Positions 1 through 64,000 of a stretch of DNA of 64,000 bases are shown in pieces; the first letter of the stretch is position 1; every line of letters starts with the position of its first letter. The notes beneath the pieces are model-generated. The model saw only the letters and a program-made list of their open reading frames with translations. It had not been told where the DNA came from and searched no databases. The stretch covers positions 10,471-74,470 of the forward strand of contig JAAYIC010000077.1 in the NCBI GenBank assembly GCA_012735195.1, read 5' to 3'. This stretch comes from Bacillota bacterium. GTDB taxonomy: Bacteria > Bacillota > UBA4882 > UBA10575. A program made the translations under genes and the position numbers.

Positions 1-582
1 CATCACATTTCGCCCGGCCGGAAGGGAAAGGTCGACCCCGGTATGGTAACGCCACTCATTTCCATATCTGTGCCAGCCGGTGCTGCGTAACAGCCGGCCT
101 TGAACCGGCCGGCCAAATGCCGGGACGGCTGTTCCTTCCCAAGCGGCCTTTTCTTTCTCTTCCGCCAATTCTTTAACCCGGTGCCGGAGTTCAGTAATCT
201 CCTCCTGCATCCGGAAGAGATCAACCGTGCCGCCCATGGATTTTTCTTCCGCCAAGTCCGCGCCCTCAGGAGCACGTGCGCGCCCGGGCGCGCGTTCGTC
301 TTCGGACGCGCGTGACGGCATGTCCCCGGCGAAAATATCTTCGCTGTAAAGATCCTCTCTTTCCAAACGGAGGGGAACCGGTTTATTAACGGTTATCCGG
401 CGTGAAAAGCCCCAGACCAGTACCGACAAAAGAAGCGCGCCGGCGAGAAAGAAGAGTACCAAACGCCGGAACGGCAACAGGTTGTCCCGGATCCTTGCTC
501 CGGTTCTTACGGCGGCAAGCACCCATTTTTGCAGGGCAAGACGGAAAGATCGCCAAAAACTGCAGAGAAACCTCCAGTCCAT
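1..582 (-). CDS. M23 (LytM-type) metallopeptidase-domain membrane protein, 3'-partial (runs off left edge); SpoIIQ-like position downstream of spoIID
   Basis: Absent from the ORF track because it has no stop in the window. ATG at 582-580 opens an uninterrupted 194-codon frame to base 1. It reads MDWRF..., then a hydrophobic anchor LVLFFLAGALLLSVLVWGF, an acidic/coiled segment, then ...GWHRYGNEWRYHTGVDLSLPAGRNVM (M23 H-x-G-x-D zinc-site block). Lies ~40 nt downstream of spoIID on the same strand. Confidence 0.7.
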   Translation of the reverse strand, partial: MDWRFLCSFWRSFRLALQKWVLAAVRTGARIRDNLLPFRRLVLFFLAGALLLSVLVWGFSRRITVNKPVPLRLEREDLYSEDIFAGDMPSRASEDERAPGRARAPEGADLAEEKSMGGTVDLFRMQEEITELRHRVKELAEEKEKAAWEGTAVPAFGRPVQGRLLRSTGWHRYGNEWRYHTGVDLSLPAGRNVM

Positions 583-624
583 GCTGAACACCTCCGGAAG
601 ATAGTCTTCCCAAAGGCGCCATTA

Positions 625-1569
625 TTATCCACGAATCTGCAGCCGGACAACCTCCACCCCCCGGTAATAATATTTAAGAATTGAACGGAAATCCCAGCCC
701 TGCCGGGCCAGGCCGTCCGCCCCGTACTGACACATCCCGACCCCATGCCCGTAGCCGGTGGTCGTCAAGAGAATACCATCGGCCAACAGGCGCCAGGAGA
801 AACAGGAGGAATTGAGCCCCAACAGGCGGCGGAAAGTCTCCCCGGGCATCTTGCGGCCGTTAACCGTGAGCGTTCTTACCCGCCCGCCGGCGGTGTATTC
901 CAGAATACGCAGATCGGGAGGGCTTGCCGCCGGTTCCATCCCCAGCTTCGCCCAGAACTCCGCATAAGAGAAGACCTTCTCCCCTTTGTATTTCGGAGAA
1001 TGCCGGCCAAAGGAGCAGACCACGCTCTGCAGGTAAGGCAGGTCCGTACCCCAGATTTCCCCCGCATTCTCCGTCCGGGGCCCGCTGGTGGAATGGTAAA
1101 CCGCATCGATCAACTCCCCTTTATAGGTTAAAACCAGCCCCGCTGTGCTTTTAACCGCTTCCGCAATCCGGGCCCGGTTCCGTAGATACCCCCAAAACCC
1201 CCACTTTTTTATCATTTCCCCCCGGGAAAGCCAGGCCTGACTCTCTCCGGGGTCGTCGCTGACATCGGCCCGGGGGTGGCAGGAAGACCCCCGGCCGCCA
1301 AATGCCCGCATCCGTTTGACCGTTACGGTACGGGCCGCCACCGCCTGGGCTTTTAATGCCTCCAGACCGAAAGAAGCCGGCATTTCACCGGCCAACACCC
1401 CAATAAGGTAATTTTCCAGTTCCAAACGGCGCAACCGGCCGCGTTCGTTCAGAAAGAGGTGGACCGTGAGCTTCTCAGCGGGCGGCCGCGGTGAACGGGT
1501 AAGCAAATAGGGGATGAGAATTAGAAAAACCACCAGAAAAAGAAAAAGACCGCTGAGGGCCTGTTTCAT
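625..1569 (-). CDS. spoIID: Stage II sporulation protein D (lytic transglycosylase SpoIID)
   Basis: 314 aa with an N-terminal TM anchor. Blocks EALKAQAVAARTV, AVYHSTSGPRTENAGEIWG and GYGHGVGMCQYGA are typical of the SpoIID family. GGAGGG RBS upstream of the ATG. Confidence 0.9.
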   Translation of the reverse strand: MKQALSGLFLFLVVFLILIPYLLTRSPRPPAEKLTVHLFLNERGRLRRLELENYLIGVLAGEMPASFGLEALKAQAVAARTVTVKRMRAFGGRGSSCHPRADVSDDPGESQAWLSRGEMIKKWGFWGYLRNRARIAEAVKSTAGLVLTYKGELIDAVYHSTSGPRTENAGEIWGTDLPYLQSVVCSFGRHSPKYKGEKVFSYAEFWAKLGMEPAASPPDLRILEYTAGGRVRTLTVNGRKMPGETFRRLLGLNSSCFSWRLLADGILLTTTGYGHGVGMCQYGADGLARQGWDFRSILKYYYRGVEVVRLQIRG

Positions 1570-1610
1570 CTTTTCCCTCCACTGTCTCGCATCGATAGAA
1601 TGATCAATCT

Positions 1611-1639
1611 ACCATATGCGGCGGGGGGAAAGATTATGC
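1611..1639 (-). promoter_or_regulatory. Candidate sigma-E-type sporulation promoter of spoIID
   Basis: Minus strand reads GCATAAT-N14-CATATGGT about 40 nt upstream of the spoIID ATG. This resembles the B. subtilis sigma-E consensus (ATATT ... CATACA-T). By-eye match only. Confidence 0.35.
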
Positions 1640-1710
1640 TTTGCTAGTTAATGCTTTGTTTATTAATGCTTCATTGGTTAATCTTTCGTTAGATAGTTCT
1701 TTATCTAGAT
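1636..1710. repeat. Five degenerate 15-nt tandem repeats upstream of spoIID
   Basis: atgctttgctagtta / atgctttgtttatta / atgcttcattggtta / atctttcgttagata / gttctttatctagat, head to tail, in the hflX-spoIID intergenic region. Confidence 0.8.
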
Positions 1711-1733
1711 AATACTCCACTAGTTATGATGGG

Positions 1734-3005
1734 TTATGCTTGCCGCCGGGCCAGGTATTTTTGTAACCGGTTGAACCAAATAGAGGGAAGCTCGGCGTCA
1801 AGGTCCACCCCGGCCGGGAGATACTCCTCCTTGATAATCCGGCCTTTTTCATGGACCAACGCGAGCAGGTCACCTTCACTGTACGGCAGGAAAAACCGTC
1901 CCCGCTTAACCCTGCTGCTCAGGAGGTCAACGATCTTCGCCAGCAACAGGGGAAGTCCTTCGCCAGTCAGGGCGGAAATCGCCACTGCTTCCGGATAGGT
2001 CCGTTCCAACCGGGCGATGGTAAACTCGTTAGTAATTAAATCCTTTTTATTGAGAACCGTGATCCGCGGTTTATCCTCAATACCCAGCTGACGCAGGACC
2101 TCGATGACTGCGGCAAACTCTTCATCAACATTGGGGGCGGCCAGGTTAACCACGTGCAGGAGCAGATCGGCATGGGACGTCTCTTCCAGAGTCGCCCGGA
2201 AGGCCTCCACCAACTGGTGGGGGAGTTTTCTGATAAAACCGACGGTATCAACGAGAAAAACCTCCTGCCGGTTGGGGAGGACCACCCGGCGGAGGGCCGG
2301 GTCAAGAGTGGCAAAGAGCCGTTCCGATGTTTCCACCTGTGTACCGGTGATTGCCTTAAAAAGCGTGGACTTCCCGGCGCTCGTATATCCGACCAAAGCC
2401 AACAACGGCCAGGCCTTTTTTTCTCTGGGGGCCCGCTGCAGATACCGTTGGGCGCGGACCTTCTTTAATTTGCTGTTGACCACGCCCATCCTGCGCCGGA
2501 GCTTGCGCCGGTCGGTTTCGAGTTTTGTCTCGCCCGGGCCTCTGGTACCAATTCCCCCGCCCAAACGGGAAAGAATTTTCCCTTTTCCGGAGAGGCGGGG
2601 CAGGAGGTATTCCAATTGGGCCTTTTCCACCTGGAGTTTAGCCTCCCTGGTCTGCGCCCGCTGGGCAAAGATATCCAGGATTAAACCGGTCCGGTCGATA
2701 ATTTTTGTCTCCAAAATCTCTTCCAAATTTCCGGCTTGGGCCGGAGTCAGCTCGTCATCAAAGAGCACCAGATCGGCCTGGTGTTCCCTAACCAACTGGC
2801 GTAACTCTTCAATTTTACCGGTGCCAAGAAAAAATGCCGGATCCGGCCGCCCGCTGCGGCGCAAAAGAACCGCCGCCACCTGGGCGCCTGCCGAAACCGC
2901 CAGCTCTTTAACCTCCTCCAACGCGGCCCCGGCCGTCTCTTCCCGTCCGTCACCGGCTGTAACGACCAGGACGGCTTTTTCGCCGTACCCGGTTTCTTTG
3001 GTCAT
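1734..3005 (-). CDS. hflX: GTPase HflX
   Basis: 423 aa. HflX N-domain followed by a G-domain with LVGYTSAGKSTLFKAITG (G1), DTVGF (G3) and NKKD (G4). AGGAGG RBS. Confidence 0.9.
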   Translation of the reverse strand: MTKETGYGEKAVLVVTAGDGREETAGAALEEVKELAVSAGAQVAAVLLRRSGRPDPAFFLGTGKIEELRQLVREHQADLVLFDDELTPAQAGNLEEILETKIIDRTGLILDIFAQRAQTREAKLQVEKAQLEYLLPRLSGKGKILSRLGGGIGTRGPGETKLETDRRKLRRRMGVVNSKLKKVRAQRYLQRAPREKKAWPLLALVGYTSAGKSTLFKAITGTQVETSERLFATLDPALRRVVLPNRQEVFLVDTVGFIRKLPHQLVEAFRATLEETSHADLLLHVVNLAAPNVDEEFAAVIEVLRQLGIEDKPRITVLNKKDLITNEFTIARLERTYPEAVAISALTGEGLPLLLAKIVDLLSSRVKRGRFFLPYSEGDLLALVHEKGRIIKEEYLPAGVDLDAELPSIWFNRLQKYLARRQA

Positions 3006-3009
3006 TAAT

Positions 3010-3786
3010 TTATTCCTCCTTTATATTAAGGTGATAAATAAATCTCAATCCTTCCAGGGTCAAGACGGGGTTGACAATCTGGATCATCTGCGACTCTTTG
3101 GCGATTATCCGGCAATAACCGCCGGTAGCCACCACCCGCGGCTGCCCGGCGTCCATCTCCGCAATCATGCGGCGAATCAACCCGTCCACCAGATCCGTGT
3201 AGCCATAGACCAGCCCCGATTGGATACTGGTCACGGGGTTTTTTCCAATGACCTGCGGCGGCTTTTGCAGTTCCACCCGGGGGAGTTTGGCGGCGTAATG
3301 AAAAAGGGCTTCTGCGGAGATCCCGATCCCGGGGGCGATTATTCCCCCCAGATACTCTGCTTCCGCATTAACTGCACAAAGCGTTGTTGCAGTGCCGAAA
3401 TCAACAATGATCACCGGCGTTCCATAAAGGCGTACTGCAGCCACGGCATTGGCCACCCGGTCCGCCCCCACCTCCCGGGGATTTTCATAACGGATAAAGA
3501 GGCCGGTGCGAATCCCCGGCCCGACCACCAACGGTTCACAGTGGAAATATGCCCGGGCCATTTCGATCAGCGCAGAGGTGAGCGGCGGGACAACGCTCGC
3601 CAAAACCACCGCGTCAACCTTGTTGGCGGGAAGGTTCTTGTTGGCAAAAAAGTCCATTAACAACAGGCCGTACTCATCGGCTGTTCGTTGTCGCTCCGTT
3701 GTCAGCCGGCAGTCGGCAAGGAGTTTTTCCCCGTCATAAACCCCCAGGAGAATCTGGGTATTTCCCGCATCCAAGACAAGAATCAT
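3010..3786 (-). CDS. coaX: Type III pantothenate kinase
   Basis: Internal start MILVLDAGNTQILLGVY... (the track ORF has a 34-codon non-homologous extension). ATGA overlap with the stop of the upstream gene at 3786. Blocks IIVDFGTATT and GGIIAPG are typical of CoaX. Confidence 0.85.
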   Translation of the reverse strand: MILVLDAGNTQILLGVYDGEKLLADCRLTTERQRTADEYGLLLMDFFANKNLPANKVDAVVLASVVPPLTSALIEMARAYFHCEPLVVGPGIRTGLFIRYENPREVGADRVANAVAAVRLYGTPVIIVDFGTATTLCAVNAEAEYLGGIIAPGIGISAEALFHYAAKLPRVELQKPPQVIGKNPVTSIQSGLVYGYTDLVDGLIRRMIAEMDAGQPRVVATGGYCRIIAKESQMIQIVNPVLTLEGLRFIYHLNIKEE

Positions 3787-4586
3787 CAGTAATCCTCCTT
3801 TTCTGCTGCCAACTCTTTCAGACCCGGATAAACAAAACCAATGGAATAATCGGCGGTATAAAGATGGGAAAAAAATTCCACTTGACAATCGAAAGCCTTT
3901 AAGCGGTTTTGCAAAAGATAAGCCAGGTGTTTCATGCCCGGCTTGGCCATCAGGCTATGGCCCAAATCAATCAGGTTCACGCCATGGCGGGAGAAATAAT
4001 TAATACTGTAACGGCTCATTTCCGAAGAGAGAACCAAATTACACCCGGCGGCCAGCCACTCTTCCCAGTCCTCCTTGTAAACAGGGAAAAATCCCGGACC
4101 GGCAACCACTGCCACTCTGGTGATCCGGGCGTTCAAGTCTCCGTTGTATGGAATGACGTTTACTTCCAGGACCCGTTGGCAACAGGTAAGCAATTCTTTT
4201 AAACTCAAATCCGTCATCCCAAAAACCGCATCACCCGCCGCCTCCAGATCCGAAAGGTTCAAAAGCCGGGCAAGGGTAATATTATTCCCTTCCGGCGCCC
4301 TATTCCAGGCGCTGTGCAGTTTATAGAGGCCCATCCCTTTTGCCGCCAGTTCCCCCGCGGCCTCCCCTTGCCAGGGATGGTGGGAAATCAGGAGTTCCAC
4401 GCCCTTTCTGGCGGCGGAGAGAATATTGGGTTCCGTGGGATCAACACAGACCCCGATCTTTTCCACCTTCTCCCGGCCTTCCGGCCTTACCTGATAGCCC
4501 GGGAGGTCGTAAGGGTCGGCGCTTTTTGCCGGGGCCAATTCTTCCAAAATGGAATCAAGTCTTCCCAATTCAATCAACGGGATCAC
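3786..4586 (-). CDS. Nif3-like dinuclear metal centre protein (GTP cyclohydrolase 1 type 2 homologue family)
   Basis: 266 aa with a GVCVDPT...LLISHHP metal-binding block and a C-terminal DLGHS block. GTG start 8 nt after GGAGG. Confidence 0.7.
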   Translation of the reverse strand: MIPLIELGRLDSILEELAPAKSADPYDLPGYQVRPEGREKVEKIGVCVDPTEPNILSAARKGVELLISHHPWQGEAAGELAAKGMGLYKLHSAWNRAPEGNNITLARLLNLSDLEAAGDAVFGMTDLSLKELLTCCQRVLEVNVIPYNGDLNARITRVAVVAGPGFFPVYKEDWEEWLAAGCNLVLSSEMSRYSINYFSRHGVNLIDLGHSLMAKPGMKHLAYLLQNRLKAFDCQVEFFSHLYTADYSIGFVYPGLKELAAEKEDY

Positions 4587-4745
4587 CCTCTTTGCCTCCG
4601 CACGTGCCTGGCCGACACGTGCAGACCCCCGGAACAGCCGGTCTTTTCCTTTTTATATTCTCATTCTCCCGCCGGTTCTCCTGCCGCCGCCCTATATTAT
4701 ACTCCTCCTTCCCCGGCGCCGGTAAAAAAAACCCCCGGAAGGATC

Positions 4746-4821
4746 GGTTATACCGCCGGGGGGTTAATTATACTGCCGGGAGGTTGTTTATACTACCGGA
4801 GGGTCAATCATGCGACCGGCG
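4746..4821. repeat. Four ~20-nt direct repeats, each with a TATAAT-like core on the minus strand
   Basis: Minus strand reads cgccggtcgcatgattgacc / ctccggtagtataaacaacc / tcccggcagtataattaacc / ccccggcggtataacc. Located between the M16 stop and the NIF3 start. Confidence 0.75.
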
Positions 4822-4936
4822 GGCAATTCTGTTCCCGGATGGGCCAGGTTGTTTCATGCTTACGCATGGTTTTAGCAAACAAAGATATCTGCACCGTCTG
4901 TCACGAATAGCACCGGGCGTGGCGGAATAATTTCCT

Positions 4937-6472
4937 ACTATTCAGGCTCGACCACGACCACCTCGCCGAAATCTTCCAGGCTCCTGTCGAACAGGGACGC
5001 GTTACCCACCACCACAATGACTGCTTCTTCCGGGCGCAGGTAACGCAGGTAACCGGCGGCGTAAACCATAAGGTGTCCGATTGGATCAATTCGGGATAAG
5101 CCAATAGATTCTCCCACCCGCCGCGGAAAAGCTCATAATAGGCCATCTTGTCGGCCAAGTCTGAATTGGAGGCCAAGTCAAAGAGAAAAGCAGTCCGGAT
5201 CTGGTTTTGTGCTTTCTTCAGTTCTTCTTCACTAACCAGTTCATTCTGCAAACGCTCGATCTCTTCATAAATGGCCTTTTCAAGCTCTTCTGTGGTATGT
5301 GGGTGCCGCGGCTTGGCATAAAGAACGAATAATGATGGATACCGCGTTCCGGGGTACCCGGTTAAGCCCTCTACCGTCAACGCTGTCCGGTCATCAACAA
5401 CCAAGCGTTTATATAACCGTGAACTTTGTCCCTCGGTGAACAGGGCCTTAATCATATCCAACACATAAATATCACGGTCAGGGTAGACCGGCTGCCGCCA
5501 GCCGATCATTAACCGCGGTTCGGCGTTGTATTCCACCAAAACACGGCGTTCTTCTTCCTGTTCGGGTTCTTCGGGGATCAACGCAGGCGGCCGTTCACGG
5601 GGTTCGAGAACCCCGAAATACCGTTCGACCAACTCCCGGGTTCTTTCCGGATCAACATCGCCCATTATGACCAGAACAGCCCGGTTGGGATGGTAATGGG
5701 TCTCCCAGAATTCCCATGCGGTCCGCATCCGGTAATTTGCGATCTCCTCCATGCTCCCGATTAGCGGACGCCCGTACGGGTGTTTTTGGAAAGCGGCGGC
5801 CAGAAAGCGCTCCTTCAGATAACCAATGGGTTGATCCTCATTACGCTGCCGCCGTTCTTCCTTAATCACCTCCACTTCTTCATAGAAAAAGCGAAAGACC
5901 GCATCCAGCAAGACATCTGCTTGAATGCGTATCCAGGCTTCAATCCTGTTCGCCGGGAGTGAAACCACATATGATGTATGGTCATAAGAAGTATAGGCGT
6001 TGTATTCCACCGCCCCCTGGGCGTTCATCAGATCGCGAAGTATATTGGGCTGAGCCGCTAACTGCGCCTCTTCCCGCGCCCGGAGAAATTCTGCATGCCG
6101 CCGGTTAATCTCCTCCTGCGGGGCGCCGGACTGCAAAGCCTCAAAGTAGGCGTTGGCAGCCTCTTCCACCCGGGCCAGCAACTCGTGCTCGCGGAAAGGA
6201 TCCAGGCTCCCCAGGATACTCGTGCCTTTAAAGGCCATATGTTCCACCATGTGGGCGATCCCACCCAATCCCGGGGGCTCATCAACACCGCCCGCATCAA
6301 ACATGAGATGGCAGTGAACAACCGGCGCCCAAGGGCGTCTGACCAGCAGAACCCGTAACCCGTTTTCCAGTTCAAACCTGTAGGTCTGCTCCGCCAGGCC
6401 GCTGCCGGCAACAGGCAAACTGACTAGCAGGAGCGCTGGGATGAGGAAGAGCAGCATTTTTTTCTTTGCCAT
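4937..6472 (-). pseudogene. M16 (pitrilysin/insulinase) family zinc peptidase with an apparent 1-nt frameshift near the 3' end
   Basis: HMVEHMAFKGT (HxxEH zinc motif). Likely start is MAKKKMLLFL... after GGAGGAG. After ...AYPELIQS the track frame becomes nonsense (DTLWFTPPVTCVTC...). Another frame continues as HLMVYAAGYLRYLRPEEAVIVVVGNASLFDRSLEDFGEVVVVEPE* with its stop at 4937-4939. Confidence 0.75.
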
Positions 6473-6625
6473 CAAGATCTCCTCCTTTCCGGGCACGCCG
6501 GGGAAGCGCACCCCACCTTTAAAACCCCCTCAACCCTTTCACTTATATATAGTCGTGATTTTTGCGAATTTGGTTCAATTTTTTCCAAACTGTATAATTT
6601 TTGCTAGCTCTTCAGTAAAAACAAA

Positions 6626-6658
6626 GGGCAGTTGAATAATTTCAAACTGCCCTGTTTT
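6626..6658. terminator. Hairpin terminator, bidirectional in appearance
   Basis: gggcagtt-N11-aactgccc, flanked by an A-run upstream and tgtttt downstream. Confidence 0.5.
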
Positions 6659-6661
6659 CCC

Positions 6662-6897
6662 GGAACAAACCATAAACTCCCGGGGAACACCAAGTTTAAA
6701 CGCGCATATTGAAGCCTTTCATTCGATTCTTGAAGATGATTGCTCAGCAGGTATCAGTTTATCAGCTATGCGGAAGCTTATGAACAAATCTCGCTGTATA
6801 TGGAATATTACAACCAGCCCGTCGCCATGGGAGCTTGAAGAACATGGTTCCAGAAAAATATTACCAGACTATTATCAGTAAATTCCATAAAACCTGA
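6662..6897 (+). mobile_element. Remnant of an IS3-family (rve/DDE integrase) transposase C-terminus, frameshifted
   Basis: Across three frames: INSRGTPSLNAHIEAFHSILEDDC / YQFISYAEAYEQISLYMEYYNQ / SLKNMVPEKYYQTII. This resembles the ...DNAxxESFxxxLKxE...YNxxRxHxSLgxxxPxxF end of IS3 OrfB proteins. No N-terminal part and no inverted repeats seen. Confidence 0.6.
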
Positions 6898-6929
6898 AAT
6901 CTTGTGGCATAATCTCCGGTTTTAGGGGG

Positions 6930-7574
6930 TCAAGGCGCAGTGTTGTAGCTCAAATGGGCCGCGGCGAATTTGGTCCCCAGGTTGGTCACAGCACGGGCTT
7001 TGACGGAAATGCGGTACCATTTATTGGGGGAAAGAAGGATATTGGAGAGAACGAATGCTTTCCATGTACCGGACCCGTTGTCGTAGATCCGCCCGACTTT
7101 CGCGCCGTCCGCGGCGGTTGGGGAAGCGGCTGTTTCGCAGTATTCGTCAGCCGGGCTGTGGTTCATTGCCGCCCGCCACTTGGCGCCGACGTACAGGTAG
7201 TTTTGGCTGTTGGTCTTGTTGGGGTCGCCGTATAATCTTTGCAAGGAACAACGCTCAAAAGAACCATCTTCCTGAGTATAGAACGCTGTTTCTTTCGGGC
7301 TGCCGAAGGCCTCGTAATCCAAATACTCTACGGGGGCACCGGCGGCGTTTGTAATAACTTTTGTGCTGCCCAGATGGTCCAGGAGGTAGTAGTAAAGGGC
7401 GCCGTTGATAAAAGCCGCAAGCTTCATATTCCCCAAATAAACACCTAATTCCTGCCGGGCAGGGGTGCCCAGATTTGCCTGGTCGGCGGTGTTGAAGGTC
7501 TCTTCGTAGACGGGTTGGGAGTCATGGTAGACATAGATGGTGGTCTTGCCGTCCTCGATCTTTTTTACCCGCAA
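6930..7574 (-). CDS. RHS/YD-repeat-like C-terminal fragment (N-terminally truncated; possibly non-functional)
   Basis: GKTTIYVYHD... and YYYLLDHLGSTKVITNAAGAPVEYLDYEAFGSP resemble the RHS repeat-associated core (YYYxxDHLGS...Y.PFG). In-frame TGA immediately upstream and a TTG pseudo-start. The tail domain is unassigned. Confidence 0.4.
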   Translation of the reverse strand: MRVKKIEDGKTTIYVYHDSQPVYEETFNTADQANLGTPARQELGVYLGNMKLAAFINGALYYYLLDHLGSTKVITNAAGAPVEYLDYEAFGSPKETAFYTQEDGSFERCSLQRLYGDPNKTNSQNYLYVGAKWRAAMNHSPADEYCETAASPTAADGAKVGRIYDNGSGTWKAFVLSNILLSPNKWYRISVKARAVTNLGTKFAAAHLSYNTAP

Positions 7575-7791
7575 ACCGGCTACCCATGAACCTGGTCATA
7601 AGTCATAAGCGGGCACGCATAGATTGCGGTCAAAAACCCGCCCAAGCAAGCTTGAGAACAATAAACCCCCTTTTGCTTCTTCCTTTGGTTTTGCCAACCA
7701 AAGAAACTGCAAAACGGGGGTGAGACCGTCTTTTGCTCAAACCCGGCCTGGCGGGCCTGGTGTTCAGGTGTTTATGAAATCATCTTCTTAT

Positions 7792-8637
7792 TTATTTCAG
7801 GAAAATATGATTTCCGATCCGTACCGTTACCTCCAGCCCGGAAGAGGCAAAAAACCGTAAGCCTTCAAGAGAGGAAAGGTTAGGGTTGTAGAAATAAAGC
7901 GCGCCTTTGCTGGGATCCCTTCCTGCCAATGCCTCCCTGGCCGCTCTTATGGCCGATTCTGTCGGCACGGTCCGCGGCAGTTTTGGCAGGCTGGAAAACT
8001 GCCCTTTTTGGTAGATCACTTCCCGGATAGTATTGGGGAACTCCCGGCTTTTTACCCTGTTCATCACGACCGCGCCCACGGCTACCTGACCTTCGTAGGG
8101 TTCTCCCGCCGCCTCGGCCGTAATTAGCCTGGCCAGCAAATCCAGGTCATTCCCGTAGGTTCCGGGGCCAAAATTGTACTGTAAAGAAACCCCCAAATAC
8201 GGCCGGAAAGAGCTTCTCTCTTCCCCGGTAACAGCGGCGGTTAACGCCGCGGGAAGCAATCCGATTTCCAATGCGGTGGAAAACCCGGGTAAAAACCGGT
8301 CTAAACGTAATTCCAAGCCGGCAATGACCTCCATCCGGTACTTAAAAGAGATCCCGGAAACGGCAAAAAGATCCCGCACACCCAGGCCGGCATAGGGGAT
8401 AAGCCACAATCCCTCTCGAATCCGGTAAAGCAATCCGGCGGATGGATACTTATCCGCCAGGTTATAACCTCCTCTTAGTCCCCACCGCCCGCTGGACCAC
8501 CACTGAACTCTGGCCCCGGCCAGAACAAACGCTTCTTCTTCCAACCTCCAGTCTGCTCCCAACTGGAAAGCGGCGGCCGGAGTCAACAGGCTAAAAACCC
8601 CTGCTATAACCAGAAAAATTAACAGCGGCTTCTTCAC
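7792..8637 (-). CDS. SleB/CwlJ-type cell wall (spore cortex) hydrolase with an N-terminal beta-rich domain
   Basis: Signal peptide. C-terminal LLARLITAEAAGEPYEGQVAVGAVVMNRV...VIYQKGQFS (Hydrolase_2 family). The ~150-aa N-domain has an amphipathic beta-strand pattern ending in LQYNF. Confidence 0.75.
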   Translation of the reverse strand: MKKPLLIFLVIAGVFSLLTPAAAFQLGADWRLEEEAFVLAGARVQWWSSGRWGLRGGYNLADKYPSAGLLYRIREGLWLIPYAGLGVRDLFAVSGISFKYRMEVIAGLELRLDRFLPGFSTALEIGLLPAALTAAVTGEERSSFRPYLGVSLQYNFGPGTYGNDLDLLARLITAEAAGEPYEGQVAVGAVVMNRVKSREFPNTIREVIYQKGQFSSLPKLPRTVPTESAIRAAREALAGRDPSKGALYFYNPNLSSLEGLRFFASSGLEVTVRIGNHIFLK

Positions 8638-8715
8638 AGGTAACCCTCCCCCCTCTTCCTTTACCTAATTATCCATGCTGTTCCACAATTCCTGCTGAAA
8701 GAGGGGGAAGAAGAT

Positions 8716-9471
8716 CTAAAAAATATAGGGAATCAACGGCGTTCCCAGAATAAGCTGAGTGACGTCTTCACCGGGGTCATAACAGTAGGCGAATTCCATG
8801 TTTACTCCGCCTCTTTCCAACCCGGGCTCCGGCTGGAAATAGGGGGAATGACCTTGCCACCTGCCGGAGGCCCCTGCCGGGCCGCCGGAGAGAACCTCCG
8901 CTTTCATCCTGGCAAAGATCTTCTCCGCCAATTCTCCGGCCTGGTCTTCACTGAGCCTCCCCGGGCGTTCCCCTCTTATGGCCAGTTTGAGCGGGAAATC
9001 TTCTTTTAGCGGAGCCAACGCCCGTTCCAGGCGACGAAGATAATGGCGTAAATCTGTGACCGGAACTGCAAACCCCATCAATCCGCAATGGGTCTCCCCG
9101 GTTCCATCCGCCTCTCTAACCGACTGCAAGGTCACTATAACCCGGCTGCCGTCGGGTAAGTGGCCGTCCAGGTTAACAAAGGTAAATGCCGGCTCCTCAC
9201 CGCTGTAAGGCGGGAAATCCGTCTGCAGGCGCAGCCGCCGTTGCAAAGCTTTTGCTTTTTTTTGGAGATCGGAAAGGGGGGTGAACCGTTCATCGATTAT
9301 ACTCCAGCCTTCGATCTCCATTTCCCCACCGGCAAGACCCGCGGCTTTCCAACCGGCGATTAACGGATGCTCACCTACTGGCGCCGGGCTGATATAGTCA
9401 ATGTGATTAAGGGAGAAGAGAAGGAGGAAGGAGAAAGAGAAAAAAAGCCGGTAAAAAAACCCCCTGAACAT
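8716..9471 (-). CDS. YwmB family protein (DUF1779)
   Basis: N-terminal anchor. C-terminal ...VNMEFAYCYDPGEDVTQLILGTPLIPYIF resembles the B. subtilis YwmB end (...GTPIVTTEY). ATG chosen 8 nt after GGAGG. Confidence 0.5.
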   Translation of the reverse strand: MFRGFFYRLFFSFSFLLLFSLNHIDYISPAPVGEHPLIAGWKAAGLAGGEMEIEGWSIIDERFTPLSDLQKKAKALQRRLRLQTDFPPYSGEEPAFTFVNLDGHLPDGSRVIVTLQSVREADGTGETHCGLMGFAVPVTDLRHYLRRLERALAPLKEDFPLKLAIRGERPGRLSEDQAGELAEKIFARMKAEVLSGGPAGASGRWQGHSPYFQPEPGLERGGVNMEFAYCYDPGEDVTQLILGTPLIPYIF

Positions 9472-9552
9472 AGGGATCACCTCCCTGAAAAGATCAGTAT
9501 TACTATTATTGCCATATTCAGGAAGGATTAAACCTAAGCGGTTCCGGCTCTT

Positions 9553-10554
9553 TTATCGTGTGATGATCCTGAAGACCAGTTGCAGGAGGCGGTAAAGGAA
9601 AAAAGCCAGGCTGCCGGAGAAGAATGGCGTCAGGATCCAGGTAAGAACGATCTCCCAAAGTAAGAGGGAATCCACGGCCTTTTTCCCCCTGCTTAAGCCG
9701 ACACCGCCAACCGCCCCAACTATTGCGTGGGTGGTGGAAACCGGCAGTCCGGCGATGGTAAAGAAATGAACGACAACCGCGGCGACAAATTCCGCGGTCA
9801 GGGCGGTTACCGGGTTTAAACGGGTAATCTTCTTCCCTACGGTCATCATGACCTTTTCCCCCCAGACTAGGACACCGCAACCCATGATCATTCCCCCGGC
9901 AAAAGCCAGGAGAAGCGGCGGTACATCCAAGACCCCGGAAAGCACACCAGTGGCGTTGGCCACATCATTTGCCCCCCAACTGAAAGCCATATAGCACCCT
10001 GTGATGATCACCATCGCTTTGACTGTTTTTTCCGCCAGGTGGGAGTTGCCCGCCCGGAGCATGGTTTTTCCCAGCTTAAAAAAACGGCCAAAGCTAAAAA
10101 GGGCCATCGCCAGCAGAAAGGTGGCAACAGGCGTAAAAACCCACGCCAAGAAGATTCTCGTTGTTTCGCCCCAATTAATCAAAGAGTGCAGGCCTGCGGC
10201 TATTCCTCCTCCAATTAAGCCTCCGGTGACCGCATGGGAAGTGGAGACAGGCAGATGTAGGCCGGTGCAGATCAGAACCGTGAGGCCGGCCGCAGTCAAA
10301 GTGGAAAAAGCGATGGCATCTGCGTAAGCTCCCGGAAGGGAGGGGAGAGGAAGGATCCCTTCGCCCAAGGTTTTGACAACCCGGCCGCCCATGACTACCG
10401 TTCCCGCCAGCCCAAAAAGGGCGGCCAGGATCGCGCCCTGCCTGGGGGTACGCACTCCTGACCCCACAGCTGTTCCCAGGGAGTTGGCTGCATCATTTGC
10501 CCCGATGACCCAAGCCAGCAACAGCCCGGGTAAAATCAGAAGAACACCCGGCAT
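9553..10554 (-). CDS. Inorganic phosphate transporter, PiT family
   Basis: 333 aa, polytopic. Duplicated GANDAANSLGTAVGSG / GANDVANATG signature. Confidence 0.9.
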   Translation of the reverse strand: MPGVLLILPGLLLAWVIGANDAANSLGTAVGSGVRTPRQGAILAALFGLAGTVVMGGRVVKTLGEGILPLPSLPGAYADAIAFSTLTAAGLTVLICTGLHLPVSTSHAVTGGLIGGGIAAGLHSLINWGETTRIFLAWVFTPVATFLLAMALFSFGRFFKLGKTMLRAGNSHLAEKTVKAMVIITGCYMAFSWGANDVANATGVLSGVLDVPPLLLAFAGGMIMGCGVLVWGEKVMMTVGKKITRLNPVTALTAEFVAAVVVHFFTIAGLPVSTTHAIVGAVGGVGLSRGKKAVDSLLLWEIVLTWILTPFFSGSLAFFLYRLLQLVFRIITR

Positions 10555-10703
10555 CGTATCCCTCCGGCTCTCAATCTTCCTGCCGGTAAGAACCTTATGC
10601 TTTGCTGTTTTTTATTAGACTCAGATCCCGGCTGTCCTGATAAAACCCGGGGAAATGGGCATAATAGAATACGCCAAACTTCTTGTAAGAGAGAGACAAC
10701 GAC

Positions 10704-10883
10704 ATGAAAAAAAAGAAAAAAAACCTCCATGTCCTTTTGGACCAGGAGGTTTATGAAAAATTAAGGCATGTCACATTTTACGAGCGTAATACCATTTCTG
10801 ACGTTGTCCGCCGTTTGATCGTTGAATACCTGGAGGAAAAAGCCCTCGCCGAACCGGACTTTGTCGCCCCGCACCGCTTATGA
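10704..10883 (+). CDS. Small ribbon-helix-helix (CopG-like) protein, 59 aa
   Basis: Below the track cutoff. MKKKKKNLHVLLDQEVYEKLRHVTFYERNTISDVVRRLIVEYLEEKALAEPDFVAPHRL has a beta-strand then two helices, the RHH pattern. Weak RBS. Confidence 0.35.
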   Translation: MKKKKKNLHVLLDQEVYEKLRHVTFYERNTISDVVRRLIVEYLEEKALAEPDFVAPHRL

Positions 10884-11054
10884 CTCGGGTTGACAGGCAT
10901 CAGTGGGGCATACTTCCGCACAGGCCCCGCAATCCGTGCATTTTTCCGGATCGATCACATGCTTATCTTCTCCCTCGCTGATCGCCTCAACCGGGCATTC
11001 GGAGGCGCAAACTCCGCAGTTGATACAATCATCGGTGATATGATATGCCACCAT
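10878..11054 (-). CDS. 2x[4Fe-4S] ferredoxin, 58 aa
   Basis: Below the track cutoff. MVAYHITDDCINCGVCASECPVEAISEGEDKHVIDPEKCTDCGACAEVCPTDACQPES carries two CxxCxxCxxxCP motifs. GGGAGGAGG RBS 5 nt upstream. Confidence 0.85.
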   Translation of the reverse strand: MVAYHITDDCINCGVCASECPVEAISEGEDKHVIDPEKCTDCGACAEVCPTDACQPES

Positions 11055-11284
11055 TACACCTCCTCCCGTGCAAGGTGAAAACCGGTATTTTCTTCAGGGG
11101 CCAAGCCCCTGGACTTAAAAAGTCAATAAGTCCTCTATTTTAATTCTCGGCCGGCAAAGAAAATCCCCCTCGCTTAATTAAAATTTTACCAAACTTCAAA
11201 GCATTACAATGCAGGCGATCTTCCATGGCGCCGAAAAACCGGGGAAGGAGTATGAGACAATAGTTATCGGGGAAGGATTTACTC

Positions 11285-11314
11285 TTGACTTCCTGCCCGG
11301 ATCCGGGTTAAAAT
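11285..11314 (+). promoter_or_regulatory. Sigma-A-type promoter for the tRNA pair
   Basis: TTGACT-N17/18-TTAAAAT, ending ~17 nt before the first tRNA. Confidence 0.5.
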
Positions 11315-11330
11315 ATATGTGATACGTCAA

Positions 11331-11405
11331 GCGGGCGTGGCTCAGTGGTAGAGCATCGGCTTCCCAAGCCGAGGACCGCGGGTTCGAATCCCGTCGCCCG
11401 CTCCA
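11331..11405 (+). tRNA. tRNA-Gly (anticodon CCC)
   Basis: Cloverleaf folded by hand. Acceptor GCGGGCG/CGCCCGC, anticodon stem TCGGC/GCCGA with loop TTCCCAA, T-loop TTCGAAT, encoded CCA. Confidence 0.9.
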
Positions 11406-11427
11406 ATTTATTTCCCAAAATGATCAC

Positions 11428-11503
11428 GCCGGCGTAGCTCAATTGGCAGAGCAGCGGTATCGTAAACCGCAGGTTGTCCGTTCGACTCGGATCGCCGGCT
11501 CCA
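11428..11503 (+). tRNA. tRNA-Thr (anticodon CGT)
   Basis: Acceptor GCCGGCG/CGCCGGC, anticodon stem GCGGT/ACCGC with loop ATCGTAA, T-loop TTCGACT, encoded CCA. Confidence 0.9.
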
Positions 11504-11515
11504 GTCAAAATTAAT

Positions 11516-11546
11516 CCCGGCGCTGAAAGCGCCGGGATCTTTTATT
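11516..11546 (+). terminator. Rho-independent terminator after the tRNAs
   Basis: cccggcgc-tgaaa-gcgccggg followed by atcttttatt. Confidence 0.8.
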
Positions 11547-11590
11547 CCCCTTCCCCTAAATTGTCTTTGCTTGCCAATAAACATCTGAAT

Positions 11591-12964
11591 TCAGGCCAGC
11601 AAGGCCCGGACCTTCTCCATCACACTGCTATGGATCTCATCCAGGTCCTTTTCGGTTTCAGCCTCAAACCTCAATACCAGTACCGGCTGGGTATTAGAGG
11701 CCCTGATCAGACCCCACCCGTTAGGGAAATTTACCCTCAGCCCGTCAATGGTAACCACCGGATATTTTCCTTCATACTCTTTGGCCAGCTCTTCCAGGAC
11801 AAGCGCCTTCTTCTCTTCCGGACAGTCGATGCGGATCTCCGGTGTATTCACCGCGTGGGGGAGCCGGTCATATATGGTGGAAAGGCTCTCCGTACCCCCG
11901 GCCAAAATCTCAAGGAGCCGGGCGCCGGCGTAGATCGCATCATCATACCCGTAATACCGGTCAGCAAAAAAGAGATGCCCGCTCATCTCTCCGGCCATTA
12001 CTGCATTTTCCTCCTTAAGCTTGGCCTTGATCAGGGAATGCCCGACTTTCCACATGATCGCTTCCCCGCCGGCTTTCGTAATCTCATCAAAGAGGTGCTG
12101 GGAGCATTTGACTTCGCCAATAAATTTAGCTCCCGGCCGGTCTTTGAGGATATCCCGGGCGAAGATGATCATTAGCTGATCACCCCAAAGGATCCGTCCC
12201 CGGTCATCGATGACGCCCAAACGGTCCCCGTCGCCGTCAAAAGCCAACCCCAGATCCGCACCGGTCGCAAAGACCTTTTCCCGCAGGGTTTCAATGCACT
12301 CCGGGATGGTCGGGTCCGGGTGGTGATTGGGGAACCGGCCGTCCGGGCGGGAATACAACTCAATAACCTGGTGTCCCATTCTGCGGTATAATGGTACCGC
12401 CAGCAGGTTGGCCACTCCGTTCCCGGCGTCCACCACCACCTTCAGCCGCCGTTCAGCCGGGAGTTTCAGGGTTTCCAGGACTTCTTCAATGTATTTGGTT
12501 TTTAATACCACCCGCCGTTTTTTCCCTTTCCCGGTCACATAGTCTTCTTTTTCAATGATCTTCCGGAGTTCCTGAATTTGCTCACCATAGATGGTACTTT
12601 GGCCCAAACAGATCTTAAAACCGTTTTCGTTCGGCGGATTATGGCTGCCGGTGACCATCACACCGCCGCCAACAGGCAAATGAAAAAGGGAAAAATAAAG
12701 GAAAGGCGTGGGGAACATCCCCAAATCATAGATATCGATCCCAGATGACATCAGCCCTTTGGCGAGCACCCGCTGAAATGACGGGGAACTGAGCCGCGCA
12801 TCACGGCAAAGGGAAACGCATTTTACGCCATGACGGTGGTAAAAACTTCCTAGTGCTTTTCCTAAATGAAAGACCACCTGCTTGTCAAGGGTCCCGCCTG
12901 CACCTGCACGGGCGACAACTCCTCTGATATCATATTGACGAAAAATCTCCTTGGCAACCTGCAT
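11591..12964 (-). CDS. Phosphomannomutase/phosphoglucomutase (alpha-D-phosphohexomutase family)
   Basis: 457 aa. Active-site loop VMVTGSHNPPNENGFK, metal loop FDGDGDR, sugar loop GEMSGH. Confidence 0.9.
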   Translation of the reverse strand: MQVAKEIFRQYDIRGVVARAGAGGTLDKQVVFHLGKALGSFYHRHGVKCVSLCRDARLSSPSFQRVLAKGLMSSGIDIYDLGMFPTPFLYFSLFHLPVGGGVMVTGSHNPPNENGFKICLGQSTIYGEQIQELRKIIEKEDYVTGKGKKRRVVLKTKYIEEVLETLKLPAERRLKVVVDAGNGVANLLAVPLYRRMGHQVIELYSRPDGRFPNHHPDPTIPECIETLREKVFATGADLGLAFDGDGDRLGVIDDRGRILWGDQLMIIFARDILKDRPGAKFIGEVKCSQHLFDEITKAGGEAIMWKVGHSLIKAKLKEENAVMAGEMSGHLFFADRYYGYDDAIYAGARLLEILAGGTESLSTIYDRLPHAVNTPEIRIDCPEEKKALVLEELAKEYEGKYPVVTIDGLRVNFPNGWGLIRASNTQPVLVLRFEAETEKDLDEIHSSVMEKVRALLA

Positions 12965-12995
12965 CTCTCACCCTCCTGTATTTATCCTATTTCTT

Positions 12996-13679
12996 TTACC
13001 AATTCCGATAATAGCGGCGGGGACGTAAAAGGAACCGGCGAACCACAAGAATACCGGCGACAAATCCTCCAACATGCGCCCACCAGGCGATCCCGCCGGC
13101 GGAGCCTACCCCGAGAAAAGCGGCGGTGCCTTGAATTAGTTGAAGCAGAAACCAACCGCCCAGGTAGAAAAAGGCGGGAATATGGATGAAAAGAGGAAAG
13201 AAAAAGACTGGGACCAGGGTGATTATTCTGGCGGTAGGATAGAGCAGAAAATAGGCGCCCATCACCCCGGCAACAGCCCCGGAAGCGCCAATGGCCGGCG
13301 CCGTTTCGAAGGGGTTGGTAAGAACATGGACCAACCCGGCGGCCACCCCGCCGACAAAATAAAAAAGGAGAAAACGGAAGGACCCCATTAGGTCTTCAAT
13401 ATTATCCCCAAAAAGCCAAAGCGCCCACATATTACTAAGCAGGTGTCCCCAGTTTCCGTGAAGAAACATGCTGGAAAAAAAGGAAATGAAAGGTATGCCT
13501 CTGGTAAAATCCAATGTCAATATCCGGGCGGGGACCAAGCCATACGTGGAGAAAAGCCTTTTTACCGCAACCGGCGGCAGGTTAACCGAATACAAAAACA
13601 CCAATGTACAGGTGATAATCAAGCTGATGGTCATAAACGGCAGGCGCCGGCTGGGAATAGTATCTCTTAACGGGATCAC
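12996..13679 (-). CDS. Rhomboid family intramembrane serine protease
   Basis: 227 aa, polytopic. FLHGNWGHLLSNM (HxxxN) and GASGAVAG (catalytic Ser) motifs. Confidence 0.85.
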   Translation of the reverse strand: MIPLRDTIPSRRLPFMTISLIITCTLVFLYSVNLPPVAVKRLFSTYGLVPARILTLDFTRGIPFISFFSSMFLHGNWGHLLSNMWALWLFGDNIEDLMGSFRFLLFYFVGGVAAGLVHVLTNPFETAPAIGASGAVAGVMGAYFLLYPTARIITLVPVFFFPLFIHIPAFFYLGGWFLLQLIQGTAAFLGVGSAGGIAWWAHVGGFVAGILVVRRFLLRPRRYYRNW

Positions 13680-13791
13680 TCCAAACCACCCCCTATTATC
13701 ATATCCGCCCGTGCGGATTTTTCACGTTTCGCAGACACACAGGTCCTTCATCCCCCGCGGCTGCAGAAGAAAACTGCCTGGCGCAGCCTTT

Positions 13792-15381
13792 TTACCGAAT
13801 CCGCCAGGACGGGGGGTATTCGTTTCGCACCAGGCGGCCCAGGCGTTTGGCCCAACCCAAAGGGAACCCGCTGGTTTTAATAAGTATCCACCCGTTGCCG
13901 GGCAGCCGTTGTTCATCCAGGAGCAAAGTTTCACCCCGTAAGTAACGGGCCAATTCCGGGCTGCCGGGGGGAAAATCCAGTTCCCTGGCGGCCGTCTGTC
14001 TTTCCAGTGCCAAGGCCAGTGCAGCGGCGGGTTTAAAATCCCCGCCCCGGTACTCACCTAAAAAAAGCCCGTTGCGGATTACCTTCAAACCACGCAAATC
14101 CGGGAGTCCGGAAGGCAGAAGGTAGAGTCTCCCCTCTTCTCCCTCATAAAACCGCCCCTCGAGCAACTCAGCCCACCGTTTGTCAGACGGCTTATCCGGC
14201 GACTGTACCCCGGGAGACGGTTCCCCGGGAAACTGCTCTCCAAAAGACCGCTCGCCGGGAGACCACCCTCCAGGCGGTTTAATCCCCACCTGAGCGCAGA
14301 AGTCATAGAAAGCGTCAATGGCTTTAGCTGAGGGTTTGTGCAAGTGTGCGCCGCTGTCGGCGTATGCGCCACGGTTCCGTGTGCCCGGGGTTTTACCGGT
14401 GCGCACGCCACGGTTCCATGTGCCCTCAGGTAAGTACGGGGTTTCACCGGCGTACGCACCTTCTTTCTCCCCTTCCCTGCGTAATACCGCGGTAAAATGT
14501 CCTTCCCCCCGGGCCAAATGGGGCCAGATCCGCACAGTGGCCGTGAGGTCCGGGCGCCCGGCCCATTCTCCCCGCCCGGGGGCTACCCCTGATAACTCCG
14601 GCAAAGCCGCCGGGTGGAAATCCGGGTGGGTCTCCAGGAACCACAAAACCTGCCTTTCGTTTTCTTCCGGGGAAAAGGTACAAGTGGAATAAACCAGCTT
14701 GCCGCCGGGAGCCACCATCTCGGCGGCTTCCTTTAAAAGCTCCCGTTGGATAGGAACACAATATTTTGGGTGGTAGTTTCGCCTCCAAGCCGTGGTCAGC
14801 CTGGGTTCCCGGCGGAACATCCCTTCTCCGGAACAAGGCGCGTCCACCAGCACCCGATCAAAATACCGGGGAAACCGGGCCGCCAACGTTTCCGGTTTTT
14901 CATTGAGAATTATAATGTTATGGATCCCAAAATTCTCAACATTCTTAAGTAAGGCAAGCAGACGCCGGGAGTTGAGGTCATTGGCAAAAAGCAACCCCCG
15001 GTTCTTCATGGCCGCCCCAATCTGCGTGGTTTTCCCTCCCGGCGCAGCACAAAGATCCAAAATCTTCTCTCCGGGTTGCGGGTCGAGCAGCACCCCCGGG
15101 AGGACGGCGCTGGGTTCTTGAAGATAATAGAGGCCGGCATGGTAATAAGGATGTTTGGAAGCCTTAAACCCTTTTGGCAGATAAAATGCCTGCCGGCACC
15201 AGGGTACCTGTTCCAACGGGTACGGAAAGATCCGCAGGAACTCCTCGACCGTTATTTTGGCGGTATTGACCCTTAGACAATGGGTGATGACCTTTTCCCG
15301 TAAGGCGCGGTAAAAAGCCTGGTATTCGTCATCCCCCAGCAGGTCCCGCATCTTTTCCGTAAACTCCGTCGGTAGCTTCAT
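13792..15381 (-). CDS. NOL1/NOP2/Sun family rRNA (cytosine-C5) methyltransferase (RsmF/YebU-like) with an internal repeat insertion
   Basis: LDLCAAPGGKTTQI (SAM site), DAPCSGEG and YSTCTFSPEENE catalytic Cys blocks. A low-complexity insert (GAYAGETPYLPEGTWNRGVRTGKTPGTRNRGAYADSGAHLH) separates the MTase core from the C-terminal domain. Confidence 0.8.
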   Translation of the reverse strand: MKLPTEFTEKMRDLLGDDEYQAFYRALREKVITHCLRVNTAKITVEEFLRIFPYPLEQVPWCRQAFYLPKGFKASKHPYYHAGLYYLQEPSAVLPGVLLDPQPGEKILDLCAAPGGKTTQIGAAMKNRGLLFANDLNSRRLLALLKNVENFGIHNIIILNEKPETLAARFPRYFDRVLVDAPCSGEGMFRREPRLTTAWRRNYHPKYCVPIQRELLKEAAEMVAPGGKLVYSTCTFSPEENERQVLWFLETHPDFHPAALPELSGVAPGRGEWAGRPDLTATVRIWPHLARGEGHFTAVLRREGEKEGAYAGETPYLPEGTWNRGVRTGKTPGTRNRGAYADSGAHLHKPSAKAIDAFYDFCAQVGIKPPGGWSPGERSFGEQFPGEPSPGVQSPDKPSDKRWAELLEGRFYEGEEGRLYLLPSGLPDLRGLKVIRNGLFLGEYRGGDFKPAAALALALERQTAARELDFPPGSPELARYLRGETLLLDEQRLPGNGWILIKTSGFPLGWAKRLGRLVRNEYPPSWRIR

Positions 15382-15401
15382 AACTCTTCTCCCATATAAC
15401 T

Positions 15402-16787
15402 TTATGCGGTTTGCAGCGGTGTCTTTGTCCGGCCTACAAACGACAAGTCCGACAGTTCCCCAAAATGCTCGCAGAATATCCGGTAGTATAACAACTCTTC
15501 CTTGGTCCTTAACCTGGAACCATCCGGGAGCGTTCTTTCCTGCCGGAACTCAGCGTCACTGATCTTTTCTTCTGCATAACGGGCAAGTTTATCGGTAACC
15601 CCCGCCCCTTCCCAGAACTTCACTTTCGGCCGGTAAAGTACTTCTTCGGGGAGGATTCCCTCCATGGCCTTGCGGAGGATCCATTTTTCCACCGGCTGAC
15701 CGTCCCCGCGGTAGAGTTTATACTCCGGAGGAATTCGTAAAGCCAGCGACACAACATCCGGGTCCAAAAAACTCACATATGCCACAAGCCCGTTGGCAGC
15801 CGCCGTGCCGTCCACCCTCTGCAAGGCGGTATTATGCAGGCGTCTGGTAATATCGATAAGTTCCTCCGGCAATTTTTCGGGGGGTAAATCTTTAATATAC
15901 GAATAACCGGCAAAAAGTTCGTCACTACCTTCCCCGGTGAAAACCGCCGGCACATATTCTGCAGCCATCTTTGCCACCAGGTAATTGGTGAGGGACGACC
16001 GGATTAATAGGGCATCAAAGGATTCTAGATGGTAAATGACTTCCGGCAAAATCTTTATCAATTCGTCAAAACCCACGGTTACCTCATGATGTTCGCTTTG
16101 GATATAATCTGCTATTTGCCGGGCATAGCGAAGATCCGGTGCCCCCTTCAAGCCTGCGGCAAAGGTATGCAATTTTTCAAGGTACGGCCGGGCCAGTGCT
16201 GCCATGGTGCTGGAATCAAGTCCTCCGGAGAGCAAAGAACCTACTTCCCCCGTTTCCGCATCCTCCCTGATACTCTTTTTCAGACACGCCCGCAAACGCG
16301 CTGCCGCTTCCTCCGCCTCTATTGCCAAAGGCGGTACCGGCCGCAGGTCAAAAAATTTCATCAATCCTTTTTTCGGGTGGTACCAGTGTCCCGGTGGAAA
16401 TTCTTCGATCTTCTCCGCCAGGCCGACCAAGGCCTTGATCTCGGAAGCAAAGGCCAAAACCCCGTCGATCTCGCCAAAGTATAAGGGGGCGATACCCAGC
16501 CCGTCCCGGAGCAGATGCAATCCCCGCCGGTCCACATAGGCTAAGGCCAAAGGGCTGTCCTTTTCCGCGCCGGCCAGATTACCGGAAAAACGTCCATCCC
16601 AAACCACAGACCGTTTCCGCATCCGGGAATAATCCTCGTCTTGTGCTTCCGGCCATACTACACCCAGAGTGGCGGCCTTTGTCCGTAGGATTTTCCGTCC
16701 GGCCGGGCCCCGGTGGGCGATGGCGTCCAGCATTTCTTCGACTAATTCTGTCCTTCCACCCTGCGCAATACCTACTATTCCCGCCAT
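15402..16787 (-). CDS. Asparagine synthetase B-family protein lacking the N-terminal Cys nucleophile
   Basis: SLLSGGLDSS PP-loop and an AsnB-type synthetase domain. The N-terminus is M-A-G-I-V-G-I instead of M-C-G-I. ATG chosen 11 nt after AAGGAGGA. Confidence 0.75.
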   Translation of the reverse strand: MAGIVGIAQGGRTELVEEMLDAIAHRGPAGRKILRTKAATLGVVWPEAQDEDYSRMRKRSVVWDGRFSGNLAGAEKDSPLALAYVDRRGLHLLRDGLGIAPLYFGEIDGVLAFASEIKALVGLAEKIEEFPPGHWYHPKKGLMKFFDLRPVPPLAIEAEEAAARLRACLKKSIREDAETGEVGSLLSGGLDSSTMAALARPYLEKLHTFAAGLKGAPDLRYARQIADYIQSEHHEVTVGFDELIKILPEVIYHLESFDALLIRSSLTNYLVAKMAAEYVPAVFTGEGSDELFAGYSYIKDLPPEKLPEELIDITRRLHNTALQRVDGTAAANGLVAYVSFLDPDVVSLALRIPPEYKLYRGDGQPVEKWILRKAMEGILPEEVLYRPKVKFWEGAGVTDKLARYAEEKISDAEFRQERTLPDGSRLRTKEELLYYRIFCEHFGELSDLSFVGRTKTPLQTA

Positions 16788-17020
16788 AACCAACTAAATC
16801 CTCCTTAATCGTTCACGCTTTTTTTATTTTAACATAAAGCCCCTCCGGTTTTGTTGCAGAGACGTAAACGCCAGGCGCTCCTGGCGAATGACTGGAAAAA
16901 TTCTATTTTTTTTAACTGGTCCGGTATCTAGTTTTTTTTACACCTGCCGATTATCTATATACAACTATATTATGATAAAATATGTTTTACAAAAACCCAA
17001 TAAAATCAGGAGGTGTTCCT

Positions 17021-17428
17021 ATGGCCATCAAATGGTCGCCGGAGTATGCAATTGACGTTGAGATCATTGATAATCAGCATAAGGAATTGTTCAACGCAAT
17101 AAATGATCTGCTTGAAGCCTGTAACCAGGGGAAAGGGAAGGAAGAGGCCGGAAAAATCTTAAAATTCCTTGAAAATTATGTGGTTGAGCACTTTCATACA
17201 GAAGAAGGGATCCAAAAAGAAAGCGGCTTTCCCGAATACGAGGCACACAAAAGAGCCCATGACGGTTTCATCCAATCCTTTAATGAACTAAAAAAAGCCT
17301 TTGACGAAGAGGGCGCCACTTTGAGTTTTGTGGTAAAAATAAACAGAATAGTGGTGGACTGGTTAATTCAACATGTAACCCAGGCCGACAAAAGACTGGG
17401 GGTCTTCTTAAAAAAAGGAACGCTATAA
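17021..17428 (+). CDS. Bacteriohemerythrin
   Basis: MAIKWSPEYAIDVEIIDNQHKELF..., with HFHTEE, H..H...F and DWLIQHVTQADKRL iron-ligand blocks. AGGAGG RBS. The track ORF starts 13 codons earlier. Confidence 0.85.
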   Translation: MAIKWSPEYAIDVEIIDNQHKELFNAINDLLEACNQGKGKEEAGKILKFLENYVVEHFHTEEGIQKESGFPEYEAHKRAHDGFIQSFNELKKAFDEEGATLSFVVKINRIVVDWLIQHVTQADKRLGVFLKKGTL

Positions 17429-17467
17429 AACCGCCATCATCCCGCTCTATCTTCACTTAAGTTTTTT

Positions 17468-17513
17468 GAAAAGAAAAACCCTTCGTGTGTGCAAACGAAG
17501 GGTTTTTCTTTTC
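17468..17513. terminator. 18-bp perfect hairpin between convergent genes (bidirectional terminator)
   Basis: gaaaagaaaaacccttcg-N10-cgaagggtttttcttttc. Confidence 0.75.
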
Positions 17514-17659
17514 GTGCGCAACGTAACGGTCGCTCCTGACAGCGCACCCGCGGCGCATCTGTAACGGAGACAACAAACACAACGTGCACTCGTGCACTCA
17601 GAGTAGACACAAACCCAACCGGGTATACACGGTACGTCACATGTCCCTATCGCACCCCA

Positions 17660-19336
17660 CTAGTGTCTACTGCTCAGTACCGCTTCAGCAATGTTGTTGC
17701 AGTGGTCGGCGATGCGCTCCAGGTTTTTCATCAGTTCCGTGAAGCAAACCGCGGATTTTGGATTGCAGATCCCATCATTCAGCCTCTCCATATGACTCTT
17801 CCGGCATTGCTCTTCCAATTTGTCCATATCTGCTTCCAATTCCAAAACACGTTCGGCGGCTTTAAAATCACTCTTCAACAAGGCCTGCAAGCTGTTGAAC
17901 AGCATTTCGCTGGTGTGGCGGAAGACATTCCCCAATTCCTCTTTGGCCTGCGAAGAGAAGTTGACCCCTTCCTCCTTACTGTATAATGCTTCTTCCGCTA
18001 TGTTGATACAGTGGTCACCGATACGCTCGATATCACTGGTAACATGGAGTAAATTGGTCAAAAGGTCGGATTGCCGGTCGGTTAAGGAGTTCCGGGAGAC
18101 AATCATTGAAAGATAATGGATGATTGCGTCCTGCAGTTCATCAAGGATCTCCTCGCCCTCTTGCACCGCTCCCATTTTTGCCTGCAGCTGATTGTGGCCG
18201 TTAAACATCTTCTCCGCCTCTTGAAAGATCCCCCAGGCGATCTCCCCCATCCTGCCAATCTCTTTACCGGCGAGATCCAGGGCCATCTCGGCATTGCCCA
18301 AAATGTGATCATCAAGGTACTTGACGCCTCTTTCCAAATATTTATCCTCTCCAGGGATGAATCTTGTGGCAATGCTGGCCAACAAGCCGGTGAACGGCAA
18401 CCACAAAAGGGCGTTAAGGACGTTAAAAAAAGTATGGGCGTTGGCGATCTGGCGTTTGATCACATGGACCTCAGTAATCCCCAAGGCCGGCTGCGGGCGG
18501 GGGGAAATTTGATAAACAAAGGCGACAAAAAGGGGGAAGACAAGAAGACAGACAACAGTTCCGAAGATATTAAAGAGGCTGTGGGAGAGGGCCGCGCGTT
18601 TGGCGGTCCGGTTGGAGCCGATACTGGCGAGGATCCCAGTGATGGTGGTGCCGATATTATCACCTAAAAGGACCGGCACGGCGGCGGTCAAAGGAATCAA
18701 TGCCCGGACCGTCTCACCGTCCATCACCGCTTGCGAGGCCAGGCTCTGTAAAACACCAATGGTGGCGCTGCTACTCTGGACGACCATGGTCATGACCGTA
18801 CCAATGAGCACCCCCAAAAAGCGGTTCTTCCCCAGTTGGGTCATCCAACGGATAAAGAGGGGATTATTCGCCAACGGTTTCAATACCTGCGACATGGTGT
18901 TCAGCCCGATGAAGAGGATTCCAAAGCCAAAAACCACCTGCCCCAAATATTTGAGTTGTTTTCGTCGTCCAAAAAAAAAGAGGATGAAGCCTGCTGCCGC
19001 AATAGGGTAAGCAATATCTCCGATTTTAAAAGCGATCAATTGTGCGGTTATGGTGGTGCCAATATTGGCGCCGATAATTATCCCGATAGCCTGGGTCAAT
19101 GTCATCAGACGGGCATTAACAAAGCCAATGGTCATAACCATAGTGGCGCTGCTGCTCTGGATGATGGCGGTGGCCAGGGCGCCGACCCCTATCCCCATCA
19201 AAGGGTTTCTGGTGACCGACGCCAGTATGCTTCGCATACGGTCGCCGGCGGTTTTTTTCAGCCCTTCACCCATCAGGTTCATTCCGTAAATAAAAAGGGC
19301 TAGTCCGCCGGCAACCCCGAATATTATCTCTCGCAT
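17660..19336 (-). CDS. Na/Pi cotransporter family protein with C-terminal PhoU-like repeats
   Basis: 558 aa. Duplicated QSSSAT membrane repeats (NptA type) and a helical C-terminal domain with two ...ERIGDH/ERIADH motifs. Confidence 0.85.
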   Translation of the reverse strand: MREIIFGVAGGLALFIYGMNLMGEGLKKTAGDRMRSILASVTRNPLMGIGVGALATAIIQSSSATMVMTIGFVNARLMTLTQAIGIIIGANIGTTITAQLIAFKIGDIAYPIAAAGFILFFFGRRKQLKYLGQVVFGFGILFIGLNTMSQVLKPLANNPLFIRWMTQLGKNRFLGVLIGTVMTMVVQSSSATIGVLQSLASQAVMDGETVRALIPLTAAVPVLLGDNIGTTITGILASIGSNRTAKRAALSHSLFNIFGTVVCLLVFPLFVAFVYQISPRPQPALGITEVHVIKRQIANAHTFFNVLNALLWLPFTGLLASIATRFIPGEDKYLERGVKYLDDHILGNAEMALDLAGKEIGRMGEIAWGIFQEAEKMFNGHNQLQAKMGAVQEGEEILDELQDAIIHYLSMIVSRNSLTDRQSDLLTNLLHVTSDIERIGDHCINIAEEALYSKEEGVNFSSQAKEELGNVFRHTSEMLFNSLQALLKSDFKAAERVLELEADMDKLEEQCRKSHMERLNDGICNPKSAVCFTELMKNLERIADHCNNIAEAVLSSRH

Positions 19337-19596
19337 TCTACCCCAACCCCTGCTGTGTTTTAACTTTTCTTACCTGTTCCCCGGGGATATGGACAAAATA
19401 TTCCTAGTTTCTTTTATTCGTTCCCGGGTCGGGGTAACCCTGCAAATGAGTGATTATAAAGAAAACGGCCACCTTTATAAGAAAAACAACAAAAATTAGA
19501 GAAAAAACAAGATTTTCACCTTATTGATTTTTATTTTTTAAAAAGATTTTAACTTGACATTAAATCGGATTTTACCACCGTTTCCCCGGTCATTTT

Positions 19597-21531
19597 TTAC
19601 ACCAATTCCGGCTGGGGCGCCCGTAACCCTATTCGCCGGCCGGGGCGGTTTTCTCCATACACTTCATGGAGATAACGGAGGAACCTTGGTGGTATCTGTT
19701 TGTAAAGGTGGTGGTACATCCCGGTAATCAACTGATCCGCTGCGGGCGCCTGCGTCCAAACCTCCTGCAGGCAACTGGTGCCAAGAAAAAGCTCCCGGCA
19801 ATAGTCTTTTAGAGAAACCGCTATTTCCTGTACGCTTGTACCCTCCTGTCCGGTCTTTTCCCGTAACGCCAAAAGAGCTAGCCCGGCGTTTTCCTGGTGT
19901 TTCCTGACCCGGTCCAGACGGTTCTTTTGTTCCGCATTCAGCCAGCCCAAATTCTCCAGGGTTCTCTGTAAGTATTCACACCGGTACTCCAGGAATAAAC
20001 GGGCTATTTCCGCCAAACCCTGGATGACCTCATCCCATTCCTCGGCAGTCAACTTCCAATCACCACGGGGCCGGAGGTTTTCCCGGCCGGAAAGTTCCTG
20101 GCAGATCATGTACAAGGCAGCCACCGGCCTTTTTTGCCGCGCCTCGTCCGGGCGCCACCCCCAGTTACAGGCCCTCTTCATCAACCGGCCCAGCAGCCGG
20201 TAACGCAGATCCGGCGCCAGCCGGGTGGGGTGGTACTCCACATCCCGCAACTCCCCGGCGGAAGCAGGCAACGTCAGGTCAAAACCGGCCTGGTCCATGA
20301 GGAAGTTGGTTACCAAGGAAAAATAGCGTCCCGGTTCCCAGAAGGCCAACGGCCAGTCCCGAAGGTAATCCTGGACCACGTCAACCCCGCCCACCTCCCC
20401 GCTGCCCAAAGGCGGGTAATGGCCGTCGGTCCGCAACACCGGCCGGATCTCCGGCGCCCAACTGATCTGGTCGAATTCTACAAAATAGAGGGTTTCTGCC
20501 CGTTTGCCGAGATATCCTTCGCGCTCCAGGTATTCCTGGGGTGTGGTAAAGAGGATCTTCCCTTTTTCTTCCCGGATAACCCGTTGCCACGCCTCCTCCA
20601 TGATCTTAAACGCCGCATCGCCGAAGTCCATCAACTCCAAATCTTGAATATAAAGGAGAAGGCCTTTGTCGGGAGCCCTGTCCAGCTGGTCGAGGAGGAT
20701 ACGGGCGTATTCGGCCACCCCTTCCTCATGGGAAACGGGGAAACTTACCCGGGCTTCTCCGCGGTACTCTTCAGGGAAAACCGGGTAATCGCCCAGGAGA
20801 TACCCTTGCGCCCGTAGCGGTTTGGGGTGCATCCGGGTCACCGGACGCCAAATCTCCTGAGAAATCGGGAAGTTCCTGGGCAAGCCCAGCAAGCCCCTGC
20901 CGGAAGGCGTCTCCCCGTTCCCAAGTCGGAACGGCCGGTAAACAACTTCGTCCGGACGGGACCCCGCCTCCTCCTGCCGGGGAGTCAATACCCGGTAACG
21001 GCATTTGTCCGGGTGGAGATGGGGAAAGACCAAATATTTAAGGCCAAAACTCCGGTAAGCCTCCAGTTTATGACTGTCCAGCGACCCTTCGGTGGGAAAG
21101 GCTCCTAAAACCGCCGGGAGCGCCACCCCCATCTCTTCCCGGTAAAACTCGGCGTTCAAACGGAGTTCATCATAGATCTCCTCTTCAGTCAAGAGTGTGA
21201 TATGCGTGTGGTGGGCATGGCCCAGGATTGGATGGAGCGCCCCTTCGCGAAAGGCCGCCTTTAACTTGGAAAAAGTTTCGGGCGTAATCTGTTCCAACTG
21301 AAAAAGCAGTTCATTGCTGGCCTCCAAGCAAAGGGGGGTGTTCAACCTCCGGCCCATTTCCAAAAAGTCCAGGTAAAGATCGCGCCCTTCTTCTTTTCGC
21401 CGGCGCAAATAGTTTTCAGCGGTCACTCCGGACCGGATCTCTTCCCGGTCGGCCAACGCCTGTAACTGGCCGGGAAAATCCCATAATGGTTCGTGGGCGT
21501 GAAAACACAAGATCACATATACCTGCTTCAT
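19597..21531 (-). CDS. Divergent GH57-like (glycoside hydrolase/deacetylase fold) protein
   Basis: 644 aa. N-terminal VILCFHAHEPLW resembles the GH57 HxHQP block. Translationally coupled (ATGA-type overlap) to the upstream GH57 gene. Function not assignable by eye. Confidence 0.45.
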   Translation of the reverse strand: MKQVYVILCFHAHEPLWDFPGQLQALADREEIRSGVTAENYLRRRKEEGRDLYLDFLEMGRRLNTPLCLEASNELLFQLEQITPETFSKLKAAFREGALHPILGHAHHTHITLLTEEEIYDELRLNAEFYREEMGVALPAVLGAFPTEGSLDSHKLEAYRSFGLKYLVFPHLHPDKCRYRVLTPRQEEAGSRPDEVVYRPFRLGNGETPSGRGLLGLPRNFPISQEIWRPVTRMHPKPLRAQGYLLGDYPVFPEEYRGEARVSFPVSHEEGVAEYARILLDQLDRAPDKGLLLYIQDLELMDFGDAAFKIMEEAWQRVIREEKGKILFTTPQEYLEREGYLGKRAETLYFVEFDQISWAPEIRPVLRTDGHYPPLGSGEVGGVDVVQDYLRDWPLAFWEPGRYFSLVTNFLMDQAGFDLTLPASAGELRDVEYHPTRLAPDLRYRLLGRLMKRACNWGWRPDEARQKRPVAALYMICQELSGRENLRPRGDWKLTAEEWDEVIQGLAEIARLFLEYRCEYLQRTLENLGWLNAEQKNRLDRVRKHQENAGLALLALREKTGQEGTSVQEIAVSLKDYCRELFLGTSCLQEVWTQAPAADQLITGMYHHLYKQIPPRFLRYLHEVYGENRPGRRIGLRAPQPELV

Positions 21532-22751
21532 AAGGTCTTTGCGCCTCCAAAAGTCAACTCGTGAGCCACATCTTCATGGGTCCGCTGGTACTCCCGGATC
21601 AACCTCTCGGCATAGCCGCTCTCCCGCCACTGGCGCGCAGTCTCCCCAATCTCCGCCGCCAGCGCTTCCGCTTCTGCGATCTTTTCCGCACTGCCTGCAC
21701 TCTTAATCGCCTCCAGCAGTTGACCGGCGCCTTTCTCAATCATCTCCACATTAAAATACTGCCGGCAACTGGCCCACCAATACTGGCAACTATGCAGGCC
21801 GCGGTCCAGATGGGACCGGGCCGGTTCTTCCTCTCCCGCTTCCTCCACAGCCTCCAGAGCCAGGTTGGTCAGGCGCCACTGCAGCTCATGGAGTTGGTTG
21901 CCGGGAAACTCCCACTGGGGATAAGGGATCCCTGCTTCCAACTCATCCTCCCAGGTGCTCCAGGAAGCGGCAACAGTCTCCACTTCCTCCCGGGCAGGGA
22001 AGAACTCCGGCAACTCCGAAATGGTACAGGTTCTAATCTCCGGGTGCCGGAAGGCTTCGGCCAAAAGGTTTTCCAACCCTTGATGATGATGGCCGTAGAT
22101 CTCCCCGTCGGTACCGGTTAAGAGGTAAGTCTCCCGCCGGTGGTATCCGGGATCGAGATCCGCCAGGAATTCCTCGAGGTTCCGGTATTTGCCGTAGGTA
22201 AGGGCTGCACTGTATTTTCGCTCCTTGAAAAAGATCCCAAACTCATCCAGCCCCTTCACCGAATAAACCCGGCCGGGAGCGATCCGGGCCAGGCGCCCGT
22301 TGTAGCTGAGTTCATCCGCGATAATCCAGGAAAACCCCTCTTCTTTAACGATCTCCGCCAGCCGCCGATTATAGCACATTTCCGGCGGGAAAAACCCGCG
22401 GGGCTGAAAGGCTTCGCCCAGGTACTCCCTGTTGGCTTCCTGGTTGAGCCGGATCTGCCGGCGGACCTCCTTTTCAGGGATCAGAGGCAAAATCGGGTGG
22501 TACATGGCGCTGCCGGTAAATTCGATCCTGCCCTCCTCCGCCAGTTCCCGCAGGCCGTCAAGGATATCGTTCATACCGTAATGGTGGAACTGCTCTGTCA
22601 GGCTGCCGTTGATATTCAAGGTCAACCGGCCGCCGGGGTTTTCCCGTAAAATTTTCACCAGTTGGCGGTAGCATTCGTCCGCCACTTTTTCCACGATCCA
22701 CCGCTCCTGGACCGGAGGCTGATAAAGATGGAGAAAATTGGCCCAGTACAT
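21528..22751 (-). CDS. Glycoside hydrolase family 57 protein
   Basis: 407 aa. FLHLYQPP, GFFPPEMCY and TGTDGEIYGHH resemble conserved GH57 regions containing the catalytic Glu/Asp. Confidence 0.7.
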   Translation of the reverse strand: MYWANFLHLYQPPVQERWIVEKVADECYRQLVKILRENPGGRLTLNINGSLTEQFHHYGMNDILDGLRELAEEGRIEFTGSAMYHPILPLIPEKEVRRQIRLNQEANREYLGEAFQPRGFFPPEMCYNRRLAEIVKEEGFSWIIADELSYNGRLARIAPGRVYSVKGLDEFGIFFKERKYSAALTYGKYRNLEEFLADLDPGYHRRETYLLTGTDGEIYGHHHQGLENLLAEAFRHPEIRTCTISELPEFFPAREEVETVAASWSTWEDELEAGIPYPQWEFPGNQLHELQWRLTNLALEAVEEAGEEEPARSHLDRGLHSCQYWWASCRQYFNVEMIEKGAGQLLEAIKSAGSAEKIAEAEALAAEIGETARQWRESGYAERLIREYQRTHEDVAHELTFGGAKTL

Positions 22752-23154
22752 TATCTCGCCCTTCCCTATAGATTAGTTGTCCGTACGTTAAGACTTCTGG
22801 TTTAGTATTTACCGGTTTACCGGTTCGGATAAGAAAAATATTGCGAAAAATTTGGGTTCTCAGTTAAGCCGGACCGGTACGATTTTTTCCTTTAAGACAC
22901 AGATATTCATTCTCATTTAAATTTTGCTTAAAAGTACCCGCAAATCTTCGCAACCACCTTTGAAAAACCTAAATATAATGGTATATTAAGAGGTAGTATT
23001 ATTATTTAAGAATGGTAAATTTTGGGAAGATTGACTGTTTTATTCTTCTATTTGACCTACACCATTTCACAACCCCAGAAAACTAGTCCTATAACAATCT
23101 GCAGTACTCTGCGGAAGATCACAACAGCAAAGTAAATGTTAAAGGAGAAGAAGA

Positions 23155-23850
23155 ATGTTTAGGGCTTTGAAAGAAGCATTTACCGAAACATCCCAAGCGA
23201 TCTTACCTGTTTCCCTGCTCATAATTATTTTACAGTTATTGCTTGGCGGGATACCTCTCATCTCGACCTTGCAATTTATTATCGGTATGATTATGGTCAT
23301 AGCCGGTCTCTTTCTCTTTTTGACCGGCGTTAAAGTCGCCCTTTTACCCATGGGGGAAATGGTGGGCGCGCAGCTACCCAAGTTGAGGTCGCTGATCCTG
23401 GTTCTTATTTTCGCTTTTGTCTTGGGATTCGCCGTCACTGTCGCCGAACCGCACGTGCAGGTTTTGGGTTACCAAGTGGATATGGTCTCCGGTGGCCAGA
23501 TCAACCCGCTTTTTCTCGTCCTTATGGTAGCAATTGGTGTTGGTTTTTTTATTGCCCTGGCCATGCTCCGCTTGGTACTTGGTTTTTCCTACAAAACATT
23601 ACTGGCCATTAGTTATCTTTTGATCCTGATTCTTTCATTCATCGCCCCTCCGGCATATGTGCCCATAGCTTTTGACTCCGGCGGAATCATTACCGGACCC
23701 CTGTTAGTCCCATTTATCCTGGCTTTGGGCATTGGGACCGTCTCCGTGCTCGGTGGCCGTTCCTCCCTGGCCAACAGCTTCGGGTTGCTAGGTCTGGCCG
23801 CCGCCGGGCCGGTCATTGCCCTCATGCTAATGGGGGTGTTTGCGGGATGA
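23155..23850 (+). CDS. DUF1538 family membrane protein
   Basis: 231 aa, polytopic. First of two paralogous overlapping genes; FDSGGIITGP block. Confidence 0.6.
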   Translation: MFRALKEAFTETSQAILPVSLLIIILQLLLGGIPLISTLQFIIGMIMVIAGLFLFLTGVKVALLPMGEMVGAQLPKLRSLILVLIFAFVLGFAVTVAEPHVQVLGYQVDMVSGGQINPLFLVLMVAIGVGFFIALAMLRLVLGFSYKTLLAISYLLILILSFIAPPAYVPIAFDSGGIITGPLLVPFILALGIGTVSVLGGRSSLANSFGLLGLAAAGPVIALMLMGVFAG

Positions 23851-24590
23851 ACGAACTGGTTGTTTTCGAAGGTTTTGGCCGGGTTTTGCTTGAGGTTCTC
23901 CAAGCCCTTCTTCCCCTTTTGGTTTCTTTCTTTATTTTCCAAATCTTTTTCCTGAAACTGCCTGCCAGTTATATTAAGAATATTCTCAAAGGGGTTATCC
24001 TGGTTTTAACCGGGGCCGCCCTCTTTCTCCAAGGCGTACAAATTGGATTTTTACCCGCGGGGCAGGAGATTGGAGCGGTGCTTGGCGGTTCACCCTACCG
24101 CTGGCTGCTGATCCCCGCCGGTTTCTTGCTGGGCTTTACCACCATCATGGCGGAGCCGACCGTAAGGGTCCACAGTATTGAGGTGGAGAAGGCTTCGAGC
24201 GGCTATATTAAAAAGAACGTCATTATTTATACCATCGCTGCCGGTGTCTCGATAATTGTCGCCCTGGCCATGACGCGGATTGTTTATGGAATACCCCTTC
24301 AGTACCTGATTGTCCCCGGTTATCTCCTGGCGTTAGTGCTAATGAAATATACCGATCCTGCTTTTGTCGCGATCGCTTTTGATTCGGGAGCAGTGGCGAC
24401 AGGGCCGATGACGGTCACCTTCGTAACGGCCATGTCGGTAGGTACCGCCACCGCTATGGAGGGAAGATCCGCGATCTTGGACGGTTTTGGCCTTGTTTCC
24501 TTAGTCTTTTTAGCCCCGATTCTCTCGGTTATGCTGTTGGGGTTGGCTTACCGCAGGAAGGGAAAAAAGGAGGATAAAAATGGATACTAA
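23847..24590 (+). CDS. DUF1538 family membrane protein (paralogue)
   Basis: 247 aa. FDSGAVATGPMTVTF block parallels the upstream gene. 4-nt overlap. Confidence 0.6.
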   Translation: MNELVVFEGFGRVLLEVLQALLPLLVSFFIFQIFFLKLPASYIKNILKGVILVLTGAALFLQGVQIGFLPAGQEIGAVLGGSPYRWLLIPAGFLLGFTTIMAEPTVRVHSIEVEKASSGYIKKNVIIYTIAAGVSIIVALAMTRIVYGIPLQYLIVPGYLLALVLMKYTDPAFVAIAFDSGAVATGPMTVTFVTAMSVGTATAMEGRSAILDGFGLVSLVFLAPILSVMLLGLAYRRKGKKEDKNGY

Positions 24591-24921
24591 ATACCAACTG
24601 ATTGTCACCATTATTGATAAAGGCCGATCCGAAGAGATCATCAAAGCCTCCCGCGCTACCGGCGCAGAAGGGGGTACAGTTATTTACGGTCGCGGCATCG
24701 GCATCCACGAACGACAGATGTTTTTGGGCATCCCCATTGAACCCGAAAAGGAACTTATCTTAACAGTCATTCCCAGCCATCTGACGGAAAAGGTGCTGAC
24801 CGCCATAGTCGAGGCGGGCGACCTGAACAAACCCGGTTCCGGAATCGCCTTTGTCCTGGATGTGGTGCAAGTAGCAGGCATCGCTCACTTGCTGCAAAAA
24901 ACCGATAAAGAGCAGAATTAG
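24580..24921 (+). CDS. P-II-like signal transduction protein
   Basis: 113 aa with beta-alpha-beta pattern: LIVTIIDKGRSEEIIKASRATGAEGGTVIYGRG...ELILTVI. Overlaps the DUF1538 gene by 11 nt. Confidence 0.6.
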   Translation: MDTKYQLIVTIIDKGRSEEIIKASRATGAEGGTVIYGRGIGIHERQMFLGIPIEPEKELILTVIPSHLTEKVLTAIVEAGDLNKPGSGIAFVLDVVQVAGIAHLLQKTDKEQN

Positions 24922-24935
24922 AAAACCCGGTGGTC

Positions 24936-25835
24936 TTAAACCAACCGGGTCAGCAATTCGTCCCGTTCCCCGTAAAGAAAATCGATGACCGGGATCTCAA
25001 GCATAGTGTAACACCCGGGTTTCTGGCGGAGCCCGGCCCTGGCGGCGGCGACCATGATCTGTGCGGTCAAAGCCGGGTTATTCACCCGCATCTCGTAACG
25101 GAAGCGCTGATTATGGGTCTCTCCGGAAACCCCTTTTCTTTCCATCATCACCCCGTGTCCCGTATCGATTAGCTTCTCAACCCGGTTCACCGGGATAACC
25201 CTGGTTTCGTCTTGTCGGAAATAGGGATCCGCCTTAATCGCCTCCGCCACCCGCTGGAACTCTGCCTCCTCCTCCAATTCGACATAAACCATTCGCCGGT
25301 GGATGCCCGCACCAGCCGGTATCGTCATGGCAAGGGCATTTTTTACCCCGGGTATCGCTTTGGCCGCCACCGTATGTCCCATCGACATCCCCGGTCCGAA
25401 ATTGGTATAAGTAAGGCCACAAGGAGCCATAAACTCAAAGATCCCCCGGATCATGGAGTCCGTTCCCGGATCCCAGCCGGCGGAGATCACGGAAACACAA
25501 TTGTGCTCCCGGGCCACCGGGTCCAACTCTTTCTTCAGGCGAACCAATTCCCCATGGATATCGTAGCTGTCCACCGTATTTATTCCGGCGGCGAGGATTT
25601 CCCGGGCGTACTCCGGGACCACCCGGCTGGGCACGCAAAGCAAAGCCACATCGACTTTTCCCAGTTCGCTGATGGAACCTGCTACGGGATAATCTTGCAA
25701 TTCCGCCGGGGTCTTGTCTAAGGAAGCGGTCCTCCTTACCACCCCGGCGAGAACGAAATCAGCCGCCGCCTCCACCGCCTCCAGGGCAAAACGGCCGATA
25801 TTTCCATAACCGACAATCGCGATCCTATGTTTCAA
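24936..25835 (-). CDS. ddh: meso-Diaminopimelate D-dehydrogenase
   Basis: 299 aa. [11 protein letters not shown] Rossmann start, SAGWDPG and [10 protein letters not shown] blocks typical of Ddh. Confidence 0.8.
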
Positions 25836-25889
25836 CAGGTACTCCCCCTCACAAAGATCATAACGGCTTCAACTCCACTACCGCATTTT

Positions 25890-25919
25890 ATTATACCATT
25901 TGCCGCCCGGCCCGGACAA
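25890..25919 (-). promoter_or_regulatory. Candidate sigma-A promoter of ddh (extended -10)
   Basis: Minus strand: TTGTCC-N18-TATAAT, with TG two nt upstream of the -10. Confidence 0.4.
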
Positions 25920-26198
25920 CAACTTCCCGGGACAGAACCCTTCCCCCATCTAGTTGGCAATTACGGAACATAACAACGACTCTTTCAAACCATTACCGGC
26001 TTTTGGAGAGAAGAAACCGGCCGGTTGTTGAAAAATTACTCATGCCGTCGCCGGTATTTACCGATATTATATTATGAAACCAAAAAATATAGCTGAGCTT
26101 AATTATGCTTATATGCTTATATACTTATTTGTACTGTGGCAGCCAACAAAACCTGGCAGAAGCCGCAAGAAACGCAGATTACAACTGGGGGGTAAAAA

Positions 26199-27848
26199 AT
26201 GAAGAGCTCCACTCGGCGTTTGGAAAAATACTGCTTTTTGTTAATACTTTTCGGTTGCTTTCTGGCCGTAACGGGCGGACGCATTACCGCTAGGGAACCG
26301 GTTTTGCCCGCTGATTTAAACTATGTTGATGTTGAACTCCAAGACATATTCCGGGATTTGGCCGAAACCGGCGGGTTCCGGGTGCTTTTTGCCCACCCGT
26401 TCCAGAAACGGGCGACCATGATTATTGCTTCCGGGTTACCCATAAAAAAAACTATTGCAGATATAGCCGCCAACCACGGGCTAAACTTAAAATGGATGGA
26501 TACAGGCACCGCCGTGATTGGCAGCAATGACTCCCTGGCTGTGGCAAACACCTCCGACAGCAACCTGCATGTCCTCTCCTTACACTCCGTTTCCCCGGTG
26601 ATGATGGCAGAGGTTTTGGAGACAGTGCTTCCCAGCCATAAGATCCGGTATGATTTTAAAGGCAATAATATTGCTGTCATGGCCAGTCCGCTGGAGATGG
26701 AGAATATAAAAGAATTAGTTAATAGATGGGATATGGAAAAGCCCATCATCTCAGTGGCGGTTGAGGTGGTCGAAGTAACCCTGGATTTCCTGCGGGAGTT
26801 GGGCATAAAGAACCCGGCTTCTCTACAGATGAAGATTTACCCGATACCGGAGAGGCTGGCGGCAACTGTTGCACAGGACACAGGGAAGAACTCCTTGGTC
26901 AGTTATGAAGTAATAAACCTGAATAACAATGAAGAGAGGCTATTCTTCGGCGACCGGATACCGGAGGTCCCGGAAGAAGAGATGGCCACGGCCGCCGGTA
27001 ACCAAGCCGGTTATGTGGATGTGGGGACCACCGTTGATTACCGGTTTGAAGTTATCCGCCGCCAAAAGGACGAGTTGCTCCTGGAACTCCGGGCCAGGGT
27101 GGAGATGGTTACCGGCTCCGATCTTGAGCCCGGGCAGAGGGAACTATGGGCGACAGTCGGCTTGCTCCCGGGTCAAACTGCCATGCTAACGGGTGCTCTC
27201 AAACGCAGCGAGTACCTGCAGATGAAGGCGTCCTCCTATGAATTGCCCTTTTTAAGTTCTCTCTTCGCCGCGGCCGGCGCCGGCAATGATCTTCCTGTGG
27301 AGGAGACGGCCACTGTGATCTTCCTGACCCCGTCTTTTCAGGAAAAAGCGGAAAAAACGGCAGACCGGCAAGGTTCACGTCAGACGGAACCGGAACCTGA
27401 ACTCCTAAAACCTGCAATATCACTAGTACCGGAAGTACCTGAAATACCTGCGGTACCCGAAGTGCCGGAAATGCCGGAAAGCACCGGAACGGAACAGGAA
27501 GATACACCCAAAACAACTACCACTGATATCCCGTATATCATAAAAAAATCTGAGACATTATACGGGATCGCCAGAAAGTTCGGGGTCAGCGCGCAACAGC
27601 TCATCGCAGCCAATCGCCTGAAAAACCCCGGGAAAATAAAAACCGGCGCCACACTGATCATTCCTGTTCCCAACGAATTCATCTATACGGTAAAGACCGA
27701 CGAGACCCTTTGGCGCCTGGCGAGAAGATACGGGACAACGGTGGCGGTCTTAAAAGACCTGAACAGTCTTGCCGGCGATGAAATAAAAGTCGGGCAGAAA
27801 CTGGTCCTACCCGTCCCTGCAGCCAACATCGTCAATCCACAGTTTTAA
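26199..27848 (+). CDS. Secretin-like protein with Pro/Glu linker and two C-terminal LysM domains
   Basis: Signal peptide. N0/N1-like modules (VELQDIFRDLAETGGFRV...; LHVLSLHSVSPVMMAEVLETVL). Secretin-type core starts ISVAVEVVEVTLDFLRELG and ends ELPFLSSLF...VIFLTPSF. VPEVPEIPAVPEVPEMPE linker (9-nt DNA repeats at 27426-27479). Two LysM domains: YIIKKSETLYGIARKFGV... and YTVKTDETLWRLARRYGT... Confidence 0.65.
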   Translation: MKSSTRRLEKYCFLLILFGCFLAVTGGRITAREPVLPADLNYVDVELQDIFRDLAETGGFRVLFAHPFQKRATMIIASGLPIKKTIADIAANHGLNLKWMDTGTAVIGSNDSLAVANTSDSNLHVLSLHSVSPVMMAEVLETVLPSHKIRYDFKGNNIAVMASPLEMENIKELVNRWDMEKPIISVAVEVVEVTLDFLRELGIKNPASLQMKIYPIPERLAATVAQDTGKNSLVSYEVINLNNNEERLFFGDRIPEVPEEEMATAAGNQAGYVDVGTTVDYRFEVIRRQKDELLLELRARVEMVTGSDLEPGQRELWATVGLLPGQTAMLTGALKRSEYLQMKASSYELPFLSSLFAAAGAGNDLPVEETATVIFLTPSFQEKAEKTADRQGSRQTEPEPELLKPAISLVPEVPEIPAVPEVPEMPESTGTEQEDTPKTTTTDIPYIIKKSETLYGIARKFGVSAQQLIAANRLKNPGKIKTGATLIIPVPNEFIYTVKTDETLWRLARRYGTTVAVLKDLNSLAGDEIKVGQKLVLPVPAANIVNPQF

Positions 27849-27892
27849 GCCTAATGCCAAACAGGCAAATAACCGAAACAGTATGTTCCAAA

Positions 27893-27981
27893 AGCGCGTA
27901 TGCGTAGTGTATGCGTAAACTCGCATACCGAACCTGCATACGCGCTTCTGCATGCACGCGCGCTTCCATGTACACGCGCAA
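27893..27981. repeat. Degenerate ~11-18-nt tandem repeats rich in alternating purine-pyrimidine palindromes
   Basis: Minus strand: gcgcgtgtacatggaa / gcgcgcgtgcatgcagaa / gcgcgtatgcaggttcg / gtatgcgagtttac / gcatacactac / gcatacgcgc. Confidence 0.75.
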
Positions 27982-28027
27982 AGATTATCAGAACAGGATT
28001 GAGGCCTATAACTGCATCAAAATCCAA

Positions 28028-28672
28028 TTATTCAGTTCCCGCCAGGAAGTTCTTGACCTCATATTTCTGGGTCAACTCCTGGATCCAGGAAGTATATTCC
28101 GTCTGCATTTTTTGGGCGAATAAAAGGTCCGCAATTTTTTCCTTGTTTTCTTTGTAATCCCCGTTTATCTCTTCCTTGTTCTCTTCGAAATACTCCTTTA
28201 TCTCCTCTTCACTAACGGAAATCCGCGGTGTCAGCAGTTTTTTTACGGTAAGATCTTTAACCAGGTTCTTTTTGACTTCATCAATGGAATAGGGACTCGT
28301 CTCCAAAACCTGGGTAAATTCTTCTTTTCCGCCATAATACTCGTAGTAATCAGCCAATTCTTCCTCGATCTCTTCCTCCGAAACCACAATCTTCTCTTTC
28401 TTGGCTTCAAGGTCGATGAGTTTCTCAGCAATCAAAATGCTTAATCCTTGTTGTCCTGCTTGTTTTAGCAAAAGATCAGTCAACTGCTCCCTGGTGATTT
28501 TTTCTCCTTCCACCGTAGCCACCACATCCGGTACCCCGGTAGACCCGCCTTTATGGTTGACATTAGCATAAACAACCGCCAAACCGGAAACGACCAACAG
28601 GATAATTAAGCCGGTGGCAATACGCTGTTTCGTTCTTTTTTTTGCCGGGTTGAACTGCATTTTCCCAACCAC
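28028..28672 (-). CDS. SurA N-terminal-domain-like membrane-anchored chaperone-like protein
   Basis: 214 aa. TM anchor, then a helical acidic domain (VATVEGEKITREQLTDLL...) as in the PrsA/SurA N-terminal region. No PPIase motif seen. Start uncertain. Confidence 0.45.
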   Translation of the reverse strand: MVGKMQFNPAKKRTKQRIATGLIILLVVSGLAVVYANVNHKGGSTGVPDVVATVEGEKITREQLTDLLLKQAGQQGLSILIAEKLIDLEAKKEKIVVSEEEIEEELADYYEYYGGKEEFTQVLETSPYSIDEVKKNLVKDLTVKKLLTPRISVSEEEIKEYFEENKEEINGDYKENKEKIADLLFAQKMQTEYTSWIQELTQKYEVKNFLAGTE

Positions 28673-28776
28673 ACTCCTCTTTTTTATGTTAATTGTAATA
28701 ATTTAATACGTCGGCGGTGTGTCAAAGCCGGTAGTAAATAATAACGGGTTTTGCAGATTTGACCGTGCATGACCCG

Positions 28777-29481
28777 TCACCGCAGCCCATTTTTTCTACG
28801 GATACGAAGCTGATACCCTAATCCCCGCAAGGTCTTCAGCTCCCCTTCAGAAGCCGGCCAGTCCCGCAAGGCCTTTCTGAGCCTTTTCACAGCCAAATCC
28901 ACCGCCCGCTCACTCCCCTGATAATCAAGGCCCCAAACTTCTTCAATCAATTGCTTTCTGGTAAAGGTCTGATTGGGGTGACGGGCCAAAAAAAGCAATA
29001 AAGAGAGATCCCGGGGGATCAAGGGGAGTTCGACGCCATGCAGATAAACCGTTTGCGCTTGAAAATCGATTTTCAGGCTCCCATACTGCCTGGTCTCACC
29101 GGCAAAAATATGGACGGGACGCCTTAAAACCGCGTTGACCCGGGCTACCACCTCTTCGGCGGCAAACGGTTTGGCGATACAGTCGTCGGCGCCCTGATTC
29201 AGACTGGCCAACTTCTCTTCCATCTTTCCCGAAGGGGTCAACATAATCACCGGGCATGAACTCCGCTTCCGGATCTCTTTCAAAACCTGCCGGCCGTTTA
29301 TTCCCGGCAGCGTCGCATCGAGGATCACCAGGGCCGGGTTGAGCGTTGGAAATTTCCCCAAGGCCTCCTCCCCGTCAAAAACCTGTTCCACCCGGTACCC
29401 GGCATTATTGAGGCAGGCCTTTAAAGCCTGGGAAACAGGAGTTTCGTCCTCAACCACCAGAATTGTCTTCTCCCGACTCAT
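28777..29481 (-). CDS. OmpR-family response regulator (no cognate kinase in window)
   Basis: Receiver domain (ILVVEDE..., ILDATLPG, KP) plus winged helix (LTRKQLIEEVWG...RAVDLAVKRLRKAL...LRGLGYQL). Confidence 0.85.
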   Translation of the reverse strand: MSREKTILVVEDETPVSQALKACLNNAGYRVEQVFDGEEALGKFPTLNPALVILDATLPGINGRQVLKEIRKRSSCPVIMLTPSGKMEEKLASLNQGADDCIAKPFAAEEVVARVNAVLRRPVHIFAGETRQYGSLKIDFQAQTVYLHGVELPLIPRDLSLLLFLARHPNQTFTRKQLIEEVWGLDYQGSERAVDLAVKRLRKALRDWPASEGELKTLRGLGYQLRIRRKNGLR

Positions 29482-29695
29482 CGCTCCGCCTTAGCCTCCA
29501 TTCCCCATCCCAGGCCCTGTGTTTACCTTGAGTAATGGGAGATCCTCTCTCTCCAAAAATAGGTTTGCCCGGAAAAACCGGAATATACCGGGGTTTGCGC
29601 ACACAAAACCCATCCCGGAAAATAAAAAAACCGGAGGGACTGCTGTTTCCAGCGGCAGCCCATCCGGCAGGTCAGATCCGGCATCCTTAATGGTT

Positions 29696-30493
29696 TCAAT
29701 TCTTGCCGGCGTATAGAGCCGGGCCTTCTTTGAGGTATCTTTCTTCCTTTGCTGTTTGCGCCCGCGCCGTGTACCTCCCCGGCCATAAGGGGGATTCAGC
29801 GCCGGCCACTGACGGCAGGCAAAGATGCCAAAGCTCTTGAAAGCTTTGATCTTCGTTTTTAAGAACCGGCGCCAGTTTTTTACCATCGGTTTTTTTCAGT
29901 TCCACCTGCCTAAGGAAATGGCAGCGGGAACCATCGGAAAAGAGACCGGTATTCCGCTTCCTGTCATGCAACAGCCATTGTCTCTTCCCAAAACGCGCCT
30001 TATAATAAGGCGCAAGAAACGGGAGGATATTATAGTCCGGTTCCAATACCCCGTAATAGAGTCCGGACGGCAAACGGCGAAAACGCGTAATCTCCTGAAA
30101 ACGCCGGATTTCTCTGGCGACACGGCCGGCCAGTTTCCGCACGGTCTGAATCCGCCGGTCGGCAAAAACCTCCCGGGCGGAAACGGGTTTTTTTAATAAA
30201 AGCAGGAGGTAATGGAGGATCAGATCCTCAATCCCCGGTTCTTCCGTGAAGAAAGCATAGAGCAGATCCCGCAGAGCATGGGCGGGTAATTTGGCGGCCA
30301 GGGTTGTCCATAGTTCAGCCGCGGTCCGGAAAGATGAAGGGATTATTCGGTGTTCCGGGAAAAGCCCGGACTGGCGGCAGTTTTCCCGAAGAATGGAAAT
30401 GGCCGCCTGTTCGTCCCCTTCCCAGCAGCGGACTGCGGCAAAAAGGGCGCAAAGAAAACCGGTAAAAGTCTTGTCATAAAGATAGCAGATCAT
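29696..30493 (-). CDS. DUF4130/TIGR03915-like probable DNA metabolism protein
   Basis: MICYLYDKTFTGFLCALFAAV... is the typical N-terminus of this family. No radical-SAM partner gene adjacent. Confidence 0.45.
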   Translation of the reverse strand: MICYLYDKTFTGFLCALFAAVRCWEGDEQAAISILRENCRQSGLFPEHRIIPSSFRTAAELWTTLAAKLPAHALRDLLYAFFTEEPGIEDLILHYLLLLLKKPVSAREVFADRRIQTVRKLAGRVAREIRRFQEITRFRRLPSGLYYGVLEPDYNILPFLAPYYKARFGKRQWLLHDRKRNTGLFSDGSRCHFLRQVELKKTDGKKLAPVLKNEDQSFQELWHLCLPSVAGAESPLWPGRYTARAQTAKEERYLKEGPALYAGKN

Positions 30494-30638
30494 CGTAAGT
30501 CTCCCTCTTATCCCGCGTCTATGAGCGCATTGGTTACCGGTAGCGTATAAGTGAAAATCCCGTCTATTATAGCATAATAGAAACCCGATTTAAAGGCCGC
30601 CGGTGAAAAATCCTGCAGTGTAAAAAAACGGCAAGTTC

Positions 30639-31379
30639 TTAAAAACCAAATTCGATTACTCCCAAAGCGGCCAAAAGGGCCAGTAAAACCGGTTGGTGCA
30701 GGAGGTAAATAACCAGTGAATGCCGGCCTAAAAACATGACCCCGCGCAACAACGGAAACCTTGGGGAAGCAGGGAAGGGGAAACGGCGCTGTCCGGAAGG
30801 ATAGAGAAGGCCGCCCAAGAAGATACCAAGAAGAAACAGGCCAAACCAGGGGAGAAGCGGGAAGTAATCAACGGTATAGAACTGTTTCGGAACGAAGCCC
30901 AACCAGAGTAACCAGGGAAAAGGAAAAGTGAAATTCTCCAGGTAATTCCCGGCAACAAGGCAAAGAACCCCCACAGGTAAAGCCCACAATTGCCGTTTTA
31001 GAAAGGGAAAGGCTAAAATAATCGAGATTCCGATGCAATGGAGAACACCAAAAATGACAAAATCTTCCGGGAGAAAAAACCAGGTGACGACAGTGATAAC
31101 CATTCCCCAGGCAAAGATCTTTCCCCCTCTGCGAAAAATACGCCAAAAACTCCGGTCGTCCGCCCTGGCGTAACTCAGGGTCATGGCGATCCCCGCGATC
31201 AAGAAAAAAAGTCCTGCCGTGGTCTGCTGAAAATAGGACCAGAACCCGGCATCCAAAACGTACGGGTAGTCACCGAAAAACATCAAGTTAAAAAGGATGT
31301 GAAAAGTGATCATCATCATTACCGCAAGGCCGCGGAGGAGGTCAATCTCCCAAAAACGCTGTGAACTGTTTTTCCGCAA
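30639..31379 (-). CDS. DUF1624 (heparan-alpha-glucosaminide N-acetyltransferase-like) membrane protein
   Basis: RFWEIDLLRGLAVMMMITFHILFNL start; polytopic, 246 aa. Confidence 0.65.
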   Translation of the reverse strand: MRKNSSQRFWEIDLLRGLAVMMMITFHILFNLMFFGDYPYVLDAGFWSYFQQTTAGLFFLIAGIAMTLSYARADDRSFWRIFRRGGKIFAWGMVITVVTWFFLPEDFVIFGVLHCIGISIILAFPFLKRQLWALPVGVLCLVAGNYLENFTFPFPWLLWLGFVPKQFYTVDYFPLLPWFGLFLLGIFLGGLLYPSGQRRFPFPASPRFPLLRGVMFLGRHSLVIYLLHQPVLLALLAALGVIEFGF

Positions 31380-31535
31380 ACGCCTTCCCCCCTTCTCCTT
31401 CTGTGCACAGTTGCCTGCTGTGCGTAGTTGCCATACATGTCTGATCCGTTCTTTTCTCTGTGTGTACCGGGCGCGCCCCTTATTACTTCTTCTATTCTTG
31501 ATTAAAAAAGAGTTTCCTTTTTCCTACCGTCATTT

Positions 31536-31955
31536 GCGTGCATGCATGCGAAAAACATGAAGCGACACCTCGCACCTCAACGTATATAAAACATCGCCAT
31601 CTACACGCCCACGTGCGAAAAACATGGTTATTCCCTATGTCCGGGTTCTTCGGCCGGGGTTCGCCATTTACGCGTGCCCTACGAAAAACATGAGTTTACG
31701 CCAAAGGGCTCCCTTCCGGCCTGGGCTGGTATATACGCGCGTGCGCGCGTAAGGAAAACAGAACATCGCTCTTGTTTTTCAATAAACCAAATGACGCCGC
31801 TGTTTACCGCACATAAGGAAAACACTGAAAGCGGCTACATCTTCATCTCGCGGTTTTGAGATGTTGCCATATGCGCGCGCAAGGAAAACAAGCCGGTTTG
31901 AGGGTGCAGGAACGCAGTAGTTTGGCGCTTTGCGCGCATGAAAGGAAAACAGGGG
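31536..31955. repeat. Seven-copy degenerate periodic array (period 61-70 bp)
   Basis: Core CGAAAAACATG at 31549, 31616 and 31682. Core AAGGAAAACA at 31751, 31815, 31881 and 31942. Each core is preceded by an alternating R-Y tract (for example 31729-31751, gtatatacgcgcgtgcgcgcgta). Confidence 0.8.
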
Positions 31956-32032
31956 TTGCTTTTTCCCCGCACCCGGTCATATTATTAAAAGGTAACTAAA
32001 ATATCAAGGAATTATAATGAGGGGTGTTCAAA

Positions 32033-33148
32033 ATGAAAGATCCACGCCTGGCCAAACTGGCGGAGAATTTAATTACCTATTCTGTACAACTGCAACCGGG
32101 AGAAAAGATCCTTTTGGAAATAATCGGTGACGCACAGCCACTCGCGGCGGAATTGATAAAAACGGTTTACACTGCCGGAGGCTTGCCCTTTATCAAACTG
32201 GCCCATCCCAGTCTCAACCGGGAATTATTGAAGAAGGCCTCTGCCGGGCAATTGCAGGCCCTGGCGGAGTGGGACCGGTTGCAAATGAGCGCGATGCAGG
32301 CTTATATCGGGGTCCGCGCCGGAGAGAACACCAGTGAATTTGCGGACCTGCCCGGTGAGAAATTGTCGCTTTATCAAAAAGAGTATATCCTTCCGGTACA
32401 TATGGAGGTCCGGGTGCCGTCCACCAAGTGGTGCATCCTTCGTTATCCCAATGCCTCCATGGCGCAGTTGGCCAATATGAGTATTGAAGGTTTTGAAGAC
32501 TTCTACTTCAACGTCTGTAACCTGGACTATGCAAAATTCTCCAAAGCCATGGAGCCTCTGGTGGAGTTGATGGAAGCCACCGACCGGGTACGGATTACCG
32601 GTAAAGATACCGATCTTACCTTTTCCATCAAAGGGCTTCCCGCCATCAAATGCGACGGCCATAGGAATATCCCCGACGGAGAGGTCTTTACCGCCCCGGT
32701 CAGGGAGTCGGTGAACGGGGTGATCACCTTCAACACCCCCGCCCTCTACGAAGGTTTTACCTTTGAAGGGATCCGGCTGGAGTTCAGGGACGGGAGGATT
32801 GTGAAGGCCGCCGCCAACGACCAGAAGCGCCTCGAACGGATCCTCGATACGGACGAAGGCGCCCGGTATGTCGGCGAATTTGCCCTGGGCCTTAACCCGT
32901 ATATCCTCAACCCGATGAAGGATACGCTTTTTGATGAAAAAATAAACGGCAGTTTCCACTTTACCCCCGGTTCCTGCTATGACGAATGCGATAACGGCAA
33001 CAAATCGGCGATCCACTGGGACTTGGTCTTTATCCAACGACCTGAATTCGGAGGCGGGGAAATCTACTTCAACGACCGGTTAATCAGAAAAGACGGGCGT
33101 TTTGTCCTTCCGGCCCTTGAACCACTGAACCCGGAAAATCTGGTGTAA
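32033..33148 (+). CDS. Aminopeptidase, M29 (AmpS/PepS) family
   Basis: MKDPRLAKLAENLITYSV..., with NIPDGEVFTAP, GEFALGLNP and IHWDLV blocks typical of M29 thermophilic aminopeptidases. Confidence 0.8.
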   Translation: MKDPRLAKLAENLITYSVQLQPGEKILLEIIGDAQPLAAELIKTVYTAGGLPFIKLAHPSLNRELLKKASAGQLQALAEWDRLQMSAMQAYIGVRAGENTSEFADLPGEKLSLYQKEYILPVHMEVRVPSTKWCILRYPNASMAQLANMSIEGFEDFYFNVCNLDYAKFSKAMEPLVELMEATDRVRITGKDTDLTFSIKGLPAIKCDGHRNIPDGEVFTAPVRESVNGVITFNTPALYEGFTFEGIRLEFRDGRIVKAAANDQKRLERILDTDEGARYVGEFALGLNPYILNPMKDTLFDEKINGSFHFTPGSCYDECDNGNKSAIHWDLVFIQRPEFGGGEIYFNDRLIRKDGRFVLPALEPLNPENLV

Positions 33149-33352
33149 TAATTTCCAAAAAATGGCGACAAAGAGAGCATGACGGCAAAGATCAATAAAA
33201 TAATAACATAATTTTCGCTTCTCCGGTCTCCCGTCTCTTTTGCCAAGTCATTTTTTGCAATATAATAGATTATAATATCAACCAATAGTATTATATTAGA
33301 CCAAGCATAGCGCAGGAATTACCAATGAATATCGTTGCAGTTGGGTGATGAA

Positions 33353-36300
33353 ATGGAAAAAACAGTTGTTGCCGGAGAAAAAACGAATCTTAACGGGTTC
33401 GCGCCTGCCTTCCCGTTCCCATCCGAAGTTACAACAGGCGAAAAAGGGGCTTCCGCTCCCCTGAGCAACCTGCAGCAAATTCCGCCGATCGAAACCGGGA
33501 GGTACCTCACGTATATCAGAAACCGTCAGGTCGCCTCCTGGGAGGATATCCCCCGGACAGTAAGAAGAGAGGTCCTCCTCCGGGCCTGCCGGGAACGGGG
33601 GCGCAGTCACCCGCTGCTGATGACTTTTGAAGATTTTGCCCGCCCTTTCCGGTTTTTGAAGAACAAAACCCTGACCGGTTTTTATAACTTCTATAACAAC
33701 CTATGCCGGGGTCCCCGCGGCATGGTTATTAGATATATCTGTGAGGATCTGAATATTGAGACCGCCATGGAAGACTGGATCGCTTATCTCACCGCCGGCG
33801 CCACCGTGCCTTCATGGCAGATCCTTCCGGAACAAGTTCTGAAAGACCTGCTGATCATGGCCGCCGCCGCCCTGGGCTACAGTAATCCCCGGATGATGTC
33901 AACGGAGGATCTGAAGACCGGGATCGACTTCTTGCAGGGTCTTTCCTTGTATAGTTTTATCATCCGTTATGCCGGCAATACCACCGCGGATCTCCGGGCC
34001 TTGGACCGCCTCTGCGACGAATATGGGATCCCGCCCCTTTCTTTTACGGAATGGCTCGTCCTTGCCGGGCGCCCCAATTTCCGCTGGCAACGGTTTCCCC
34101 CTCCGTATTTACACCGTTTGTTATACCTCCTGGCAGAAGAGGCCGGAAAAGGTACCCCACGGATGCTGAAGTATAAAGATTTTTGCCGGCCGCTGGCCGC
34201 CCTGAACAACCGGGACCTTACCGGTTTGTACCACTGCTACTCCCGGTTAAAAAAGGATAAAAACATCAGCACCGTGGAGTTTATCTGCGATACGGCCGGC
34301 ATCCCCGGTTATAACCTGTCGCAATGGCTGGCAACCGGCGCCCCCGGCTCCCGCATCTCCTGGGAATCCCTTTCTCCCCAGTTAATAAAGGAGGCTCTTT
34401 GGAAGGCCGCGGGGGAATTAGGGTTAAAAAACCCGCGTTTAATGGATTCCACCGACTTCTTCCGGCGATTTTCTTTTTTAAACGGAAAAACCCTTTCCGG
34501 GCTGTACGCCCGGATCAAAACCTACCCCAACTTCTGGGATATGTTTGGGATCGAACGGCCAAGCATTGAGGATTGGTTGGAACTGATTTGTTCCTCCCCC
34601 CAAATACGCTGGGAGAAAGTCCCCGTAAAGATCCAGCGGGAGATTATCCTCAAAGCCGCAGCAGAAGCCGGCCTGCCGCATCCCGGTTCGTTAAAGGCCC
34701 GTGATTTTATCGCCAGACCTTTCCAATTTTTGGGCGGCAAAAACCTGAGCGGCCTCTATTTTCATTATGCGGCAAAGAAAAAACAAAACACCCTTTCCGT
34801 ACCTGAGTATATCCTGAGTAGCCTGCAAATCCCGTCAGCCGGGATTAACCTGAAAACCGGCAGGATAAATACGATCGACAGCCTGAACCACCGGAAGTAT
34901 TTTGACAGCAAAGCCAATTGCCGGGCCTTTCTCAACTCCTATCTGCAACACTTTTCCCTGAAAAGCCTGGTTAAAAAGGATTCCATGCTCCGTAACGCCA
35001 AAAAAGCCGGTATCTACAAAAAAGGCCTTCTCTCCCTGGTAGGTCCCATGAATCAAAGAGAATACCTGGATTTTCTTTATGAATTACTAAAAAACACGCC
35101 CCTGGATGCTTTGGGCCTGCCGGAACCCGGCCGCGGTGATTACCGGCTGTTACGAAACCATCTCTATGCTTTGGCGGGAATTAAGGAACAAGAAGAAAAA
35201 GAGGAAAAAGCAAAGAGGATCCCCCCGGCCGGCCCTAGCCCGGTAAAAATGCGAACAAAAGCGGCTGTCCTGCGTGAACTCCAGCAGCACAGGGAGATTC
35301 TCGCCTTGAAAGAAAAGAAATACCACCGGGTTGATTGTGTCTGTCTTTCTACCGACGGGAACGAGGCGGTTTTCCGGGTACCCGCCCCCTTTTTGCCCGG
35401 CGACATTTTAACCGCCCCCGACGGTGAAGAGTTCAGAGTGGGCGAATGCCATCCGGAAACCTCCGGTGACGGGTATGTCATTGAAGTGGAAGCGGTTTTG
35501 CCGCTCCCGGCGGAAAAAATCGCCGGCATCCAAAGGCTGGTGAAAGATTCCAACGAGGCGATCCTCGGCGCCCACCTGGAAAAATTGGCGGAACAGGTGG
35601 AAAACGGGACAGTTTCGCCCCTGCTCGCCGGGGTTTTAGGGTTGCGTAAAGAAAAACTGCTTAACCCGGAACGGCTACAGATCATCCCAAAAAGGGCTTA
35701 CTTTAATAAAGGCCTTGCCAAAAATAAAGCACAGACCGAAGCATTGAACCTGGCTTTGGCCCTTGACGGCGACACCCATACCCTGGTTGTGGTTCAGGGC
35801 TCGCCGGGTACCGGGAAAACCACTTTAATTACGGAGATTGCCCTCCAGTCTTATCTCAAGGGGGAGAATATCCTGATCCTGGCCAAGACCAACGTGGCGG
35901 TGGATAACATCCTGGAGAAGCTGATGGATAAAAAGATCCGTGTTTTACGTTCCGGCAATAATCTGCACTGGAAGTCCAACCTCCCCGGTGTACATACGGT
36001 TTCCACAGCCAACTCCCTCCACCTGGCTGCCATGGAAAGAGGGAATAAAGTCATTCTCGGCACGCCCCTCGGGTTCTACCTGGACCGGAACCTCCCACCG
36101 GCCGAGTATGACCTCCTGATTATTGACGAGGCCTCCCAGATGGATATCCCGGAAACCCTTTTTTCGCTGGGTTTTGCCAAAAAATGTGTTATGATCGGCG
36201 ATCACCTGCAGATCCCCCCCTACCCGATCGCCCAGGAAATCCTGGCGGAATATAACTCCCGGCTCACCCCGGCCGAAAAGGAAAAACTCCAGATGAGCCT

Positions 36301-37018
36301 TTTTGAACGGCTCATTGCCGACGGGAACAGGTTTAACCGGGTCTTCCTTGATATTAATTACCGCACCGCCCACCCGGAGATGGTCTCCTTTATCTCCGAC
36401 CTGATCTACGACGGCCGGCTCTCGCCCAATACCGATTCGGATTATTACAAACTCTCGCCGGCCGGCCGGAGAAAATTCTTCCCTTATCCCGTTGAGATCG
36501 TTGATACCGCCGGGATCTCCGACCCTAAACTGCGGGCGGAGACGGAGATTAATTCCACCTATTACAATCTGACCGAGGCCATGCTCTGTGTCCGCCAGGT
36601 CCTGAACCTGCTGGAAAACGGCGAAAAATTAACGGATATCGCTGTGATCACCCCCTACAAAGCCCAGGTGGAAAAGGTTAAAGAGATGTTCAGGGAGAAT
36701 TTTAACTACTTCTCCGTGGCAGAAAGCGCCTTCCAGGAGTTCATCGAGAACAGGATCTACACCATCGATTCCTTTCAAGGCCGGGAAGAAGAGATCGTCA
36801 TTATCAGCTGGGTACGGAGTAACTACGAGCCCGGTCAACCCCGGAAAACCGGCTTTTTAAAGGACTTCCGCCGGGTGAACGTCTCCCTTTCCCGGGCGAG
36901 AAAAAAAATGATCCTGATCGGAGATTATGAAACCCTGACCAATTCGGATAATCTTGTTGTCCGTTACATCTTCCGCCAGATCAAGAACCTCCGGGCGGAA
37001 CAGAAGATTGTTTTGTAA
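33353..37018 (+). CDS. Large SF1 (Upf1/DNA2/NAM7-like, AAA_11/AAA_12) helicase with five N-terminal ~90-aa tandem repeats
   Basis: Helicase motifs VVVQGSPGTGKTT (Walker A, ~35798-35824), LIIDEASQM, INYRTAHP, VITPYKAQV, TIDSFQGREEEIVIISWVRSN and RVNVSLSRARKKMILIGD. The N-terminal repeats are anchored by W at approx. aa 69/161/251/343/426 of the track ORF. Start codon uncertain (TTG 33335 or ATG 33353). Confidence 0.8.
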   Translation: MEKTVVAGEKTNLNGFAPAFPFPSEVTTGEKGASAPLSNLQQIPPIETGRYLTYIRNRQVASWEDIPRTVRREVLLRACRERGRSHPLLMTFEDFARPFRFLKNKTLTGFYNFYNNLCRGPRGMVIRYICEDLNIETAMEDWIAYLTAGATVPSWQILPEQVLKDLLIMAAAALGYSNPRMMSTEDLKTGIDFLQGLSLYSFIIRYAGNTTADLRALDRLCDEYGIPPLSFTEWLVLAGRPNFRWQRFPPPYLHRLLYLLAEEAGKGTPRMLKYKDFCRPLAALNNRDLTGLYHCYSRLKKDKNISTVEFICDTAGIPGYNLSQWLATGAPGSRISWESLSPQLIKEALWKAAGELGLKNPRLMDSTDFFRRFSFLNGKTLSGLYARIKTYPNFWDMFGIERPSIEDWLELICSSPQIRWEKVPVKIQREIILKAAAEAGLPHPGSLKARDFIARPFQFLGGKNLSGLYFHYAAKKKQNTLSVPEYILSSLQIPSAGINLKTGRINTIDSLNHRKYFDSKANCRAFLNSYLQHFSLKSLVKKDSMLRNAKKAGIYKKGLLSLVGPMNQREYLDFLYELLKNTPLDALGLPEPGRGDYRLLRNHLYALAGIKEQEEKEEKAKRIPPAGPSPVKMRTKAAVLRELQQHREILALKEKKYHRVDCVCLSTDGNEAVFRVPAPFLPGDILTAPDGEEFRVGECHPETSGDGYVIEVEAVLPLPAEKIAGIQRLVKDSNEAILGAHLEKLAEQVENGTVSPLLAGVLGLRKEKLLNPERLQIIPKRAYFNKGLAKNKAQTEALNLALALDGDTHTLVVVQGSPGTGKTTLITEIALQSYLKGENILILAKTNVAVDNILEKLMDKKIRVLRSGNNLHWKSNLPGVHTVSTANSLHLAAMERGNKVILGTPLGFYLDRNLPPAEYDLLIIDEASQMDIPETLFSLGFAKKCVMIGDHLQIPPYPIAQEILAEYNSRLTPAEKEKLQMSLFERLIADGNRFNRVFLDINYRTAHPEMVSFISDLIYDGRLSPNTDSDYYKLSPAGRRKFFPYPVEIVDTAGISDPKLRAETEINSTYYNLTEAMLCVRQVLNLLENGEKLTDIAVITPYKAQVEKVKEMFRENFNYFSVAESAFQEFIENRIYTIDSFQGREEEIVIISWVRSNYEPGQPRKTGFLKDFRRVNVSLSRARKKMILIGDYETLTNSDNLVVRYIFRQIKNLRAEQKIVL

Positions 37019-37445
37019 ACAGCCGCATTTCCGGCACTCCCCTGCATATCCCCGGCTCATCCCTTCTTCCCCCCGGTTCGTGTAATGAAAGTGAGGAGAT
37101 TCCGTCTTCCACCGTACCGGAAATGACCGGTGTATCCGGGAAGGGGCCAAGCCTGCTCCTTTTTCTGCCGGCCCTATCCGGGAAAATCCGGGATGAAGAC
37201 TTTGCGCGTGCCTGCTAACGGCCTAAAGCGAAGCCCCTTTGCCCCGGGTTCTTCCCGGTCGGAACAGCGGCGGGCGGTGAAAGAGAGCCGGATCATTATC
37301 AATACCTTAACCGGTGAGGTTATTTGCTTATAACAAATTCTGTGGTAAAATGACAGTTAGTGGCTTGGCGTGCGTTGGCCGCAAAGTACAACGCCGGGCA
37401 AGTTTTCACTGGAGAAATTTCTGCTGGAGGTAGGAGGGATATTTT

Positions 37446-37658
37446 TTGGTAATTATTGATAAGGAGCGTTGCAAAGGTTGCGGCCTTTGTGTGGAGGCCT
37501 GTCCCAGGAAGATCCTGGCTTTAAGCACGGAGTTTAACAAGGCAGGCCATCACCCGGCCGTCCTTTTGGACCCGCATAAATGTATTTATTGTCTGGCCTG
37601 CGCCCGGCTCTGTCCGGATCTGGCCATCACCATAATTAAGGAGGCTGAAACCGTTTGA
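37446..37658 (+). CDS. 2-oxoacid:ferredoxin oxidoreductase delta subunit (2x[4Fe-4S])
   Basis: 70 aa. CKGCGLCVEACP and CIYCLACARLCP motifs. First gene of the delta-alpha-beta-gamma order. Confidence 0.85.
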   Translation: MVIIDKERCKGCGLCVEACPRKILALSTEFNKAGHHPAVLLDPHKCIYCLACARLCPDLAITIIKEAETV

Positions 37659-38716
37659 AAGACCAAGTCGAACTCGTCTCCGGGAACCGGGCTGTAGCCA
37701 GAGGCGCACTCGATGCCGGTTGCCGGATGTACTTTGGGTATCCCATTACGCCCCAAACGGAAATTGCGGAATACATGTCCATGGTCCTACCGGAGATGAA
37801 CGGCGTTTTCCTGCAGGCCGAGAGTGAACTGGCAGCCATTAATATGGTCTACGGGGCCGCCGGAGCAGGCCGGCGGGTCATGACCACCTCTTCCAGCCCG
37901 GGAATCAGCCTGATGATGGAGGGCCTTTCTTATTTGGCCACCGCTGAACTCCCGTGCGTGATCGCGAATGTCATGCGCGGCGGTCCCGGCCTTGGCAATA
38001 TCTCACCAGCCCAGGGCGATTATTTCCAGGCGGTTAAGGGCGGGGGTCACGGGGATTACCACACACCGGTCCTTGCCCCTTGGTCGGTCCAGGAGATCTA
38101 TGACTTGACGCGCACAGCCTTTGATCTGGCCGACCGTTGGCGCAACCCGGTCTTTATCCTCCTCGACGGTCTCCTCGGCACGATGATGGAACCCCTCCGG
38201 ACCCGTGAGCCGGTCCCGGAACGGGAGGCCCCTTCCTGGGCGACAACAGGAATTTTTGCCCGGGAGGCCAATGACCGGACCCCCAGATCCATCTATACCC
38301 TGCATATGCCGGAAGGGGCTCTGACCGAAGTAAACCGCAGGCTGCAGGCGAAATACAGGGAAATCGCCCGGGAGGAAGTACGTTACGACGAACATTTCAC
38401 CAGGGATGCGGAAGTTCTGGTTGTAGCCTATGGTTCCGTAGCCCGTTCCGCCCTGCAAGCGGTACGGATTGCCCGGCAACAAGGCCGCCGGGCCGGGCTT
38501 TTCCGTCCGGTTTCCCTCTGGCCGTTTCCGGAGGAAGCCCTTTACAACCTTTCGGAAAAGGTCCAAAAGATCCTTGTTGCTGAAATGAGTTCCGGCCAGA
38601 TGCTTGAAGACGTCCGTCTTGCCACGGCCCCCTCCTGTAAAATAGAATTCGCCGGAGCAATGGGCGGTGAACTCATTTACCCCGGGACCATCCTCACCCG
38701 TTTGCAGGAGGAATAG
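37655..38716 (+). CDS. 2-oxoacid (2-oxoglutarate-type):ferredoxin oxidoreductase alpha subunit
   Basis: 353 aa. GNRAVARGALDAGCRMYFGYPITPQTEI start is typical of OFOR alpha subunits. Overlaps the delta stop. Confidence 0.85.
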   Translation: MKDQVELVSGNRAVARGALDAGCRMYFGYPITPQTEIAEYMSMVLPEMNGVFLQAESELAAINMVYGAAGAGRRVMTTSSSPGISLMMEGLSYLATAELPCVIANVMRGGPGLGNISPAQGDYFQAVKGGGHGDYHTPVLAPWSVQEIYDLTRTAFDLADRWRNPVFILLDGLLGTMMEPLRTREPVPEREAPSWATTGIFAREANDRTPRSIYTLHMPEGALTEVNRRLQAKYREIAREEVRYDEHFTRDAEVLVVAYGSVARSALQAVRIARQQGRRAGLFRPVSLWPFPEEALYNLSEKVQKILVAEMSSGQMLEDVRLATAPSCKIEFAGAMGGELIYPGTILTRLQEE

Positions 38717-38930
38717 TCGCATCCCCGCGTGGAATACGCGCCTGCGTGTAAATAACGCATCGCGGAAGACATGGGGAGCAGCTTCCAACACGTAACACGG
38801 ACCTGCGCAGAAAAGGCGGTTATTCCGGGAATTACACCGGTTCGTTCAACAAACGTATTTTCGTATATCTTGTATGGACGCGGGTAAGTACGGCTTATCA
38901 GAGTCCAGCATCCAAAAGGAGGAAATATAG

Positions 38931-39683
38931 ATGGCGGTATTGTTTTCACGCCCCCAATCACTGACTGATACGCCCTTCCGGTACTGCCCCGGGTGTCATC
39001 ATGGTTTGGCGCACCGCCTGGGCGCCGAGGCCCTTGACGAATTGAACTTGCGGGAAAAAGCGGTGGGCATTGCTTCAGTCGGTTGTTCCGTTTATACCAA
39101 CGAATTTTTCAACTGCGACACCCAACAGGCGGCGCACGGCCGTGCGCCGGCGGTGGCGACCGCAGTAAAACGGGCCCGTCCCGAGTGTTTTGTCTTCACC
39201 TACCAGGGCGACGGCGACCTGGCTTCCATCGGCATGGCGGAGACCATCCACGCGGCCGCCCGCGGTGAAAATATCTCCATCATCTTTATTAACAACGCCT
39301 GCTACGGGATGACCGGCGGACAGATGGCCCCGACCACCCTGCCGGGGCAGAAGACGACCACCTCGCCGTTGGGCCGCGAAGCCGCCAGGGAAGGGAATCC
39401 CATCGACATGATGAAGCTGCTCAACGCTCTGGAGGGCCCGGCTTATCTGAGCCGCGTGCTCTTAACCTCCCCCGGTAAACAGGCGGCGGCAAAAAGAAGC
39501 ATCCTGCGGGCCTTCCGTGCACAAATGAAGGGGCTTGGTTTCTCCCTTGTGGAAATACTCAGCGCCTGCCCGTCAAACTGGCGGATGACGCCGGTCGAGG
39601 CCTTGCGCTATGTTGATGAAGTAATGGCAAAGTACTATCCCCCCGGCGAAGTGCGGGTGGCAAAGGAGGTTCTTGAGGGATGA
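38931..39683 (+). CDS. 2-oxoacid:ferredoxin oxidoreductase beta subunit (TPP-binding)
   Basis: 250 aa. YCPGCHHG, GDGD...NNACYGMTGGQ TPP/Mg motif. AAAGGAGG RBS. Confidence 0.85.
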   Translation: MAVLFSRPQSLTDTPFRYCPGCHHGLAHRLGAEALDELNLREKAVGIASVGCSVYTNEFFNCDTQQAAHGRAPAVATAVKRARPECFVFTYQGDGDLASIGMAETIHAAARGENISIIFINNACYGMTGGQMAPTTLPGQKTTTSPLGREAAREGNPIDMMKLLNALEGPAYLSRVLLTSPGKQAAAKRSILRAFRAQMKGLGFSLVEILSACPSNWRMTPVEALRYVDEVMAKYYPPGEVRVAKEVLEG

Positions 39684-40252
39684 AAGCGAACGATACGGTC
39701 ATAAGGTTTACCGGCATCGGCGGTCAGGGGATCCTTTTTGCCGGGAAGATGCTGGCCGAAGCGGCACTGAGCGCCGGTATTCATCCCTGTTTTGCCCCTT
39801 CATACGGGGCGGAGAAACGCGGCGGGCCTTCCGAATGTACAGTAATCCTCTCCCACGGTGAATTGCCCAGCCCCTGCGTGAACCGGAGCCATGCGGCGGT
39901 GGTGATGAACGGGGCTTCTTTCTCCAGGGAAGAACAACGCCTGGCCGGAGGCGGGATAATCGTCGTTAACTCCTCGGTCTGCGGAGAAGTAAAACTTACG
40001 CGGGCGGATCTCTCCCTCTTCCCGGTCCCCGCCAGCGAGTTGGCGGAGAAACTCGGAAACAACCGGGTGGCCAATGCTGTTATCACCGGCGCCCTGGCAG
40101 AGTTGTTGGGCGCCCATCTTGACGTGCAACTCAGCGGGGAAGACTTGGTACAGGGGCTGAAGAGAACCTTGGCTGGCAAGGAAGACCTGTTGGCCATTAA
40201 TATAGAGGCCTTGACCTCCGGGCGGGAGTATGCCCGGAGACTTACACTATGA
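39680..40252 (+). CDS. 2-oxoacid:ferredoxin oxidoreductase gamma subunit
   Basis: 190 aa. IRFTGIGGQGILFAGKMLAEAA start; 4-nt overlap with the beta subunit. Confidence 0.85.
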   Translation: MKANDTVIRFTGIGGQGILFAGKMLAEAALSAGIHPCFAPSYGAEKRGGPSECTVILSHGELPSPCVNRSHAAVVMNGASFSREEQRLAGGGIIVVNSSVCGEVKLTRADLSLFPVPASELAEKLGNNRVANAVITGALAELLGAHLDVQLSGEDLVQGLKRTLAGKEDLLAINIEALTSGREYARRLTL

Positions 40253-40272
40253 TAATTAATATATAAATAATA

Positions 40273-40310
40273 AGCTGAGGGTGTATAACCGCCCTCAGCT
40301 TTATTTTATT
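40273..40310 (+). terminator. Rho-independent terminator of the OFOR operon
   Basis: agctgaggg-N10-ccctcagct followed by ttattttattttt. Confidence 0.8.
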
Positions 40311-40314
40311 TTTG

Positions 40315-40436
40315 TTCCCTAATTCTTTATTCCCTAATTCTTACGGCCTTCTTCATACCCTTATTCTTCATGCCCGATTTTTTATACCCTGATTCTTCAT
40401 ACCCCATAATTTTTTATACCCCGTTTTTTATCTCGT
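40315..40436. repeat. About eight degenerate ~15-nt tandem repeats, G-poor on the plus strand
   Basis: ttccctaattcttta / ttccctaattcttac / ...tacccttattcttca / tgcccgatttttta / taccctgattcttca / taccccataatttttta / taccccgtttttta. Confidence 0.75.
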
Positions 40437-40534
40437 ACACCACGCGTACGCCCGATGCCTCCCAACAGCAGTCGAAAGAAACCAGGCGCGCAATATGCGT
40501 GTGCACATGCGTACATCCATGTATACGTGCATGC

Positions 40535-42028
40535 CTAATCTATGTTGCTTCTGCGCTTGACGCCCACTGCCATAAAAATACCCGGCGAATCCCAATTTTC
40601 CGCAATAACGCCTATGCGTAACCAAAGATCCCTCTGCAAACGCCAGACCGCCTCGAGCCGCTGCGCAGACCACCCGGGATTACCGGTTAAAGCCAAAGCC
40701 AGCTCCAGTTCGTCCAGATCCCATTCCAGGCCGGCCCGCCAGTAGCTCTTTGCCAGTTCGGTCCGGCCGTCAAGCAGAAAGACCAACGGGTACCAGGTTA
40801 CAAAGGCACGTACATGAGGGGAGAGTTGTACGTTATCAGAAACCCCCGTCATCAGGACGGGAGTGGCCACGGGTCCTAACCCCCCGGCAAGAGCGGCATC
40901 GAAAAATGTGCCGGACCCGGCCCACAGTTCCCTTTTTATCCCGATAAAATAGGTCTTCGGGGCCCGGGCGGAAACCTCCAGATCGCCCGCGTCACCCAGA
41001 GGCATGGTAAGACGCACGGCAGGGTTTAGTTCTCTCCCGGACGCGGATCCGCTACTGATCAAGCCGGTCTCAAGGATCAGTTCCTTATCGGGGCTCTGCG
41101 GAGAATGGGGGGCAAGGAGTCTCAATCCATCCAGGGAAGCCATGGGGATAACCGGCATCTCCGCCAATTGTTTCAGCCTAAACGGAACAGCACTCAACAC
41201 CAGGGCAAAAACCCGCTGTTCTTTCAACCCCGCAGTAAAAAGCCTTCTTTCTTTCCGATCCATCGTCCGGCGCATGAAGGCAATGATCTCCGGCTTTCCC
41301 CCGGCAGAGTTGACAGTGGTGGCCAGGGCAGCCTTTTCACCGTGATCCTGGTTTTCCCGCAGAAAAGAGACCTTCGTCTCCACCCGGCCGGTTTCTCTTT
41401 GGATAAAAACCGGGGTAATCTCCAGAAGGTAATTCTCGTCCTTATCATAGTATTCCGGATAAATAGCGCCGGTTTTCCACTTTACCGGCCGGCCGGGTAC
41501 GGCGATTATCCATGCCTCGGATGCCCCTTCATAACTACTGGATTCCGGTACACCGGGGTGTTTCATAAACCCATTTTCCACTAAAAAACGGACCCCGTTC
41601 TCGCCCCGGAGAATCTGGGGAGTTGCCACTAAACGGTAACTCTCCGCCGGTGTGCCGGTTCTGACTTCTCCGGAAAACACCCAGCCCCAGGTGGAGGTGG
41701 TTCCCAATTCCACGATCCTGAGGGAATATAAGATGAAGAGGGTGGCCGCATCGGCCAGGTTTTCCCTGAGAGCGGCCAAAACCTCTTCATCGGTTACCGC
41801 CGGGGCGGAAAGAAAATAGATCTCTTCTTCTTCATCATAGATCAGCCATCCATTAAAACCGGCGGGCATCTCCAGAACTCCGGGAGAAATAAACCCTAAC
41901 GGGATAAAGACAAGATCCGGCGTTATCTCTGTCTTCTCCGGGCCTTCAACCGCCCCGGCACCTGTGACCGGTAGCGTAATTAAGGCTAAAGCCAACACCA
42001 ACCCGCAGAGCCGGTGGTTTTTAATCAT
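40535..42028 (-). CDS. Secreted beta-rich protein of unknown function (497 aa), last gene of the secretin locus
   Basis: Start MIKNHRLCGLVLALALITLPVTGAGA (signal peptide) inside an ATGATTAA overlap with the upstream stop. The track ORF carries a 46-codon spurious extension. The C-terminal ~170 aa show alternating amphipathic strands (YFIGIKRELWAG..., VTWYPLVFLL, WRAGLEWDLDELELALALTG, LWLRIGVIAENW). Confidence 0.6.
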   Translation of the reverse strand: MIKNHRLCGLVLALALITLPVTGAGAVEGPEKTEITPDLVFIPLGFISPGVLEMPAGFNGWLIYDEEEEIYFLSAPAVTDEEVLAALRENLADAATLFILYSLRIVELGTTSTWGWVFSGEVRTGTPAESYRLVATPQILRGENGVRFLVENGFMKHPGVPESSSYEGASEAWIIAVPGRPVKWKTGAIYPEYYDKDENYLLEITPVFIQRETGRVETKVSFLRENQDHGEKAALATTVNSAGGKPEIIAFMRRTMDRKERRLFTAGLKEQRVFALVLSAVPFRLKQLAEMPVIPMASLDGLRLLAPHSPQSPDKELILETGLISSGSASGRELNPAVRLTMPLGDAGDLEVSARAPKTYFIGIKRELWAGSGTFFDAALAGGLGPVATPVLMTGVSDNVQLSPHVRAFVTWYPLVFLLDGRTELAKSYWRAGLEWDLDELELALALTGNPGWSAQRLEAVWRLQRDLWLRIGVIAENWDSPGIFMAVGVKRRSNID

Positions 42029-43229
42029 TTTCCGCCACAACCTCCGCTGAAATAAAAACCAGTAATTCACTTTCCTTCTGCTCCTCCCTGCCTTCCCGGA
42101 AGAGAAGGCGCAAAAGCGGAATCCTCCCAAGAACCGGGGTTTGCGATGTTCTGTTCCTGTCTTCAACTTGGGTCAAGCCGCTGACCAGAACGGTCTGACC
42201 GGGAATAAGGCGTAGCGTTGACCCGAACTCCGCCATTCTTACCACCGGTTCACTGCCGTTATTGTCCACGAAATAGCTGACCGTCTGGGTCATCTCCAAC
42301 TCGATACGGTCTTCGAAGACCCGGGGAGTAACCTTCAGACCCGTGCCGGCCTCAATCTTTTCGATCTGGTCGTAATTCTCATACACATCCAAAATCAAGA
42401 CCCGTTGTTCCCCGACAAAAAGGTCGGCGGTCTTCCCGTCCGCCACCTGAATCACGGGGTCGGCATGGATTTTAGCTGCGCCTTCCTTCTCCAAGGCCCG
42501 GATCTTGGTATGCAAAAGGCCAAAAATATCGGTTTCAATACCAATAGCTCCAGGGGCCAGATCCAAAATTGTCGTCCAGTCCGGTTTTTTTGCCAGACTG
42601 GAAGTAAACTCCCAGTTAAAGAGGTCGATTCCCCATTCCTTGATCACTTCTGTCTGTACTTCGGAGACTAGTGCCTTCACCCTTACCTGCGCCCGGGGGG
42701 TGTCGATCTTTTTGAAATCCGCAATGATCCGCTCCTTTAACCCACGGGGCGCAGTGATAGCCGCCACGTTTGCCTCCTGGTCAAAACGGACGTTTTGGCG
42801 GAAAGCATCAGGGAGCAACGCTTCTACAGTAGAGACCTTTACGTTCTTAAAGAAGAAAAATTCTGTTTCGGCGAGATCCGCAAAAACCCTGTTTCGTGGG
42901 TCAGCCAGCCCTACCAGATAATAATCGTCGACCTTACGGTAGCTAAACCCCCCTCCTGCCAGCATCATCTGGAGCGCTTTCTCTAAAGGTGTGTCCTCCA
43001 GCTCCAAGGTGACCGTTCCCGTAATGTTTTCATCCATTACTATATTTACTCCCGTCTGGAGGGCTACCTCCCGCAAGGCTTCCCGAAGTTCCATCTCAAA
43101 AAAGACAATTGTGACTAAAGGCTCCGCTTCCTGTTCTGCCCGGACCGACAAGGGTGTTGTCGCCGGTCCGGGGAGGAAAAAGATGAAGAAAAAAGCGCAG
43201 ATCAGGAAGATCATCCGCCGACTCAACAT
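42021..43229 (-). CDS. Minimal secretin (type II/III secretion system secretin-family protein), 402 aa
   Basis: Signal peptide. N0-like block (FFEMELREALREVALQTGVNIVMDENITGTVTLELEDTPLEKALQMML), N1-like block (FFFFKNVKVSTVEALL...ITAPRGLKERIIADFKKID). Secretin core QVRVKALVSEVQTEV ... TPVLGRIPLLRLLFRE ... ELLVFISAEVV. Confidence 0.7.
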   Translation of the reverse strand: MLSRRMIFLICAFFFIFFLPGPATTPLSVRAEQEAEPLVTIVFFEMELREALREVALQTGVNIVMDENITGTVTLELEDTPLEKALQMMLAGGGFSYRKVDDYYLVGLADPRNRVFADLAETEFFFFKNVKVSTVEALLPDAFRQNVRFDQEANVAAITAPRGLKERIIADFKKIDTPRAQVRVKALVSEVQTEVIKEWGIDLFNWEFTSSLAKKPDWTTILDLAPGAIGIETDIFGLLHTKIRALEKEGAAKIHADPVIQVADGKTADLFVGEQRVLILDVYENYDQIEKIEAGTGLKVTPRVFEDRIELEMTQTVSYFVDNNGSEPVVRMAEFGSTLRLIPGQTVLVSGLTQVEDRNRTSQTPVLGRIPLLRLLFREGREEQKESELLVFISAEVVAEND

Positions 43230-43319
43230 ATCCTCTCACCTCTTACTTTCTTCACGGGCGTGAGCGCGTGAAGAATCAATTTAACCCCTATTATCACGCG
43301 CCCGTACATGGACGGGCCT

Positions 43320-44849
43320 TTATAGAGGTCCGGCCATCGTCAGGGCTGCCAATTCCTTCTTTTCTGCCTGGATTGAAACTTCCATTTGGTAGTCGCCAGG
43401 GGGAATTCTCAGGGACGTCCCTTGCAACGTTGAAAGCTTGCCCGGCAGTACCGGTGTTTTTTCCTCGCCTGCTCCGGATAATTCCACTATGGTAACGGTC
43501 CTTCCCTCCGGATCTTTAACCACGACCCGGCCTGAGGGGAAAATTTTGATATTACCGGTATTTTTAAGCACGAGAGAGAAAAGCACTTCTTCACCCAAGC
43601 GTTCGCTGGTAAAATTAAGCATTTCTGCAGTATACTGATGGTCTCCGGCAACCACCGCTTCAAGCGGAATCATCTGTTCATAAAGGAGCTCCCCATCAAG
43701 CTTAAAAGCGTCTACTCTCAAAAAACCGTAATTTCCTTGTATCTGTGCATCCCTGGGAAAATGAACCGTGGTAATTACCGTCTTTTTCTTCCCCGGTTCC
43801 AACAGAAACTGATTGTCACCCCGGATTGTGAACTCTGTATGTTCAAAGATGGAATAGGCGTAACCGTACTCCAGGTTAACCGGGGTCAAACAGAGAACAC
43901 AGGCCTCTCCGGAGGTGTTTTTAATAGTCAAGGCCCGGCTGGAGACGGTCCCCGGGCGTCCGGCGAAGCTCAGTTCATCCAAAGATACTTGCAGGGCGGT
44001 CTTTTGCGTTTCTGGAAAACTGAAATCCTCTGCCCCAATTTCCACGGTTTTGGTGACTATTAATTGTTTTCCTGCGGCATAGCGGAAGAACAAACGGAGC
44101 TGATACTCTCCGGGCGGCAAGTATTTTCGAACCGTACCAATGTACAGCAATTTACTAAAGGGATACATCAAAATATCCTGTTGGGCATGGTCCCATAGCT
44201 TCTCCGGACGCAGTTCCACCCTTTCCACCAGCCGTCCTTGTCCATCCCGTACCGTGGCTTCGGCGGCAGTTGGATAATCCAAAGCAGAAGTATTCCGGAC
44301 CAGAGCCTGCAGGACCGGTTCCTTCTCCTCCCCGGCGGTCAAGGTGAATTCCTCTACCTCCGCCGTCGGGCGCAGGCCCGGTCTTTCCACCTTAATCCGC
44401 AGGCGGACGGCGAAACGGAAATGAATGGCGATTTCAGCATCTTGTTGTATCTCCGGTTCCACCATAATCGTGACCATATGTGAGCCCCTCGCGTCAAAAG
44501 GCACCCGTACCCTGCCGGTGACCTTTAGTTCCTCCCCGGGGATAAGGAGAAGCTTGTTTTCATCCAGTTCAACCCAGTTAATGGCCGGGTTTCGTAAAGG
44601 GTCGCCTTCTTCAAAGACCAGTCCTCCGTCCAACTGTTGCAACGGCTGATAAAGGCTGGCATTGATTAAGGTCTTTGTCTCTTCCGGAGAGAGGAGGATC
44701 GCAAAATCCTTGACTGCTCCCGGTTCAAGGTCCATCTCGATAACCAACGGCCGGAGACCAATAGCAAGAACGTCCCCGGAAAAACAAAAAAGCAAAATCA
44801 ATACTACAATCGTAAAACCCATAATGCGCAGCATAAAGACCACCTTCAC
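43320..44849 (-). CDS. Secreted four-module Ig-like/beta-sandwich protein (509 aa), chaperone- or scaffold-like
   Basis: Signal peptide (...SGDVLA|IGLRPLVIEMDLEPG). Four ~120-aa modules each end in a PG..(K/E).V...V..P.....G.Y-type pattern (IPGEELKVTGRVRVPFDARGSHMV; PPGEYQLRLFF; EPGKKKTVITTVHFPRDAQIQGNYGF; PPGDYQMEVSI). Alternative ATG start at 44834. Confidence 0.55.
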   Translation of the reverse strand: MKVVFMLRIMGFTIVVLILLFCFSGDVLAIGLRPLVIEMDLEPGAVKDFAILLSPEETKTLINASLYQPLQQLDGGLVFEEGDPLRNPAINWVELDENKLLLIPGEELKVTGRVRVPFDARGSHMVTIMVEPEIQQDAEIAIHFRFAVRLRIKVERPGLRPTAEVEEFTLTAGEEKEPVLQALVRNTSALDYPTAAEATVRDGQGRLVERVELRPEKLWDHAQQDILMYPFSKLLYIGTVRKYLPPGEYQLRLFFRYAAGKQLIVTKTVEIGAEDFSFPETQKTALQVSLDELSFAGRPGTVSSRALTIKNTSGEACVLCLTPVNLEYGYAYSIFEHTEFTIRGDNQFLLEPGKKKTVITTVHFPRDAQIQGNYGFLRVDAFKLDGELLYEQMIPLEAVVAGDHQYTAEMLNFTSERLGEEVLFSLVLKNTGNIKIFPSGRVVVKDPEGRTVTIVELSGAGEEKTPVLPGKLSTLQGTSLRIPPGDYQMEVSIQAEKKELAALTMAGPL

Positions 44850-44921
44850 ATCTCTTTAATGGCATGGACAAGGGGGGCAAAACCGCCACCCCTTATCCAC
44901 CACGCTTGGTTAGTTCAGTTT

Positions 44922-45437
44922 TTACCAGGCAAACACCGTGACGGTGAATTTAGCCTTGTACTTGCCGGCCGCTTGCGAATAGACCTCTCCCAGTTTTCCT
45001 TTGACATCAAGGAGATACCATTTACCCTCTTGTCCTTGGACAGGCCATCTGGCATCCACTGGTCTAAAGGAATCGGTCCGGAGAATTTGTTCGCCTCTGT
45101 CATCGCCGTAGCGGGCAGCCCGCTGAATCTTGGCCCTGGTATAGAAGGTGTCACCTTTGAGTTTGTGGGTGAAATCCTTCTGGTTCAGCTGCATGCCGAT
45201 CTTGGTATTGGAGACCACATAAAAATAATCTCTCCAGGTATGCTCTTCACCCGCATAACCCACATAACAGAGTATAGGATTATTGGGGTCATTCAAATCG
45301 CGGATCTCCGCATACGGATGGACGATCGCCCGAACCTCTACGGTATCACTGTCCAACTTCTTCTGGGCCAGACCGGTGCTGGCTAGTGCCAGTACGAGTA
45401 CAAAAGCCAAGCCTAAGATGATAAGCCTCTTCATCAC
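44922..45437 (-). CDS. Small secreted beta-rich pilin-like protein (171 aa)
   Basis: Strong AAGGAGG RBS. Signal peptide MMKRLIILGLAFVLVLALASTGLA|QKK. C-terminus ...AAGKYKAKFTVTVFAW resembles the terminal strand of SCPU/Csu/DUF4402-type fimbrial subunits. Followed by a stable hairpin (44870-44894). Confidence 0.55.
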   Translation of the reverse strand: MMKRLIILGLAFVLVLALASTGLAQKKLDSDTVEVRAIVHPYAEIRDLNDPNNPILCYVGYAGEEHTWRDYFYVVSNTKIGMQLNQKDFTHKLKGDTFYTRAKIQRAARYGDDRGEQILRTDSFRPVDARWPVQGQEGKWYLLDVKGKLGEVYSQAAGKYKAKFTVTVFAW

Positions 45438-45579
45438 TCTTTTCCTCCTTTGCTAATTTTCAATTCTGAACAGTGTTTTTTGCACGCGTGCGTGCTATGA
45501 TTAATCCTACCCTGCTCCGGCAACCACCTCCTCCGGTCAACCGGCGCTATGTGCCCTTTGCTCATTGATTTTTCACTGA

Positions 45580-46125
45580 TTACTGTGAAGTGACAGTTGC
45601 GGTAATGCTTCCCCGGTACTCGCCCGCCGGTTGTTCCGAAACTTCATCTATGGCGACTCCCCCGTAAATTTTGAAACGTTGTGTATCACCATTCAACGGT
45701 AACACCAGGGGAGGACCACCCGGACGAAAACTCCAAGCTTCCCTCTCCGGCCAATCTACCCAATAAACCACGTTTAACTCGGCTTTCTTACCGCGGGTCC
45801 GGGAATAAAGGGGGGCGGCAGAAAATTTTACCAAGGCCGGGCCTCTCACCTGGACATAACAATGCCCGGGTCTTTTTTCACGGTAAAAACCCTTTGCCCC
45901 GTTGATTTCAAACCGGGGCGCGGCGACCAGAACGGAAACGTATGCCTCAGCAGGCTCTGTCACGACTTTTTTGACCTTAAAAGCCGCTTCACATGCGCCC
46001 GTACGCGCAACCCACTGCCCGCCGGTGCATTCCTGGATTTGGAAGATTATCACCGGTAGCATCAAGACCGCTGTGAAGATAAGAAGCCGGATTAGCCGCA
46101 CCCACGCACTTAACCCTGTAACCAC
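45580..46125 (-). CDS. Small secreted beta-rich pilin-like protein (181 aa)
   Basis: GTG start 10 nt after AAGGGGG. N-terminal hydrophobic segment. C-terminus ...VSEQPAGEYRGSITATVTSQ has the same terminal-strand pattern as the 171-aa neighbour. Confidence 0.5.
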   Translation of the reverse strand: MVTGLSAWVRLIRLLIFTAVLMLPVIIFQIQECTGGQWVARTGACEAAFKVKKVVTEPAEAYVSVLVAAPRFEINGAKGFYREKRPGHCYVQVRGPALVKFSAAPLYSRTRGKKAELNVVYWVDWPEREAWSFRPGGPPLVLPLNGDTQRFKIYGGVAIDEVSEQPAGEYRGSITATVTSQ

Positions 46126-46230
46126 CTGGGATATGCCCCCTTGTCCGCCCGCTTGGAAATGATTCCAAAGTAATATATGAATGGAATAGAAAAATATGAC
46201 ACTCTAAAAATTTTTTCTCCAGTTTTTGGG

Positions 46231-46260
46231 AAAAGAAAAAACCGCAAAAATTGCGGTTTT
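46231..46260 (-). terminator. Rho-independent terminator downstream of the prepilin peptidase gene
   Basis: Minus strand: aaaaccgcaa-ttt-ttgcggtttt followed by a tttctttt T-tract. It separates the peptidase gene from the five-gene locus. Confidence 0.7.
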
Positions 46261-46367
46261 CAAGAGATATTTTAGGTATAGCTTTATGTAACCCGGTTAC
46301 AGATGTCTTGCCTTTTCTGTCGAACGCAAGGCTTTTTCATTCAGGCAAAAAACGCCGGTTTAACCAC

Positions 46368-47150
46368 TTAATGGACGAGGGGAAAGAAAAGTCCCGGCAA
46401 ATCCGGGAAGTAAAGGATAATAAAGGCGGCAACAGCCAAAAATGTCCCGAAGGGGATCGGGTCTTTACGCGTCATTTTTTTCGTCGCGATCAGCACCAGG
46501 GCAACGGCGGTCGCCAAGAGGCTGGCGAGAAAGAGGACGAAAAAGATCCGTTGCCAACCCAAATATACCCCGATCATAGCGAGGAGTTTCACGTCACCCA
46601 TTCCCATCCCTTTGGGGTAGCACAAGGCGATCAGGAAGAGAACCCCACCGCCAAGGACTCCGCCGATGAGCGCGGTGGGCAACTCCCCTTTCCATCCCAT
46701 AAAAACCAGTCCCGCCAGGAGAAAAGGAATGGTCAGGCGGTTTGGGATGATTTTATGTTCCAAGTCAATAAAAGCCACCCCAATCAAGGCGTAGGTCAGG
46801 ACTAAATATATAAATTTCCCGGTAGTCCCGGAGAATTTCATCCCCCATAAAACCGTCACCACCCCGCCCAGGAATTCGACGAACGGATAACGGAGGCTGA
46901 TCGCACGCCTGCAGTGGCGGCATTTCCCCCGTAGCCAAAGAAAACTGAAAAGGGGGATCAGCTCCACCGCGCTCAGCCGGCGCCCGCAAGAGGGGCAACG
47001 GGAACGGGAGAACCCCATTTTTTCGCCGCGCGGCAGACGGTAAATGAGGACATTGAGGAAACTCCCTACCGCCAGGCCGCAAAGGAATAAGAATAAATGG
47101 TTGATAACGGACGGACGGAATAGATCCAAGTAATTGGTCTCTGCAATCAT
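46368..47150 (-). CDS. Prepilin (type IV leader) peptidase, A24 family
   Basis: True start MIAETNYLDLF... N-terminal Zn-finger CPSCGRRL...CRHCRR, GMGMGDVKLL and polytopic A24 body. The 138 upstream codons of the track ORF are Pro/Arg-rich nonsense. Confidence 0.85.
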   Translation of the reverse strand: MIAETNYLDLFRPSVINHLFLFLCGLAVGSFLNVLIYRLPRGEKMGFSRSRCPSCGRRLSAVELIPLFSFLWLRGKCRHCRRAISLRYPFVEFLGGVVTVLWGMKFSGTTGKFIYLVLTYALIGVAFIDLEHKIIPNRLTIPFLLAGLVFMGWKGELPTALIGGVLGGGVLFLIALCYPKGMGMGDVKLLAMIGVYLGWQRIFFVLFLASLLATAVALVLIATKKMTRKDPIPFGTFLAVAAFIILYFPDLPGLFFPLVH

Positions 47151-47353
47151 AATGTAGGTAATTTCTCTATGCTTTCCCCTTTTCCTTCTAAATTTTTCCG
47201 CACCACCAGGTCCTGGGCCCCGGTGGTAAGGGTATGCAGACACGGGTACGGAGATGAGCACGCCCACGCCCATGAATTTACCGGGAGCAGCAGGTATTTT
47301 ACCTGCTGTGGGGAGCAACAATATGATAGGAAAAGAGGGGGGAGGCAGGCCGG

Positions 47354-49282
47354 ATGATCCATTATGACGATGCCGCACTGGGCGCCCTTTATAGTAAAGA
47401 TCGGACAATTTTCCGGGTCTGGGCGCCCGGGGCACTCCGGATGCAGCTAAAGACTTATCCCAGTGGGCACGAGGGCGAGGCCACGGTCTATGAGATGTAC
47501 AAGGATCCCAACGGGTTCTGGGTACAGATCCTCGAAGGCGACCGGCACGGGCTCTATTATACATATGAAGTCACCCACTACCACGGGGTCTTTGAGGTGG
47601 TGGACCCCTACGCAAAAGCCCTTGGCGTTAACGGCAACCGCGGTATGGTGGTTGATCTTGCCCGGACAAACCCGGAAGGGTGGGATGATTTTCCAAAGCC
47701 AACACTGAAAAGCTTCACTGACGCCATCATCTATGAGGTCCATATCCGCGATTTTTCAATCCATGAAGATTCCGGGGTTAAGCATAAGGGCAAATATCTG
47801 GGGGTGGTCGAGGCGGAGACCCGCGGTCCCCAAATGGTCAAAACCGGCCTGAGCCATCTGGTGGAATTGGGCATCACCCACCTGCATCTCCTGCCGGTGC
47901 AGGATTATTATACAGTTGATGAGAGTAAACTCTCGGAGCCCCAATACAACTGGGGTTACGACCCAAAGAACTATAATGCGCCCGAAGGCTCATATGCCAC
48001 CGACCCGTATAACGGAGAAACCAGAATCCGCGAGTTTAAAACGATGGTCATGGGTTTAAACCGGGCCGGGATTGGCGTCATCCTGGATGTGGTCTATAAC
48101 CATACCTACCGGTCGGAAGATTCCAACTTAAACCGGCTCGTCCCCGGCTACTACTATCGGTTACACCCGGACGGGTCTTTTGCCAACGGCTCCGGCTGCG
48201 GTAATGAAACAGCCTCCGAACGTTTTATGGTGCGGAAATTCATTATTGATTCGGTGGGCTACTGGGCGACCGAATACAAGGTTGACGGGTTTCGCTTTGA
48301 TCTGATGGCCCTGCACGATCTGGAGACCATGAACCAAATCCGGCAAGCCCTGGACCGGGTCCGCCCGGGAATTCTTCTTTATGGCGAAGGCTGGACCGGC
48401 GGGCCGTCGCTGCTGCCTGCAAAAAAAGCGGCGCTGAAGAAGAATATCCCCCGGATGCCCGGGATTGCCGCTTTTAATGACGATTTCCGGGACGGACTGA
48501 AAGGGCCTATTTTTCATGACCGGGCGCCGGGCTTCACCGGCGGCGCTTATGAGTATAAGGAGAATGTCAAGTTCGGTATAACCGGCGCCACCTATCATCC
48601 GGGTGTTGACTATGAGCGAATGAACCCCCCCGGTAAACCCTGGGCCACCCGGCCCTGCCAATGTGTAAACTATGTCGAGGCCCATGATAACATGACCCTG
48701 TGGGACAGGTTGCTCTGTACCCATGGCCACGAAAACGAGCAAGAGCGGATAAAAATCCACCTGTTATGCGCAGCTTTAGTCCTGACCTCCCAGGGTATCC
48801 CTTTTCTCCATGCCGGCCAGGATTTTTTACGGACAAAATACGGTGACCATAACAGTTACAGTTCCCCGGACCATATCAACCGTTTGGACTGGTCGCGAAA
48901 AGCCGCTTATCTGGAGGTTTTCCGCTATTACCAGGGTCTGATCGCCCTGCGCCGGGCCCACCCGGCTTTCCGGATGGTTTCCGCCACGCAGGTCCAAAAA
49001 TACCTACAATTTTTGGACCTCCCGCCCGAAGGAATCGGTTATCTCCTGATCGGGCATGCAAACCAAGACCCATGGGAGACGATTGCCGTTTTGTTCAACG
49101 CCGGCCAAAAAAAGCTGGAGGTCACTCTCCCCGGTGATGAATGGGTGGCCGTTGTTGACGGTAATCAAGCCGGAACCAAGGAGATCAGGCGGATCCATGG
49201 ACGAACATCCCTGGTTCAGCCCCGCTCAGCCCAGATCCTGGTGGATGGAAAAAGTTATGACCGCTCGCTTGCTGCGGGGTAA
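47354..49282 (+). CDS. Type I pullulanase (GH13 with N-terminal CBM48-like domain)
   Basis: 642 aa. YNWGYDP, VILDVVYNHT, DGFRFDLM, YGEGW and YVEAHDN conserved GH13/pullulanase regions. Confidence 0.9.
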   Translation: MIHYDDAALGALYSKDRTIFRVWAPGALRMQLKTYPSGHEGEATVYEMYKDPNGFWVQILEGDRHGLYYTYEVTHYHGVFEVVDPYAKALGVNGNRGMVVDLARTNPEGWDDFPKPTLKSFTDAIIYEVHIRDFSIHEDSGVKHKGKYLGVVEAETRGPQMVKTGLSHLVELGITHLHLLPVQDYYTVDESKLSEPQYNWGYDPKNYNAPEGSYATDPYNGETRIREFKTMVMGLNRAGIGVILDVVYNHTYRSEDSNLNRLVPGYYYRLHPDGSFANGSGCGNETASERFMVRKFIIDSVGYWATEYKVDGFRFDLMALHDLETMNQIRQALDRVRPGILLYGEGWTGGPSLLPAKKAALKKNIPRMPGIAAFNDDFRDGLKGPIFHDRAPGFTGGAYEYKENVKFGITGATYHPGVDYERMNPPGKPWATRPCQCVNYVEAHDNMTLWDRLLCTHGHENEQERIKIHLLCAALVLTSQGIPFLHAGQDFLRTKYGDHNSYSSPDHINRLDWSRKAAYLEVFRYYQGLIALRRAHPAFRMVSATQVQKYLQFLDLPPEGIGYLLIGHANQDPWETIAVLFNAGQKKLEVTLPGDEWVAVVDGNQAGTKEIRRIHGRTSLVQPRSAQILVDGKSYDRSLAAG

Positions 49283-49343
49283 ATTCCCGTCCACAATCCT
49301 TGTCCTGCCCTTCTCATCACACGTTCAGCCGGAAAGGACAGGA

Positions 49344-49958
49344 TTAGACAAGAAAACGGAAAAAATCCCGCAGGAATCTGCTGAAAGTTTTGTATTGAAT
49401 GGTCTTTAGGCCTACTTTCCGCGCTGCTTCGATATTTGCTGTCATATCATCAATGAAGAGGGTTTCTTCCGCTTCAACCCCCAATTCCTGAAGACTGCGG
49501 TAGAAGACGGCCGGGTCCGGCTTGGCCTTTTTAATATCGCAGGAAAAAATCTGGCTGTCAAAGAGGTTCCCATGTAACCAGGGGAACTTCCTCCTCATCT
49601 CCTTTAGGATATCAGTTGGCATATTGGAGAGAAGACCCACCTTGAACCCGAGAGCTTTCAAGAGTTTGACAAAGGCCAGCATTCGCCGGTTCAGCACCGT
49701 CCAGCTCCTGGTGTCATGGTACAACAATTGGCGCAGTAAATCTTCATGCCAAACCGCCCCGCAATCTGAAAAGACCTTCCGCCAGTATTCTTCCGTTGTG
49801 AGAACCGTATCGTATTCCAGCCGGTACCGCCAGTAGGCCTCCTGGAAACGTTCCCGGTCGACCGCAGCCAGCTCTTCCATGGCTCTGATCTCCTTCTTTG
49901 GCTGCGGAGCACTGATGACGGCGCCATAATCAAAGATAATCGCCTTAATCCTTCCCAT
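49344..49958 (-). CDS. HAD-superfamily hydrolase (subfamily IA-like)
   Basis: AIIFDYGAVIS motif I, LLSN motif II, FIDD motif IV. Confidence 0.7.
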   Translation of the reverse strand: MGRIKAIIFDYGAVISAPQPKKEIRAMEELAAVDRERFQEAYWRYRLEYDTVLTTEEYWRKVFSDCGAVWHEDLLRQLLYHDTRSWTVLNRRMLAFVKLLKALGFKVGLLSNMPTDILKEMRRKFPWLHGNLFDSQIFSCDIKKAKPDPAVFYRSLQELGVEAEETLFIDDMTANIEAARKVGLKTIQYKTFSRFLRDFFRFLV

Positions 49959-50368
49959 ATCATGACACTCCCATCGCAGTAATTGTTACCCTCTGTTCCA
50001 GCCGTCTTTCCGCATTATGCACATGCATGCGCTGTGGTATGCATAGCATTCGGTATACGCATACGGCATATATGCCGCTAGAATGCGTGTTTATTATATC
50101 ACAGAAAGGAAACCAACCAGGAAATTCTGGGTAAAATACACTTTACAGAGTTTTAAAACAAATAATATTTTTATTGGTTCTAAGCGCTTTATAACCAAAA
50201 TATGCCGGCAGAAAGAGAAGTTCAACGGCTTCTCTGATTTTTATCGTGCCGGGGCGACGGTTGCTTCTCCTCTGTTGCCAACCACCGGCGGGCAATGATA
50301 TAATTACTTTTATACAATAAAGACGCCGGCCGTTTAGTATAGGTCACCATTGCAGGGAGGTCTTTCCT

Positions 50369-51448
50369 TTGAAAATCGGCGTTTTAACCGGCGGCGGGGA
50401 CTGCCCGGGAATCAATGCGGTTTTGCGGGCTGTCGTCAAAACCGCTGTTAATGAATACGGATGGGAAGTTGTCGGTTTCCGGGACGGCTTCCGCGGACTG
50501 GTGCTTAATGATTTTTGCCGCCTTACGCCTGCAGATGTCATGGGAATTCTGGTCCGCGGTGGAACAATCTTGGGTTCATCCAACCGCGACAACCCCTTTC
50601 ATTTCCGTCTGGAAGAAAATGGCCGGGTACGTTATGAGGACCTCTCCGGGCAAGCCTTGCGCAACGCGGAAGAGCAAGGCCTCGCCTGTTTGCTGGTGAT
50701 CGGCGGCGACGGTACCCTCAACTGCGCCCTGGATTTTATCGAAAAAGGGCTGCGGGTGATTGGGATCCCAAAAACCATTGACAACGATCTCAGCGGCACC
50801 GATTTGACCTTCGGCTTTATGACCGCTGTCGATACTGCCACCGATGCCCTGGAAAAGCTTCATACCACCGCCGAATCCCACCACCGGATTATGGTCCTGG
50901 AAGTGATGGGCAGATACGCCGGGTGGATTGCCCTGCAGTCGGGGATCGCCGGCGGCGCCGATGTGATCCTCATCCCCGAAATCCCTTATGACCTTGCCCG
51001 GGTCGGCAGAAAGATTCAAGAACGAAAAACCAAAGAAAAAAGCTTCAGCATAATTGTGGTAGCGGAAGGCGCCCACGCCGAAGACGGGGAGATGGTTGTC
51101 CGCCGCCGCGTGGAAGGGAGCCCGGATCCGGTGCGTCTGGGCGGGATCGGCCAACGGGTCGCAACGGACCTGGAGAAATTGACAGGAAACGAGGCACGGG
51201 TGACCATCCTCGGACACCTGCAGCGAGGCGGAAAACCTTCGGCCTTCGACCGGATTCTGGCCACCAGATATGGAGTGGCCGCCGTACACCTGGCGGCAAA
51301 GGGGGAGTTCAACCGCATGGTCAGCCTGCAAGGCCAGACCATCACCTCGGTCCCTCTGGATAAAGAAGTGACCAAACTCAAGAGGGTTCCGCCCGCCGGC
51401 GAGTTGGTGCAGGCGGCCAGGAATACCGGGATTGAATTTGGCAATTGA
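50369..51448 (+). CDS. pfkA: 6-phosphofructokinase
   Basis: MKIGVLTGGGDCPGINAVLRAVV, VIGGDGTL, PKTIDNDL and MGRYAGWIAL motifs. TTG start 7 nt after GGGAGG. Confidence 0.9.
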   Translation: MKIGVLTGGGDCPGINAVLRAVVKTAVNEYGWEVVGFRDGFRGLVLNDFCRLTPADVMGILVRGGTILGSSNRDNPFHFRLEENGRVRYEDLSGQALRNAEEQGLACLLVIGGDGTLNCALDFIEKGLRVIGIPKTIDNDLSGTDLTFGFMTAVDTATDALEKLHTTAESHHRIMVLEVMGRYAGWIALQSGIAGGADVILIPEIPYDLARVGRKIQERKTKEKSFSIIVVAEGAHAEDGEMVVRRRVEGSPDPVRLGGIGQRVATDLEKLTGNEARVTILGHLQRGGKPSAFDRILATRYGVAAVHLAAKGEFNRMVSLQGQTITSVPLDKEVTKLKRVPPAGELVQAARNTGIEFGN

Positions 51449-51487
51449 GAGGCGACCGCAGGGAACAGACAGGCAACGCCGGAAGTG

Positions 51488-51530
51488 AACCACCGGGAGG
51501 AGAAAATTAACGGGTGGTGGCTCTTTTTTT
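51488..51530 (+). terminator. Probable terminator after pfk
   Basis: Imperfect hairpin (ccaccg...cgggtgg) followed by ctcttttttt. Confidence 0.5.
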
Positions 51531-51572
51531 CTTGCCTTTTTTATGTGAGAATAGAAAGCGGGAGAAGAAGCC

Positions 51573-52985
51573 ATGTTTGCAGAATGGAGGTTAAAAAAGG
51601 GCGTCCCTGCTTATCTACAGATCAAAGATTATCTTAAAGAGATGATCCTCAGAAGCGTCCTGGCGCCGGGGGTAAAACTCCCATCGACCAGGGAGTTAAG
51701 TCGGCTTGCCGGAGTCAGCCGGAACACGGTGATCCTTGCCTATCAATACTTGGAAGACGACGGACTGGTCGAAACGGTAAGAGGACAGGGGACATTTGTC
51801 ACCAAGATCACGACCGGCCGCGGCGACGGCGTCACCCTGCACTGGCCGGAACTGCTCACGGACTACGCAGCGCTGGCCACAGAACTGGACATTGAGAAGA
51901 CGGAGCCCCGTTGGAAAAAGGGGATGATCTCCTTCAAAAGCATTGCCCCTGATCCGGAACTCTTTGAGGCCGAGGAGTTCAAAAAGGCCTTTTTACGCCG
52001 TTTCGCCCTGGAAGGAAAGAAACTCCTGAATTATCTCCGTAACTACCTGAAAGGCAAAGGGGTCCCGATGGCCGGAAAGGATCTCCTGATCACCAATGGT
52101 TTTACCGAGGCGTTTGATATTACCCTGACCGCCTTGACAAGGCCGGGCGCACGGGTCATCTGCGAAAACCCGACCCACAATACGGCCATCAAAATTATGC
52201 GCCTGCACGGTCTGGAGATCGCCGGGGTGCGTATGGAAGAGGACGGAATCGACCTGAAAGAGCTGGAAAGGGTCCTCGCCGCAGGCGACGCCGCTGCGGT
52301 TTTTCTCGTCCCGTCCTACCATAACCCCACCGGGGTGGTAATGTCCCCGGAAAAGAGGATCACCCTGTTAAAACTCCTAGCTGCCCACCGGCTGCCTGTA
52401 ATCGAGGACGGTTTCAATGAAGAGTTGCGGTATTCCGGATCGCACGTTGCTCCCTTGGCCGCCCTGGCCGGCCACGGGAATAACCTGATCTACACCGGCA
52501 GTTTCTCGAAGATCCTCTTTCCGGGGCTGCGGATCGGTTGGATCCTGGCCGACCAGGAACTCATCTCTTACCTGGAGAGTATTAAACGGAGCAGAAACAT
52601 ACACACCTCCTTCCTGGACCAGGCCGTGCTCTATGAGTACCTGCAGAGCGGCCGTTTTGAGCGCTACTTGAAAAATGCCCGCCGGGTTTACCGGGAACGC
52701 CATAAAACCGCGGTCGAACTGGTAAAAAAATATATACCCGCCAAAAAGATCTGGGGCCAGGGCGGGCTCCATGTCTTCATCGAACTCCCGGAAGAGCTCA
52801 ACGCCAGGCAGGTGCTGGCGGAATCTTTGAAAAGAAATGTCATTTTTATGCCGGGAGATATCTTCTACACCGACGGCGGCGGCCACAATACCTTCCGCCT
52901 CGGGATCTCCCGGGTGAATAGGGACCAGATGGAGGAAGGGTTCAAAATCATCGGCGAAATAGTCAACAGGATGAAGGCAAAATAA
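51573..52985 (+). CDS. MocR-family transcriptional regulator (GntR HTH + PLP aminotransferase-like domain)
   Basis: N-terminal LPSTRELSRLAGVSRNTVILAYQYLEDDGLV wHTH. C-terminal fold-type I domain with SFSKILFPGLRIGW (PLP Lys). Confidence 0.85.
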   Translation: MFAEWRLKKGVPAYLQIKDYLKEMILRSVLAPGVKLPSTRELSRLAGVSRNTVILAYQYLEDDGLVETVRGQGTFVTKITTGRGDGVTLHWPELLTDYAALATELDIEKTEPRWKKGMISFKSIAPDPELFEAEEFKKAFLRRFALEGKKLLNYLRNYLKGKGVPMAGKDLLITNGFTEAFDITLTALTRPGARVICENPTHNTAIKIMRLHGLEIAGVRMEEDGIDLKELERVLAAGDAAAVFLVPSYHNPTGVVMSPEKRITLLKLLAAHRLPVIEDGFNEELRYSGSHVAPLAALAGHGNNLIYTGSFSKILFPGLRIGWILADQELISYLESIKRSRNIHTSFLDQAVLYEYLQSGRFERYLKNARRVYRERHKTAVELVKKYIPAKKIWGQGGLHVFIELPEELNARQVLAESLKRNVIFMPGDIFYTDGGGHNTFRLGISRVNRDQMEEGFKIIGEIVNRMKAK

Positions 52986-53039
52986 CTAATGGGGCCGGCG
53001 CGCCCCCCCGTGCGCGCCAAAAGAGCGGAGGTATGAAAG

Positions 53040-54275
53040 GTGAATAAATTTTTTAAAAAATCATCAAAACTGGATAATGTTTGTTATGATATCCGGGGGC
53101 CAATTATGGAAGAAGCCCAAAGGATGGAGGCGGAAGGCCATAAGATCCTGAAGCTGAATATCGGAAACCCCGCGCCGTTTGGGCTGACTGCTCCGGAGGA
53201 GGTCATCCGTGCCGTCGCCGCCAACCTGCCGCAGGCCGACGGGTATTGCGATTCAAAGGGGCTTTACCCGGCCCGCGAGGCGATCAAAAAATACGCCACA
53301 GAGAAAGGGATCCGCGGCGTTACTGTAGATGATATCTATATCGGCAACGGGGTCAGCGAGTTGATTGTCCAGGCCATGCAGGGTCTCTTGGACAATGGCG
53401 ACGAGATCTTGATCCCCGCCCCGGACTACCCGTTATGGACCGCTGCGGTCTCCCTTGCCGGTGGAACCGCCATCCATTATCTTTGTGATGAAAGCTCCGG
53501 TTGGCTCCCGGACCTTGATGATATGAAAAAGAAGATCACCGGCCGCACCAAGGGAATAGTTGTCATCAACCCCAACAACCCGACGGGCGCCCTCTATCCC
53601 CGGGAAATCCTTGAAGGGATCGTGGATCTCGCCGCTGAACACGGGTTGATCCTCTTTGCCGACGAGATCTACGACCGGATAGTTTATGACGGGGAGCGCC
53701 ATGTCGCCCTTGCCTCCCTTACGGATGACCTGTTCTGTATCACTCTGAACGGGCTCTCAAAATCCCACCGGATCGCCGGGTTCCGTGTCGGTTGGATGGT
53801 CTTGAGCGGCAATAAAAGCATAGCCGCAGACTATATTGAAGGCTTAAATATCCTTGCTTCCATGCGTCTTTGTAGTAACGTACCGGCCCAATTCGCGATC
53901 CCCGCAGCCCTCGAAGGCCACCAGAGTATAGAAGACTTGATCGCCCCCGGCGGCCGTCTCTATGAACAACGGGAATATACCTACGAAAGGCTTCTGGAGA
54001 TCCCGGGGCTCTCCTGTGTGAAACCCAAGGCCGGGCTCTATTTCTTCCCCCGTCTGGACACGGAGAGGTTCAACATCCACAACGACGAGCAGTTTGTCCT
54101 GGACTTTCTCCGCAAGGAAAAAGTTCTCCTGGTGCAGGGGACCGGTTTCAACTGGCCGCACCCCGACCATTTCCGGATCGTTTTCCTTCCCTCTTTGGAA
54201 GATCTGACCGTCGCCCTCGACAAACTTGCCCGTTTTCTCCAGGATTACCGGCAGAAATGGGAAGTGGCGGTCTAG
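53040..54275 (+). CDS. Class I/II PLP aminotransferase, AlaA/YfbQ-like
   Basis: NVCYDIRGPIMEEAQRMEAEGHKILKLNIGNPAPFG start, NPNNPTG, and LNGLSKSHRIAGFRVGW (PLP Lys). Confidence 0.85.
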   Translation: MNKFFKKSSKLDNVCYDIRGPIMEEAQRMEAEGHKILKLNIGNPAPFGLTAPEEVIRAVAANLPQADGYCDSKGLYPAREAIKKYATEKGIRGVTVDDIYIGNGVSELIVQAMQGLLDNGDEILIPAPDYPLWTAAVSLAGGTAIHYLCDESSGWLPDLDDMKKKITGRTKGIVVINPNNPTGALYPREILEGIVDLAAEHGLILFADEIYDRIVYDGERHVALASLTDDLFCITLNGLSKSHRIAGFRVGWMVLSGNKSIAADYIEGLNILASMRLCSNVPAQFAIPAALEGHQSIEDLIAPGGRLYEQREYTYERLLEIPGLSCVKPKAGLYFFPRLDTERFNIHNDEQFVLDFLRKEKVLLVQGTGFNWPHPDHFRIVFLPSLEDLTVALDKLARFLQDYRQKWEVAV

Positions 54276-54341
54276 ACCCTCTTTTCCGCCAAAAAGAAGA
54301 TTATAGGTTGGGGGTTATTCTGACGAATGCACCGGAGGCGA

Positions 54342-54389
54342 GAAGAGCAGGGCGCAAATTGTCTCCGGTGTATTTGCATCCTGCTCTTC
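54342..54389. terminator. Long hairpin between convergent genes
   Basis: gaagagcagg...cctgctcttc (10 bp) enclosing gcaaat...atttgc. Confidence 0.45.
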
Positions 54390-54444
54390 CTCCGCAACAA
54401 AGCTGTATAAGCTGTATAGGCCAAAAGAATGCCTTTGGATGGCA

Positions 54445-55134
54445 TCAAAAAGCCAGATAAAACAGGTATAACCCGAGCAGGAGGATTGCCCCGCCCATGA
54501 CGAGCTTTAACACCTGGCTGAGCCGGGCATAACCTTCACTTTGCGAAAGTTTCTGCACCAACCCGAGGGAGGTCCCGGCAATTACGGTCAGCGCACCGTG
54601 GCCCAAGGCGTAGAAGAGAAGCAGCAACCCCCCCCAGGCCGGGCTTCCTTTACCTGCAACAACGGCCAACAGCGCAATCAGTACCGGTGTGGCGCAGGGT
54701 GAAGAAAAGAGCCCGCCGAGAATACCGGCGATAAACGCGCCGGCATAACCCCTCTTTTTGCTCCTGGCTGTCAGATGGGTTGAGGGGATAAACTGAAAAA
54801 TCTCCCAAGTTTGCAGGGCCATTAAAACCATCAGGAGCCCGAGGAGCAGATACCACCAGCGGGCCGCCGTCCCCAACAACCTTCCCATCAGCGCGGCCAC
54901 GACCCCCAACATTGTAAAGGTGACCGCGGCGCCGGCGGCAAAAACCAGCGAGAGCCGGAAGGCTTTTCTTTGGTCGGCTTCCATATACCCCACATAACCG
55001 ATGACCAGCGGGATACTCGACAGGGAGCAAGGGGTAAAAGAGGTAAGGACCCCGGCCGCCAGCGCCAACAAAGGCGCCGTCCAAAAATTGTTCTGAATTG
55101 CCGTGCCGATCCCTTCCAGCCAGGCGTCGATCAT
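54445..55134 (-). CDS. ccdA: Cytochrome c biogenesis protein CcdA (DsbD-family thiol-disulfide transporter)
   Basis: 229 aa, 6 TM. FTPCSLS and SSPCATP conserved Cys motifs. Confidence 0.85.
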   Translation of the reverse strand: MIDAWLEGIGTAIQNNFWTAPLLALAAGVLTSFTPCSLSSIPLVIGYVGYMEADQRKAFRLSLVFAAGAAVTFTMLGVVAALMGRLLGTAARWWYLLLGLLMVLMALQTWEIFQFIPSTHLTARSKKRGYAGAFIAGILGGLFSSPCATPVLIALLAVVAGKGSPAWGGLLLLFYALGHGALTVIAGTSLGLVQKLSQSEGYARLSQVLKLVMGGAILLLGLYLFYLAF

Positions 55135-55649
55135 TCGGTCACCCCCATTTCGACGAGGATCGCCCGCATCTGTTCTGCGGTCAGCCCTCCCTCGTGAACG
55201 GTAAAGACATGCTCATCCGTGTCTTTCTTTTTGTAAAAGATAAACGGAACCTCTTCCGCCAATTCCGCACCCGGCCGGTAGGGTTCGCCGTCGGCGGTAA
55301 AAAAGATCTGCGTCGGGATAACCCGGACCGGGAAATCCCTTGCCGCCTCCGGATATTTCCAAACATCGATATAGTGGATAACAGCCTTGCCCAGCATTTC
55401 CCCGTAGATCTTCTCCAACGCCGGCGCCATTTGCCTGCAAGGGATACAAGAATCCGAACCAAAATTAATCATTACCGGCAGGCCTTTGCCCTTGATTTCC
55501 TCCAGATCCACGTTGGTGATTTCCAGAGACGGCGAGGAATCATCCACCGGTGGCCTGCTGTTACTGTTTTTCATAAACCAGATAGAGGCAATGATAACGA
55601 GGATTACCGCCGGGACAAGGATTTGGACAACTCTTTTCTTCTCCATCAT
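55131..55649 (-). CDS. Membrane-anchored thioredoxin-fold protein (TlpA/ResA-like)
   Basis: TM anchor. INFGSDSCIPCRQM (CxxC). 4-nt overlap with ccdA. Start MMEKKR after GGGAGG. Confidence 0.8.
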   Translation of the reverse strand: MMEKKRVVQILVPAVILVIIASIWFMKNSNSRPPVDDSSPSLEITNVDLEEIKGKGLPVMINFGSDSCIPCRQMAPALEKIYGEMLGKAVIHYIDVWKYPEAARDFPVRVIPTQIFFTADGEPYRPGAELAEEVPFIFYKKKDTDEHVFTVHEGGLTAEQMRAILVEMGVTE

Positions 55650-55682
55650 AATACCTCCCGTATGCTTTGGCCCCATTCCCTA

Positions 55683-56582
55683 TTAAATGTTGAAGATATT
55701 CTTATCGTAACACCTGTCTACCTCAGCCTGGAGGGTCACATGGCTGATCCTGTAACGCCCTTTAAGGACCTTCTCTATTTGGTCATATATCTTTTCCACT
55801 TCCGACAAGGGCATATCATCCACGTCAATGTGGGCTTCAAAATGAATTGTCTTTTCATCGATCATCCAGGAATGGACATGGTGGATATTTTTCACCTTGT
55901 CGATCTTCATAATCTCGGCTTTTATTGCCTCATAATCCAAAGGGGGCGCCGATTGCATAAGAATATTAACGGTTTTCCTTATGATCTCCATAGTCTCTTT
56001 CACAATATACAAGGCGATTAATACAGTCACCAAAGGGTCGACCCAGACAAACCCCCATAATTTTATGGCGATCCCCCCGGCCAAGACCCCGACTGAAGAG
56101 ATGGTATCACTGATCAAATGAAGGTAACTCGCTTTAATATTCAGACTTTTATGGGCATCTTTCTGCAGGAGAAAAACGGAAAGAAAATCAGCAACAAGCC
56201 CGATCAGGGCCACTGCAATCATTAAGGTCCCGTCGATGACCTCAGGCGCACGCAACCTTTTATAGGCTTCAAAGAGCAACACAAAAGAGATGGCCAAAAG
56301 AACCGCGGAATTGACAAAGGCCGCCAGAATCTCCGCTCTTTTATAGCCGTAGGTCATTTTGGCATCTTTGGCCCTGCCCGCAACTTTATTGGCAATATAC
56401 GATAAAACAACAGCCGCCGTATCGCTCTGGTTATGGACGGCATCGGAGAGCAAAGCCAGGCTCCCCGAGAGTATGCCCCCCACAGCCTCCGCAACGGTAA
56501 TAAAGACCTTGAGAAGGGCTACCCAGAATACCCGTTTTCCCGTATATGCGTGGCTATGGCTGTGTCCGGACACCAAGATCAC
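55683..56582 (-). CDS. Cation diffusion facilitator family transporter (CzcD-like)
   Basis: His-rich N-terminus (SGHSHSH). SLALLSDAVHNQSD and HLISD metal-site motifs. C-terminal cytoplasmic domain. Confidence 0.85.
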   Translation of the reverse strand: MILVSGHSHSHAYTGKRVFWVALLKVFITVAEAVGGILSGSLALLSDAVHNQSDTAAVVLSYIANKVAGRAKDAKMTYGYKRAEILAAFVNSAVLLAISFVLLFEAYKRLRAPEVIDGTLMIAVALIGLVADFLSVFLLQKDAHKSLNIKASYLHLISDTISSVGVLAGGIAIKLWGFVWVDPLVTVLIALYIVKETMEIIRKTVNILMQSAPPLDYEAIKAEIMKIDKVKNIHHVHSWMIDEKTIHFEAHIDVDDMPLSEVEKIYDQIEKVLKGRYRISHVTLQAEVDRCYDKNIFNI

Positions 56583-56708
56583 CCCTCTTCAGTCTATGTC
56601 TGCCCGGTTGTCACCAAGCGCGTTAATGGATACCATCTCTGTGCCATAACTAATCCCCGTTTTAATTATCCCGCTCATCCGGGCGTCTTCCTCTCTTCCG
56701 GAATAAGA

Positions 56709-58025
56709 TTAATCCGCTGGCAAGCCCACTGCGCCCGGCTGCAATAACTCGCCGACAAAAGTAGTCACGCTCTGCTCCGGAAGCTCTGCACGGAAAGAAC
56801 CCTCAGTCACGGCCAGCGTTGGGCCGGGGGCAATATTTTTCTCGGCATCGGTAACCCAGGAGAGGACCTCCGCCGTTTCCCCGTTTTGCAGGGTAAAGTC
56901 CAGGGCTACCGGTGATCTGCGCCTGTTAATGGCGACGATGACCACCTTGTCGTCACCCTTGTATGCAGTTACATTAACGTTGGCAGCCGGCCGGGAAGTG
57001 GCTTCAACCCGGTAGTAATCGGGCCGGACGAATTTGGCAAATTGCCCCACAACATATCCCCGCTTTTGCGGGACATATTGCTTGTTAAGAAAACCGTTGG
57101 CGTCACTCACCACCCACCACCAGATATAGGCGTTCATATTTCCAATGGTCAGGCAGTCATGGATCTCTTTGGCCGTATCCAGGGCCGCCCGTAATGATTG
57201 GTCATTAACCAAGTGTTCCGTCATCCACACTTCTTTTCCTTTCCTGTGGGCTAAACGATATTCCCTGACTGTAGTTCCGTAAAGATGTCCGCCGATAATC
57301 GACACGTATTTGCAGGCCTCCGGGTCTTTAAGGGTGGGGTCGGAGAGCCGAAAATCAAAGTTGTACGCCTCCGGCATAATGATCCGGAGATCACCGAAGA
57401 CCTCCCCGTGGTTTTTCAGGAAATCCCGCATCTGTTCCCCAGTCCAGAAGCACGATTCATAATCCACCTCAATATTCGGCTCGTTCTGGATGGAGATGGC
57501 ATAGAGCGGGACCTTGTTATGGGCAAAGTAATCCGCAAAAGCCTTTAAGTATTGGGCGTAATTAGCATATTCCTCGGGTTTGAGCCAGCCGCCGACAAGG
57601 CTGTTATTGGTCTTCATCGAAGCCGGGGGCGTCCACGGTGTGGCAATAACAATCGCCCCCCTGGCCTGCGCCTTTTTGGCGTTGTAAAGTTCCGTTATCC
57701 AACTGCTATCCACTAAAACCGGGGCCGCTCTCCAGATTTCACTAGGAGCGATCCGCACCCGCAGGATACTGAGGCCCATATCTTTAAAGAGGATATCCAT
57801 ATTGGTGTCGCTGAGCGATCCACACCAGGCGCTGGCCGCGCCAAACCCCCTGATTGTCTGTTTGGTGGCAGCCAAATCCACATTGACGCGGGCTTGCGCT
57901 TCTCCGGCCATTGTGGTCTGCACGTAGCCGGTGAACAATACGGAAACAAGCAAGAGCAAACACAAAACCATTTTCCCAATTAACCGGGGTTTTTTTCCCG
58001 CCCGGACAATACCGGTGGTCGTCAT
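56709..58025 (-). CDS. Secreted glycoside hydrolase family 30 protein
   Basis: Signal peptide. QTIRGFGAASAW, SIQNEPN (acid/base Glu) and WMTEH (nucleophile Glu) blocks. Start uncertain (alternative M at 57971). Confidence 0.7.
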   Translation of the reverse strand: MTTTGIVRAGKKPRLIGKMVLCLLLLVSVLFTGYVQTTMAGEAQARVNVDLAATKQTIRGFGAASAWCGSLSDTNMDILFKDMGLSILRVRIAPSEIWRAAPVLVDSSWITELYNAKKAQARGAIVIATPWTPPASMKTNNSLVGGWLKPEEYANYAQYLKAFADYFAHNKVPLYAISIQNEPNIEVDYESCFWTGEQMRDFLKNHGEVFGDLRIIMPEAYNFDFRLSDPTLKDPEACKYVSIIGGHLYGTTVREYRLAHRKGKEVWMTEHLVNDQSLRAALDTAKEIHDCLTIGNMNAYIWWWVVSDANGFLNKQYVPQKRGYVVGQFAKFVRPDYYRVEATSRPAANVNVTAYKGDDKVVIVAINRRRSPVALDFTLQNGETAEVLSWVTDAEKNIAPGPTLAVTEGSFRAELPEQSVTTFVGELLQPGAVGLPAD

Positions 58026-58332
58026 CTTCTCCCCTCTTTCTGTCAGATCTTGAATGCGCTGCTGAAGGTGATAAATCCCTTCCCGCGCGTGGTAATACTA
58101 TAATACCCCAGGGCCTATAACCGGTCAACCGCGTTCTTATTTAAATGCTTTGACAAAAAGAAAAAACCCGCCCTAAAAGGGCAGGCCACGAAAACATGAG
58201 CAAGGTAGACTATCATGCGTTCTTAATTTTGGTTTCCACCATTACCGGCGGATTGAATAACAGCATCATACTGGTAGATTTTTGGGTTCATAATATCACA
58301 CCCTTTTGCCAAGGTTTTGAATTGATGAGCCC

Positions 58333-58818
58333 CTAAATCCCCACTTTCACCAGCTTCGGTTCTAATAGTTTCACCAAATCCTGCGGGTCCATTTCCACCA
58401 GAAAACCTCTTTTTCCCCCGTTAATATAGACCTTGGGCAGGTTCAGAATTGTTGCTTCCATGTACACGGGCATTTTTCGGCGGGTGCCAAAGGGCGAGAT
58501 GCCACCCACCAGATAGCCGCTGTGTTTGGTCGCAGTCACCGGTTCACACGGTTTGATTCTTTTAACCCCAATGACACGGGCCAATTCTTTGGCGGAGACT
58601 TCTTGGTCGCCATGCATCAAAACAATCAGGGGAGCTTCATTTTCATCTTCCATAATTAAAGTCTTAATCGTTGCATGTTCATCTAACCCCAATTCCCGTG
58701 CTGCAACCTCTGTTCCACCCCTGTCCTCATAAGCATATAAATATGGGGTATAACTGACCTTCGCCGCCCGTAAAAAACGAATTCCCTGGGTAACAGGGTA
58801 TTTAACTTGCGAAGCCAA
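58333..58818 (-). CDS. ybaK: Cys-tRNA(Pro)/Cys-tRNA(Cys) deacylase YbaK
   Basis: 161 aa. KTLIME..., SGYLVGGISPFG block as in E. coli YbaK. Confidence 0.8.
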   Translation of the reverse strand: MASQVKYPVTQGIRFLRAAKVSYTPYLYAYEDRGGTEVAARELGLDEHATIKTLIMEDENEAPLIVLMHGDQEVSAKELARVIGVKRIKPCEPVTATKHSGYLVGGISPFGTRRKMPVYMEATILNLPKVYINGGKRGFLVEMDPQDLVKLLEPKLVKVGI

Positions 58819-59300
58819 AACAAGCCCTCACCCTTTCTAGGTTAAGCCTGCCTTAATAGCATATATCATTTTATACGGCAAACAATGCCTCCTTCAATTT
58901 CTGCATTATTAGTCCGGTATCCATCAAGGGCTCACCTCCCGAAAGTGCCTTCATTTATACATTTTTAAAGTCAGTACCTGCTTAACCTTGGTTTTTATAA
59001 ACGTTTTATCCATGGCCTGTCAAACTTCTCCTTCACCAATAACGCTCTTAAGTTATTATACCATAATTCTACAGGTTAACTACAAAAGCAAAGAACACCG
59101 TAAAAGCCGTAGAAAAGCATCTCACAAGCCGGGCTTCACTCTTTAACTTCCTGCGGCGGACAGGCGGTAGCCGGTATGACCGGTATAAATTGTCACTTTA
59201 TGCCTATTCTATACAAAAAAATTACCCTCCTGTCATTACGCAAACTAGAGGGTGAAGAAAGATGATAATTGACGAGAGTGATTAGCGGTTCTTTAAGCAA

Positions 59301-59924
59301 CTATTTATTTCTATCGGCATAAACAGCCATTGCATCACGCATGAACTTTGCCAGGCCTTCCCCGAATTTATCAATATTTTCCGTGAATCGTGGATCATCC
59401 ACGTACATTTCACCAAGATTTTTAAACGCCTCAAGGGAGTAATCGCCCATTTTGTTCAAGAACAGATACCACTCTTCAATTGCTGCTAGGGCTTCTTCTG
59501 AATCAGCCGGGAGATGACGAACCTTCGCCAAATTCTCATAGATTGCCTTGAATTTTTCCGCAAATTCTTCCTGCCCGGACTTGGATAATGCAGCTATTCT
59601 TGCGTTGGCTTTATCTATTGTCTTTTCAATTGTCCTGATCATTTTATCCAGCTGGCTTCTTCTATTAAGGAGCATCTTATGCTGTACTTCAAGGGCCTTT
59701 TGCCGGTCGAATAAAGGGTTATTAATAATCTCTTTAATTCTCTTCAAAGGGAAGCCTAGTTCTTTAAAGAATAATATTTGCTGCAGAGTCTCGAGGTTTT
59801 TTTCGGAGTATTCTCTATAACCCGATGCAGTTATTTTTTCCGGTTTTAATAATCCTATTTCATCGTAGTAATGCAGTGTGCGCACACTAATACCGACTAG
59901 ATCGGCGACTTCCCTTACTTTCAT
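59301..59924 (-). CDS. MerR-family regulator with TipAS-type C-terminal effector domain
   Basis: MKVREVADLVGISVRTLHYYDEIGLLKP HTH. C-terminal ...LGEMYVDDPRFTENIDKFGEGLAKFMRDAMAVYA (TipAS pattern). Confidence 0.8.
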   Translation of the reverse strand: MKVREVADLVGISVRTLHYYDEIGLLKPEKITASGYREYSEKNLETLQQILFFKELGFPLKRIKEIINNPLFDRQKALEVQHKMLLNRRSQLDKMIRTIEKTIDKANARIAALSKSGQEEFAEKFKAIYENLAKVRHLPADSEEALAAIEEWYLFLNKMGDYSLEAFKNLGEMYVDDPRFTENIDKFGEGLAKFMRDAMAVYADRNK

Positions 59925-59948
59925 CCCTGTTCACTCCCTTCTTTATAT

Positions 59949-59979
59949 ACTATAAAGTATTACGTAACGTGAGAGTCAA
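59949..59979 (-). promoter_or_regulatory. MerR-type promoter with 19-nt spacer and palindromic operator
   Basis: Minus strand: TTGACT-N19-TATAGT. The spacer contains the palindrome ACGTTACGTAA(CGT). The overlong spacer is the MerR hallmark. Confidence 0.6.
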
Positions 59980-60200
59980 TATGTAAATAAATAAACGCCT
60001 CGCTCAGGGTAGATCTTTCCACGCTCTTGGCGAGTCACCCAGCGGCCAAACTGGTCATTTTCATTATATAAAAAATGACCAGTTTGTTACGGCATTTCAA
60101 TCTTCAAAGATTCTCTTGATTATTCATGCCCGGTCCAACTAAGCATTTTTCGTAAACAAAAAGAATATGTTAATAAAAAACCGCTGAAAGGACGGGTAGT

Positions 60201-60638
60201 ATGAATAATAATTCCAGACCGTGTCCGCATCTCGAATTAAGAGATTATGGACCAGATCCTTTTGTTATTAATATCGAAGAGGCCACCAGGGAAAATACGA
60301 ATTTTCGCCTTGCCTTGTGGACAGGGAAGCACCTGCAGCTTACTTTGATGAGCCTCAATGTCGGGGAAGAGATCGGCCTGGAAATGCACCCCGACGTTGA
60401 CCAGTTCATACGGGTTGAAGAAGGCCGGGGGCTTGTTGAAATAGGGGATGACAGAGATAACTTGGATTTTCAAAGAAATCTCTATGATGACTATATCGTA
60501 ATCGTTCCCGCAGGCAAATGGCATAACCTGACCAATACCGGCAATATCCCGCTGAAATTGTATTCGATTTATGCCCCGCCTGAACATCCCTTTGGCACGA
60601 TTCATGTAACCAAACCCAAAGAAAATAATGACTCCTAA
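60201..60638 (+). CDS. Cupin domain protein
   Basis: 145 aa. GLEMHPDVDQFIRVEEG ... VPAGKWHNLTN two-motif cupin pattern. Confidence 0.7.
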   Translation: MNNNSRPCPHLELRDYGPDPFVINIEEATRENTNFRLALWTGKHLQLTLMSLNVGEEIGLEMHPDVDQFIRVEEGRGLVEIGDDRDNLDFQRNLYDDYIVIVPAGKWHNLTNTGNIPLKLYSIYAPPEHPFGTIHVTKPKENNDS

Positions 60639-60651
60639 CGCAGAAAATCCA

Positions 60652-60685
60652 GCCCTCCCTATGAAAAGGGAGGGCCTTTGTTTGC
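60652..60685 (+). terminator. Terminator after the cupin gene
   Basis: gccctccct-atgaaa-agggagggc followed by ctttgtttg. Confidence 0.65.
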
Positions 60686-60882
60686 TGCCCCTTTTTTTAC
60701 TTTATTCCCAATTCGTCTTTTCTATCTATATAAAAAACCCCCGGGTCTAAACCCGGGGCGCGTTCTTACCCTTCCGGAGGTATGAGAGTAATGTTTCTCG
60801 TTTCTGAACGGTGCCGGATGGTATGGTCTTTCTCTTTATATTTCACGTAAACGGTCCAGTCCCGAGCCTGATCTAAACCGAG

Positions 60883-61331
60883 TTATACATCAAAACCAGC
60901 ACGGGTAACAGACTCATCACCTTTTAAAATGATCGAAGTATTTTGCGTTGTTATTTCAAGTGAACCTGCGAATCCCCAGCCCAGACTGAGTATATATTCC
61001 GGGGCTATACCCGTCCGCTGATAGGCTGACCATTGGAACTCCGGCGGCCAGGGATCCGGCCCAATCTCGGCATTATCCTCCGGGCTGAGCAGTTCGAATC
61101 CATACAATCCCATATCAATCGTACCAAGATTGTTATCCCCGGCTTTTACTATGTACTCATAGACACGGGTCTCGCTGAAAGTCGCGTTAGCAGTCTCGGT
61201 CGGTCTAAAAACAAGAGAGACAACTCATCCGGGGTAACAGTATTCGTGATCCATTGAACCGCTGCCATGAGAGAAGTGGCCGTTTTCGGAGAGAGTAGTG
61301 CCATAATAACCTTTATCATTTGCCCAGACAT
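60883..61331 (-). pseudogene. Frameshifted ORF of unknown function
   Basis: Two frames join. One reads ...MAAVQWITNTVTPDE (61149-61331). The other reads LVFRPTETANATFSETRVYEYIVKAGDNNLGTIDMGLYGFELLSPEDNAEIGPDPWPPEFQWSAY... (to 60883). Own minus-strand terminator at 60731-60758. Confidence 0.4.
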
Positions 61332-61356
61332 AATGGGATACTTGGTCGGAGCCAGT

Positions 61357-62007
61357 TCAAAGCCTTTGTTGTTTTATAATTCTATTGTCACCCAGGATTT
61401 CAGGCTTATGTATCATGCTGTCCGCTTCTGTAATTTCCCGGATAACCCGGCAGGGATTGCCCGCGGCAAAGCTGTTGCTGGGAATGTCCCTTACTACAAC
61501 GCTTCCTGCCCCGATCACACAACTATCCCCGATTGTTACCCCGGAGCAGACAACAACATTGGCCCCTAACCAGCAGTCGTTTCCGATCTTAACGGGTTTT
61601 GCATAGATCATGTGTTTTGCCACCCCGTCTTTATCCGTAAGCGCCCGGCGTTCATTCGGAAGCATCGGGTGAACCGGTGTGACAATAGTCACATTCGGTC
61701 CAAAATTGCAGTAATCGCCGATAATTACCCATGTGTCATCTTGAATGGTCAAGTTGAAGTTGGCATAGAAGTGATCGCCAATTTTGGTATGTTTTCCATA
61801 GTGGATATAAATCGGCCCCTGCAAAAAGCCGTTCTTTCCAAACTCACAAAAAATTTCCCTGATTAATTCTTCTCTTTTTTCAGTTTCATCTTCAAAGGTC
61901 CGGTTGTATTCAGAACACAGATTGTGCGTTCTCAGTTTTATTGCCTTCAACTCCGGATCATCCGGTGAAAACAGGACCCCGGCAAAGATCTTCTCTTCTT
62001 CTCTCAT
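61357..62007 (-). CDS. Maltose/galactoside O-acetyltransferase-like hexapeptide-repeat transferase
   Basis: Start MREEEKIFAGVLFSP after AAGGAGAG. Mac N-domain, then left-handed beta-helix repeats (IGDNCWLGANVVVCSGVTIGDSCVIGAGSVV). Confidence 0.8.
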   Translation of the reverse strand: MREEEKIFAGVLFSPDDPELKAIKLRTHNLCSEYNRTFEDETEKREELIREIFCEFGKNGFLQGPIYIHYGKHTKIGDHFYANFNLTIQDDTWVIIGDYCNFGPNVTIVTPVHPMLPNERRALTDKDGVAKHMIYAKPVKIGNDCWLGANVVVCSGVTIGDSCVIGAGSVVVRDIPSNSFAAGNPCRVIREITEADSMIHKPEILGDNRIIKQQRL

Positions 62008-62255
62008 TTTTGCTCTCCTTATAATAAAATTATTATAAAACAAACCTTTTCCGCTGAAGCAACCATTGATCCATTTTATTCTTGATAAATCCCATTTCCC
62101 CTGCCAAGTCTGTTTTTTGCCTCCCGGGTATGAGACAGTAGTTGCCGGGGAGCCGGAGTATAATTAACCATTAAAAAAAGAAAAATGAGGCCCTGTGGCG
62201 AACTATTTATACAGGGAGGGTACGATAATATAACCCTCCTGAAAGTGGGGGGAAA

Positions 62256-62690
62256 ATGATAAGGAGATTTGAACAATCTGATTTGGAACCGTGTGCAAAA
62301 ATATTCATGTCGGTCTACAATAATGAAATATGGCAAAACTTCTGGTCTTTTGAAAAAGCAAAAGAGTACTTAAAAGACATTACTGAATTCAAAAAATTTA
62401 TCGGCTTTACTCTATTGGTGGATAACTCTATAAAAGGAGCGATACTGGGCCGTGAAAAAACATGGTGGAATAATAATGAAATTTTTATTGAAGAAATGTT
62501 CGTTTCACCTGAACTACAAAGGCAGGGTTATGGAACCGCTCTTCTCAATGCAGTTGAATGCTATATAAAGGAAAAGGGCCTAGCGGGATTTACTTTATTA
62601 ACAAATCGTTATACGCCGGCGCCCAATTTTTATCGAAAAAACGGTTTTTGCGATGGTGAACATGTTCTTTTTATGTATAAAGTAGTCTAA
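62256..62690 (+). CDS. GNAT family N-acetyltransferase
   Basis: 144 aa. VSPELQRQGYGTALL (acetyl-CoA Q/RxxGxG/A motif). Confidence 0.75.
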   Translation: MIRRFEQSDLEPCAKIFMSVYNNEIWQNFWSFEKAKEYLKDITEFKKFIGFTLLVDNSIKGAILGREKTWWNNNEIFIEEMFVSPELQRQGYGTALLNAVECYIKEKGLAGFTLLTNRYTPAPNFYRKNGFCDGEHVLFMYKVV

Positions 62691-62791
62691 GATTTTGCTA
62701 AAGGACGATAATTTGACAATCGATTTGCGCATTGTATAATCTAATCGGGTAAAGACTGATGATTTAAGCAGAGGAAAAGGGGTTACAAGTC

Positions 62792-63757
62792 TTGAGTATA
62801 ATTGAGGTAACAAATCTGAGCAAACGTTTTGGCGATCTTGAAGCAGTAAAAGGGATCAGTTTCTCCGTTGCCGAGGGGGAGATCTTTGGGTTCTTAGGCC
62901 CAAATGGCGCCGGAAAAACCACCACTATTAATATGCTTACTGGACTCGCCAGGCCGACAGCGGGAAGGATAACCATTTCCGGGCAAGACGGGATCAAAAA
63001 TATTAAAAAGGTCCAGCGGTTCATCGGGATCGTTCCTGATGAGAGCAATCTTTACAATGAATTGAGCGGCTTTGAGAACCTGGTTTTCTGTGCTTCCCTT
63101 TATGAGATGGGGAAAAGAGAACGGGAAGCAAGAGCCCGGGAATTACTGGCCCGGTTTGGCCTGGCGGGTACAGGAAAACGCCCTTTTAAAGCCTATTCCA
63201 AAGGGATGAAAAGAAAACTGACCATTGCCGCAGGGATTATTCACGACCCAAAGATTCTGTTTTTGGATGAACCGACCACCGGTATTGACGTGGAAAGCGC
63301 CGGGCAAATCCGGGAGCTAATCAAAGATCTTAATCGTAAGGGAACGACTGTCTTTTTAACCACCCATTACATCGAAGAGGCCGAAAGGCTCTGTCACCGC
63401 ATTGGTTTCATTGTCGACGGTAAAGTGGTTGCGGTTGACAGTGTCAATCGTTTGCTCCGCGAAACCCAGCAGGAAAATACCGTTGAATTCACTATGGACA
63501 AAAGGAAGGCCGGTCTAGAAAGTCTGCTGCAAAAAAGCTTCCCCGGGATAACGGTAAAGGAAATTTCCGCCCACAAGGTCAGAATCGCTTCCCCTGAAGA
63601 AATTGAATTAATGCCCTTCATGCAATTTTTCTCTGCCAACAACATCAAAATCAAGGAAGCGAAAATCGTCCGACCCACCCTTGAAGAGGTTTTTCTCAAA
63701 ATCACCGGGATCAAAATCCACAAACTGAACAAAGAGAAGGAAGGGGGAGCGAAATGA
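62792..63757 (+). CDS. ABC transporter ATP-binding protein (ABC-2/DrrA-like)
   Basis: GPNGAGKTT Walker A, YSKGMKRKL signature variant, ILFLDEPTTGID Walker B. Confidence 0.85.
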   Translation: MSIIEVTNLSKRFGDLEAVKGISFSVAEGEIFGFLGPNGAGKTTTINMLTGLARPTAGRITISGQDGIKNIKKVQRFIGIVPDESNLYNELSGFENLVFCASLYEMGKREREARARELLARFGLAGTGKRPFKAYSKGMKRKLTIAAGIIHDPKILFLDEPTTGIDVESAGQIRELIKDLNRKGTTVFLTTHYIEEAERLCHRIGFIVDGKVVAVDSVNRLLRETQQENTVEFTMDKRKAGLESLLQKSFPGITVKEISAHKVRIASPEEIELMPFMQFFSANNIKIKEAKIVRPTLEEVFLKITGIKIHKLNKEKEGGAK

Positions 63758-64000
63758 GCCGGGCATTCTGGAACATCTTGCTAAAGGATATAAAGACTTA
63801 CTACCTAAAACCGCCCAATATTAGCTGGGGGATTATTTTCCCCGTCTCCTGGACGCTTATGTTCTTTATCCGCTCGGGCGGCGCTGTGGACATCAGGGGG
63901 ATCCTCCCCGGGGTCATGGCTTTGTCCGTCTTGTTTGGCACCACCTCGATGCTGGCGGTGACAATTACCTTTGAAAGGAGACAACGCTCTTTTGAACGGT
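63754..64000 (+). CDS. ABC-2 type transporter permease, 5'-partial view (runs off right edge)
   Basis: ATGA overlap with the ATPase stop. MSRAFWNILLKDIKTYYLKPPNISWGIIFPVSW... hydrophobic. Not in the track (no stop in the window). Confidence 0.7.
   Translation, partial: MSRAFWNILLKDIKTYYLKPPNISWGIIFPVSWTLMFFIRSGGAVDIRGILPGVMALSVLFGTTSMLAVTITFERRQRSFER

Follow-up and report, generated by a model that had tools for sequence, protein, structure and literature searches.

A divergent secretin with a C-terminal LysM pair, probably the sole survivor of a five-gene cassette in a Bacillota bacterium

The window analysed here is a 64,000-nucleotide stretch of contig JAAYIC010000077.1 from a Bacillota bacterium (GenBank assembly GCA_012735195.1). 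At 26199-27848 of its + strand, on which all parts of the gene and the upstream relic described below also lie, is a complete open reading frame of 549 amino acids that encodes a secretin-LysM protein. The gene belongs to a fast-evolving secretin-LysM subfamily that we name FAM. A ribosome-binding site, GGGGGG, can be read from the sequence at 26187-26192, 6 nt 5' of the ATG, and in alignment it is kept in orthologues that stand alone (orphans, as in the window) as well as in those linked to an operon. The neighbours of the orphan gene encode a DAP dehydrogenase and a SurA_N-like protein, both on the opposite strand. A search of 25700-28100 against Rfam gave no credible match.

The protein appears to begin with a Sec-type signal peptide (residues 1 to about 31; 26199-26291), inferred by reading a basic n-region, a hydrophobic core and an ITA/RE cleavage site; the AF2 model places a helix of low pLDDT at residues 6-24 of this region. 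Ahead of the core, the AF2 model shows two alpha/beta domains predicted with confidence (residues 40-108 and 122-178). The former (26316-26522) is N0-like by AF2, Foldseek and alignment with the N0 domain of PilQ-LysM, with a block-mean pLDDT of about 73-90 and Foldseek matches to the N-terminal domains of XcpQ/GspD (4ec5, 3ezj). The latter (26562-26732) resembles the N1/N3 ring-building domains according to a sub-threshold Secretin_N match, NCBIfam and the confident AF2 model. The divergent secretin core that follows (residues 183-381; 26745-27341) is marked by ISVAVEVVEVT ... FFGD ... RELWATVGLLPGQTAMLTG ... ELPFLSSLF ... TVIFLTPSF, and alignment bears out both of the landmarks proposed for it in an earlier, sequence-only reading of this DNA, the opening ISVAVEVVEVTLD and the close ELPFLSSLF...VIFLTPSF. 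Alignment and AF2 next delimit a low-complexity linker rich in Pro and Glu (residues 382-443; 27342-27527), whose length varies between orthologues and for which pLDDT stays under 50 (residues 381-439). Its VPEVPEIPAVPEVPEMPE segment had been ascribed to 9-nt repeats, and Tandem Repeats Finder indeed detects the tandem repeat encoding it at 27425-27489 (7.1 copies, 71% matches). Two LysM domains complete the architecture, one at residues 446-489 (27534-27665; Pfam PF01476 and PF23473, with PDB LysM matches) and one at residues 496-538 (27684-27812; PF01476). Both had been called canonical, in agreement with a PF01476 score of 105.9 bits (cut-off 20.9) for two copies of about 43 residues, PDB LysM matches of up to E 3.8e-17 and a block-mean pLDDT of 80-89 for the pair. 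The second domain is followed by a conserved tail, LPVPAANIVNPQF, common to PilQ-LysM proteins.

Because the protein's own sequence fails Pfam Secretin, its identity as a secretin rests on family-level evidence. The Pfam search returned no PF00263 (Secretin) match in the protein itself, and the sole secretin-related hit was Secretin_N, whose 14.7 bits fall short of the cut-off (28.2); NCBIfam added weak GspD/PilQ/SctC matches confined to residues ~141-211. Among its orthologues, PF00263 is matched by 13 of 16 at E<=0.01 (best E 5.9e-14) and Secretin_N by 11 of 16. A FAM profile matches the secretin domains of XcpQ/GspD at E 5e-6 to 6e-5 (XcpQ 403-569 at E 5.3e-6), and hhalign aligns FAM with PilQ-LysM over 492 columns, as far as the last residue, with 100% probability and E 4e-70. 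When the AF2 model was compared with the PDB by Foldseek, the top 31 matches were all secretins, each with a probability of 1.00; the best was PilQ 6w6m (E 1e-12), and others were GspD, InvG, BfpB and pIV; Foldseek also matched the N-terminal domains of EscC. Global TM-scores in this comparison were low because the AF2 monomer model is extended. For the core, AF2 reaches a confidence of no more than about 50-76, so that an intact gate and barrel would be putative. As judged from these profiles and the predicted model, the protein is a divergent secretin homologue, and we call the homology secure. The secretin architecture claimed from the bare sequence stands in so far as N0, N1 and core are co-linear with those of secretins, and falls short in that PF00263 fails on the protein itself. 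An operon-linked copy from the same genus, L059, also has a weak Pfam score (25.6 bits); since such scores are common to the operon-linked copies of the genus, they are no sign of decay after a deletion. The host genome encodes Omp85/BamA (121.7 bits), and an outer membrane is therefore expected.

In this BamA-bearing class of Bacillota, the secretin of the type IV pilus, PilQ, is as a rule built with two C-terminal LysM domains. Approximately 60 protein clusters have the PilQ-type secretin-LysM architecture, including one from the cultured Hydrogenispora ethanolica, where only the PilQ-LysM type occurs as far as seen and the protein is annotated only as 'GspD/PulD secretin'. A complete pilMNOPQ(LysM) operon is present in L005. 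The organism's own PilQ, which scores 127.5 bits with PF00263, likewise ends in a LysM pair and is encoded in a pilM-N-O-x-pilQ(LysM) arrangement on contig C105, continued on C113; the genome holds a single PilB/PilT pair. The sequence-only reading had raised the idea of a type IV pilus lacking its own secretin, and this does not apply here: the pilus has its own PilQ-LysM in a pilMNOPQ operon. FAM is homologous end to end to the same-class PilQ-LysM, last residue included, so the LysM fusion was inherited and not newly made. That a LysM-tethered secretin is unusual, as had been proposed, agrees with the literature, where a full-text search found no description of a secretin-LysM fusion, although absence there is no proof; within this class the claim gives way to a common PilQ design. 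The architecture is thus shared with an assigned function, whereas the gene itself is not PilQ.

Secretins are tied to the cell wall in several ways. For instance, PilQ and TsaP combine a secretin ring with LysM through disordered linkers, so that the pore is tied to peptidoglycan (10.1101/2020.05.29.123786). The protein described here resembles PilQ/TsaP of Neisseria, Myxococcus and Pseudomonas in joining secretin and LysM by a disordered linker, here predicted from sequence, but its LysM domains lie in cis at the secretin C-terminus, and TsaP is instead a protein of its own with its gene at another locus. It further differs from PilQ in lying outside a pil operon, with no pilMNOP neighbours, and in a core too divergent for Pfam Secretin. 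In other systems, AMIN domains and helpers of the FimV/ExeA/GspB type bind peptidoglycan and thereby position and brace the secretin machine (PMC5285504; see also PMC9239104). The AMIN domain of proteobacterial PilQ is N-terminal and of a different fold, in contrast to the C-terminal LysM pair, and FimV, ExeA and GspB are separate proteins, unlike a LysM pair fused to the secretin. The closest likeness is to the same-class PilQ-LysM proteins, which share both architecture and C-terminal tail; these lie in pilMNOPQ operons and have a strong Secretin score (131 bits), whereas the orphan sits on a long branch, came from another cassette and now stands by itself. Where secretins usually depend on separate helpers or on N-terminal AMIN domains to be fixed to the cell wall, an entire class of diderm Bacillota would achieve the same in cis, by a C-terminal LysM pair. 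From this design at least three subfamilies have arisen, namely PilQ, one linked to aroE-comFB and one linked to the cassette. The design is relevant to the bracing of outer-membrane machines in diderm Firmicutes, which tether their envelope in another way than Proteobacteria do.

Phylogenetic trees, built without the LysM columns, separate a secretin-LysM clade from other secretins at 99-100% support. Within it, FAM is monophyletic (100/100) on a long stem of 0.85-1.77 substitutions per site, and the orphans group together in a clade nested inside FAM (99/96). FAM-level matches are restricted to the organism's own genus and one other genome, of 58 genomes in the class, and the subfamily is missing in most of the taxonomic family. 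One relative carries a Bacteroidota label that is probably wrong. The nearest relatives outside FAM are stand-alone secretin-LysM genes that lie between aroE and comFB in other genomes. In the organism's own genome that position is occupied by another secretin-like LysM gene, C128:3994-5925, whose placement inside the PilQ clade is unreliable because of its branch of 2.2 substitutions per site and odd composition. The sequence-only reading had counted at least two secretins, and more than one is correct: the genome has four secretin-like genes. Set against one ATPase pair, this number suggests uses of secretins without a type IV filament motor. The gene at 42021-43229, put forward as a paralogue, is related but remotely so, with 22% identity to the 26199-27848 gene (BLASTP E 0.003) and a position outside the secretin-LysM clade in the tree; a closer paralogue within the genome is the PilQ-LysM on C105/C113.

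The chromosomal context, which lies beyond what the earlier reading covered, is that of the one gene to survive when a five-gene cassette was deleted. The FAM secretin closes such a cassette in relatives (L001, L003, L054/55, L059), after two small secreted beta-rich subunits, a periplasmic, chaperone-like protein with two Ig domains that resembles the enterococcal WxL-pilus protein WxLIP, and a LysM protein of ~1,090 aa. The latter ends in the same LysM pair as the secretin, with 44-58% identity to the pair of the window secretin versus 33-38% to that of PilQ. The flanks of the L059 cassette are identical to those in the window, placing it at the same site, flanked by the genes for the DAP dehydrogenase and the SurA_N-like protein. 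In the window lineage, a ~5.5-kb deletion at this site has removed the four upstream genes, and the orphan state is common to the window, L051-53 and L056-58. A degraded relic of ~190 nt, recognised by blastn and alignment at 25986-26172, comes from the 3' end of the missing gene for the ~1,090-aa LysM protein. It keeps a piece from before LysM1 (...KNY..YFTDII...) and the start of LysM2, with two internal deletions and a stop; by blastn, window positions 25986-26087 match L059 7006-7105, L001 4707-4788 and L002 4901-5000, all within the ~1,090-aa gene. The deletion junctions of the relic are identical in alignment in three orphan lineages, which therefore share one deletion event.

The proteins of the lost cassette resemble, in part, components of WxL/Elr pili, which are assembled by chaperone-guided donor-strand exchange and involve ElrE/WxLIP and DUF916/DUF3324. 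The likeness to these pili of monoderm Bacilli lies in a WxLIP-like protein of 274 aa beside small beta-rich secreted subunits. WxLIP (9i25/9i1y) was the only PDB profile match of the 274-aa protein with E <0.01 (E 0.005), and WxLIP also supplied its top 3 Foldseek matches (E 2.6e-13; model pLDDT 62.5). Neither DUF916 nor DUF3324 nor WxL was matched in Pfam by any cassette protein, even at E<=10. Unlike the WxL/Elr counterpart, the 274-aa protein lacks a membrane anchor at its C-terminus, and neither a sortase nor an LPxTG protein is encoded in the locus; the cassette host is moreover diderm, and the cassette has two further members, the outer-membrane-type protein of ~1,090 aa and the secretin. 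According to a preprint, the WxL system is essentially confined to Bacilli (10.64898/2026.10.17.759780). Other identities were considered for the cassette proteins. As WxL, SCPU or DUF4402 proteins, the small subunits gave nothing meaningful in Pfam at E<=10. As a classical usher, the ~1,090-aa protein showed only CarboxypepD_reg, Ig-like and LysM domains in Pfam and only LysM and a sialidase Ig-like domain in a PDB profile search; 'usher-like' would therefore be a guess from size and position.

The orphan secretin has been kept under selection after its partners were lost. Pairwise dN/dS (NG86) between orphans is 0.28-0.33 for the whole gene and 0.25-0.36 for the secretin core; the N0/N1 domains (0.23-0.27) are as constrained as the core, the Pro/Glu linker is looser (0.45-0.56), and constraint is strongest on the LysM pair with its tail (0.11-0.19). 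Among operon-linked pairs the values are 0.27 for L001/L059 and L001/L002 and 0.16 for L054/L003. Three orphan lineages have diverged to dS 0.34-0.50 with frames of full length and no stop or frameshift. A dN/dS of ~0.3 is only moderate constraint; together with an intact frame in at least three diverged lineages, it argues that the orphan secretin is still functional, as far as sequence can tell. In L007, the same gene has decayed to a remnant with an N-terminal truncation, a deleted core and a stop, and is therefore dispensable in some backgrounds.

The explanation we favour, and consider probable, is that the gene encodes an exported outer-membrane secretin with a cis LysM wall anchor, the sole survivor of the five-gene cassette and still functional. 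Secretins of the T2SS end in a C-terminal S domain that binds a pilotin; at this place the present protein carries a disordered linker of ~60 Pro/Glu-rich residues and two LysM domains. It would still multimerise into an outer-membrane ring, and a ring of 12-15 subunits would present 24-30 LysM modules on flexible tethers reaching peptidoglycan. By analogy, these tethers may fix and brace the pore as a cis version of what TsaP does in trans, or of an N-terminal AMIN domain. The original role was probably that of an outer-membrane exit or anchor for the fibre subunits of the cassette. The locus would thereby represent a natural experiment in which the partners were deleted and the secretin remained under selection, an argument for a cassette-independent function. 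Weighing against this explanation, all four cassette partners are missing from the organism's own genome, and a sigma-70 scan 5' of 26199 found no + strand promoter, with counts at shuffle level.

Could the gene instead be a functionless leftover, decaying towards a pseudogene since its operon was lost? The deleted partners, a core that no longer scores as Secretin, the decay in L007 and the absence of the subfamily from most of the taxonomic family would all fit. However, three lineages derived from one deletion retain full-length frames at the divergence given above, where by a rough estimate neutral drift should have introduced some ten or more stop-creating mutations into each lineage. Their dN/dS is near that of two operon-linked pairs (the remaining one of the three is lower), and the weak Pfam score recurs in operon-linked L059; outright loss of function is therefore quite improbable. 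Another thought is that the protein has ceased to be a channel and serves as a structural tie, with a secretin ring in the outer membrane and LysM feet on peptidoglycan. This would suit the strong constraint on the LysM pair and tail and the motor-independent roles suggested by four secretin-like genes beside a single ATPase pair; diderm Firmicutes are also not known to have tethers of the Lpp/Pal type. Periplasmic N0/N1 domains, on the other hand, dock secretins to inner partners, and here they are as constrained as the core. A subfamily missing in most relatives would also be an odd choice for a general envelope tether, and we regard a purely structural role as unlikely.

Two further alternatives assign the secretin to a machine encoded elsewhere. 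As a PilQ/HofQ equivalent, it would serve a type IV pilus or competence (DNA-uptake) system from a distance, and both the hhalign homology to PilQ-LysM and the aroE-comFB position of its nearest relatives outside FAM, which may connect that clade with competence, point in this direction. Yet the single T4aP system already has a canonical PilQ-LysM in a pilMNOPQ operon, the aroE-comFB position is taken by C128:3994-5925, and the operon partners in relatives are non-pilin subunits and not pil or com genes. The orphan is neither encoded with pilM, pilN, pilO and pilP nor the only secretin for the pilus machine, which makes such an assignment very hard to believe. Retention to serve a paralogous locus in trans is also decidedly unlikely, if less easily dismissed. 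The candidate, C108:58845-64810, encodes four small subunits, a WxLIP-like protein of 273 aa and a protein of 889 aa related to the ~1,090-aa one, and no secretin. Its kinship with the lost cassette is clear from the match between the 274-aa and 273-aa proteins (E 2e-13) and a co-linear match between the 1,094-aa and 889-aa proteins. The 889-aa protein occurs, however, in 20 of 20 genomes of the taxonomic family whereas FAM is nearly confined to the organism's own genus, so a C108-type system evidently works without a FAM secretin.

Beyond the favoured explanation of a surviving, wall-anchored secretin, a broader scenario may be outlined, although we hold it to be doubtful. In diderm Bacillota, LysM secretins may have been recruited from ATPase machines into motorless cassettes, as outer-membrane exits or anchors for fibres handled by WxLIP/ElrE-like chaperones, possibly through donor-strand exchange, and the orphan would then be a shared portal or anchor, independent of a motor, for the remaining paralogous fibre loci. 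If true, this would place a secretin outside all known secretin-using systems (T2SS, T3SS, T4P/Tad/Com and filamentous phage) and provide, in cells with two membranes, an equivalent of the recently described WxL pilus of Gram-positive bacteria. The WxLIP-like chaperone of the lost cassette also reframes another part of the window, the ATPase-less secretin locus at 40535-46125.

The 549-aa protein encoded on the forward strand at 26199-27848, downstream of a G-run ribosome-binding site (26187-26192), is a secretin on family-level evidence. The sequence-only reading had outlined it as a secretin with N0/N1 modules, a PE-rich linker and two LysM domains, and this outline holds: the LysM pair (residues 446-489 and 496-538) scores 105.9 bits in Pfam against a cut-off of 20.9, and the linker is encoded by 7.1 copies of a 9-nt repeat (27425-27489). 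In the AF2 model (mean pLDDT 64), N0 (residues 40-108), N1 (residues 122-178) and both LysM domains are confident and the secretin core (residues 183-381) less so. The expectation that the central region would score as Secretin fails for the window's own sequence, whose core has no Pfam match, and holds for most aligned family members. The sole secretin-related Pfam match of the protein is to Secretin_N, at 14.7 bits with a cut-off of 28.2, and NCBIfam matches to GspD, PilQ and SctC are weak and restricted to residues ~141-211. A search of 5.8 billion proteins retrieved only 17 relatives (46-77% identity), and every full-length one shares the same architecture. Thirteen of the 16 aligned family members match PF00263 (best E 5.9e-14) and 11 match Secretin_N, while the family profile recognises the secretin domains in XcpQ, EpsD and GspD (E 5e-6 to 6e-5). 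The top 31 PDB fold matches of the AF2 model are secretins throughout, Vibrio cholerae PilQ being the best (E 1e-12), and alignment reveals degenerate forms of the canonical core motifs (...FFGD..., R-E...G-Q-T..L-T-G, ..LPFLSSLF.. and ..VIFLTP..).

The fusion to LysM, initially regarded as unusual, remains so relative to the literature, where a full-text search found no description of it, but it is no peculiarity of this gene. The type IV pilus secretin of the same diderm Bacillota class, PilQ-LysM, also ends in two LysM domains, an architecture found in ~60 protein clusters (90% identity), one of them from the cultured Hydrogenispora ethanolica and annotated merely as a GspD/PulD secretin. 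When 1.84 billion cluster representatives were searched exhaustively with a profile, a few dozen full-length proteins combining secretin and LysM came back, just two of them from the subfamily of the 549-aa protein. The family and PilQ-LysM alignments match with 100% probability in hhalign (E 4e-70, 492 columns, from N0 through the final residue). With the linker and LysM columns omitted from the trees, the secretin-LysM proteins all group together, split from other secretins with 99-100% support; this clade divides into a PilQ group and a second group (100/100) that includes stand-alone genes between aroE and comFB. The subfamily is nested inside the second group and is monophyletic (100/100) on a long stem of 0.85-1.77 substitutions per site; the LysM fusion was thus inherited from an ancestral secretin-LysM protein. 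Among 58 class genomes, subfamily-level matches occur only in the organism's own genus (three genomes) and one other genome.

The organism's genome (2.13 Mb, 131 contigs, an estimated completeness of 94%) has a BamA/Omp85 gene scoring 121.7 bits, and among control genomes diderm ones alone matched this model; an outer membrane is therefore expected. Its relatives are uncultured "Bacillota bacterium" genomes, mainly from anaerobic digesters. The prediction of at least two secretins was borne out, as four secretin-like genes are present. The 402-aa secretin at 42021-43229, taken earlier for a paralogue, is only remotely related (22% identity, E 0.003) and is placed among other secretins, outside the secretin-LysM clade. 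The possibility that a type IV pilus elsewhere in the genome lacks its own secretin was checked and set aside: on contig C105, pilM, pilN, pilO and one more small ORF precede a canonical PilQ (C105:2383-3873), whose frame runs past the contig end and resumes, with a strain-variant overlap, at the end of contig C113 (reverse-complement start), where an acidic linker followed by two LysM domains completes it. This split is probably an assembly break at strain variation, because the contig ends overlap by ~85 residues with a few amino-acid differences. In a relative (L005) the operon is intact, minor pilins and PilM-N-O-P being followed by a 651-aa PilQ with two LysM domains. The remaining gene, a 643-aa ORF between aroE and comFB (C128:3994-5925, minus strand), combines a signal peptide with segments resembling N0/N1 and a secretin core, and a long acidic linker joins these to two LysM domains. 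Pfam detects LysM alone and no secretin model in it, and it is a very divergent fourth secretin-like gene; other class genomes carry clearer secretin-LysM genes at this position (P0139, P0141). Against these four genes, the whole genome holds a single PilB/PilT-type ATPase pair (C4:25181-27203).

In relatives, the orthologue ends a tight five-gene cassette, all on the same strand, comprising secreted beta-rich proteins of ~157 and ~180 aa, a 274-aa protein, a protein of 1,052-1,094 aa (Ig-like domains at the N-terminus, two CarboxypepD_reg domains, a LysM pair at the C-terminus), and the secretin. At locus L059 the cassette occupies the exact window site, flanked by P-II/DAP-dehydrogenase genes on one side and by SurA_N-like, response-regulator and DUF4130 genes on the other. 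The four upstream genes are absent at the window site and in two more lineages (L051-53 and L056-58), and tblastn found no copy of them elsewhere in the organism's genome. The 363-nt spacer upstream of the window's orphan secretin gene retains 3'-end pieces of the big cassette gene, one at 25986-26087 (matching L059 7006-7105) and another after it, reaching ~26172, with internal deletion junctions identical across the three orphan lineages; the orphan copies form a nested clade (99/96 support). The orphan state goes back to one ancestral deletion of ~5.5 kb. Downstream, where the secretin-LysM gene and the SurA_N-like gene converge, the intervening spacer contains 2.6 copies of an 18-nt tandem repeat (27935-27979), over which Rfam gave chance-level miRNA matches only. 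Two loci labelled Bacteroidota (L003 and L004; JBLNDC01, "Bacteroidota bacterium MAG109") also carry this Bacillota lineage's cassette and secretin-LysM genes; the label probably reflects a mis-assignment or contamination of the bin. Matches in G037, a genome of the window's GTDB class that we infer to be MAG109, fit these loci in size and position.

The weak Pfam score could be read as decay following loss of the cassette, but it is no such sign: it characterises the genus-level subclade as a whole, the operon-linked L059 copy scoring likewise weakly (25.6 bits). The orphan copies, separated by dS of 0.34-0.50, contain no stops and no frameshifts. Their pairwise NG86 dN/dS is 0.28-0.33 overall, 0.23-0.27 in N0/N1, 0.25-0.36 in the core, 0.45-0.56 in the linker and 0.11-0.19 in LysM; overall values for operon-linked pairs are 0.27 (L001/L059 and L001/L002) and 0.16 (L054/L003). 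The gene is nevertheless dispensable in some backgrounds, since a subfamily copy in Bacillota bacterium UBA11021 (L007:5990-6786) has decayed, with its N-terminus gone, its core deleted and a stop after N1. The LysM part of this remnant is still readable, and the remnant is nearly identical to the intact P0015 from another sample. The window gene itself appears to be an orphan kept by selection, in a secretin-LysM subfamily specific to its lineage.

The protein would be exported via Sec and inserted in the outer membrane as a multimeric ring, the disordered C-terminal linker allowing the two LysM domains of each subunit to reach and bind peptidoglycan. Such contact could fix and brace the pore and would be the cis equivalent of PilQ-TsaP, in which a separate protein with LysM and a disordered linker forms a ring around PilQ and acts in trans (10.1101/2020.05.29.123786). 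FimV also employs LysM, in a different mode, and PilQ bears AMIN domains that are N-terminal (PMC5285504), whereas the LysM pair here is C-terminal. Constraint on the N0/N1 domains suggests that a periplasmic partner is still docked.

The 274-aa cassette protein offers a lead to WxL pili, rather than membership among them. Against the PDB, WxLIP of Enterococcus faecium is the sole sequence match of its family profile with E <0.01 (E 0.005), and its AF2 model of two beta-sandwich domains (pLDDT 62.5) has WxLIP as the top three fold matches (E 2.6e-13), followed by classical chaperone-usher chaperones (~1e-7). A 2026 preprint (10.64898/2026.10.17.759780) shows that WxL pili are built through donor-strand exchange, with the DUF916/DUF3324 protein ElrE acting as chaperone, and reports the system as essentially limited to Bacilli; Pfam finds no WxL, DUF916 or DUF3324 in any cassette protein. 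A third fibre-type locus, elsewhere in the genome (C108:58845-64810), encodes four small secreted subunits (169, 183, 162 and 197 aa), a WxLIP-like two-Ig protein of 273 aa related to the 274-aa protein (E 2e-13), and a convergent 889-aa relative of the ~1,090-aa cassette protein, with neither secretin nor LysM. That the orphan serves this secretin-less locus is a weakened proposal, the 889-aa protein being present in 20 of 20 genomes of the taxonomic family and the secretin subfamily being confined to one genus. The 274-aa protein also weakly resembles the N-terminal half of a 509-aa protein in the window (43320-44849, minus strand; E 4e-8), and because of this relationship the window's ATPase-less secretin locus may be a diderm relative of WxL/Elr donor-strand-exchange pili, instead of or besides Csu-type ones.

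Follow-up and report, generated by a model that had tools for sequence, protein, structure and literature searches.

A degenerate repeat-spacer array between two divergent genes of a Bacillota genome, a candidate relic of off-target CRISPR spacer integration

We analyzed a 64,000-nt stretch of DNA (hereafter, the window) from a Bacillota genome (GenBank assembly GCA_012735195.1, contig JAAYIC010000077.1, positions 10,471 to 74,470 of the forward strand). An intergenic region of about 650 nt in this window separates two divergent genes, one coding for a membrane acyltransferase and the other for an M29 aminopeptidase. The region contains seven degenerate repeats of 26-35 nt (R1-R7), which recur with a period of 61-70 bp, and six intervening segments (S1-S6), referred to below as spacers. 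The features of the locus, in window coordinates, are as follows.

30639..31379, minus strand: HGSNAT_cat/DUF1624-type membrane acyltransferase gene (Pfam PF07786, E 3e-76), divergent from the array
31440..31527, plus strand: leader-like flank; its AT-rich end, cttgattaaaaaagagtttcctttttcctac, abuts R1
31528..31953, plus strand: intergenic array (R1-R7 and S1-S6) between the DUF1624-type gene and the M29 gene
31528..31559, plus strand: R1, 32 nt, CGTCATTTGCGTGCATGCATGCGAAAAACATG; its orthologue in sister species G001 is the one proto-repeat present there
31560..31594, plus strand: S1, 35 nt; source not found in the collections searched
31595..31626, plus strand: R2, 32 nt
31627..31661, plus strand: S2, 35 nt; sense-strand copy of codons ~12-23 of the genome's own Hsp20 gene (contig C113), 30/35 identical
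31662..31692, plus strand: R3, 31 nt
31693..31727, plus strand: S3, 35 nt; sense-strand copy of chorismate synthase (aroC) coding sequence, 30/35 identical to the own gene (contig C128)
31728..31761, plus strand: R4, ~34 nt; longest purine-pyrimidine palindrome; core AAGGAAAACA
31762..31796, plus strand: S4, ~35 nt, boundaries approximate; source not found in the collections searched
31797..31826, plus strand: R5, ~30 nt; the most degenerate repeat
31827..31863, plus strand: S5, 35-38 nt, boundaries approximate; source not found in the collections searched
31864..31892, plus strand: R6, ~29 nt
31893..31925, plus strand: S6, ~33-35 nt, boundaries approximate; source not found in the collections searched
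31926..31953, plus strand: R7, ~28 nt; abuts the trailer
31954..32032, plus strand: trailer, a probable M29 promoter and ribosome-binding site (TATAAT at ~32014, GAGGGGTG before the ATG)
32033..33148, plus strand: M29 aminopeptidase gene (Pfam PF02073)

Outside the array, just upstream of the DUF1624 start (31397-31432), a 17-nt direct repeat is present in two copies (CCTTCTGTGCACAGTTG / CCTGCTGTGCGTAGTTG). Its counterpart in G001 is longer and carries an additional insert.

All seven repeats share a common layout, in which a 5' part resembling CGCCAT(T/C)TAC is followed by a purine-pyrimidine tract and by an A-rich core at the 3' end. The initial annotation had located the core CGAAAAACATG at 31549, 31616 and 31682 and the core AAGGAAAACA at 31751, 31815, 31881 and 31942; these positions and the steps between core starts (67, 66, 69, 64, 66 and 61 bp) were borne out. 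Its view that no conserved repeat exists was overstated, as the units are degenerate copies of one repeat with pairwise identities of 62-87% (for shuffled sequences the mean is 57% and the 95th percentile 71%). No two of the seven copies are identical. The 10-11-nt core is invariant within R1-R3 and, in its second form, within R4-R7, and it is conserved beside every spacer while the remainder of the repeat varies. A consistent hairpin was not found in the repeats. The core spacing is not helically phased, and the cores do not form a regulon-like set elsewhere in the genome. The repeats had also been regarded as members of a dispersed family, a claim that fails: an nhmmer profile of the seven units scored only those seven in the whole genome (E 0.001-0.03), the best match beyond them has an E-value of 1.9, and the proposed half-units at 38762 and 38805 were absent among matches up to E ~70. 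The earlier observation is therefore partly confirmed, the array itself being real.

Several lines of evidence speak for its reality. The 2.13-Mb genome has 453 copies of the octamer GRAAAACA, counting both strands; against ~0.05 occurrences expected per 430 nt of one strand, seven are seen here, all on the same strand. A periodic pattern of three cores gave five matches at the array locus and none in the reversed control; applied to 57 further genomes of the class, the same pattern revealed nothing comparable. In an independent metagenome assembly from an anaerobic digester (L062, run SRR3166092), the intergenic region is identical over all 650 nt, which rules out an assembly artefact. Between the two samples 15 positions differ in the flanking genes, and no spacer turnover is seen. 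We thus regard the array as real and stable. Tandem Repeats Finder (TRF) did not detect it because the units are too diverged. An Rfam scan of the region returned nothing meaningful, and promoter and terminator scans of the array gave nothing convincing above shuffled sequences.

Repeats of other kinds were noted elsewhere in the genome. On contig C52 (4240-4500), an 80-bp unit with two internal palindromes, GTTTGTACTTACGTACAAAC and CTTATACAG...CTGTATAAG, is repeated in tandem ~3.5 times upstream of what looks like a promoter region. On C12 (29380-29620), degenerate units of 12-15 nt (AAGAAGCACAAGCC / AAGAGAGGCAAACT) make up 240 nt of purine-rich sequence that directly precedes the start of a gene. 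Several unlinked genes (C108:69434, C15:45466, C93:39749 and C128:7020) have strong ribosome-binding sites (GAAGGAGGTG) directly preceded by tandem runs of the ACGAG(C/T)G hexamer type, which may represent a common 5'-UTR element.

The spacers had been described as ~35-nt segments unrelated to one another. This holds among the six, which are of near-constant length (35 nt for S1-S3, ~33-38 nt for S4-S6), but two of them copy genes found elsewhere in the genome. When the inter-repeat segments were compared with the genome by BLAST, two matches came up, S2 to Hsp20 and S3 to chorismate synthase. We also scanned the array in sliding 35-nt windows, noting for each the highest ungapped identity to any other place in the genome. 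Just two peaks emerged, each of 30/35 against a background maximum of 26; one starts at 31627 and the other at 31693, each time on the base that directly follows ...AAAAACATG. Thirty intergenic stretches served as controls (7,737 windows), and in these each examined match of at least 29/35 represented a true paralogue, not chance. The similarity of S3 extends to aroC of two sister species (31/33 in G001 and 32/35 in G002, E ~3e-7 per genome) and ends sharply after 35 nt. With the boundaries so fixed, S1, S2 and S3 are exactly 35 nt each and R1-R3 are 32, 32 and 31 nt, one boundary base being ambiguous such that 34 + 33 nt is equally possible. S2 and S3 have the same orientation, both being sense on the plus strand.

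Sources are thus assigned to two of the six spacers, both in coding sequences. None was found for S1, S4, S5 and S6 in the genome, in 20 genomes of the family or in phage, plasmid and viral collections: blastn searches with the array of 50,697 phage and 72,556 plasmid records yielded matches no better than chance, and the four transition-tolerant patterns derived from these spacers had 0 matches in IMG/VR. Similarities of S4 to recN and of S6 to recQ in relatives (E 0.04-0.09 per genome, about chance over 20 genomes) were rejected, since they are at chance level and the own genes match poorly. The 3 nt upstream of the two identified protospacers are TTT and CGA, not the TTC of type I-C systems. 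The left junctions of S2 and S3 display no microhomology. A genome-wide search of intergenic regions for other captured fragments returned only tRNAs, riboswitch-like elements, paralogues and short tandem repeats.

Two further features of the protospacers were noticed. Both end in GGGTT. In addition, the 10-mer CCCATGTCCA, which occurs eight times in the genome and resembles the 5' end of R2 and R3, lies inside the Hsp20 protospacer (C113:54599) and immediately 3' of the aroC protospacer (C128:2921). By a post-hoc estimate the chance of such a coincidence is ~0.4-1%; it may reflect a capture preference or be fortuitous.

To see the locus in related bacteria, we collected contigs by homology search, exact look-ups of the two flanking proteins having found nothing, and compared the only two available assemblies of the present species with the only four of the sister species. 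In G001, whose M29 protein is 90% identical, the orthologous site contains a single 32-nt copy, CGTCATTTGTACACACACACAAGAAAACCATA. The order there is leader, one proto-repeat and trailer. Both flanks have orthologous counterparts here, beside R1 and R7: the leader-like flank aligns with the sequence 5' of the single repeat (~77% identity) and the trailer with the sequence 3' of it. The one-proto-repeat state is shared by all four sister-species assemblies (G001 and the independent L033, L063 and L064). A more distant relative with the same divergent gene pair (M29 80% identical) has a 253-nt intergenic region without a recognizable repeat. G002 was left out of this comparison, its contigs breaking on both sides of the locus, and a metagenome scan with a leader pattern yielded only one G001-type contig and one chance match. 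The states of the relatives therefore indicate the polarity of change: from no repeat through one repeat to seven repeats and six spacers. The array repeat is probably a duplicated local sequence, single-copy at the orthologous site of the sister species.

The sister species also offers a candidate machinery. G001 codes for a complete type I-C operon, in which a WYL regulator is followed by cas3-cas5d-cas8c-cas7-cas4-cas1-cas2. Its 32-nt repeat, GTCGCCCCCCGTGCGGGGGCGTGGATTGAAAC, alternates with 33-34-nt spacers at a period of 65-66 bp. The corresponding values for the best-defined units of the present array are a 31-32-nt duplication, 34-35-nt spacers and a period of 66-67 bp. The old repeats at the trailer end of the G001 I-C array are degenerate in the middle and keep their 3' end. 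In one stretch of this array (positions 365-660 of L061, G001:C140) progressively degenerate repeats retain GTCGC... and ...GATTGAAAC, their internal palindrome being altered; the same stretch embeds AATTCCTCATAGGTAGGCTAAAAAC, which resembles the reverse of a different (I-B-like) repeat. In sequence, the present repeats are 54-72% identical to the I-C repeat, around the range of shuffled sequences (mean 57%, 95th percentile 71%), and only R7 reaches the 95th percentile, at 72% with 11 gaps.

The initial annotation had noted that no cas gene lies within the window, and the absence extends to the whole genome. Neither the Cas1, Cas2 and RAMP HMMs nor tblastn with the seven I-C proteins gave a match in this assembly, which is 94% complete, so that the absence is not absolute. 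The I-C repeat is likewise missing from the genome, and a periodic k-mer scan found no other CRISPR-like array in it, and none that is canonical.

The two assigned spacers make it possible to consider age and decay. S2 agrees with the own Hsp20 allele at 30 of 35 positions, with that of G001 at 28/35 and with that of G002 at 25/35, and it keeps one base common to both sister species at which the own gene has since changed. S2, closest to the own allele and retaining this ancestral base, was therefore captured in the present lineage after the species split. Changes specific to the spacers number four in S2 and one in S3, that is, 5 in 70 nt, all of them transitions, which translates into ~7% drift since capture. 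The other four differences between S3 and the own aroC fall on synonymous sites that are variable within the genus. This drift is consistent with the divergence of R1/R2 and R2/R3 (19-30%) and its transition bias (9:1 for R1/R2). Intergenic divergence between the present genome and G001 is ~23%.

Within the repeat, change is uneven. When R1 is compared with the G001 proto-repeat, 9 of the 13 positions of the purine-pyrimidine tract differ, against ~23% in the flanks, which makes the tract a mutational hot spot. Its alternation needs no selective explanation, since transitions preserve it. Alternating purine-pyrimidine tracts of at least 16 nt, rich in palindromic hexamers, number 87 in the genome. 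In DNA left unassigned by a crude gene caller their density is ~0.14 per kb versus a random expectation of 0.015 (~9-fold). They appear to evolve by transitions and slippage. Examples are found at 27893-27981, 40480-40535 and 50963-50986 in the window (C57 coordinates), at C2:15247-15283 and at C32:15509-15538. For the cores, drift predicts two to three changes per set, and their identity hints at constraint or uneven mutability; low mutability of the A-run, or some constraint, may keep them perfect.

To insert a spacer, Cas1-Cas2 attacks the DNA twice, at staggered positions separated by one repeat length, and the sequence in between is duplicated on repair. In vitro, integration reportedly prefers sites beside cruciform-prone sequence abutting AT-rich DNA, and the proto-repeat site has both. 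In our opinion, the array is best explained, with a probability of about 60%, as a relic 'neo-CRISPR' that arose when Cas1-Cas2 integrated spacers off target, was later orphaned and now drifts, chiefly through transitions. A Cas1-Cas2 integrase, most likely belonging to a type I-C system similar to that which the sister species still has, would have repeatedly inserted ~35-bp fragments at a non-CRISPR intergenic site, the array growing in place. The target would be the AT-rich stretch abutting the palindromic purine-pyrimidine tract, and every insertion would have duplicated ~32 bp of it into a new 'repeat'. Loss of the cas genes would thus have come after six ectopic integrations in succession, all by a type I-C-like adaptation module. 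At least two of the fragments would have been taken from the lineage's own chromosome (Hsp20 and aroC). The two core variants fit leader-proximal addition, because any change that arises in the first repeat passes to every copy made afterwards. Repeats and spacers would now be drifting by transitions, with slippage in the purine-pyrimidine tract.

This explanation draws together what the data show: how the array is built, the derivation of two spacers from genes with exactly placed junctions, a site that is empty in relatives, an I-C array of matching geometry in the sister species, a genome in which no cas genes were found and an array without a second example. We infer the integrase from the sister species because no Cas homologue was found in the 94%-complete assembly. 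The cas genes were presumably lost rather than never present, and the array is presumably inert now. Self-derived spacers would normally be lethal. Here they would be tolerated because the pseudo-repeats, having neither the I-C handle nor a consistent hairpin, are unlikely to become working guides. A 'decayed array' had been among the possibilities raised at the outset. The exact spacer length, the gene fragments with sharp junctions and the I-C geometry favor it over the other options raised there, and the initial interpretation is partly supported, but the array was probably never a canonical CRISPR.

Several observations count against off-target integration, the lack of any Cas homologue in the assembly among them. 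Integration makes identical repeats, yet none here are identical, and thus ~7% drift and a hypermutable tract are needed. The type I-C TTC PAM is absent at both protospacers. Four of the six spacers have no source in the collections searched. Finally, it would be unusual for one off-target site to be used six times in succession. The identical cores, too, are only partly accounted for.

Of the alternatives, the one that survives best is that the array is the remnant of a canonical CRISPR array with an unrecognized repeat family, which would predate the species split, have collapsed to a single repeat in the sister species and have decayed here after cas loss. Array geometry and captured spacers are equally expected in this case, the trailer-end repeats of the G001 I-C array are likewise degenerate with their 3' end kept, and collapse of CRISPR arrays by recombination between repeats does occur. 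However, an array with the present repeat was not found in 58 genomes of the class. In a search of 185,579 species genomes with the periodic core pattern, the multi-hit loci inspected among the matches listed were unrelated CRISPR arrays with 37-nt repeats or tandem repeats. Moreover, the outgroup site has no repeat, the similarity of the repeat to the I-C repeat of the genus does not exceed the shuffled background, and S2 derives from a post-split allele of the present lineage. We consider this origin unlikely.

A more functional possibility is that the array works, independently of cas genes or served in trans, as a guide or regulatory array whose unit RNAs regulate hsp20, aroC and other genes. 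Each unit would combine a 10-11-nt handle with a 35-nt guide, self-derived in S2 and S3, and RNA from the minus strand would be antisense to both mRNAs. The perfectly conserved cores beside all spacers, in otherwise variable repeats, agree with such a role, as do the shared orientation of S2 and S3 relative to their source genes and the identity of the array in two independent samples. The genome, however, has no effector candidate and no cas genes, the repeats lack a consistent hairpin, and no promoter or terminator is convincing above shuffles. Guide and target are only 86% identical, with contiguous matches to hsp20 of at most 9 nt, and the sister species carry the target genes but not the array. 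A working guide array is thus quite improbable. We can also imagine an array that arose by integration and was later domesticated, its selected cores serving as handles of unit RNAs for a putative, perhaps trans-supplied, RNA-guided effector, so that the self-derived guides tune a stress-protein gene (hsp20) and an aromatic amino-acid gene (aroC). This is highly speculative. If true, it would mean that a CRISPR array was caught at birth on a new site and then co-opted for gene regulation.

Equally doubtful is an origin by repeated repair of breaks, or by template switching, at a fragile tract prone to forming Z-DNA or cruciforms, with genome-copied 'filler' inserted. The ~9-fold enrichment of purine-pyrimidine tracts in the intergenic DNA of this genome is in its favor, and so is the presence of CCCATGTCCA in or adjoining both source sites. 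Nevertheless, filler should vary in length, whereas three consecutive inserts are exactly 35 nt, and a 31-32-nt flank is duplicated each time. In addition, microhomology is absent from the left junctions, and no other intergenic tract holds captured gene fragments.

The idea of nothing more than an iterated protein-binding or promoter platform, formed by tandem duplication of a ~66-bp unit, accords with the location in a divergent promoter region and with the phased conserved cores, but is hardly credible, since tandem duplication cannot put fragments of two unlinked genes between the copies (which already contradicts such an origin), the cores recur nowhere else as a regulon-like set and their 61-70 bp spacing is out of helical phase. 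The regulator-binding platform suggested in the initial annotation therefore leaves the gene fragments in S2 and S3 unexplained as regards origin; secondary use of the conserved cores by a regulator may be envisaged.

If the array did arise by off-target integration, the locus bears on the origins of CRISPR arrays, and its value is moderate to good for that field and low for others. To our knowledge, the birth of CRISPR arrays is still largely inferred, and few putative natural off-target cases are known, the demonstration of such integration having come from an engineered E. coli system. The present locus provides a natural before/after pair, with an empty site holding one proto-repeat and the likely responsible I-C system on the one side and a six-spacer array, some spacers recognizably self-derived, without cas genes on the other. 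It also provides a rough clock for the decay rate of orphaned repeats and spacers. Standard CRISPR finders require conserved repeats, and loci such as this one are consequently missed.

Comparison with known systems places the array as follows. It differs from REP-, BIME- and MITE-like families in having only seven local copies and none at unlinked loci, with no array in 57 genomes of the class. Degenerate repeats flanking guides that partially match host genes are shared with self-targeting spacers and CRISPR-like regulatory RNAs. CreA-type guides with degenerate repeats act with resident Cas effectors, whereas the present genome has no effector. Like a canonical CRISPR array, the locus has unique spacers of near-constant length, two of six being copied from DNA elsewhere; unlike it, the repeats are not near-identical and the genome has no cas genes. 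Orphan arrays left after cas loss share with it the cas-less genome, the decaying repeat-spacer structure and the lack of spacer turnover between samples. They differ in that the present repeat is a local duplication, found once at the site in relatives, and belongs to no recognizable CRISPR repeat family.

The I-C array of the sister species is close in geometry, both in repeat length (31-32 versus 32 nt) and spacer length (34-35 versus 33-34 nt) and in period (66-67 here versus 65-66 bp), and its old repeats are also degenerate centrally with the 3' end kept. However, repeat similarity is no better than chance, the present repeats lack the GATTGAAAC handle and the stable 7-bp hairpin, and they are not of the GTCGC...GCGTGGATTGAAAC type of the I-C family. 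Neither adjacent cas genes nor a TTC PAM at the two protospacers are present.

The closest counterparts are the neo-CRISPR loci of E. coli. Off-target spacer integration that spawns new arrays has been demonstrated in this bacterium (Nivala et al. 2018, Nat Microbiol 3:310), according to the accounts given in 10.1101/148544, PMC6698737 and PMC13142298, and Shmakov et al. 2020 (as cited in PMC13142298) list it among the ways in which orphan or isolated arrays may originate. To the extent that these accounts describe the E. coli loci, the present array differs in being natural, in having six spacers rather than one or two, some of them identified as derived from self genes, and in residing in a genome that is now cas-less. 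Its repeats have already diverged to 62-87% identity, and its integrase is deduced only. On the same descriptions, it shares with them spacer-sized inserts at a non-CRISPR chromosomal site, duplication of a target of repeat length, AT-rich DNA paired with a palindromic tract, a repeat unrelated to the canonical one and an empty site visible in relatives. We would class the locus as a natural instance of a process that is known but has rarely been documented.

Follow-up and report, generated by a model that had tools for sequence, protein, structure and literature searches.

A gene in the 64,000-nt window (the whole stretch of DNA analysed here) encodes what is, judged by its sequence, a catalytically intact SF1B helicase of the Upf1/IGHMBP2 type, preceded by an array of helical repeats that belong to no named family. 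From its architecture, conservation, and inheritance pattern, and from the proteins to which the repeat is fused elsewhere, we put the probability at roughly 0.55 that it is a motor of 5'-3' polarity, passed down vertically, which this new repeat array directs to its target, most likely DNA or the transcription machinery. The motor itself is ordinary; the interest lies in a confidently folding ~90-aa module that is absent from Pfam, NCBIfam, PHROGs, PDB, and BFVD and that recurs in ~130 clusters, preferentially joined to sigma-70, HTH regulators, and SF1B helicases. Knowing the ligand of the module would give a small dark-matter domain family its annotation, account for the unusually long sigma factors of uncultured bacteria, and reveal the way in which a bacterial helicase of the Upf1/IGHMBP2-like class finds its target. 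For prokaryotic helicases of this class, hardly any function has to our knowledge been assigned.

The C-terminal motor is an Upf1/IGHMBP2-type helicase by sequence

The first-pass annotation had described an Upf1/DNA2-like SF1 core with a full AAA_11/AAA_12 motif set, and this description held. Pfam reported AAA_11 (9e-26, 91.6 bits) and AAA_12 (5e-44, 150.7 bits), both above the 27-bit gathering score and together spanning residues 791 to 1192. In our alignment the SF1 motif residues were invariant in 23 of 23 family members: GxGKT (819-823), DE (925-926), GDHxQ (949-953), YR (1003-1004), QG (1142-1143), and R1181. These cover Walker A, DExx, motif III, and the arginine fingers of motifs IV and VI. 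By sequence, the closest solved structures to the core were human IGHMBP2 (4b3f, 7e-38), which matched best, and those of Upf1/NAM7, DNA2, and Sen1 (5mzn, 9e-25). The nearest relatives outside the family were ~640-aa prokaryotic IGHMBP2-family helicases (28-34% identity over the core), which share the motor, AAA_11/AAA_12, and all motifs with the window protein and also carry PF21138, the 1B domain. Because the window protein scored 229 bits against TIGR00376 (the IGHMBP2 family in NCBIfam, cut-off 348.9), it is not a TIGR00376 equivalog. Pfam did not report PF21138 in it; judged by their position, residues 646-789 may be the counterpart of the 1B beta-barrel and 1C stalk that Upf1/IGHMBP2-like helicases carry in or ahead of domain 1A. 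The helicase had been put at ~560 aa; the Pfam-defined core is shorter, ~430 aa, and reaches ~575 aa once residues 646-789 are counted.

Five tandem repeats and a basic domain precede the motor

Unlike the IGHMBP2-family helicases, the window protein carries a ~640-aa N-terminal extension on its ~575-aa motor, made up of repeats, a basic helical domain, and a flexible charged linker (Table 1), and it has neither R3H nor zinc-finger domains at its C-terminus. BLASTP of fragments against the protein recovered the five N-terminal tandem copies of ~90 aa that had been noted before: residues 61-497 hold five repeats of a helical ~90-residue module, 80-92 aa each, which are 25-45% identical to one another with E values down to 1e-15, a sequence similarity far beyond chance. 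The pattern proposed earlier, beginning W(E/Q), agrees with the consensus of 70 repeats and with that of 424 repeats. The window protein keeps five copies; by alignment, the array was ancestrally one of six, the first of which (R0) has been lost in the window's subclade except for its tail, residues 43-60. The segment IPPIETGRYLTYI of the window protein aligns to IPxVSxxEWIxYI of R0 in P0006-P0023, R0 is complete in distant orthologues, and a helix predicted at residues 48-57 in the AlphaFold model falls within the remnant.

The AlphaFold model had a pLDDT of 81 overall and ~90 in the repeats, with ~5 helices per unit. Between orthologues, each copy retained 46-57% mean identity compared with 68% for the helicase core, a sequence pattern suggestive of purifying selection acting on every copy and not of diversification. 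The pI of the individual repeats ranged from 4.6 to 10.1, and the array is not uniformly basic. The basic middle domain behind it was 64% identical on average between pairs of orthologues, with helices predicted across residues 520-608; it had no match in Pfam or PDB and could not be detected in the repeat helicases of Candidatus Saganbacteria type described below.

Table 1. Features of the helicase gene and its product, in window coordinates.
Feature	Position	Strand	Residues	Remarks
AT-rich intergenic region 5' of the gene	33149..33352	+		204 nt, 34% GC
Complete CDS	33353..37018	+	1-1221	1,221 aa + stop codon
Predicted disordered, poorly conserved N-terminus	33353..33478	+	1-42	pLDDT <50; unalignable to distant orthologues
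Remnant (last helix) of sixth repeat, R0	33479..33532	+	43-60	From alignment
Repeat 1	33533..33808	+	61-152	Start about 61-63; pLDDT ~90
Repeat 2	33809..34078	+	153-242	Start about 153-155
Repeat 3	34079..34354	+	243-334	Start about 243-245
Repeat 4	34355..34603	+	335-417	Start about 335-337; shortened in window's subclade
Repeat 5	34604..34843	+	418-497	Start about 418-420; without last helix
Family-specific basic middle domain	34844..35191	+	498-613	Mostly helical; pI 9.9
Charged, poorly conserved linker	35192..35287	+	614-645	35% mean pairwise identity; variable length
Segment before Walker A	35288..35719	+	646-789	Putative 1B/stalk, by position
SF1B helicase core, RecA-like domains 1A + 2A	35720..37015	+	790-1221	AAA_11/AAA_12; motifs intact

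The repeat matches no known family

Searches of Pfam, NCBIfam, PHROGs, and PDB sequences, and Foldseek searches of PDB and BFVD, returned no match to the module, consistent with the earlier statement that it lies outside any named family. A Pfam-A scan of all 70 repeat units at E ≤ 10 yielded nothing significant; its best result was HTH_26 (E = 0.08) in 3 of the 70. The repeat profile reached an E of 0.19 at best against PDB sequences, and all XRE/transposase-type HTH matches had E > 0.1. In PDB, Foldseek reached no better than E = 3.6 for a single modelled repeat and 0.45 for the whole array (TM ≤ 0.17, with a multi-repeat query not croppable to one high-confidence unit); among the viral structure predictions of BFVD its best E was 0.39. 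The weak structural neighbours of the array were exclusively alpha-solenoids (HEAT, ARM, Sel1, PPR), none significant. TPR, Sel1, HEAT, PPR, ankyrin, TALE, mTERF, HNH_repeat, and XRE/Tnp HTH were each set aside as identities for the repeat, having given no significant Pfam/PDB profile or structural match.

The gene is inherited vertically in Caldicoprobacter and allied Clostridia

The gene had been labelled an orphan, but its orthologues form 23 clusters when grouped at 90% identity and come from 18 GTDB species. Their hosts are Caldicoprobacter and allied Clostridia MAGs, thermophilic anaerobes, and named carriers include Caldicoprobacter oshimai DSM 21659 and C. algeriensis TH7C1. A conserved block runs HD, ABC_tran, CbiQ, and CbiM, then the helicase, DUF378, and SASP; the window's own subclade keeps the order M29, helicase, Fer4-POR, an insertion context retained at 80-85% protein identity. 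As first described, the gene stands alone among housekeeping genes. Upstream lies an M29 aminopeptidase and downstream an operon for ferredoxin and 2-oxoacid:ferredoxin oxidoreductase (POR); DUF4130, an acyltransferase, and a response regulator are its other neighbours in the window. Among the orthologous loci, a 65-aa DUF378 membrane protein alone recurred as a neighbour on the same strand, and no conserved functional gene partner emerged. Helicase identity tracked the identity of the flanking ABC ATPase (Spearman 0.47, p = 3e-4), with helicase/ATPase pairs of 96/97, 91/93, 83/86, 78/80, and about 62/62%. We conclude that the gene is chromosomal, confined to the lineage of Caldicoprobacter and its allied Clostridia, and passed on there by vertical descent.

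This pattern bears directly on the suggestion of the first-pass annotation that the gene is a defence or mobile-DNA factor. Defence genes are common among large helicase fusions encoded by a single gene, and a single-gene anti-phage helicase akin to Mokosh MkoA/MkoC, Hhe, or ProA, with repeats that sense phage components, would account for the PADLOC matches to MkoA (PDLC03920, 2.2e-78) and MkoC (4e-33) and for weak matches to Hhe, ProA, PDC-S37, and PLuB helicase. All PADLOC and NCBIfam defence matches are, however, confined to the generic helicase core (residues ~790-1217): that to MkoA covers residues 893-1204 and only the C-terminal third of the profile, and those to ProA (NF058533, 52 bits against a cut-off of 1500) and Hhe (NF042953, 32 bits against 2000) lie far under the NCBIfam cut-offs. 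A PLD nuclease is absent from the protein (Pfam), from its neighbours, and from every orthologous locus examined; no effector nuclease, integrase, transposase, or endonuclease domain was found in the protein or its window neighbours, and no defence, RM, or integrase genes lie beside any orthologous locus examined. The likeness to Mokosh is a strong core-only match with no PLD partner or fusion and does not support that assignment; the N-terminus differs from those of MkoA/MkoC, and in its synteny and vertical descent the gene resembles a core gene and not an island gene. With purifying conservation in every repeat as well, a defence role appears very unlikely.

We give almost no credence to a mobile-element or homing-endonuclease-related gene recently inserted among housekeeping genes. 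Its stand-alone position, the AT-rich spacer upstream, and a repeat layout superficially like that of homing-endonuclease-associated repeats would fit such an origin, but the GC content of the gene equals that of the host, the subclade's insertion context is conserved, and integrase, transposase, and endonuclease domains are lacking. No att-like flanking repeats were found (the best candidate, 22 nt at 82% identity, has one copy within the M29 gene), and no sequence related to the N-terminal half turned up in PHROGs or among 50,697 phage genomes, 72,556 plasmids, and 2.9 million IMG/VR contigs. Because the homologues are syntenic chromosomal genes in 18 species (a pattern that the first-pass annotation had itself listed as contrary to its suggestion) and co-diverge with the neighbouring ABC ATPase, the defence and mobile readings are unsupported. 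As this case shows, a helicase fusion may be large, stand alone, and match PADLOC helicase profiles strongly without being a defence gene.

The module recurs next to sigma-70, HTH, and helicase domains

A profile search of 1.84 billion proteins placed the module in ~131 further clusters. Fusion partners were Sigma70_r4, r3, and r2, GntR and HTH families, and AAA_11/AAA_12 helicase domains. The largest class carries 3-7 copies N-terminal to sigma-70 domains or to a sigma-region-4-like tail, the latter present in 35 module-bearing proteins. In these sigma-70 proteins (P0051, P0057, P0065, P0094, P0100, and the ~35 with the tail), all uncharacterised and from uncultured organisms, the module holds the same N-terminal position as in the window protein, but the C-terminal effector is sigma-70 regions 2, 3, and 4 and not a helicase. 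A second family of repeats joined to an SF1B helicase was found in Candidatus Saganbacteria and related metagenomic proteins (P0080 = NQU17408.1, P0092, P0119). It follows the same plan, N-terminal W-repeats and a C-terminal SF1B AAA_11/AAA_12 core that is 30-34% identical to that of the window protein (E = 1e-55 to 1e-62), and its genes also have a housekeeping context (LepA, HemN, UvrA, MnmA), although the repeats are ~100 aa in 3-5 copies and the phylum is a different one.

The module had been guessed to be a DNA-binding or HTH-like unit such as occurs in homing-endonuclease or phage-associated proteins. Fusions mostly to sigma-70, GntR/HTH, and another helicase family lend this guess indirect support; neither an HTH nor a homing-endonuclease family was detected within the repeat. 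Some module-bearing proteins have signal-anchor-like N-terminal segments (P0037, P0041), and some are giants of 5-7 kaa; these fit better with a generic protein-interaction repeat.

The array may target the motor to DNA or the transcription machinery

Every characterised relative of the core (IGHMBP2, Upf1, Sen1, DNA2) is an ATP-driven 5'->3' mover on single-stranded nucleic acid. By analogy, the core would spend ATP to travel 5'->3' on single-stranded RNA or DNA and on its way unwind duplexes or displace proteins, and the repeat array with the basic domain may form a targeting platform that sets where the motor loads. Because the module lies N-terminal to sigma-70, sigma-region-4-like, and GntR/HTH proteins elsewhere, these fusion partners make DNA or the transcription machinery the most likely target. 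Such a protein might be a transcription- or chromosome-associated helicase that clears, for example, R-loops, RNA:DNA hybrids, or stalled complexes, as Sen1 does. Our favoured functional analogy is indeed Sen1/senataxin, in which an Upf1-like core likewise follows a long alpha-helical N-terminal region, one that directs the motor to the transcription machinery; Sen1 is nevertheless eukaryotic, and its N-terminus has no sequence or fold similarity to that of the window protein.

The array could instead be a generic protein-protein scaffold (TPR/Sel1/ankyrin-like) that recruits the helicase to a protein complex, or regulates it, with no nucleic-acid contact, the sigma/HTH fusions then reflecting regulatory partner binding (anti-sigma-like control) and not DNA binding. 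The mixed net charge of the repeats would suit this, as would their lack of a match to any DNA-binding family, the alpha-solenoid character of their only, non-significant structural neighbours, and the signal-anchor-like and giant proteins. Promiscuous interaction repeats usually show more diverse partners, however, whereas those of this module are strongly skewed to sigma-70, GntR, several HTH families, and SF1 helicases, and a strongly conserved basic domain directly follows the array; we regard a scaffold as possible but rather doubtful. Another alternative is an RNA-metabolism helicase that, like eukaryotic IGHMBP2 and Upf1, works on ribosomes, tRNA, or mRNA, with repeats that bind structured RNA or ribonucleoprotein. 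IGHMBP2 and Upf1/NAM7 are the closest solved and named relatives, and RNA recognition is common among helical repeat arrays such as PPR and Pumilio, but the sigma-70, GntR, and HTH fusions point to DNA and transcription and not to translation, and no ribosome- or RNA-processing-related neighbour is conserved, which together leave this reading improbable. We would entertain, as a similarly long shot, that the W-repeat forms a new kind of modular array for reading nucleic acids, in the manner of TALE, PPR, or mTERF repeats, in which tandem copies touch successive stretches of DNA or RNA. Arrays on sigma factors would then extend or re-specify promoter recognition, those on SF1B helicases would load the motor at defined sites, and each repeat position would owe its conservation between orthologues to the conserved target that it reads.

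Gene start and upstream region

The open reading frame spans 33335-37018 (+). Close orthologues start MEKPV, so translation probably begins at the ATG at 33353 and yields the 1,221-aa protein. The AT-rich region of ~190 nt remarked on before the gene measured 204 nt, with 34% GC compared with 52% in both the helicase gene and the window, and presumably contains the promoter. LexA/Cheo (SOS) boxes are absent 5' of the gene and 5' of 20 orthologues. A sigma-70 consensus scan of the region returned no match at the thresholds used; TATAAT-like hexamers are visible there.

Helicase architecture

The helicase open reading frame encodes a 1,221-aa product whose start codon is likely the ATG listed in the table, because the closest orthologues begin MEKPV... 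The protein carries an intact SF1B motor, with AAA_11 (9e-26) and AAA_12 (5e-44) found together by Pfam and with SF1 motif residues that are invariant across 23 family members. The AAA_11/AAA_12 motif set reported in the first-pass annotation is thus borne out; the ~560 aa assigned to it shrinks to a Pfam-defined core of only ~430 aa. Among solved structures, those most similar in sequence to the C-terminal half are IGHMBP2 (7e-38), Upf1/NAM7, DNA2, and Sen1, and the nearest proteins outside the family are ~640-aa prokaryotic IGHMBP2-family helicases (28-34% identity). The helicase is of a known kind. Its score against TIGR00376, the NCBIfam model for IGHMBP2-family helicases, is below the cut-off (229 versus 348.9 bits). 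Position and nearest relatives predict the segment preceding the core to be an Upf1-type beta-barrel and stalk, which Pfam does not detect.

Five tandem repeats, 25-45% identical to one another with E-values as low as 1e-15 in fragment-versus-protein BLASTP, lie in the N-terminal half. The sequence pattern proposed earlier for the repeat matches the consensus drawn from 70 aligned units as well as the one drawn from 424 units across all module-bearing proteins, where the leading Trp shows 99% conservation. Ancestrally the array had six copies; the first, complete in orthologues P0006-P0023, is lost from the window protein except for its last helix. In an AlphaFold2 model of the N-terminal 613 aa, built from a 15-sequence alignment (mean pLDDT 81, ~90 within repeats), each repeat forms about five helices and a tiny beta-bridge. 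The array is followed by a further helical domain of basic character (pI 9.9), more conserved than any other part of the extension (64% mean pairwise identity), and by a charged, poorly conserved linker (35% identity). Each repeat position is under purifying conservation, with 46-57% identity between orthologues. We conclude that a well-folded, conserved repeat array with a basic domain is joined to the motor by a flexible linker. An internal duplication was rejected after comparison of the first and second halves of the repeat (hhalign probability 5.6%).

Positions of the features discussed (aa, residues of the window helicase; L, loci examined around relatives)
Feature	Position	Strand
Helicase open reading frame	window 33335-37018	+
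Likely helicase start codon (ATG)	window 33353	+
Disordered segments (AlphaFold2 model)	aa 1-42, 498-518	
Remnant of lost first copy	aa 43-60	
Repeat starts	aa 63, 155, 245, 337, 420	
Basic helical domain	aa 520-608	
Linker	aa 614-645	
Predicted beta-barrel and stalk	aa 646-789	
AAA_11 and AAA_12	aa 791-1192	
DUF378 genes	L001 11979-12176; L003 11967-12167; L005 7938-8141	
Adjacent sigma-70-region-4 protein genes	L033 3293-6004; 6001-8769	
Tyrosine recombinase gene	L033 9576-10475	
Spaced motif array	window 31528-31951	
Non-coding gap	window 37019-37445	
543-aa open reading frame	window 40535-42166	-

Distribution and inheritance

With the N-terminal 770 aa as query, only 23 clusters were recovered among 5.8 billion proteins, all of 1,191-1,314 aa and of common architecture. 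With each GTDB species represented by a single genome, the helicase was found in 18 species, including Caldicoprobacter oshimai DSM 21659, C. algeriensis TH7C1, Caldicoprobacterales MAGs, and digester-derived Clostridia/Bacillota MAGs. The gene is therefore not the orphan it was first taken for, and the original description of a helicase with an N-terminal repeat array holds once copy number, core size, and orphan status are corrected.

At most loci the helicase follows a minus-strand block (HD-domain protein, ABC ATPase, CbiQ, CbiM) and precedes DUF378 and SASP genes. The window's own subclade (80-85% identity) has the order M29 peptidase, helicase, ferredoxin-POR operon, and the other contexts, seen in a few lineages, are all metabolic. 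Gene calls next to the helicase at these loci included no integrase, restriction-modification, nuclease, or phage gene. The helicase and the flanking ABC ATPase diverge in step (pairwise helicase/ABC identities 96/97, 91/93, 83/86, 78/80, and ~62/62%; Spearman 0.47, p = 3e-4). The homologues are syntenic, and the gene is chromosomal and vertically inherited, not a defence-island or mobile gene.

The DUF378 gene, encoding a 65-67-aa membrane protein, lies on the same strand 55-85 nt downstream of the helicase at most Caldicoprobacter-type loci; copies are 80-95% identical between loci, and the gene is missing from this position in the window's subclade. P0163, from a 980-kb NCBI contig, is a 507-aa protein that matches only the helicase half, at 58% identity, and represents a truncated gene call, a pseudogene, or a version that naturally lacks the repeats.

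The spacer upstream of the helicase is 204 nt long with 34% GC, against ~52% for both gene and window. SOS control was considered and dropped: allowing one mismatch, no GAAC-N4-GTTC box occurs within 300 nt upstream of the gene in the window or at 20 orthologous loci.

The repeat in other proteins

The repeat stands outside any named family, as the first-pass annotation had supposed. Pfam gave no significant family for it on the whole protein (E <= 1) or on each of 70 units (E <= 10; best HTH_26, 0.08, in three units), and NCBIfam and PHROGs gave no significant match. A profile search against PDB sequences was likewise not significant (best E 0.19), its sub-threshold matches including a few XRE- or transposase-type HTH proteins. 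Foldseek found nothing with a single-repeat model of moderate quality (pLDDT 73), and no neighbour of the 613-aa model in PDB (best E 0.45, TM <= 0.17) or BFVD (best E 0.39). We found no relevant literature for the Caldicoprobacter helicase or for bacterial Upf1-like helicases with N-terminal repeats, and the repeat family appears to be undescribed.

Searching 1.84 billion representative proteins with the unit profile recovered the module in 131 proteins at E <= 1e-3 (84 at E <= 1e-10), with one to seven tandem copies by our own HMM; the library search itself matched as many as 15 stretches per protein. Pfam annotation of 70 module proteins returned Sigma70_r4 (12), Sigma70_r3 (7), Sigma70_r4_2 (5), Sigma70_r2 (4), GntR, HTH_36, and HTH_3 (3 each), and AAA_11/AAA_12 and DnaJ (2 each). 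P0051, P0057, P0065, and P0094 have three to five repeats followed by sigma-70 regions 3 and 4, and P0051 and P0100 also match region 2 marginally. A recurrent tail at the C-terminus resembles sigma region 4, and the HMM we made from it matched 35 proteins; homology between this tail and the repeat was rejected (hhalign probability 0.3%). P0080 (NQU17408.1, Candidatus Saganbacteria), P0092, and P0119 form a second repeat-plus-SF1B helicase family, with cores 30-34% identical to the window helicase but an unrelated middle domain; a shared middle domain, suspected from similar motifs ('NPKTGRL' here versus 'NPxGRLF' there), was unsupported by BLASTP and a family HMM. Housekeeping genes surround P0080. 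Pairing of the module with sigma-70 factors and SF1B helicases was absent from the searched literature.

Two overlapping adjacent genes at L033 encode ~900-aa sigma-70-region-4 proteins, at least one with the repeat array (P0065), and a tyrosine recombinase gene lies ~800 nt downstream. The metagenomic proteins P0037 and P0041 have signal-peptide- or signal-anchor-like N-termini and a longer repeat period (~110-120 aa), and P0040, P0086, P0106, P0108, and P0152 are module-bearing giants of 5.7-7.3 kaa. The signal-anchor-like and giant proteins argue against an exclusively DNA-binding module.

Proposed role

We favour, with a probability of roughly 0.55, a transcription- or chromosome-associated helicase with a Sen1-like logic, a reading drawn from family knowledge and domain association. 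By analogy with IGHMBP2, Upf1, Sen1, and DNA2, the core would use ATP to translocate 5'->3' on single-stranded RNA or DNA. The repeat array may be a platform that targets the motor to DNA or to the transcription apparatus, because in other proteins it is joined most often to sigma factors and HTH regulators. Most of the uncertainty is about what the repeats bind. The main rival, appreciably less probable, sees the array as a generic scaffold for protein interactions; this would fit the repeats' mixed charge (pI 4.6-10.1), the solenoid-like character of their weak structural neighbours, and the module's presence on secreted-looking and giant proteins. A TALE- or PPR-like array that reads nucleic acid module by module would be of high interest if true and is, we think, improbable, as is a role centred on RNA metabolism.

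The first-pass annotation had leaned toward a defence or mobile-DNA factor, which the syntenic chromosomal setting of the homologues contradicts. A defence helicase is very unlikely: PADLOC matches are strong (2e-78 to MkoA, the Mokosh anti-phage helicase model, and others) but limited to the helicase core, and a PLD nuclease is lacking. Less credible still is a mobile-element gene, since no credible att-like repeats flank the helicase and neither phage genomes, plasmids, IMG/VR contigs, nor PHROGs contain a relative of its N-terminal half.

Other features of the window

An Rfam scan of the whole window returned two tRNAs only. Within a 640-nt intergenic region between an HGSNAT-like acyltransferase gene (-) and the M29 peptidase gene (+) are seven copies of a ~20-nt motif spaced 61-67 nt apart, each a GC-rich stretch followed by GAAAAACA(TG) or AAGGAAAACA. 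The array has no Rfam match, and its motif is too weakly conserved to be that of a CRISPR array. The 427-nt gap (54% GC) running from the helicase stop codon to the ferredoxin gene, the first of a 2-oxoacid:ferredoxin oxidoreductase operon, also lacks an Rfam match and may contain a leader or regulatory RNA serving the operon. Further downstream lies a 543-aa open reading frame without a Pfam match; at the orthologous locus L006, unannotated open reading frames at the matching position lie on either side of a secretin gene, which suggests a pilus or secretion cluster in a Bacillota lineage that may be diderm.

Follow-up and report, generated by a model that had tools for sequence, protein, structure and literature searches.

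The five-gene locus W1–W5 (positions 40535–46125, minus strand) is tentatively explained as a Sec-dependent, ATPase-independent and secretin-based module for the export or assembly of the subunits that it co-encodes, and as part of this explanation as a self-contained outer-membrane module of diderm spore-forming Bacillota. The analysis covered a window of 64 kb, by which we mean the whole stretch of DNA that surrounds the locus. What the parts are and how they fold was established by computation, as were their strict co-occurrence and the lack, at the loci, of genes for an ATPase, an usher or a type IV filament. For an outer-membrane secretin combined with fimbria-like subunits, and with no motor ATPase at the locus, no described counterpart was found in the literature searched, which agrees with the impression of the first-pass annotation. 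The module is probably a new way for a two-membraned cell to put fibres or proteins on its surface.

Layout and recurrence of the locus

Five co-directional ORFs are present on the minus strand. W1 (45580–46125, 181 residues) encodes a small secreted β-rich subunit of type 1, which is optional within the family, and W2 (44922–45437, 171 residues) encodes a small secreted β-sandwich subunit of the core type, present in 1–4 copies per locus. They are followed by W3 (43320–44849, 509 residues), a secreted protein with four Ig-like domains and the proposed subunit-binding partner; W4 (42021–43229, 402 residues), a short secretin with an N0/STN domain, one further N-domain and the secretin core; and W5 (40535–42028, 497 residues counted from ATG), the partner protein. 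The W4 and W5 ORFs overlap by 8 nt (42021–42028, ATGATTAA). An intrinsic-terminator-like hairpin on the minus strand (46237–46261; 11 bp stem, 3 nt loop, T run) is located between W1 and a peptidase gene. At the other end are short tandem repeats (40311–40422) and, between W5 and the convergent kor operon, a strong hairpin terminator on the plus strand (40272–40301; 12 bp stem with seven GC pairs, T run). The gene layout, the overlap, the insulating upstream terminator, the repeat tracts and the kor terminator had all been described in the first-pass annotation, and each was recovered here. Its statement that all five proteins have a Sec-type start and no Walker motif also holds: each protein has a hydrophobic signal-like N-terminus and none contains a Walker A motif. 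In a Pfam search none of the five proteins matched the usher model (PF00577) or the chaperone domains PapD_N/C.

Gene sets of the W1–W5 type were found in at least 11 distinct metagenomic loci with 30–50% protein identity and differing flanks. The carriers are uncultured spore-forming Bacillota of anaerobic digesters, and one MAG has two copies of the module. Two gene orders occur, with 1–4 subunit paralogues at each locus; the secretin stays with W2, W3 and W5 even where the order is permuted, and W1 homologues are present in about half of the loci. Because the same set recurs in at least 11 loci with different flanks and in two orders, the arrangement is far beyond chance, and the genes are co-conserved, a point that the first-pass annotation had proposed to check. 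Where loci share flanking genes, these encode housekeeping functions or BTAD regulators. In and beside the loci seen there was no gene for an ATPase, an inner-membrane platform, an usher or a PapD-type chaperone, and none for PilB/T, PilC, PilMNOP or a class III signal-peptide pilin. The earlier label of an 'ATPase-less' system is shown at the level of the loci and not at that of the genomes.

The secretin, its partner and the adjacent peptidase

W4 passed the Pfam models for Secretin (E = 5.5e-31, 107.9 bits; cut-off 27.5) and STN (E = 6.6e-8, 32.7 bits; cut-off 28.4), and on these profile matches it is a true short secretin, as its first description as a minimal secretin had implied. Among NCBIfam models and PDB sequences it is closest to PilQ, with all NCBIfam subfamily scores far below their cut-offs. 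The f1 pIV chain in the PDB (entry 7ofh, 414 residues) aligns to W4 over residues 145–398.

Members of the W5 family consist of secretin-like N0/N1 domains, a middle domain of no assigned family and a β-rich C-terminal domain. The N-terminal 175 residues in the W5 family align with secretin N-domains with an hhalign probability of 99.4% (E = 4e-21), and beyond these residues hhalign gave nothing significant against secretin. Pfam matches across the family are confined to STN/N0. Most homologues end in ...LGVGFxF, an OMP-type β-signal; the copy in the window has neither the N0 domain nor the aromatic C-terminus. The earlier description of W5 by its 'barrel-like' C-terminal half was incomplete in that it left out the secretin-type N0/N1 domains of the family.

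A prepilin (type IV leader) peptidase gene, which the first-pass annotation overlooked, lies directly upstream of W1 on the same strand (46368–47150; Pfam A24_N_bact, 2.4e-32; Peptidase_A24, 5.4e-22), with the terminator in between. It adjoins the module only in close relatives (L006 and L015–L017) and was absent at the eight other genome loci compared; its membership of the system is doubtful. The peptidase bears on the main rival explanation, which we regard as unlikely: a type IV filament machine (a type IV pilus, a competence pilus or a T2SS-like system) would be encoded elsewhere, and the locus would supply an accessory module for it at the outer membrane. In that case W4 would be the PilQ of the organism, W3 and W5 would associate with the secretin to align or tether it or to act like pilotins, and the small proteins would be secreted substrates or surface proteins associated with the secretin; a distant PilB-type ATPase would provide the energy. 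Such an arrangement would account for the match of W4 to PilQ, for the peptidase in the window and its close relatives, and for the ComEA and ComEC genes less than 10 kb away in locus L004. Other secretins belong with type IV filament or T3SS machines, and it is common for them to be co-opted or to have genes separate from those of the machine (PMC6668835). The PilQ-dependent pili of Synechocystis are influenced by an SCPU subunit and by a PapD-like protein (PMC4390875). However, none of the type IV pilus genes listed above accompanies any locus seen, whereas in Negativicutes and Halanaerobiales PilQ is encoded inside the type IV pilus locus (PMC5007114). The constant company of the secretin under permuted gene order, the duplication of the module in one MAG, the position of the peptidase behind a terminator and its absence from the eight loci, and the ordinary Sec signal peptides of the W1/W2-type proteins also argue against it.

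Folds of the small subunits and of W3

W1 and W2 have in common the C-terminal motif QPAGEYxGxITxTV. The AF2 model of W2 is a confident β-sandwich (mean pLDDT 91.1), and the Foldseek comparison, one of the checks proposed earlier, gave best matches that are weak (E = 8e-4 to 2e-2, TM 0.4–0.56) and almost all to donor-strand fibre subunits of chaperone–usher, TasA and cannula type: CanA (rank 1, 9h8b), CsuE, PapE, TasA (rank 4, 8aur), CfaB, CS17, FimG/F, Csu and Caf1. Assignment of the small proteins to the SCPU/Csu/DUF4402 type was borne out in part: the C-terminal strand motif is a signature of the family and remote relatives show weak matches to DUF4402 (17 of 56) and SCPU (4 of 56), but W1 and W2 of the window have no match to either Pfam model at E ≤ 1.

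The AF2 model of W3 (mean pLDDT 87.9) contains the four Ig-like modules that had been recognized from the sequence. Its N-terminal and C-terminal halves align with an hhalign probability of 98.2%, and the protein is made of a two-Ig unit, similar to WxLIP (DUF916/DUF3324), that has been duplicated in tandem. The best-superposing Foldseek matches are the WxLIP structures 9i1y and 9i25 (target-normalized TM 0.56–0.60, E = 2e-10), the latter titled as a complex of WxLIP with long WxL. Sub-threshold matches to PF06030 (WxLIP_PGBD) occur in 11 of the 26 W3 family members and to PF11797 in three. W3 has no C-terminal transmembrane helix, and the model finishes in a strand. For WxLIP itself, the prediction is that one of its strands is donated to WxL and completes the sandwich of that protein (PMC10599100).

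A further reading of the locus, which we consider improbable, is that it makes no fibre and corresponds, in a diderm, to the WxL/WxLIP surface complex of Gram-positive bacteria. Here W3 would keep the small proteins permanently bound by strand complementation, and these would be monomeric modules that are placed at the surface or bind peptidoglycan; the secretin and W5 would merely carry this complex to the outer membrane or anchor it there. The fold of W3, its weak sequence similarity to WxLIP and the Bacillota host are consistent with this, and WxL clusters likewise encode one WxLIP with two or more partners, small and large (PMC10599100). Against it, W3 lacks the anchoring helix of WxLIP, the small proteins have no WxL match in Pfam or among the best 50 Foldseek matches and are most similar to polymerizing subunits, and the subunit paralogues vary in number between loci, in keeping with fimbrial operons.

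Proposed route, host envelope and related systems

For the secretin-based module we infer the interactions, the route, the polymerization and the energy source as follows. The small subunits, always of the W2 type and sometimes of the W1 type, would be carried over the inner membrane by Sec. W3 would hold them in the periplasm and complete their β-sandwich with a donated strand, in the manner predicted for WxLIP with WxL and known for PapD-type chaperones with pilins. The subunits would then be handed to an outer-membrane complex of W4 and W5 with the short secretin as conduit; the N0/N1 domains of W5 could stack with or dock onto the periplasmic rings of the secretin, and its C-terminal domain is probably in the outer membrane. 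During exit the subunits may form a thin fibre by donor-strand exchange or be displayed at the surface, and folding and strand exchange would supply the energy, so that an ATPase would not be required. This route is favoured by the secretin identity of W4, the N0/N1 domains and common OMP-type β-signal of the W5 family, the WxLIP-like model of W3, the donor-strand fold matches of W2 with the DUF4402 and SCPU matches of its relatives, the recurrence of the gene set with a number of subunit paralogues as in fimbrial operons, the absence of machine genes from the flanks, and the Lpt genes described below. To our knowledge, all secretin-dependent systems (type II and III secretion, type IV pili, Tad and filamentous phage) need an inner-membrane ATPase machine, which counts against it. 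So do the proximity of W4 to PilQ, the adjacent peptidase in the clade of the window, the weak W2 fold matches (E about 1e-3), the lack of a WxL match for the small proteins, the lack of DUF4402 and SCPU matches for W1 and W2 of the window, and the incomplete W5 of the window.

LptC and LptA-like genes occur near the module in two relatives, and the host lineage is therefore probably one more diderm sporulating lineage of Bacillota with an LPS outer membrane; a secretin in a spore-former is then unsurprising. This is a simpler answer than the 'cryptic diderm envelope' first suggested. The spoIID, SleB-type hydrolase and YwmB/DUF1779 genes that had been reported were all found within the window. 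The W1 start is preceded, at a distance of ~54 nt, by a candidate mother-cell (sigmaE/K-type) promoter motif, TCATATT-N13-CATATATT (46172–46199, minus strand); its two boxes are conserved across L006, L016 and L017, with substitutions confined to the spacer. A relaxed sigmaE-like pattern, chosen partly post hoc on the B. subtilis consensus, matches in the 64 kb only here and upstream of spoIID (0.115 expected). For the spore-appendage role suggested earlier this motif, within the sub-clade of the window, is the single, weak lead. With the sporulation genes it is the basis for a proposal that we consider quite improbable, in which the operon would be transcribed in the mother cell and would build either an appendage on the spore surface or a channel through the membranes that enclose the forespore. 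This proposal concerns timing and place and could be combined with the secretin-based route. The motif is absent from distant loci, which often have BTAD-type regulators instead, and mature spores of the diderm sporulator Acetonema longum lack outer-membrane proteins (PMC13018214).

Several known systems resemble parts of the module. The chaperone-free donor-strand fibres of TasA (Bacillus), CanA cannulae and related archaeal fibres also consist of secreted β-sandwich subunits polymerized without an ATPase, but both a secretin and a WxLIP-like partner are absent from these systems, and there is no sequence relationship. As far as we know, these fibres assemble in organisms without an outer membrane and so need no outer-membrane conduit. 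Synechocystis CccS (SCPU) and CccP (PapD_N), which influence PilQ-dependent thick pili, likewise pair an SCPU-type subunit with an Ig-type periplasmic partner, and both have been discussed as functionally linked to a secretin (PMC4390875); however, cyanobacteria have an usher homologue, usually beside cccSP, and the link to PilQ is indirect and disputed. W4 shares the secretin core and N0/STN domain with PilQ and GspD and is close in length to the minimal secretin pIV of filamentous phage f1, but its scores are far below the subfamily cut-offs, its neighbourhood contains no partner gene from a type IV filament, T3SS or phage system, and it is always paired with W5, a paralogue of its N-domains. 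In the WxL/WxLIP clusters of monoderm Bacillota (Enterococcus, Lactiplantibacillus and Listeria), WxLIP superposes on the two-domain unit of W3 and is co-encoded with small β-sandwich partners that it is predicted to strand-complete (PMC10599100), whereas W3 is a double unit without the membrane helix, the small proteins lack WxL motifs, and the module adds a secretin with an outer-membrane partner, in hosts that appear to be diderm. Archaic (sigma-type) chaperone–usher pili such as Csu share with the module Sec-exported β-sandwich subunits of 150–190 residues with a C-terminal (Q)PAG-Y-G-x-h-TVTV strand, operons that encode more than one subunit paralogue, a partner with Ig domains in the periplasm and the lack of an ATPase; the W2 fold matches include CsuE, the Csu pilus, PapE, FimG/F, CfaB and Caf1, and its family relatives weakly match DUF4402/SCPU. 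In contrast to these pili, the host here belongs to the Bacillota, the subunits of the window fall below Pfam detection for SCPU and DUF4402, usher and PapD_N/C domains are missing from all five proteins, and a secretin and a secretin-N-domain protein take the position of the usher.

Layout of the locus and its surroundings

The five minus-strand open reading frames lie at the exact positions read in the first-pass annotation: W1 (45580–46125; 181 aa), W2 (44922–45437; 171 aa), W3 (43320–44849; 509 aa), W4 (42021–43229; 402 aa) and W5 (40535–42028; 497 aa). The overlap reported between the last two genes is real, with the W5 start and the W4 stop both falling within ATGATTAA. The bounding elements described there were likewise recovered: a terminator-like hairpin upstream of W1 (46261–46237, minus strand), a strong hairpin (40272–40301) at the boundary to the convergent 2-oxoacid:ferredoxin oxidoreductase (kor) genes, and short tandem repeats (40311–40422) in the intergenic DNA that separates W5 from the kor terminator. 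The repeat units measure 15–29 nt (e.g. TTCTTCATACCCTGA). As had been read by eye, none of the five proteins carries a Walker A motif and all five begin with a hydrophobic, signal-like segment.

The gene directly upstream of W1 had been overlooked. It encodes a prepilin peptidase (46368–47150, minus strand; A24_N_bact 2.4e-32, Peptidase_A24 5.4e-22) and is separated from W1 by the terminator. It adjoins the module only in close relatives of the window and is absent beside the eight other loci of the genome scan described below. No other type IV pilus gene was found in the 64 kb window. The claim that the locus has no ATPase was upheld for the loci seen: a PilB/GspE-type ATPase and a PilC/GspF platform are absent from the 64 kb window and from the flanks of the related loci; PilMNO, usher and PapD genes were found in none of the module flanks seen.

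The remaining genes around the module in the window are housekeeping genes. A 1227-aa protein encoded at 33335–37018 (plus strand) has a C-terminal superfamily-1 helicase module (AAA_11/AAA_12), and its approximately 790 N-terminal residues gave no best-stretch Pfam match. Two GH57-related genes lie side by side at 19597–22751 (minus strand); these, together with a pullulanase gene (47354–49282) and the phosphoglucomutase and PFK genes of the window, suggest an alpha-glucan/glycogen metabolism neighbourhood.

Domain composition of the five proteins

W4, which had been called a minimal secretin, matched Pfam Secretin (PF00263) over residues 245–398 with 107.9 bits (cut-off 27.5; E = 5.5e-31). 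An N0/STN domain was also detected (STN, 32.7 bits; cut-off 28.4), together with a weak Pfam match to the GspD N0 domain, and residues 39–115 aligned to the N0 region of PilQ among PDB sequences. PilQ was the best match among both NCBIfam models and solved structures. The curated cut-off was reached for none of the named NCBIfam subfamilies tested (PilQ, GspD, SctC, MshL and HofQ), the scores being 112.6 against 284 for PilQ, 106.9 against 351 for GspD, 82.5 against 238 for SctC and 55.6 against 250 for MshL. In size W4 is about the same as phage f1 pIV, the chain of which comprises 414 residues in the PDB. W4 is a secretin that belongs to none of the named subfamilies and has no partner genes of type IV filament, T3SS or phage type nearby. 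To our knowledge, secretins are known solely as the outer-membrane ends of ATPase-driven machines, namely T2SS, type IV pili, Tad, T3SS and filamentous phage.

The W5 family is divergent. Its longer members (about 560 aa) begin with N0/STN- and N1-like domains whose homology to the N-domains of the adjacent secretin was detected by BLASTP (1e-11 to 1e-16), and Pfam STN/N0 matches were obtained for 8 of 16 members. In profile comparisons the W5 and secretin N-domains aligned over about 175 residues with an hhalign probability of 99.4% (E = 4e-21). A whole-length hhalign comparison had raised W5 as a second secretin; this was rejected because, taken domain by domain, only the N-terminal 175 residues are homologous, the middle region scoring a probability of 6% against the secretin core. 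By a crude amphipathicity count, the last 180 or so residues contain about 10–12 amphipathic beta segments, and neither Pfam nor PDB sequences gave a match to this C-terminal region across the family. The usher family (PF00577) matched none of the five W proteins at E ≤ 1 and no member of the W5 family, and W5 had no NCBIfam match. Most W5 homologues end in ...LGVGFxF (e.g. ...YLGVGFNF or ...LGMGFKF); such aromatic ends are typical of outer-membrane proteins inserted by BAM. This ending is missing from the W5 clade of the window, which ends in ...FMAVGVKRRSNID; members of this clade (with homologues in the related loci L015 and L016) are shorter, lack N0/STN and carry a hydrophilic tail (...VGVKRRSNID) after the motif position. 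As the short variant is kept among close relatives, it is not a pseudogene. In another related locus (L011, 11185–12842) the W5 homologue is split into ORFs of 521 and 66 aa, pointing to either a frameshift or misassembly.

For W3, a structure model was built from a 26-sequence alignment (mean pLDDT 87.9). It contains the four Ig-like domains that had been predicted, has its N-terminal signal sequence as the sole helix and finishes in a beta-strand (residues 498–508). The protein is an internal tandem duplication (N-terminal against C-terminal half, hhalign probability 98.2%, E = 5e-14), in the register of which D1 pairs with D3 and D2 with D4. The lowest Foldseek E-values belonged to long multi-Ig proteins that superposed poorly (TM ≤ ~0.3); the best-superposing matches were the Enterococcus faecium WxLIP structures 9i1y and 9i25 (target-normalized TM 0.56–0.60, E = 2e-10). 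Gram-positive WxL clusters encode WxLIP as their Ig-pair protein. The WxLIP domains gave sub-threshold Pfam matches among the 26 W3-family members, PF06030 (WxLIP_PGBD, formerly DUF916) in 11 (best 1.2e-4) and PF11797 (WxLIP_HBD, DUF3324) in three, with neither matching the W3 of the window itself. PapD-type chaperone domains (PF00345/PF02753) matched neither W3 nor any of its 26 relatives. No NCBIfam match was obtained for W3, nor a significant one in a profile search of PDB sequences. In its modelled fold, W3 appears WxLIP-like in its best matches and not PapD-like.

The W2 model, built from a 66-sequence alignment (mean pLDDT 91.1), is an all-beta sandwich. Its fold matches were weak (Foldseek E of 8e-4 to 2e-2, TM 0.4–0.56) and were almost all to donor-strand fibre subunits: CanA cannulae, CsuE, PapE, TasA, CfaB, CS17, FimG/F, the Csu pilus and Caf1. 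W1 and W2 can be aligned with each other and have the C-terminal motif (Q)PAG-Y-G-x-I-TVTV in common. Their assignment to SCPU/DUF4402-type subunits held in part: weak matches to DUF4402 (PF14352) were found in 17 of the 56 relatives scanned (best 1.4e-5) and to SCPU (PF05229) in four of the 56 (best 6e-3), while W1 and W2 of the window had no Pfam match at E ≤ 1. They also had no NCBIfam match, and a profile search of PDB sequences with the small subunits returned nothing significant. On inspection, W1, W2 and their homologues showed ordinary hydrophobic Sec-type leaders and no G/(F,M)xxxE motif of a class III (prepilin) signal peptide. Among 1.84 billion representative proteins, an exhaustive profile search yielded just 62 relatives at E ≤ 1e-3. 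Even the weakest relatives looked up have a W3-family gene next downstream, so this small family amounts in essence to the subunits of this one system.

The WxLIP-like matches of W3 raise the alternative of a non-fibrous, WxL-like surface complex. WxLIP of the WxL clusters has a C-terminal transmembrane helix, which the W3 model lacks, and the partners in those clusters carry a dual Trp-x-Leu WxL domain, for which the small partners of W3 gave no match: the Pfam matches of the small-protein family did not include WxL, and no WxL structure occurred among the top 50 fold matches of W2. We regard this alternative as improbable.

Recurrence of the module and the envelope of its hosts

The first-pass annotation had treated the five genes as one unit, and the gene set does recur together across related loci. 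When the secretin alignment was used to scan GTDB species, each represented by one genome, nine loci were found in eight MAGs, each in the order W1-type (optional), W2-type (one to four copies), W3, secretin and W5. Further examples were found on metagenomic contigs, two of which are permuted (secretin, W5, three subunits, W3). The MAG OH_SBB_108 carries two copies of the module (L008 and L014), the second with one W1-type gene and three W2-type genes for the small subunits. In a collection of 5.8 billion proteins, the W3 family forms just 38 clusters, each of metagenomic or MAG origin; the hosts are uncultured bacteria, mostly from anaerobic-digester metagenomes. The closest MAG, AS09scLD_203, is listed in the literature as a Firmicutes species formerly named Clostridiales sp. 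DTU055.

The flanks vary from locus to locus, and the genes that recur in them are either housekeeping genes of related genomes or BTAD/SARP-type regulators. Conserved extra partners were sought there and rejected, as the shared genes encode RNase H-like, HD, MiaB-like and HIT proteins or BTAD regulators. The BTAD/SARP-type genes lie beside the module in several distant loci, namely L004/L007 (7327–8562), L011 (14345–15562) and L020 (3475–4692), with an equivalent in L008 (5828–7057) and a GerE-type response regulator in L002; they are possible dedicated regulators of the module. A simple filter found no other OMP-like ORF outside the module in about 270 kb of related DNA, its single candidate being rejected as a secreted glucanase. 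Apparent joint movement of the peptidase and the five genes between contexts in L015 (GCA_900198705.1, FZPS01000076.1) was also rejected: the 2.58 Mb record consists of concatenated contigs, and the 100-N spacers at 5027–5126, 7775–7874, 15169–15268 and 17352–17451 make gene neighbourhoods across them artefactual.

These arrangements bear on whether the module could be an accessory to a type IV filament machine whose genes lie elsewhere. Such a role is favoured by the resemblance of W4 to PilQ, by the neighbouring prepilin peptidase gene and by the inner-membrane motor of all secretin systems known to us (cf. PMC6668835). Against it stand the absence of any linkage to type IV filament genes in the loci seen, the strict linkage of W2, W3 and W5 to the secretin even after permutation, and the duplication of the module in one MAG; we consider it unlikely, while giving it some weight.

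Lpt bridge proteins typify an LPS outer membrane. In two module-bearing relatives, L024 and L009, genes for LptC (29.9 and 26.6 bits, respectively; Pfam cut-off 21) and a double-OstA LptA-like protein (80.6 and 81.3 bits, respectively; cut-off 20.4) lie 6–8 kb upstream of the module (lpt clusters at 28–3786 in L024 and 430–2114 in L009). A candidate LptD is encoded ahead of the pair in L024: this beta-rich protein is at least 701 aa long, is weakly OstA-like at its N-terminus and ends in Phe. Taken together, the Lpt genes, the secretin and the beta-signal of W5 indicate that the module-bearing lineage is probably one of diderm, spore-forming Bacillota, and we infer the same for the MAG of the window. 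Such lineages are already known (PMC5007114). The cryptic diderm envelope proposed earlier is more simply read, from the Lpt genes of two relatives, as a probable diderm sporulator of a known kind, and a secretin in an endospore-former is therefore not the surprising part.

The SpoIID, SleB-type hydrolase and YwmB/DUF1779 genes cited in the first-pass annotation are present in the window. A role of the module at a sporulation stage, which could coexist with the export or assembly reading set out below, has a single line of support, from a candidate promoter: a sigmaE-like motif, TCATATT-N13-CATATATT, lies 54 nt upstream of W1 (46172–46199, minus strand), and both boxes are kept in four close relatives with a variable spacer. 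The relaxed pattern [GT][AC]ATAWW-N13-15-CATAY[ATG]NT, which was partly fitted post hoc, occurs twice in the window against 0.115 expected, upstream of W1 (46172–46199) and of spoIID (1611–1639), both on the minus strand. A scan for sigma-70 promoters upstream of W1 returned none. Besides the post hoc element, the consensus is that of Bacillus subtilis sigmaE, and the motif is missing from the distant loci. Spores of Acetonema longum are without outer-membrane proteins (PMC13018214), which opposes a secretin in a forespore membrane. A sporulation-stage role accordingly has a low probability.

Proposed mechanism and comparison with known systems

The identities, folds and co-occurrence of the parts were established computationally. 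We tentatively favour, at a little under even chances, a self-contained, Sec-dependent, ATPase-free export or assembly module, the interactions and energy source of which we infer. Sec would export the small subunits, and the double WxLIP-like W3 would bind them in the periplasm via strand complementation. They would then be handed to a complex in the outer membrane, in which the W4 secretin is joined by W5, the paralogue of its N-domains, and might be released at the surface as a donor-strand polymer or a displayed complex, with no ATPase involved.

A bolder version, possible but rather doubtful, takes the module as an unrecognized fibre pathway in which the secretin and W5 stand in for the usher and W3 for PapD, with ATPase-free donor-strand polymerization, and also as the diderm ancestor-type of Gram-positive WxL clusters. 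If so, the Gram-positive WxL/WxLIP clusters would be a remnant left after outer-membrane loss, and in the sub-clade of the window the mother cell might activate the operon at sporulation. The earlier proposal of energy-independent fibre assembly with a secretin in the usher position is partly supported, and is sharpened by the WxLIP-like duplication of W3, the secretin N-domains of W5, the probable diderm nature of the host and the peptidase gene next to the module.

If a secretin is indeed reserved for Sec-exported, fimbria-like subunits, secretins would gain a new mode of use and surface fibres a new energy-independent pathway. Through W3 the module is tied to the WxL/WxLIP clusters of monoderm Bacillota, and it offers a testable example of the possible remodelling of a trans-envelope system in the diderm-to-monoderm transition. 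Surface fibres could matter in digesters for attachment to biomass or to syntrophic partners.

In the literature searched, no paper mentioned DUF4402, a secretin with SCPU-, WxL- or DUF916-type partners was nowhere described, and, as first suspected, no system of this composition was found. Archaic chaperone–usher systems are the closest in working. Their class is defined by an usher and PapD domains, both of which the module lacks. The subunits of that class have an incomplete Ig fold that a donor strand completes, and the W2 model matches donor-strand subunits only weakly (TM 0.4–0.56, E of about 1e-3). The nearest precedent for cross-talk is that of CccS/CccP with PilQ in Synechocystis, where an usher exists (PMC4390875).
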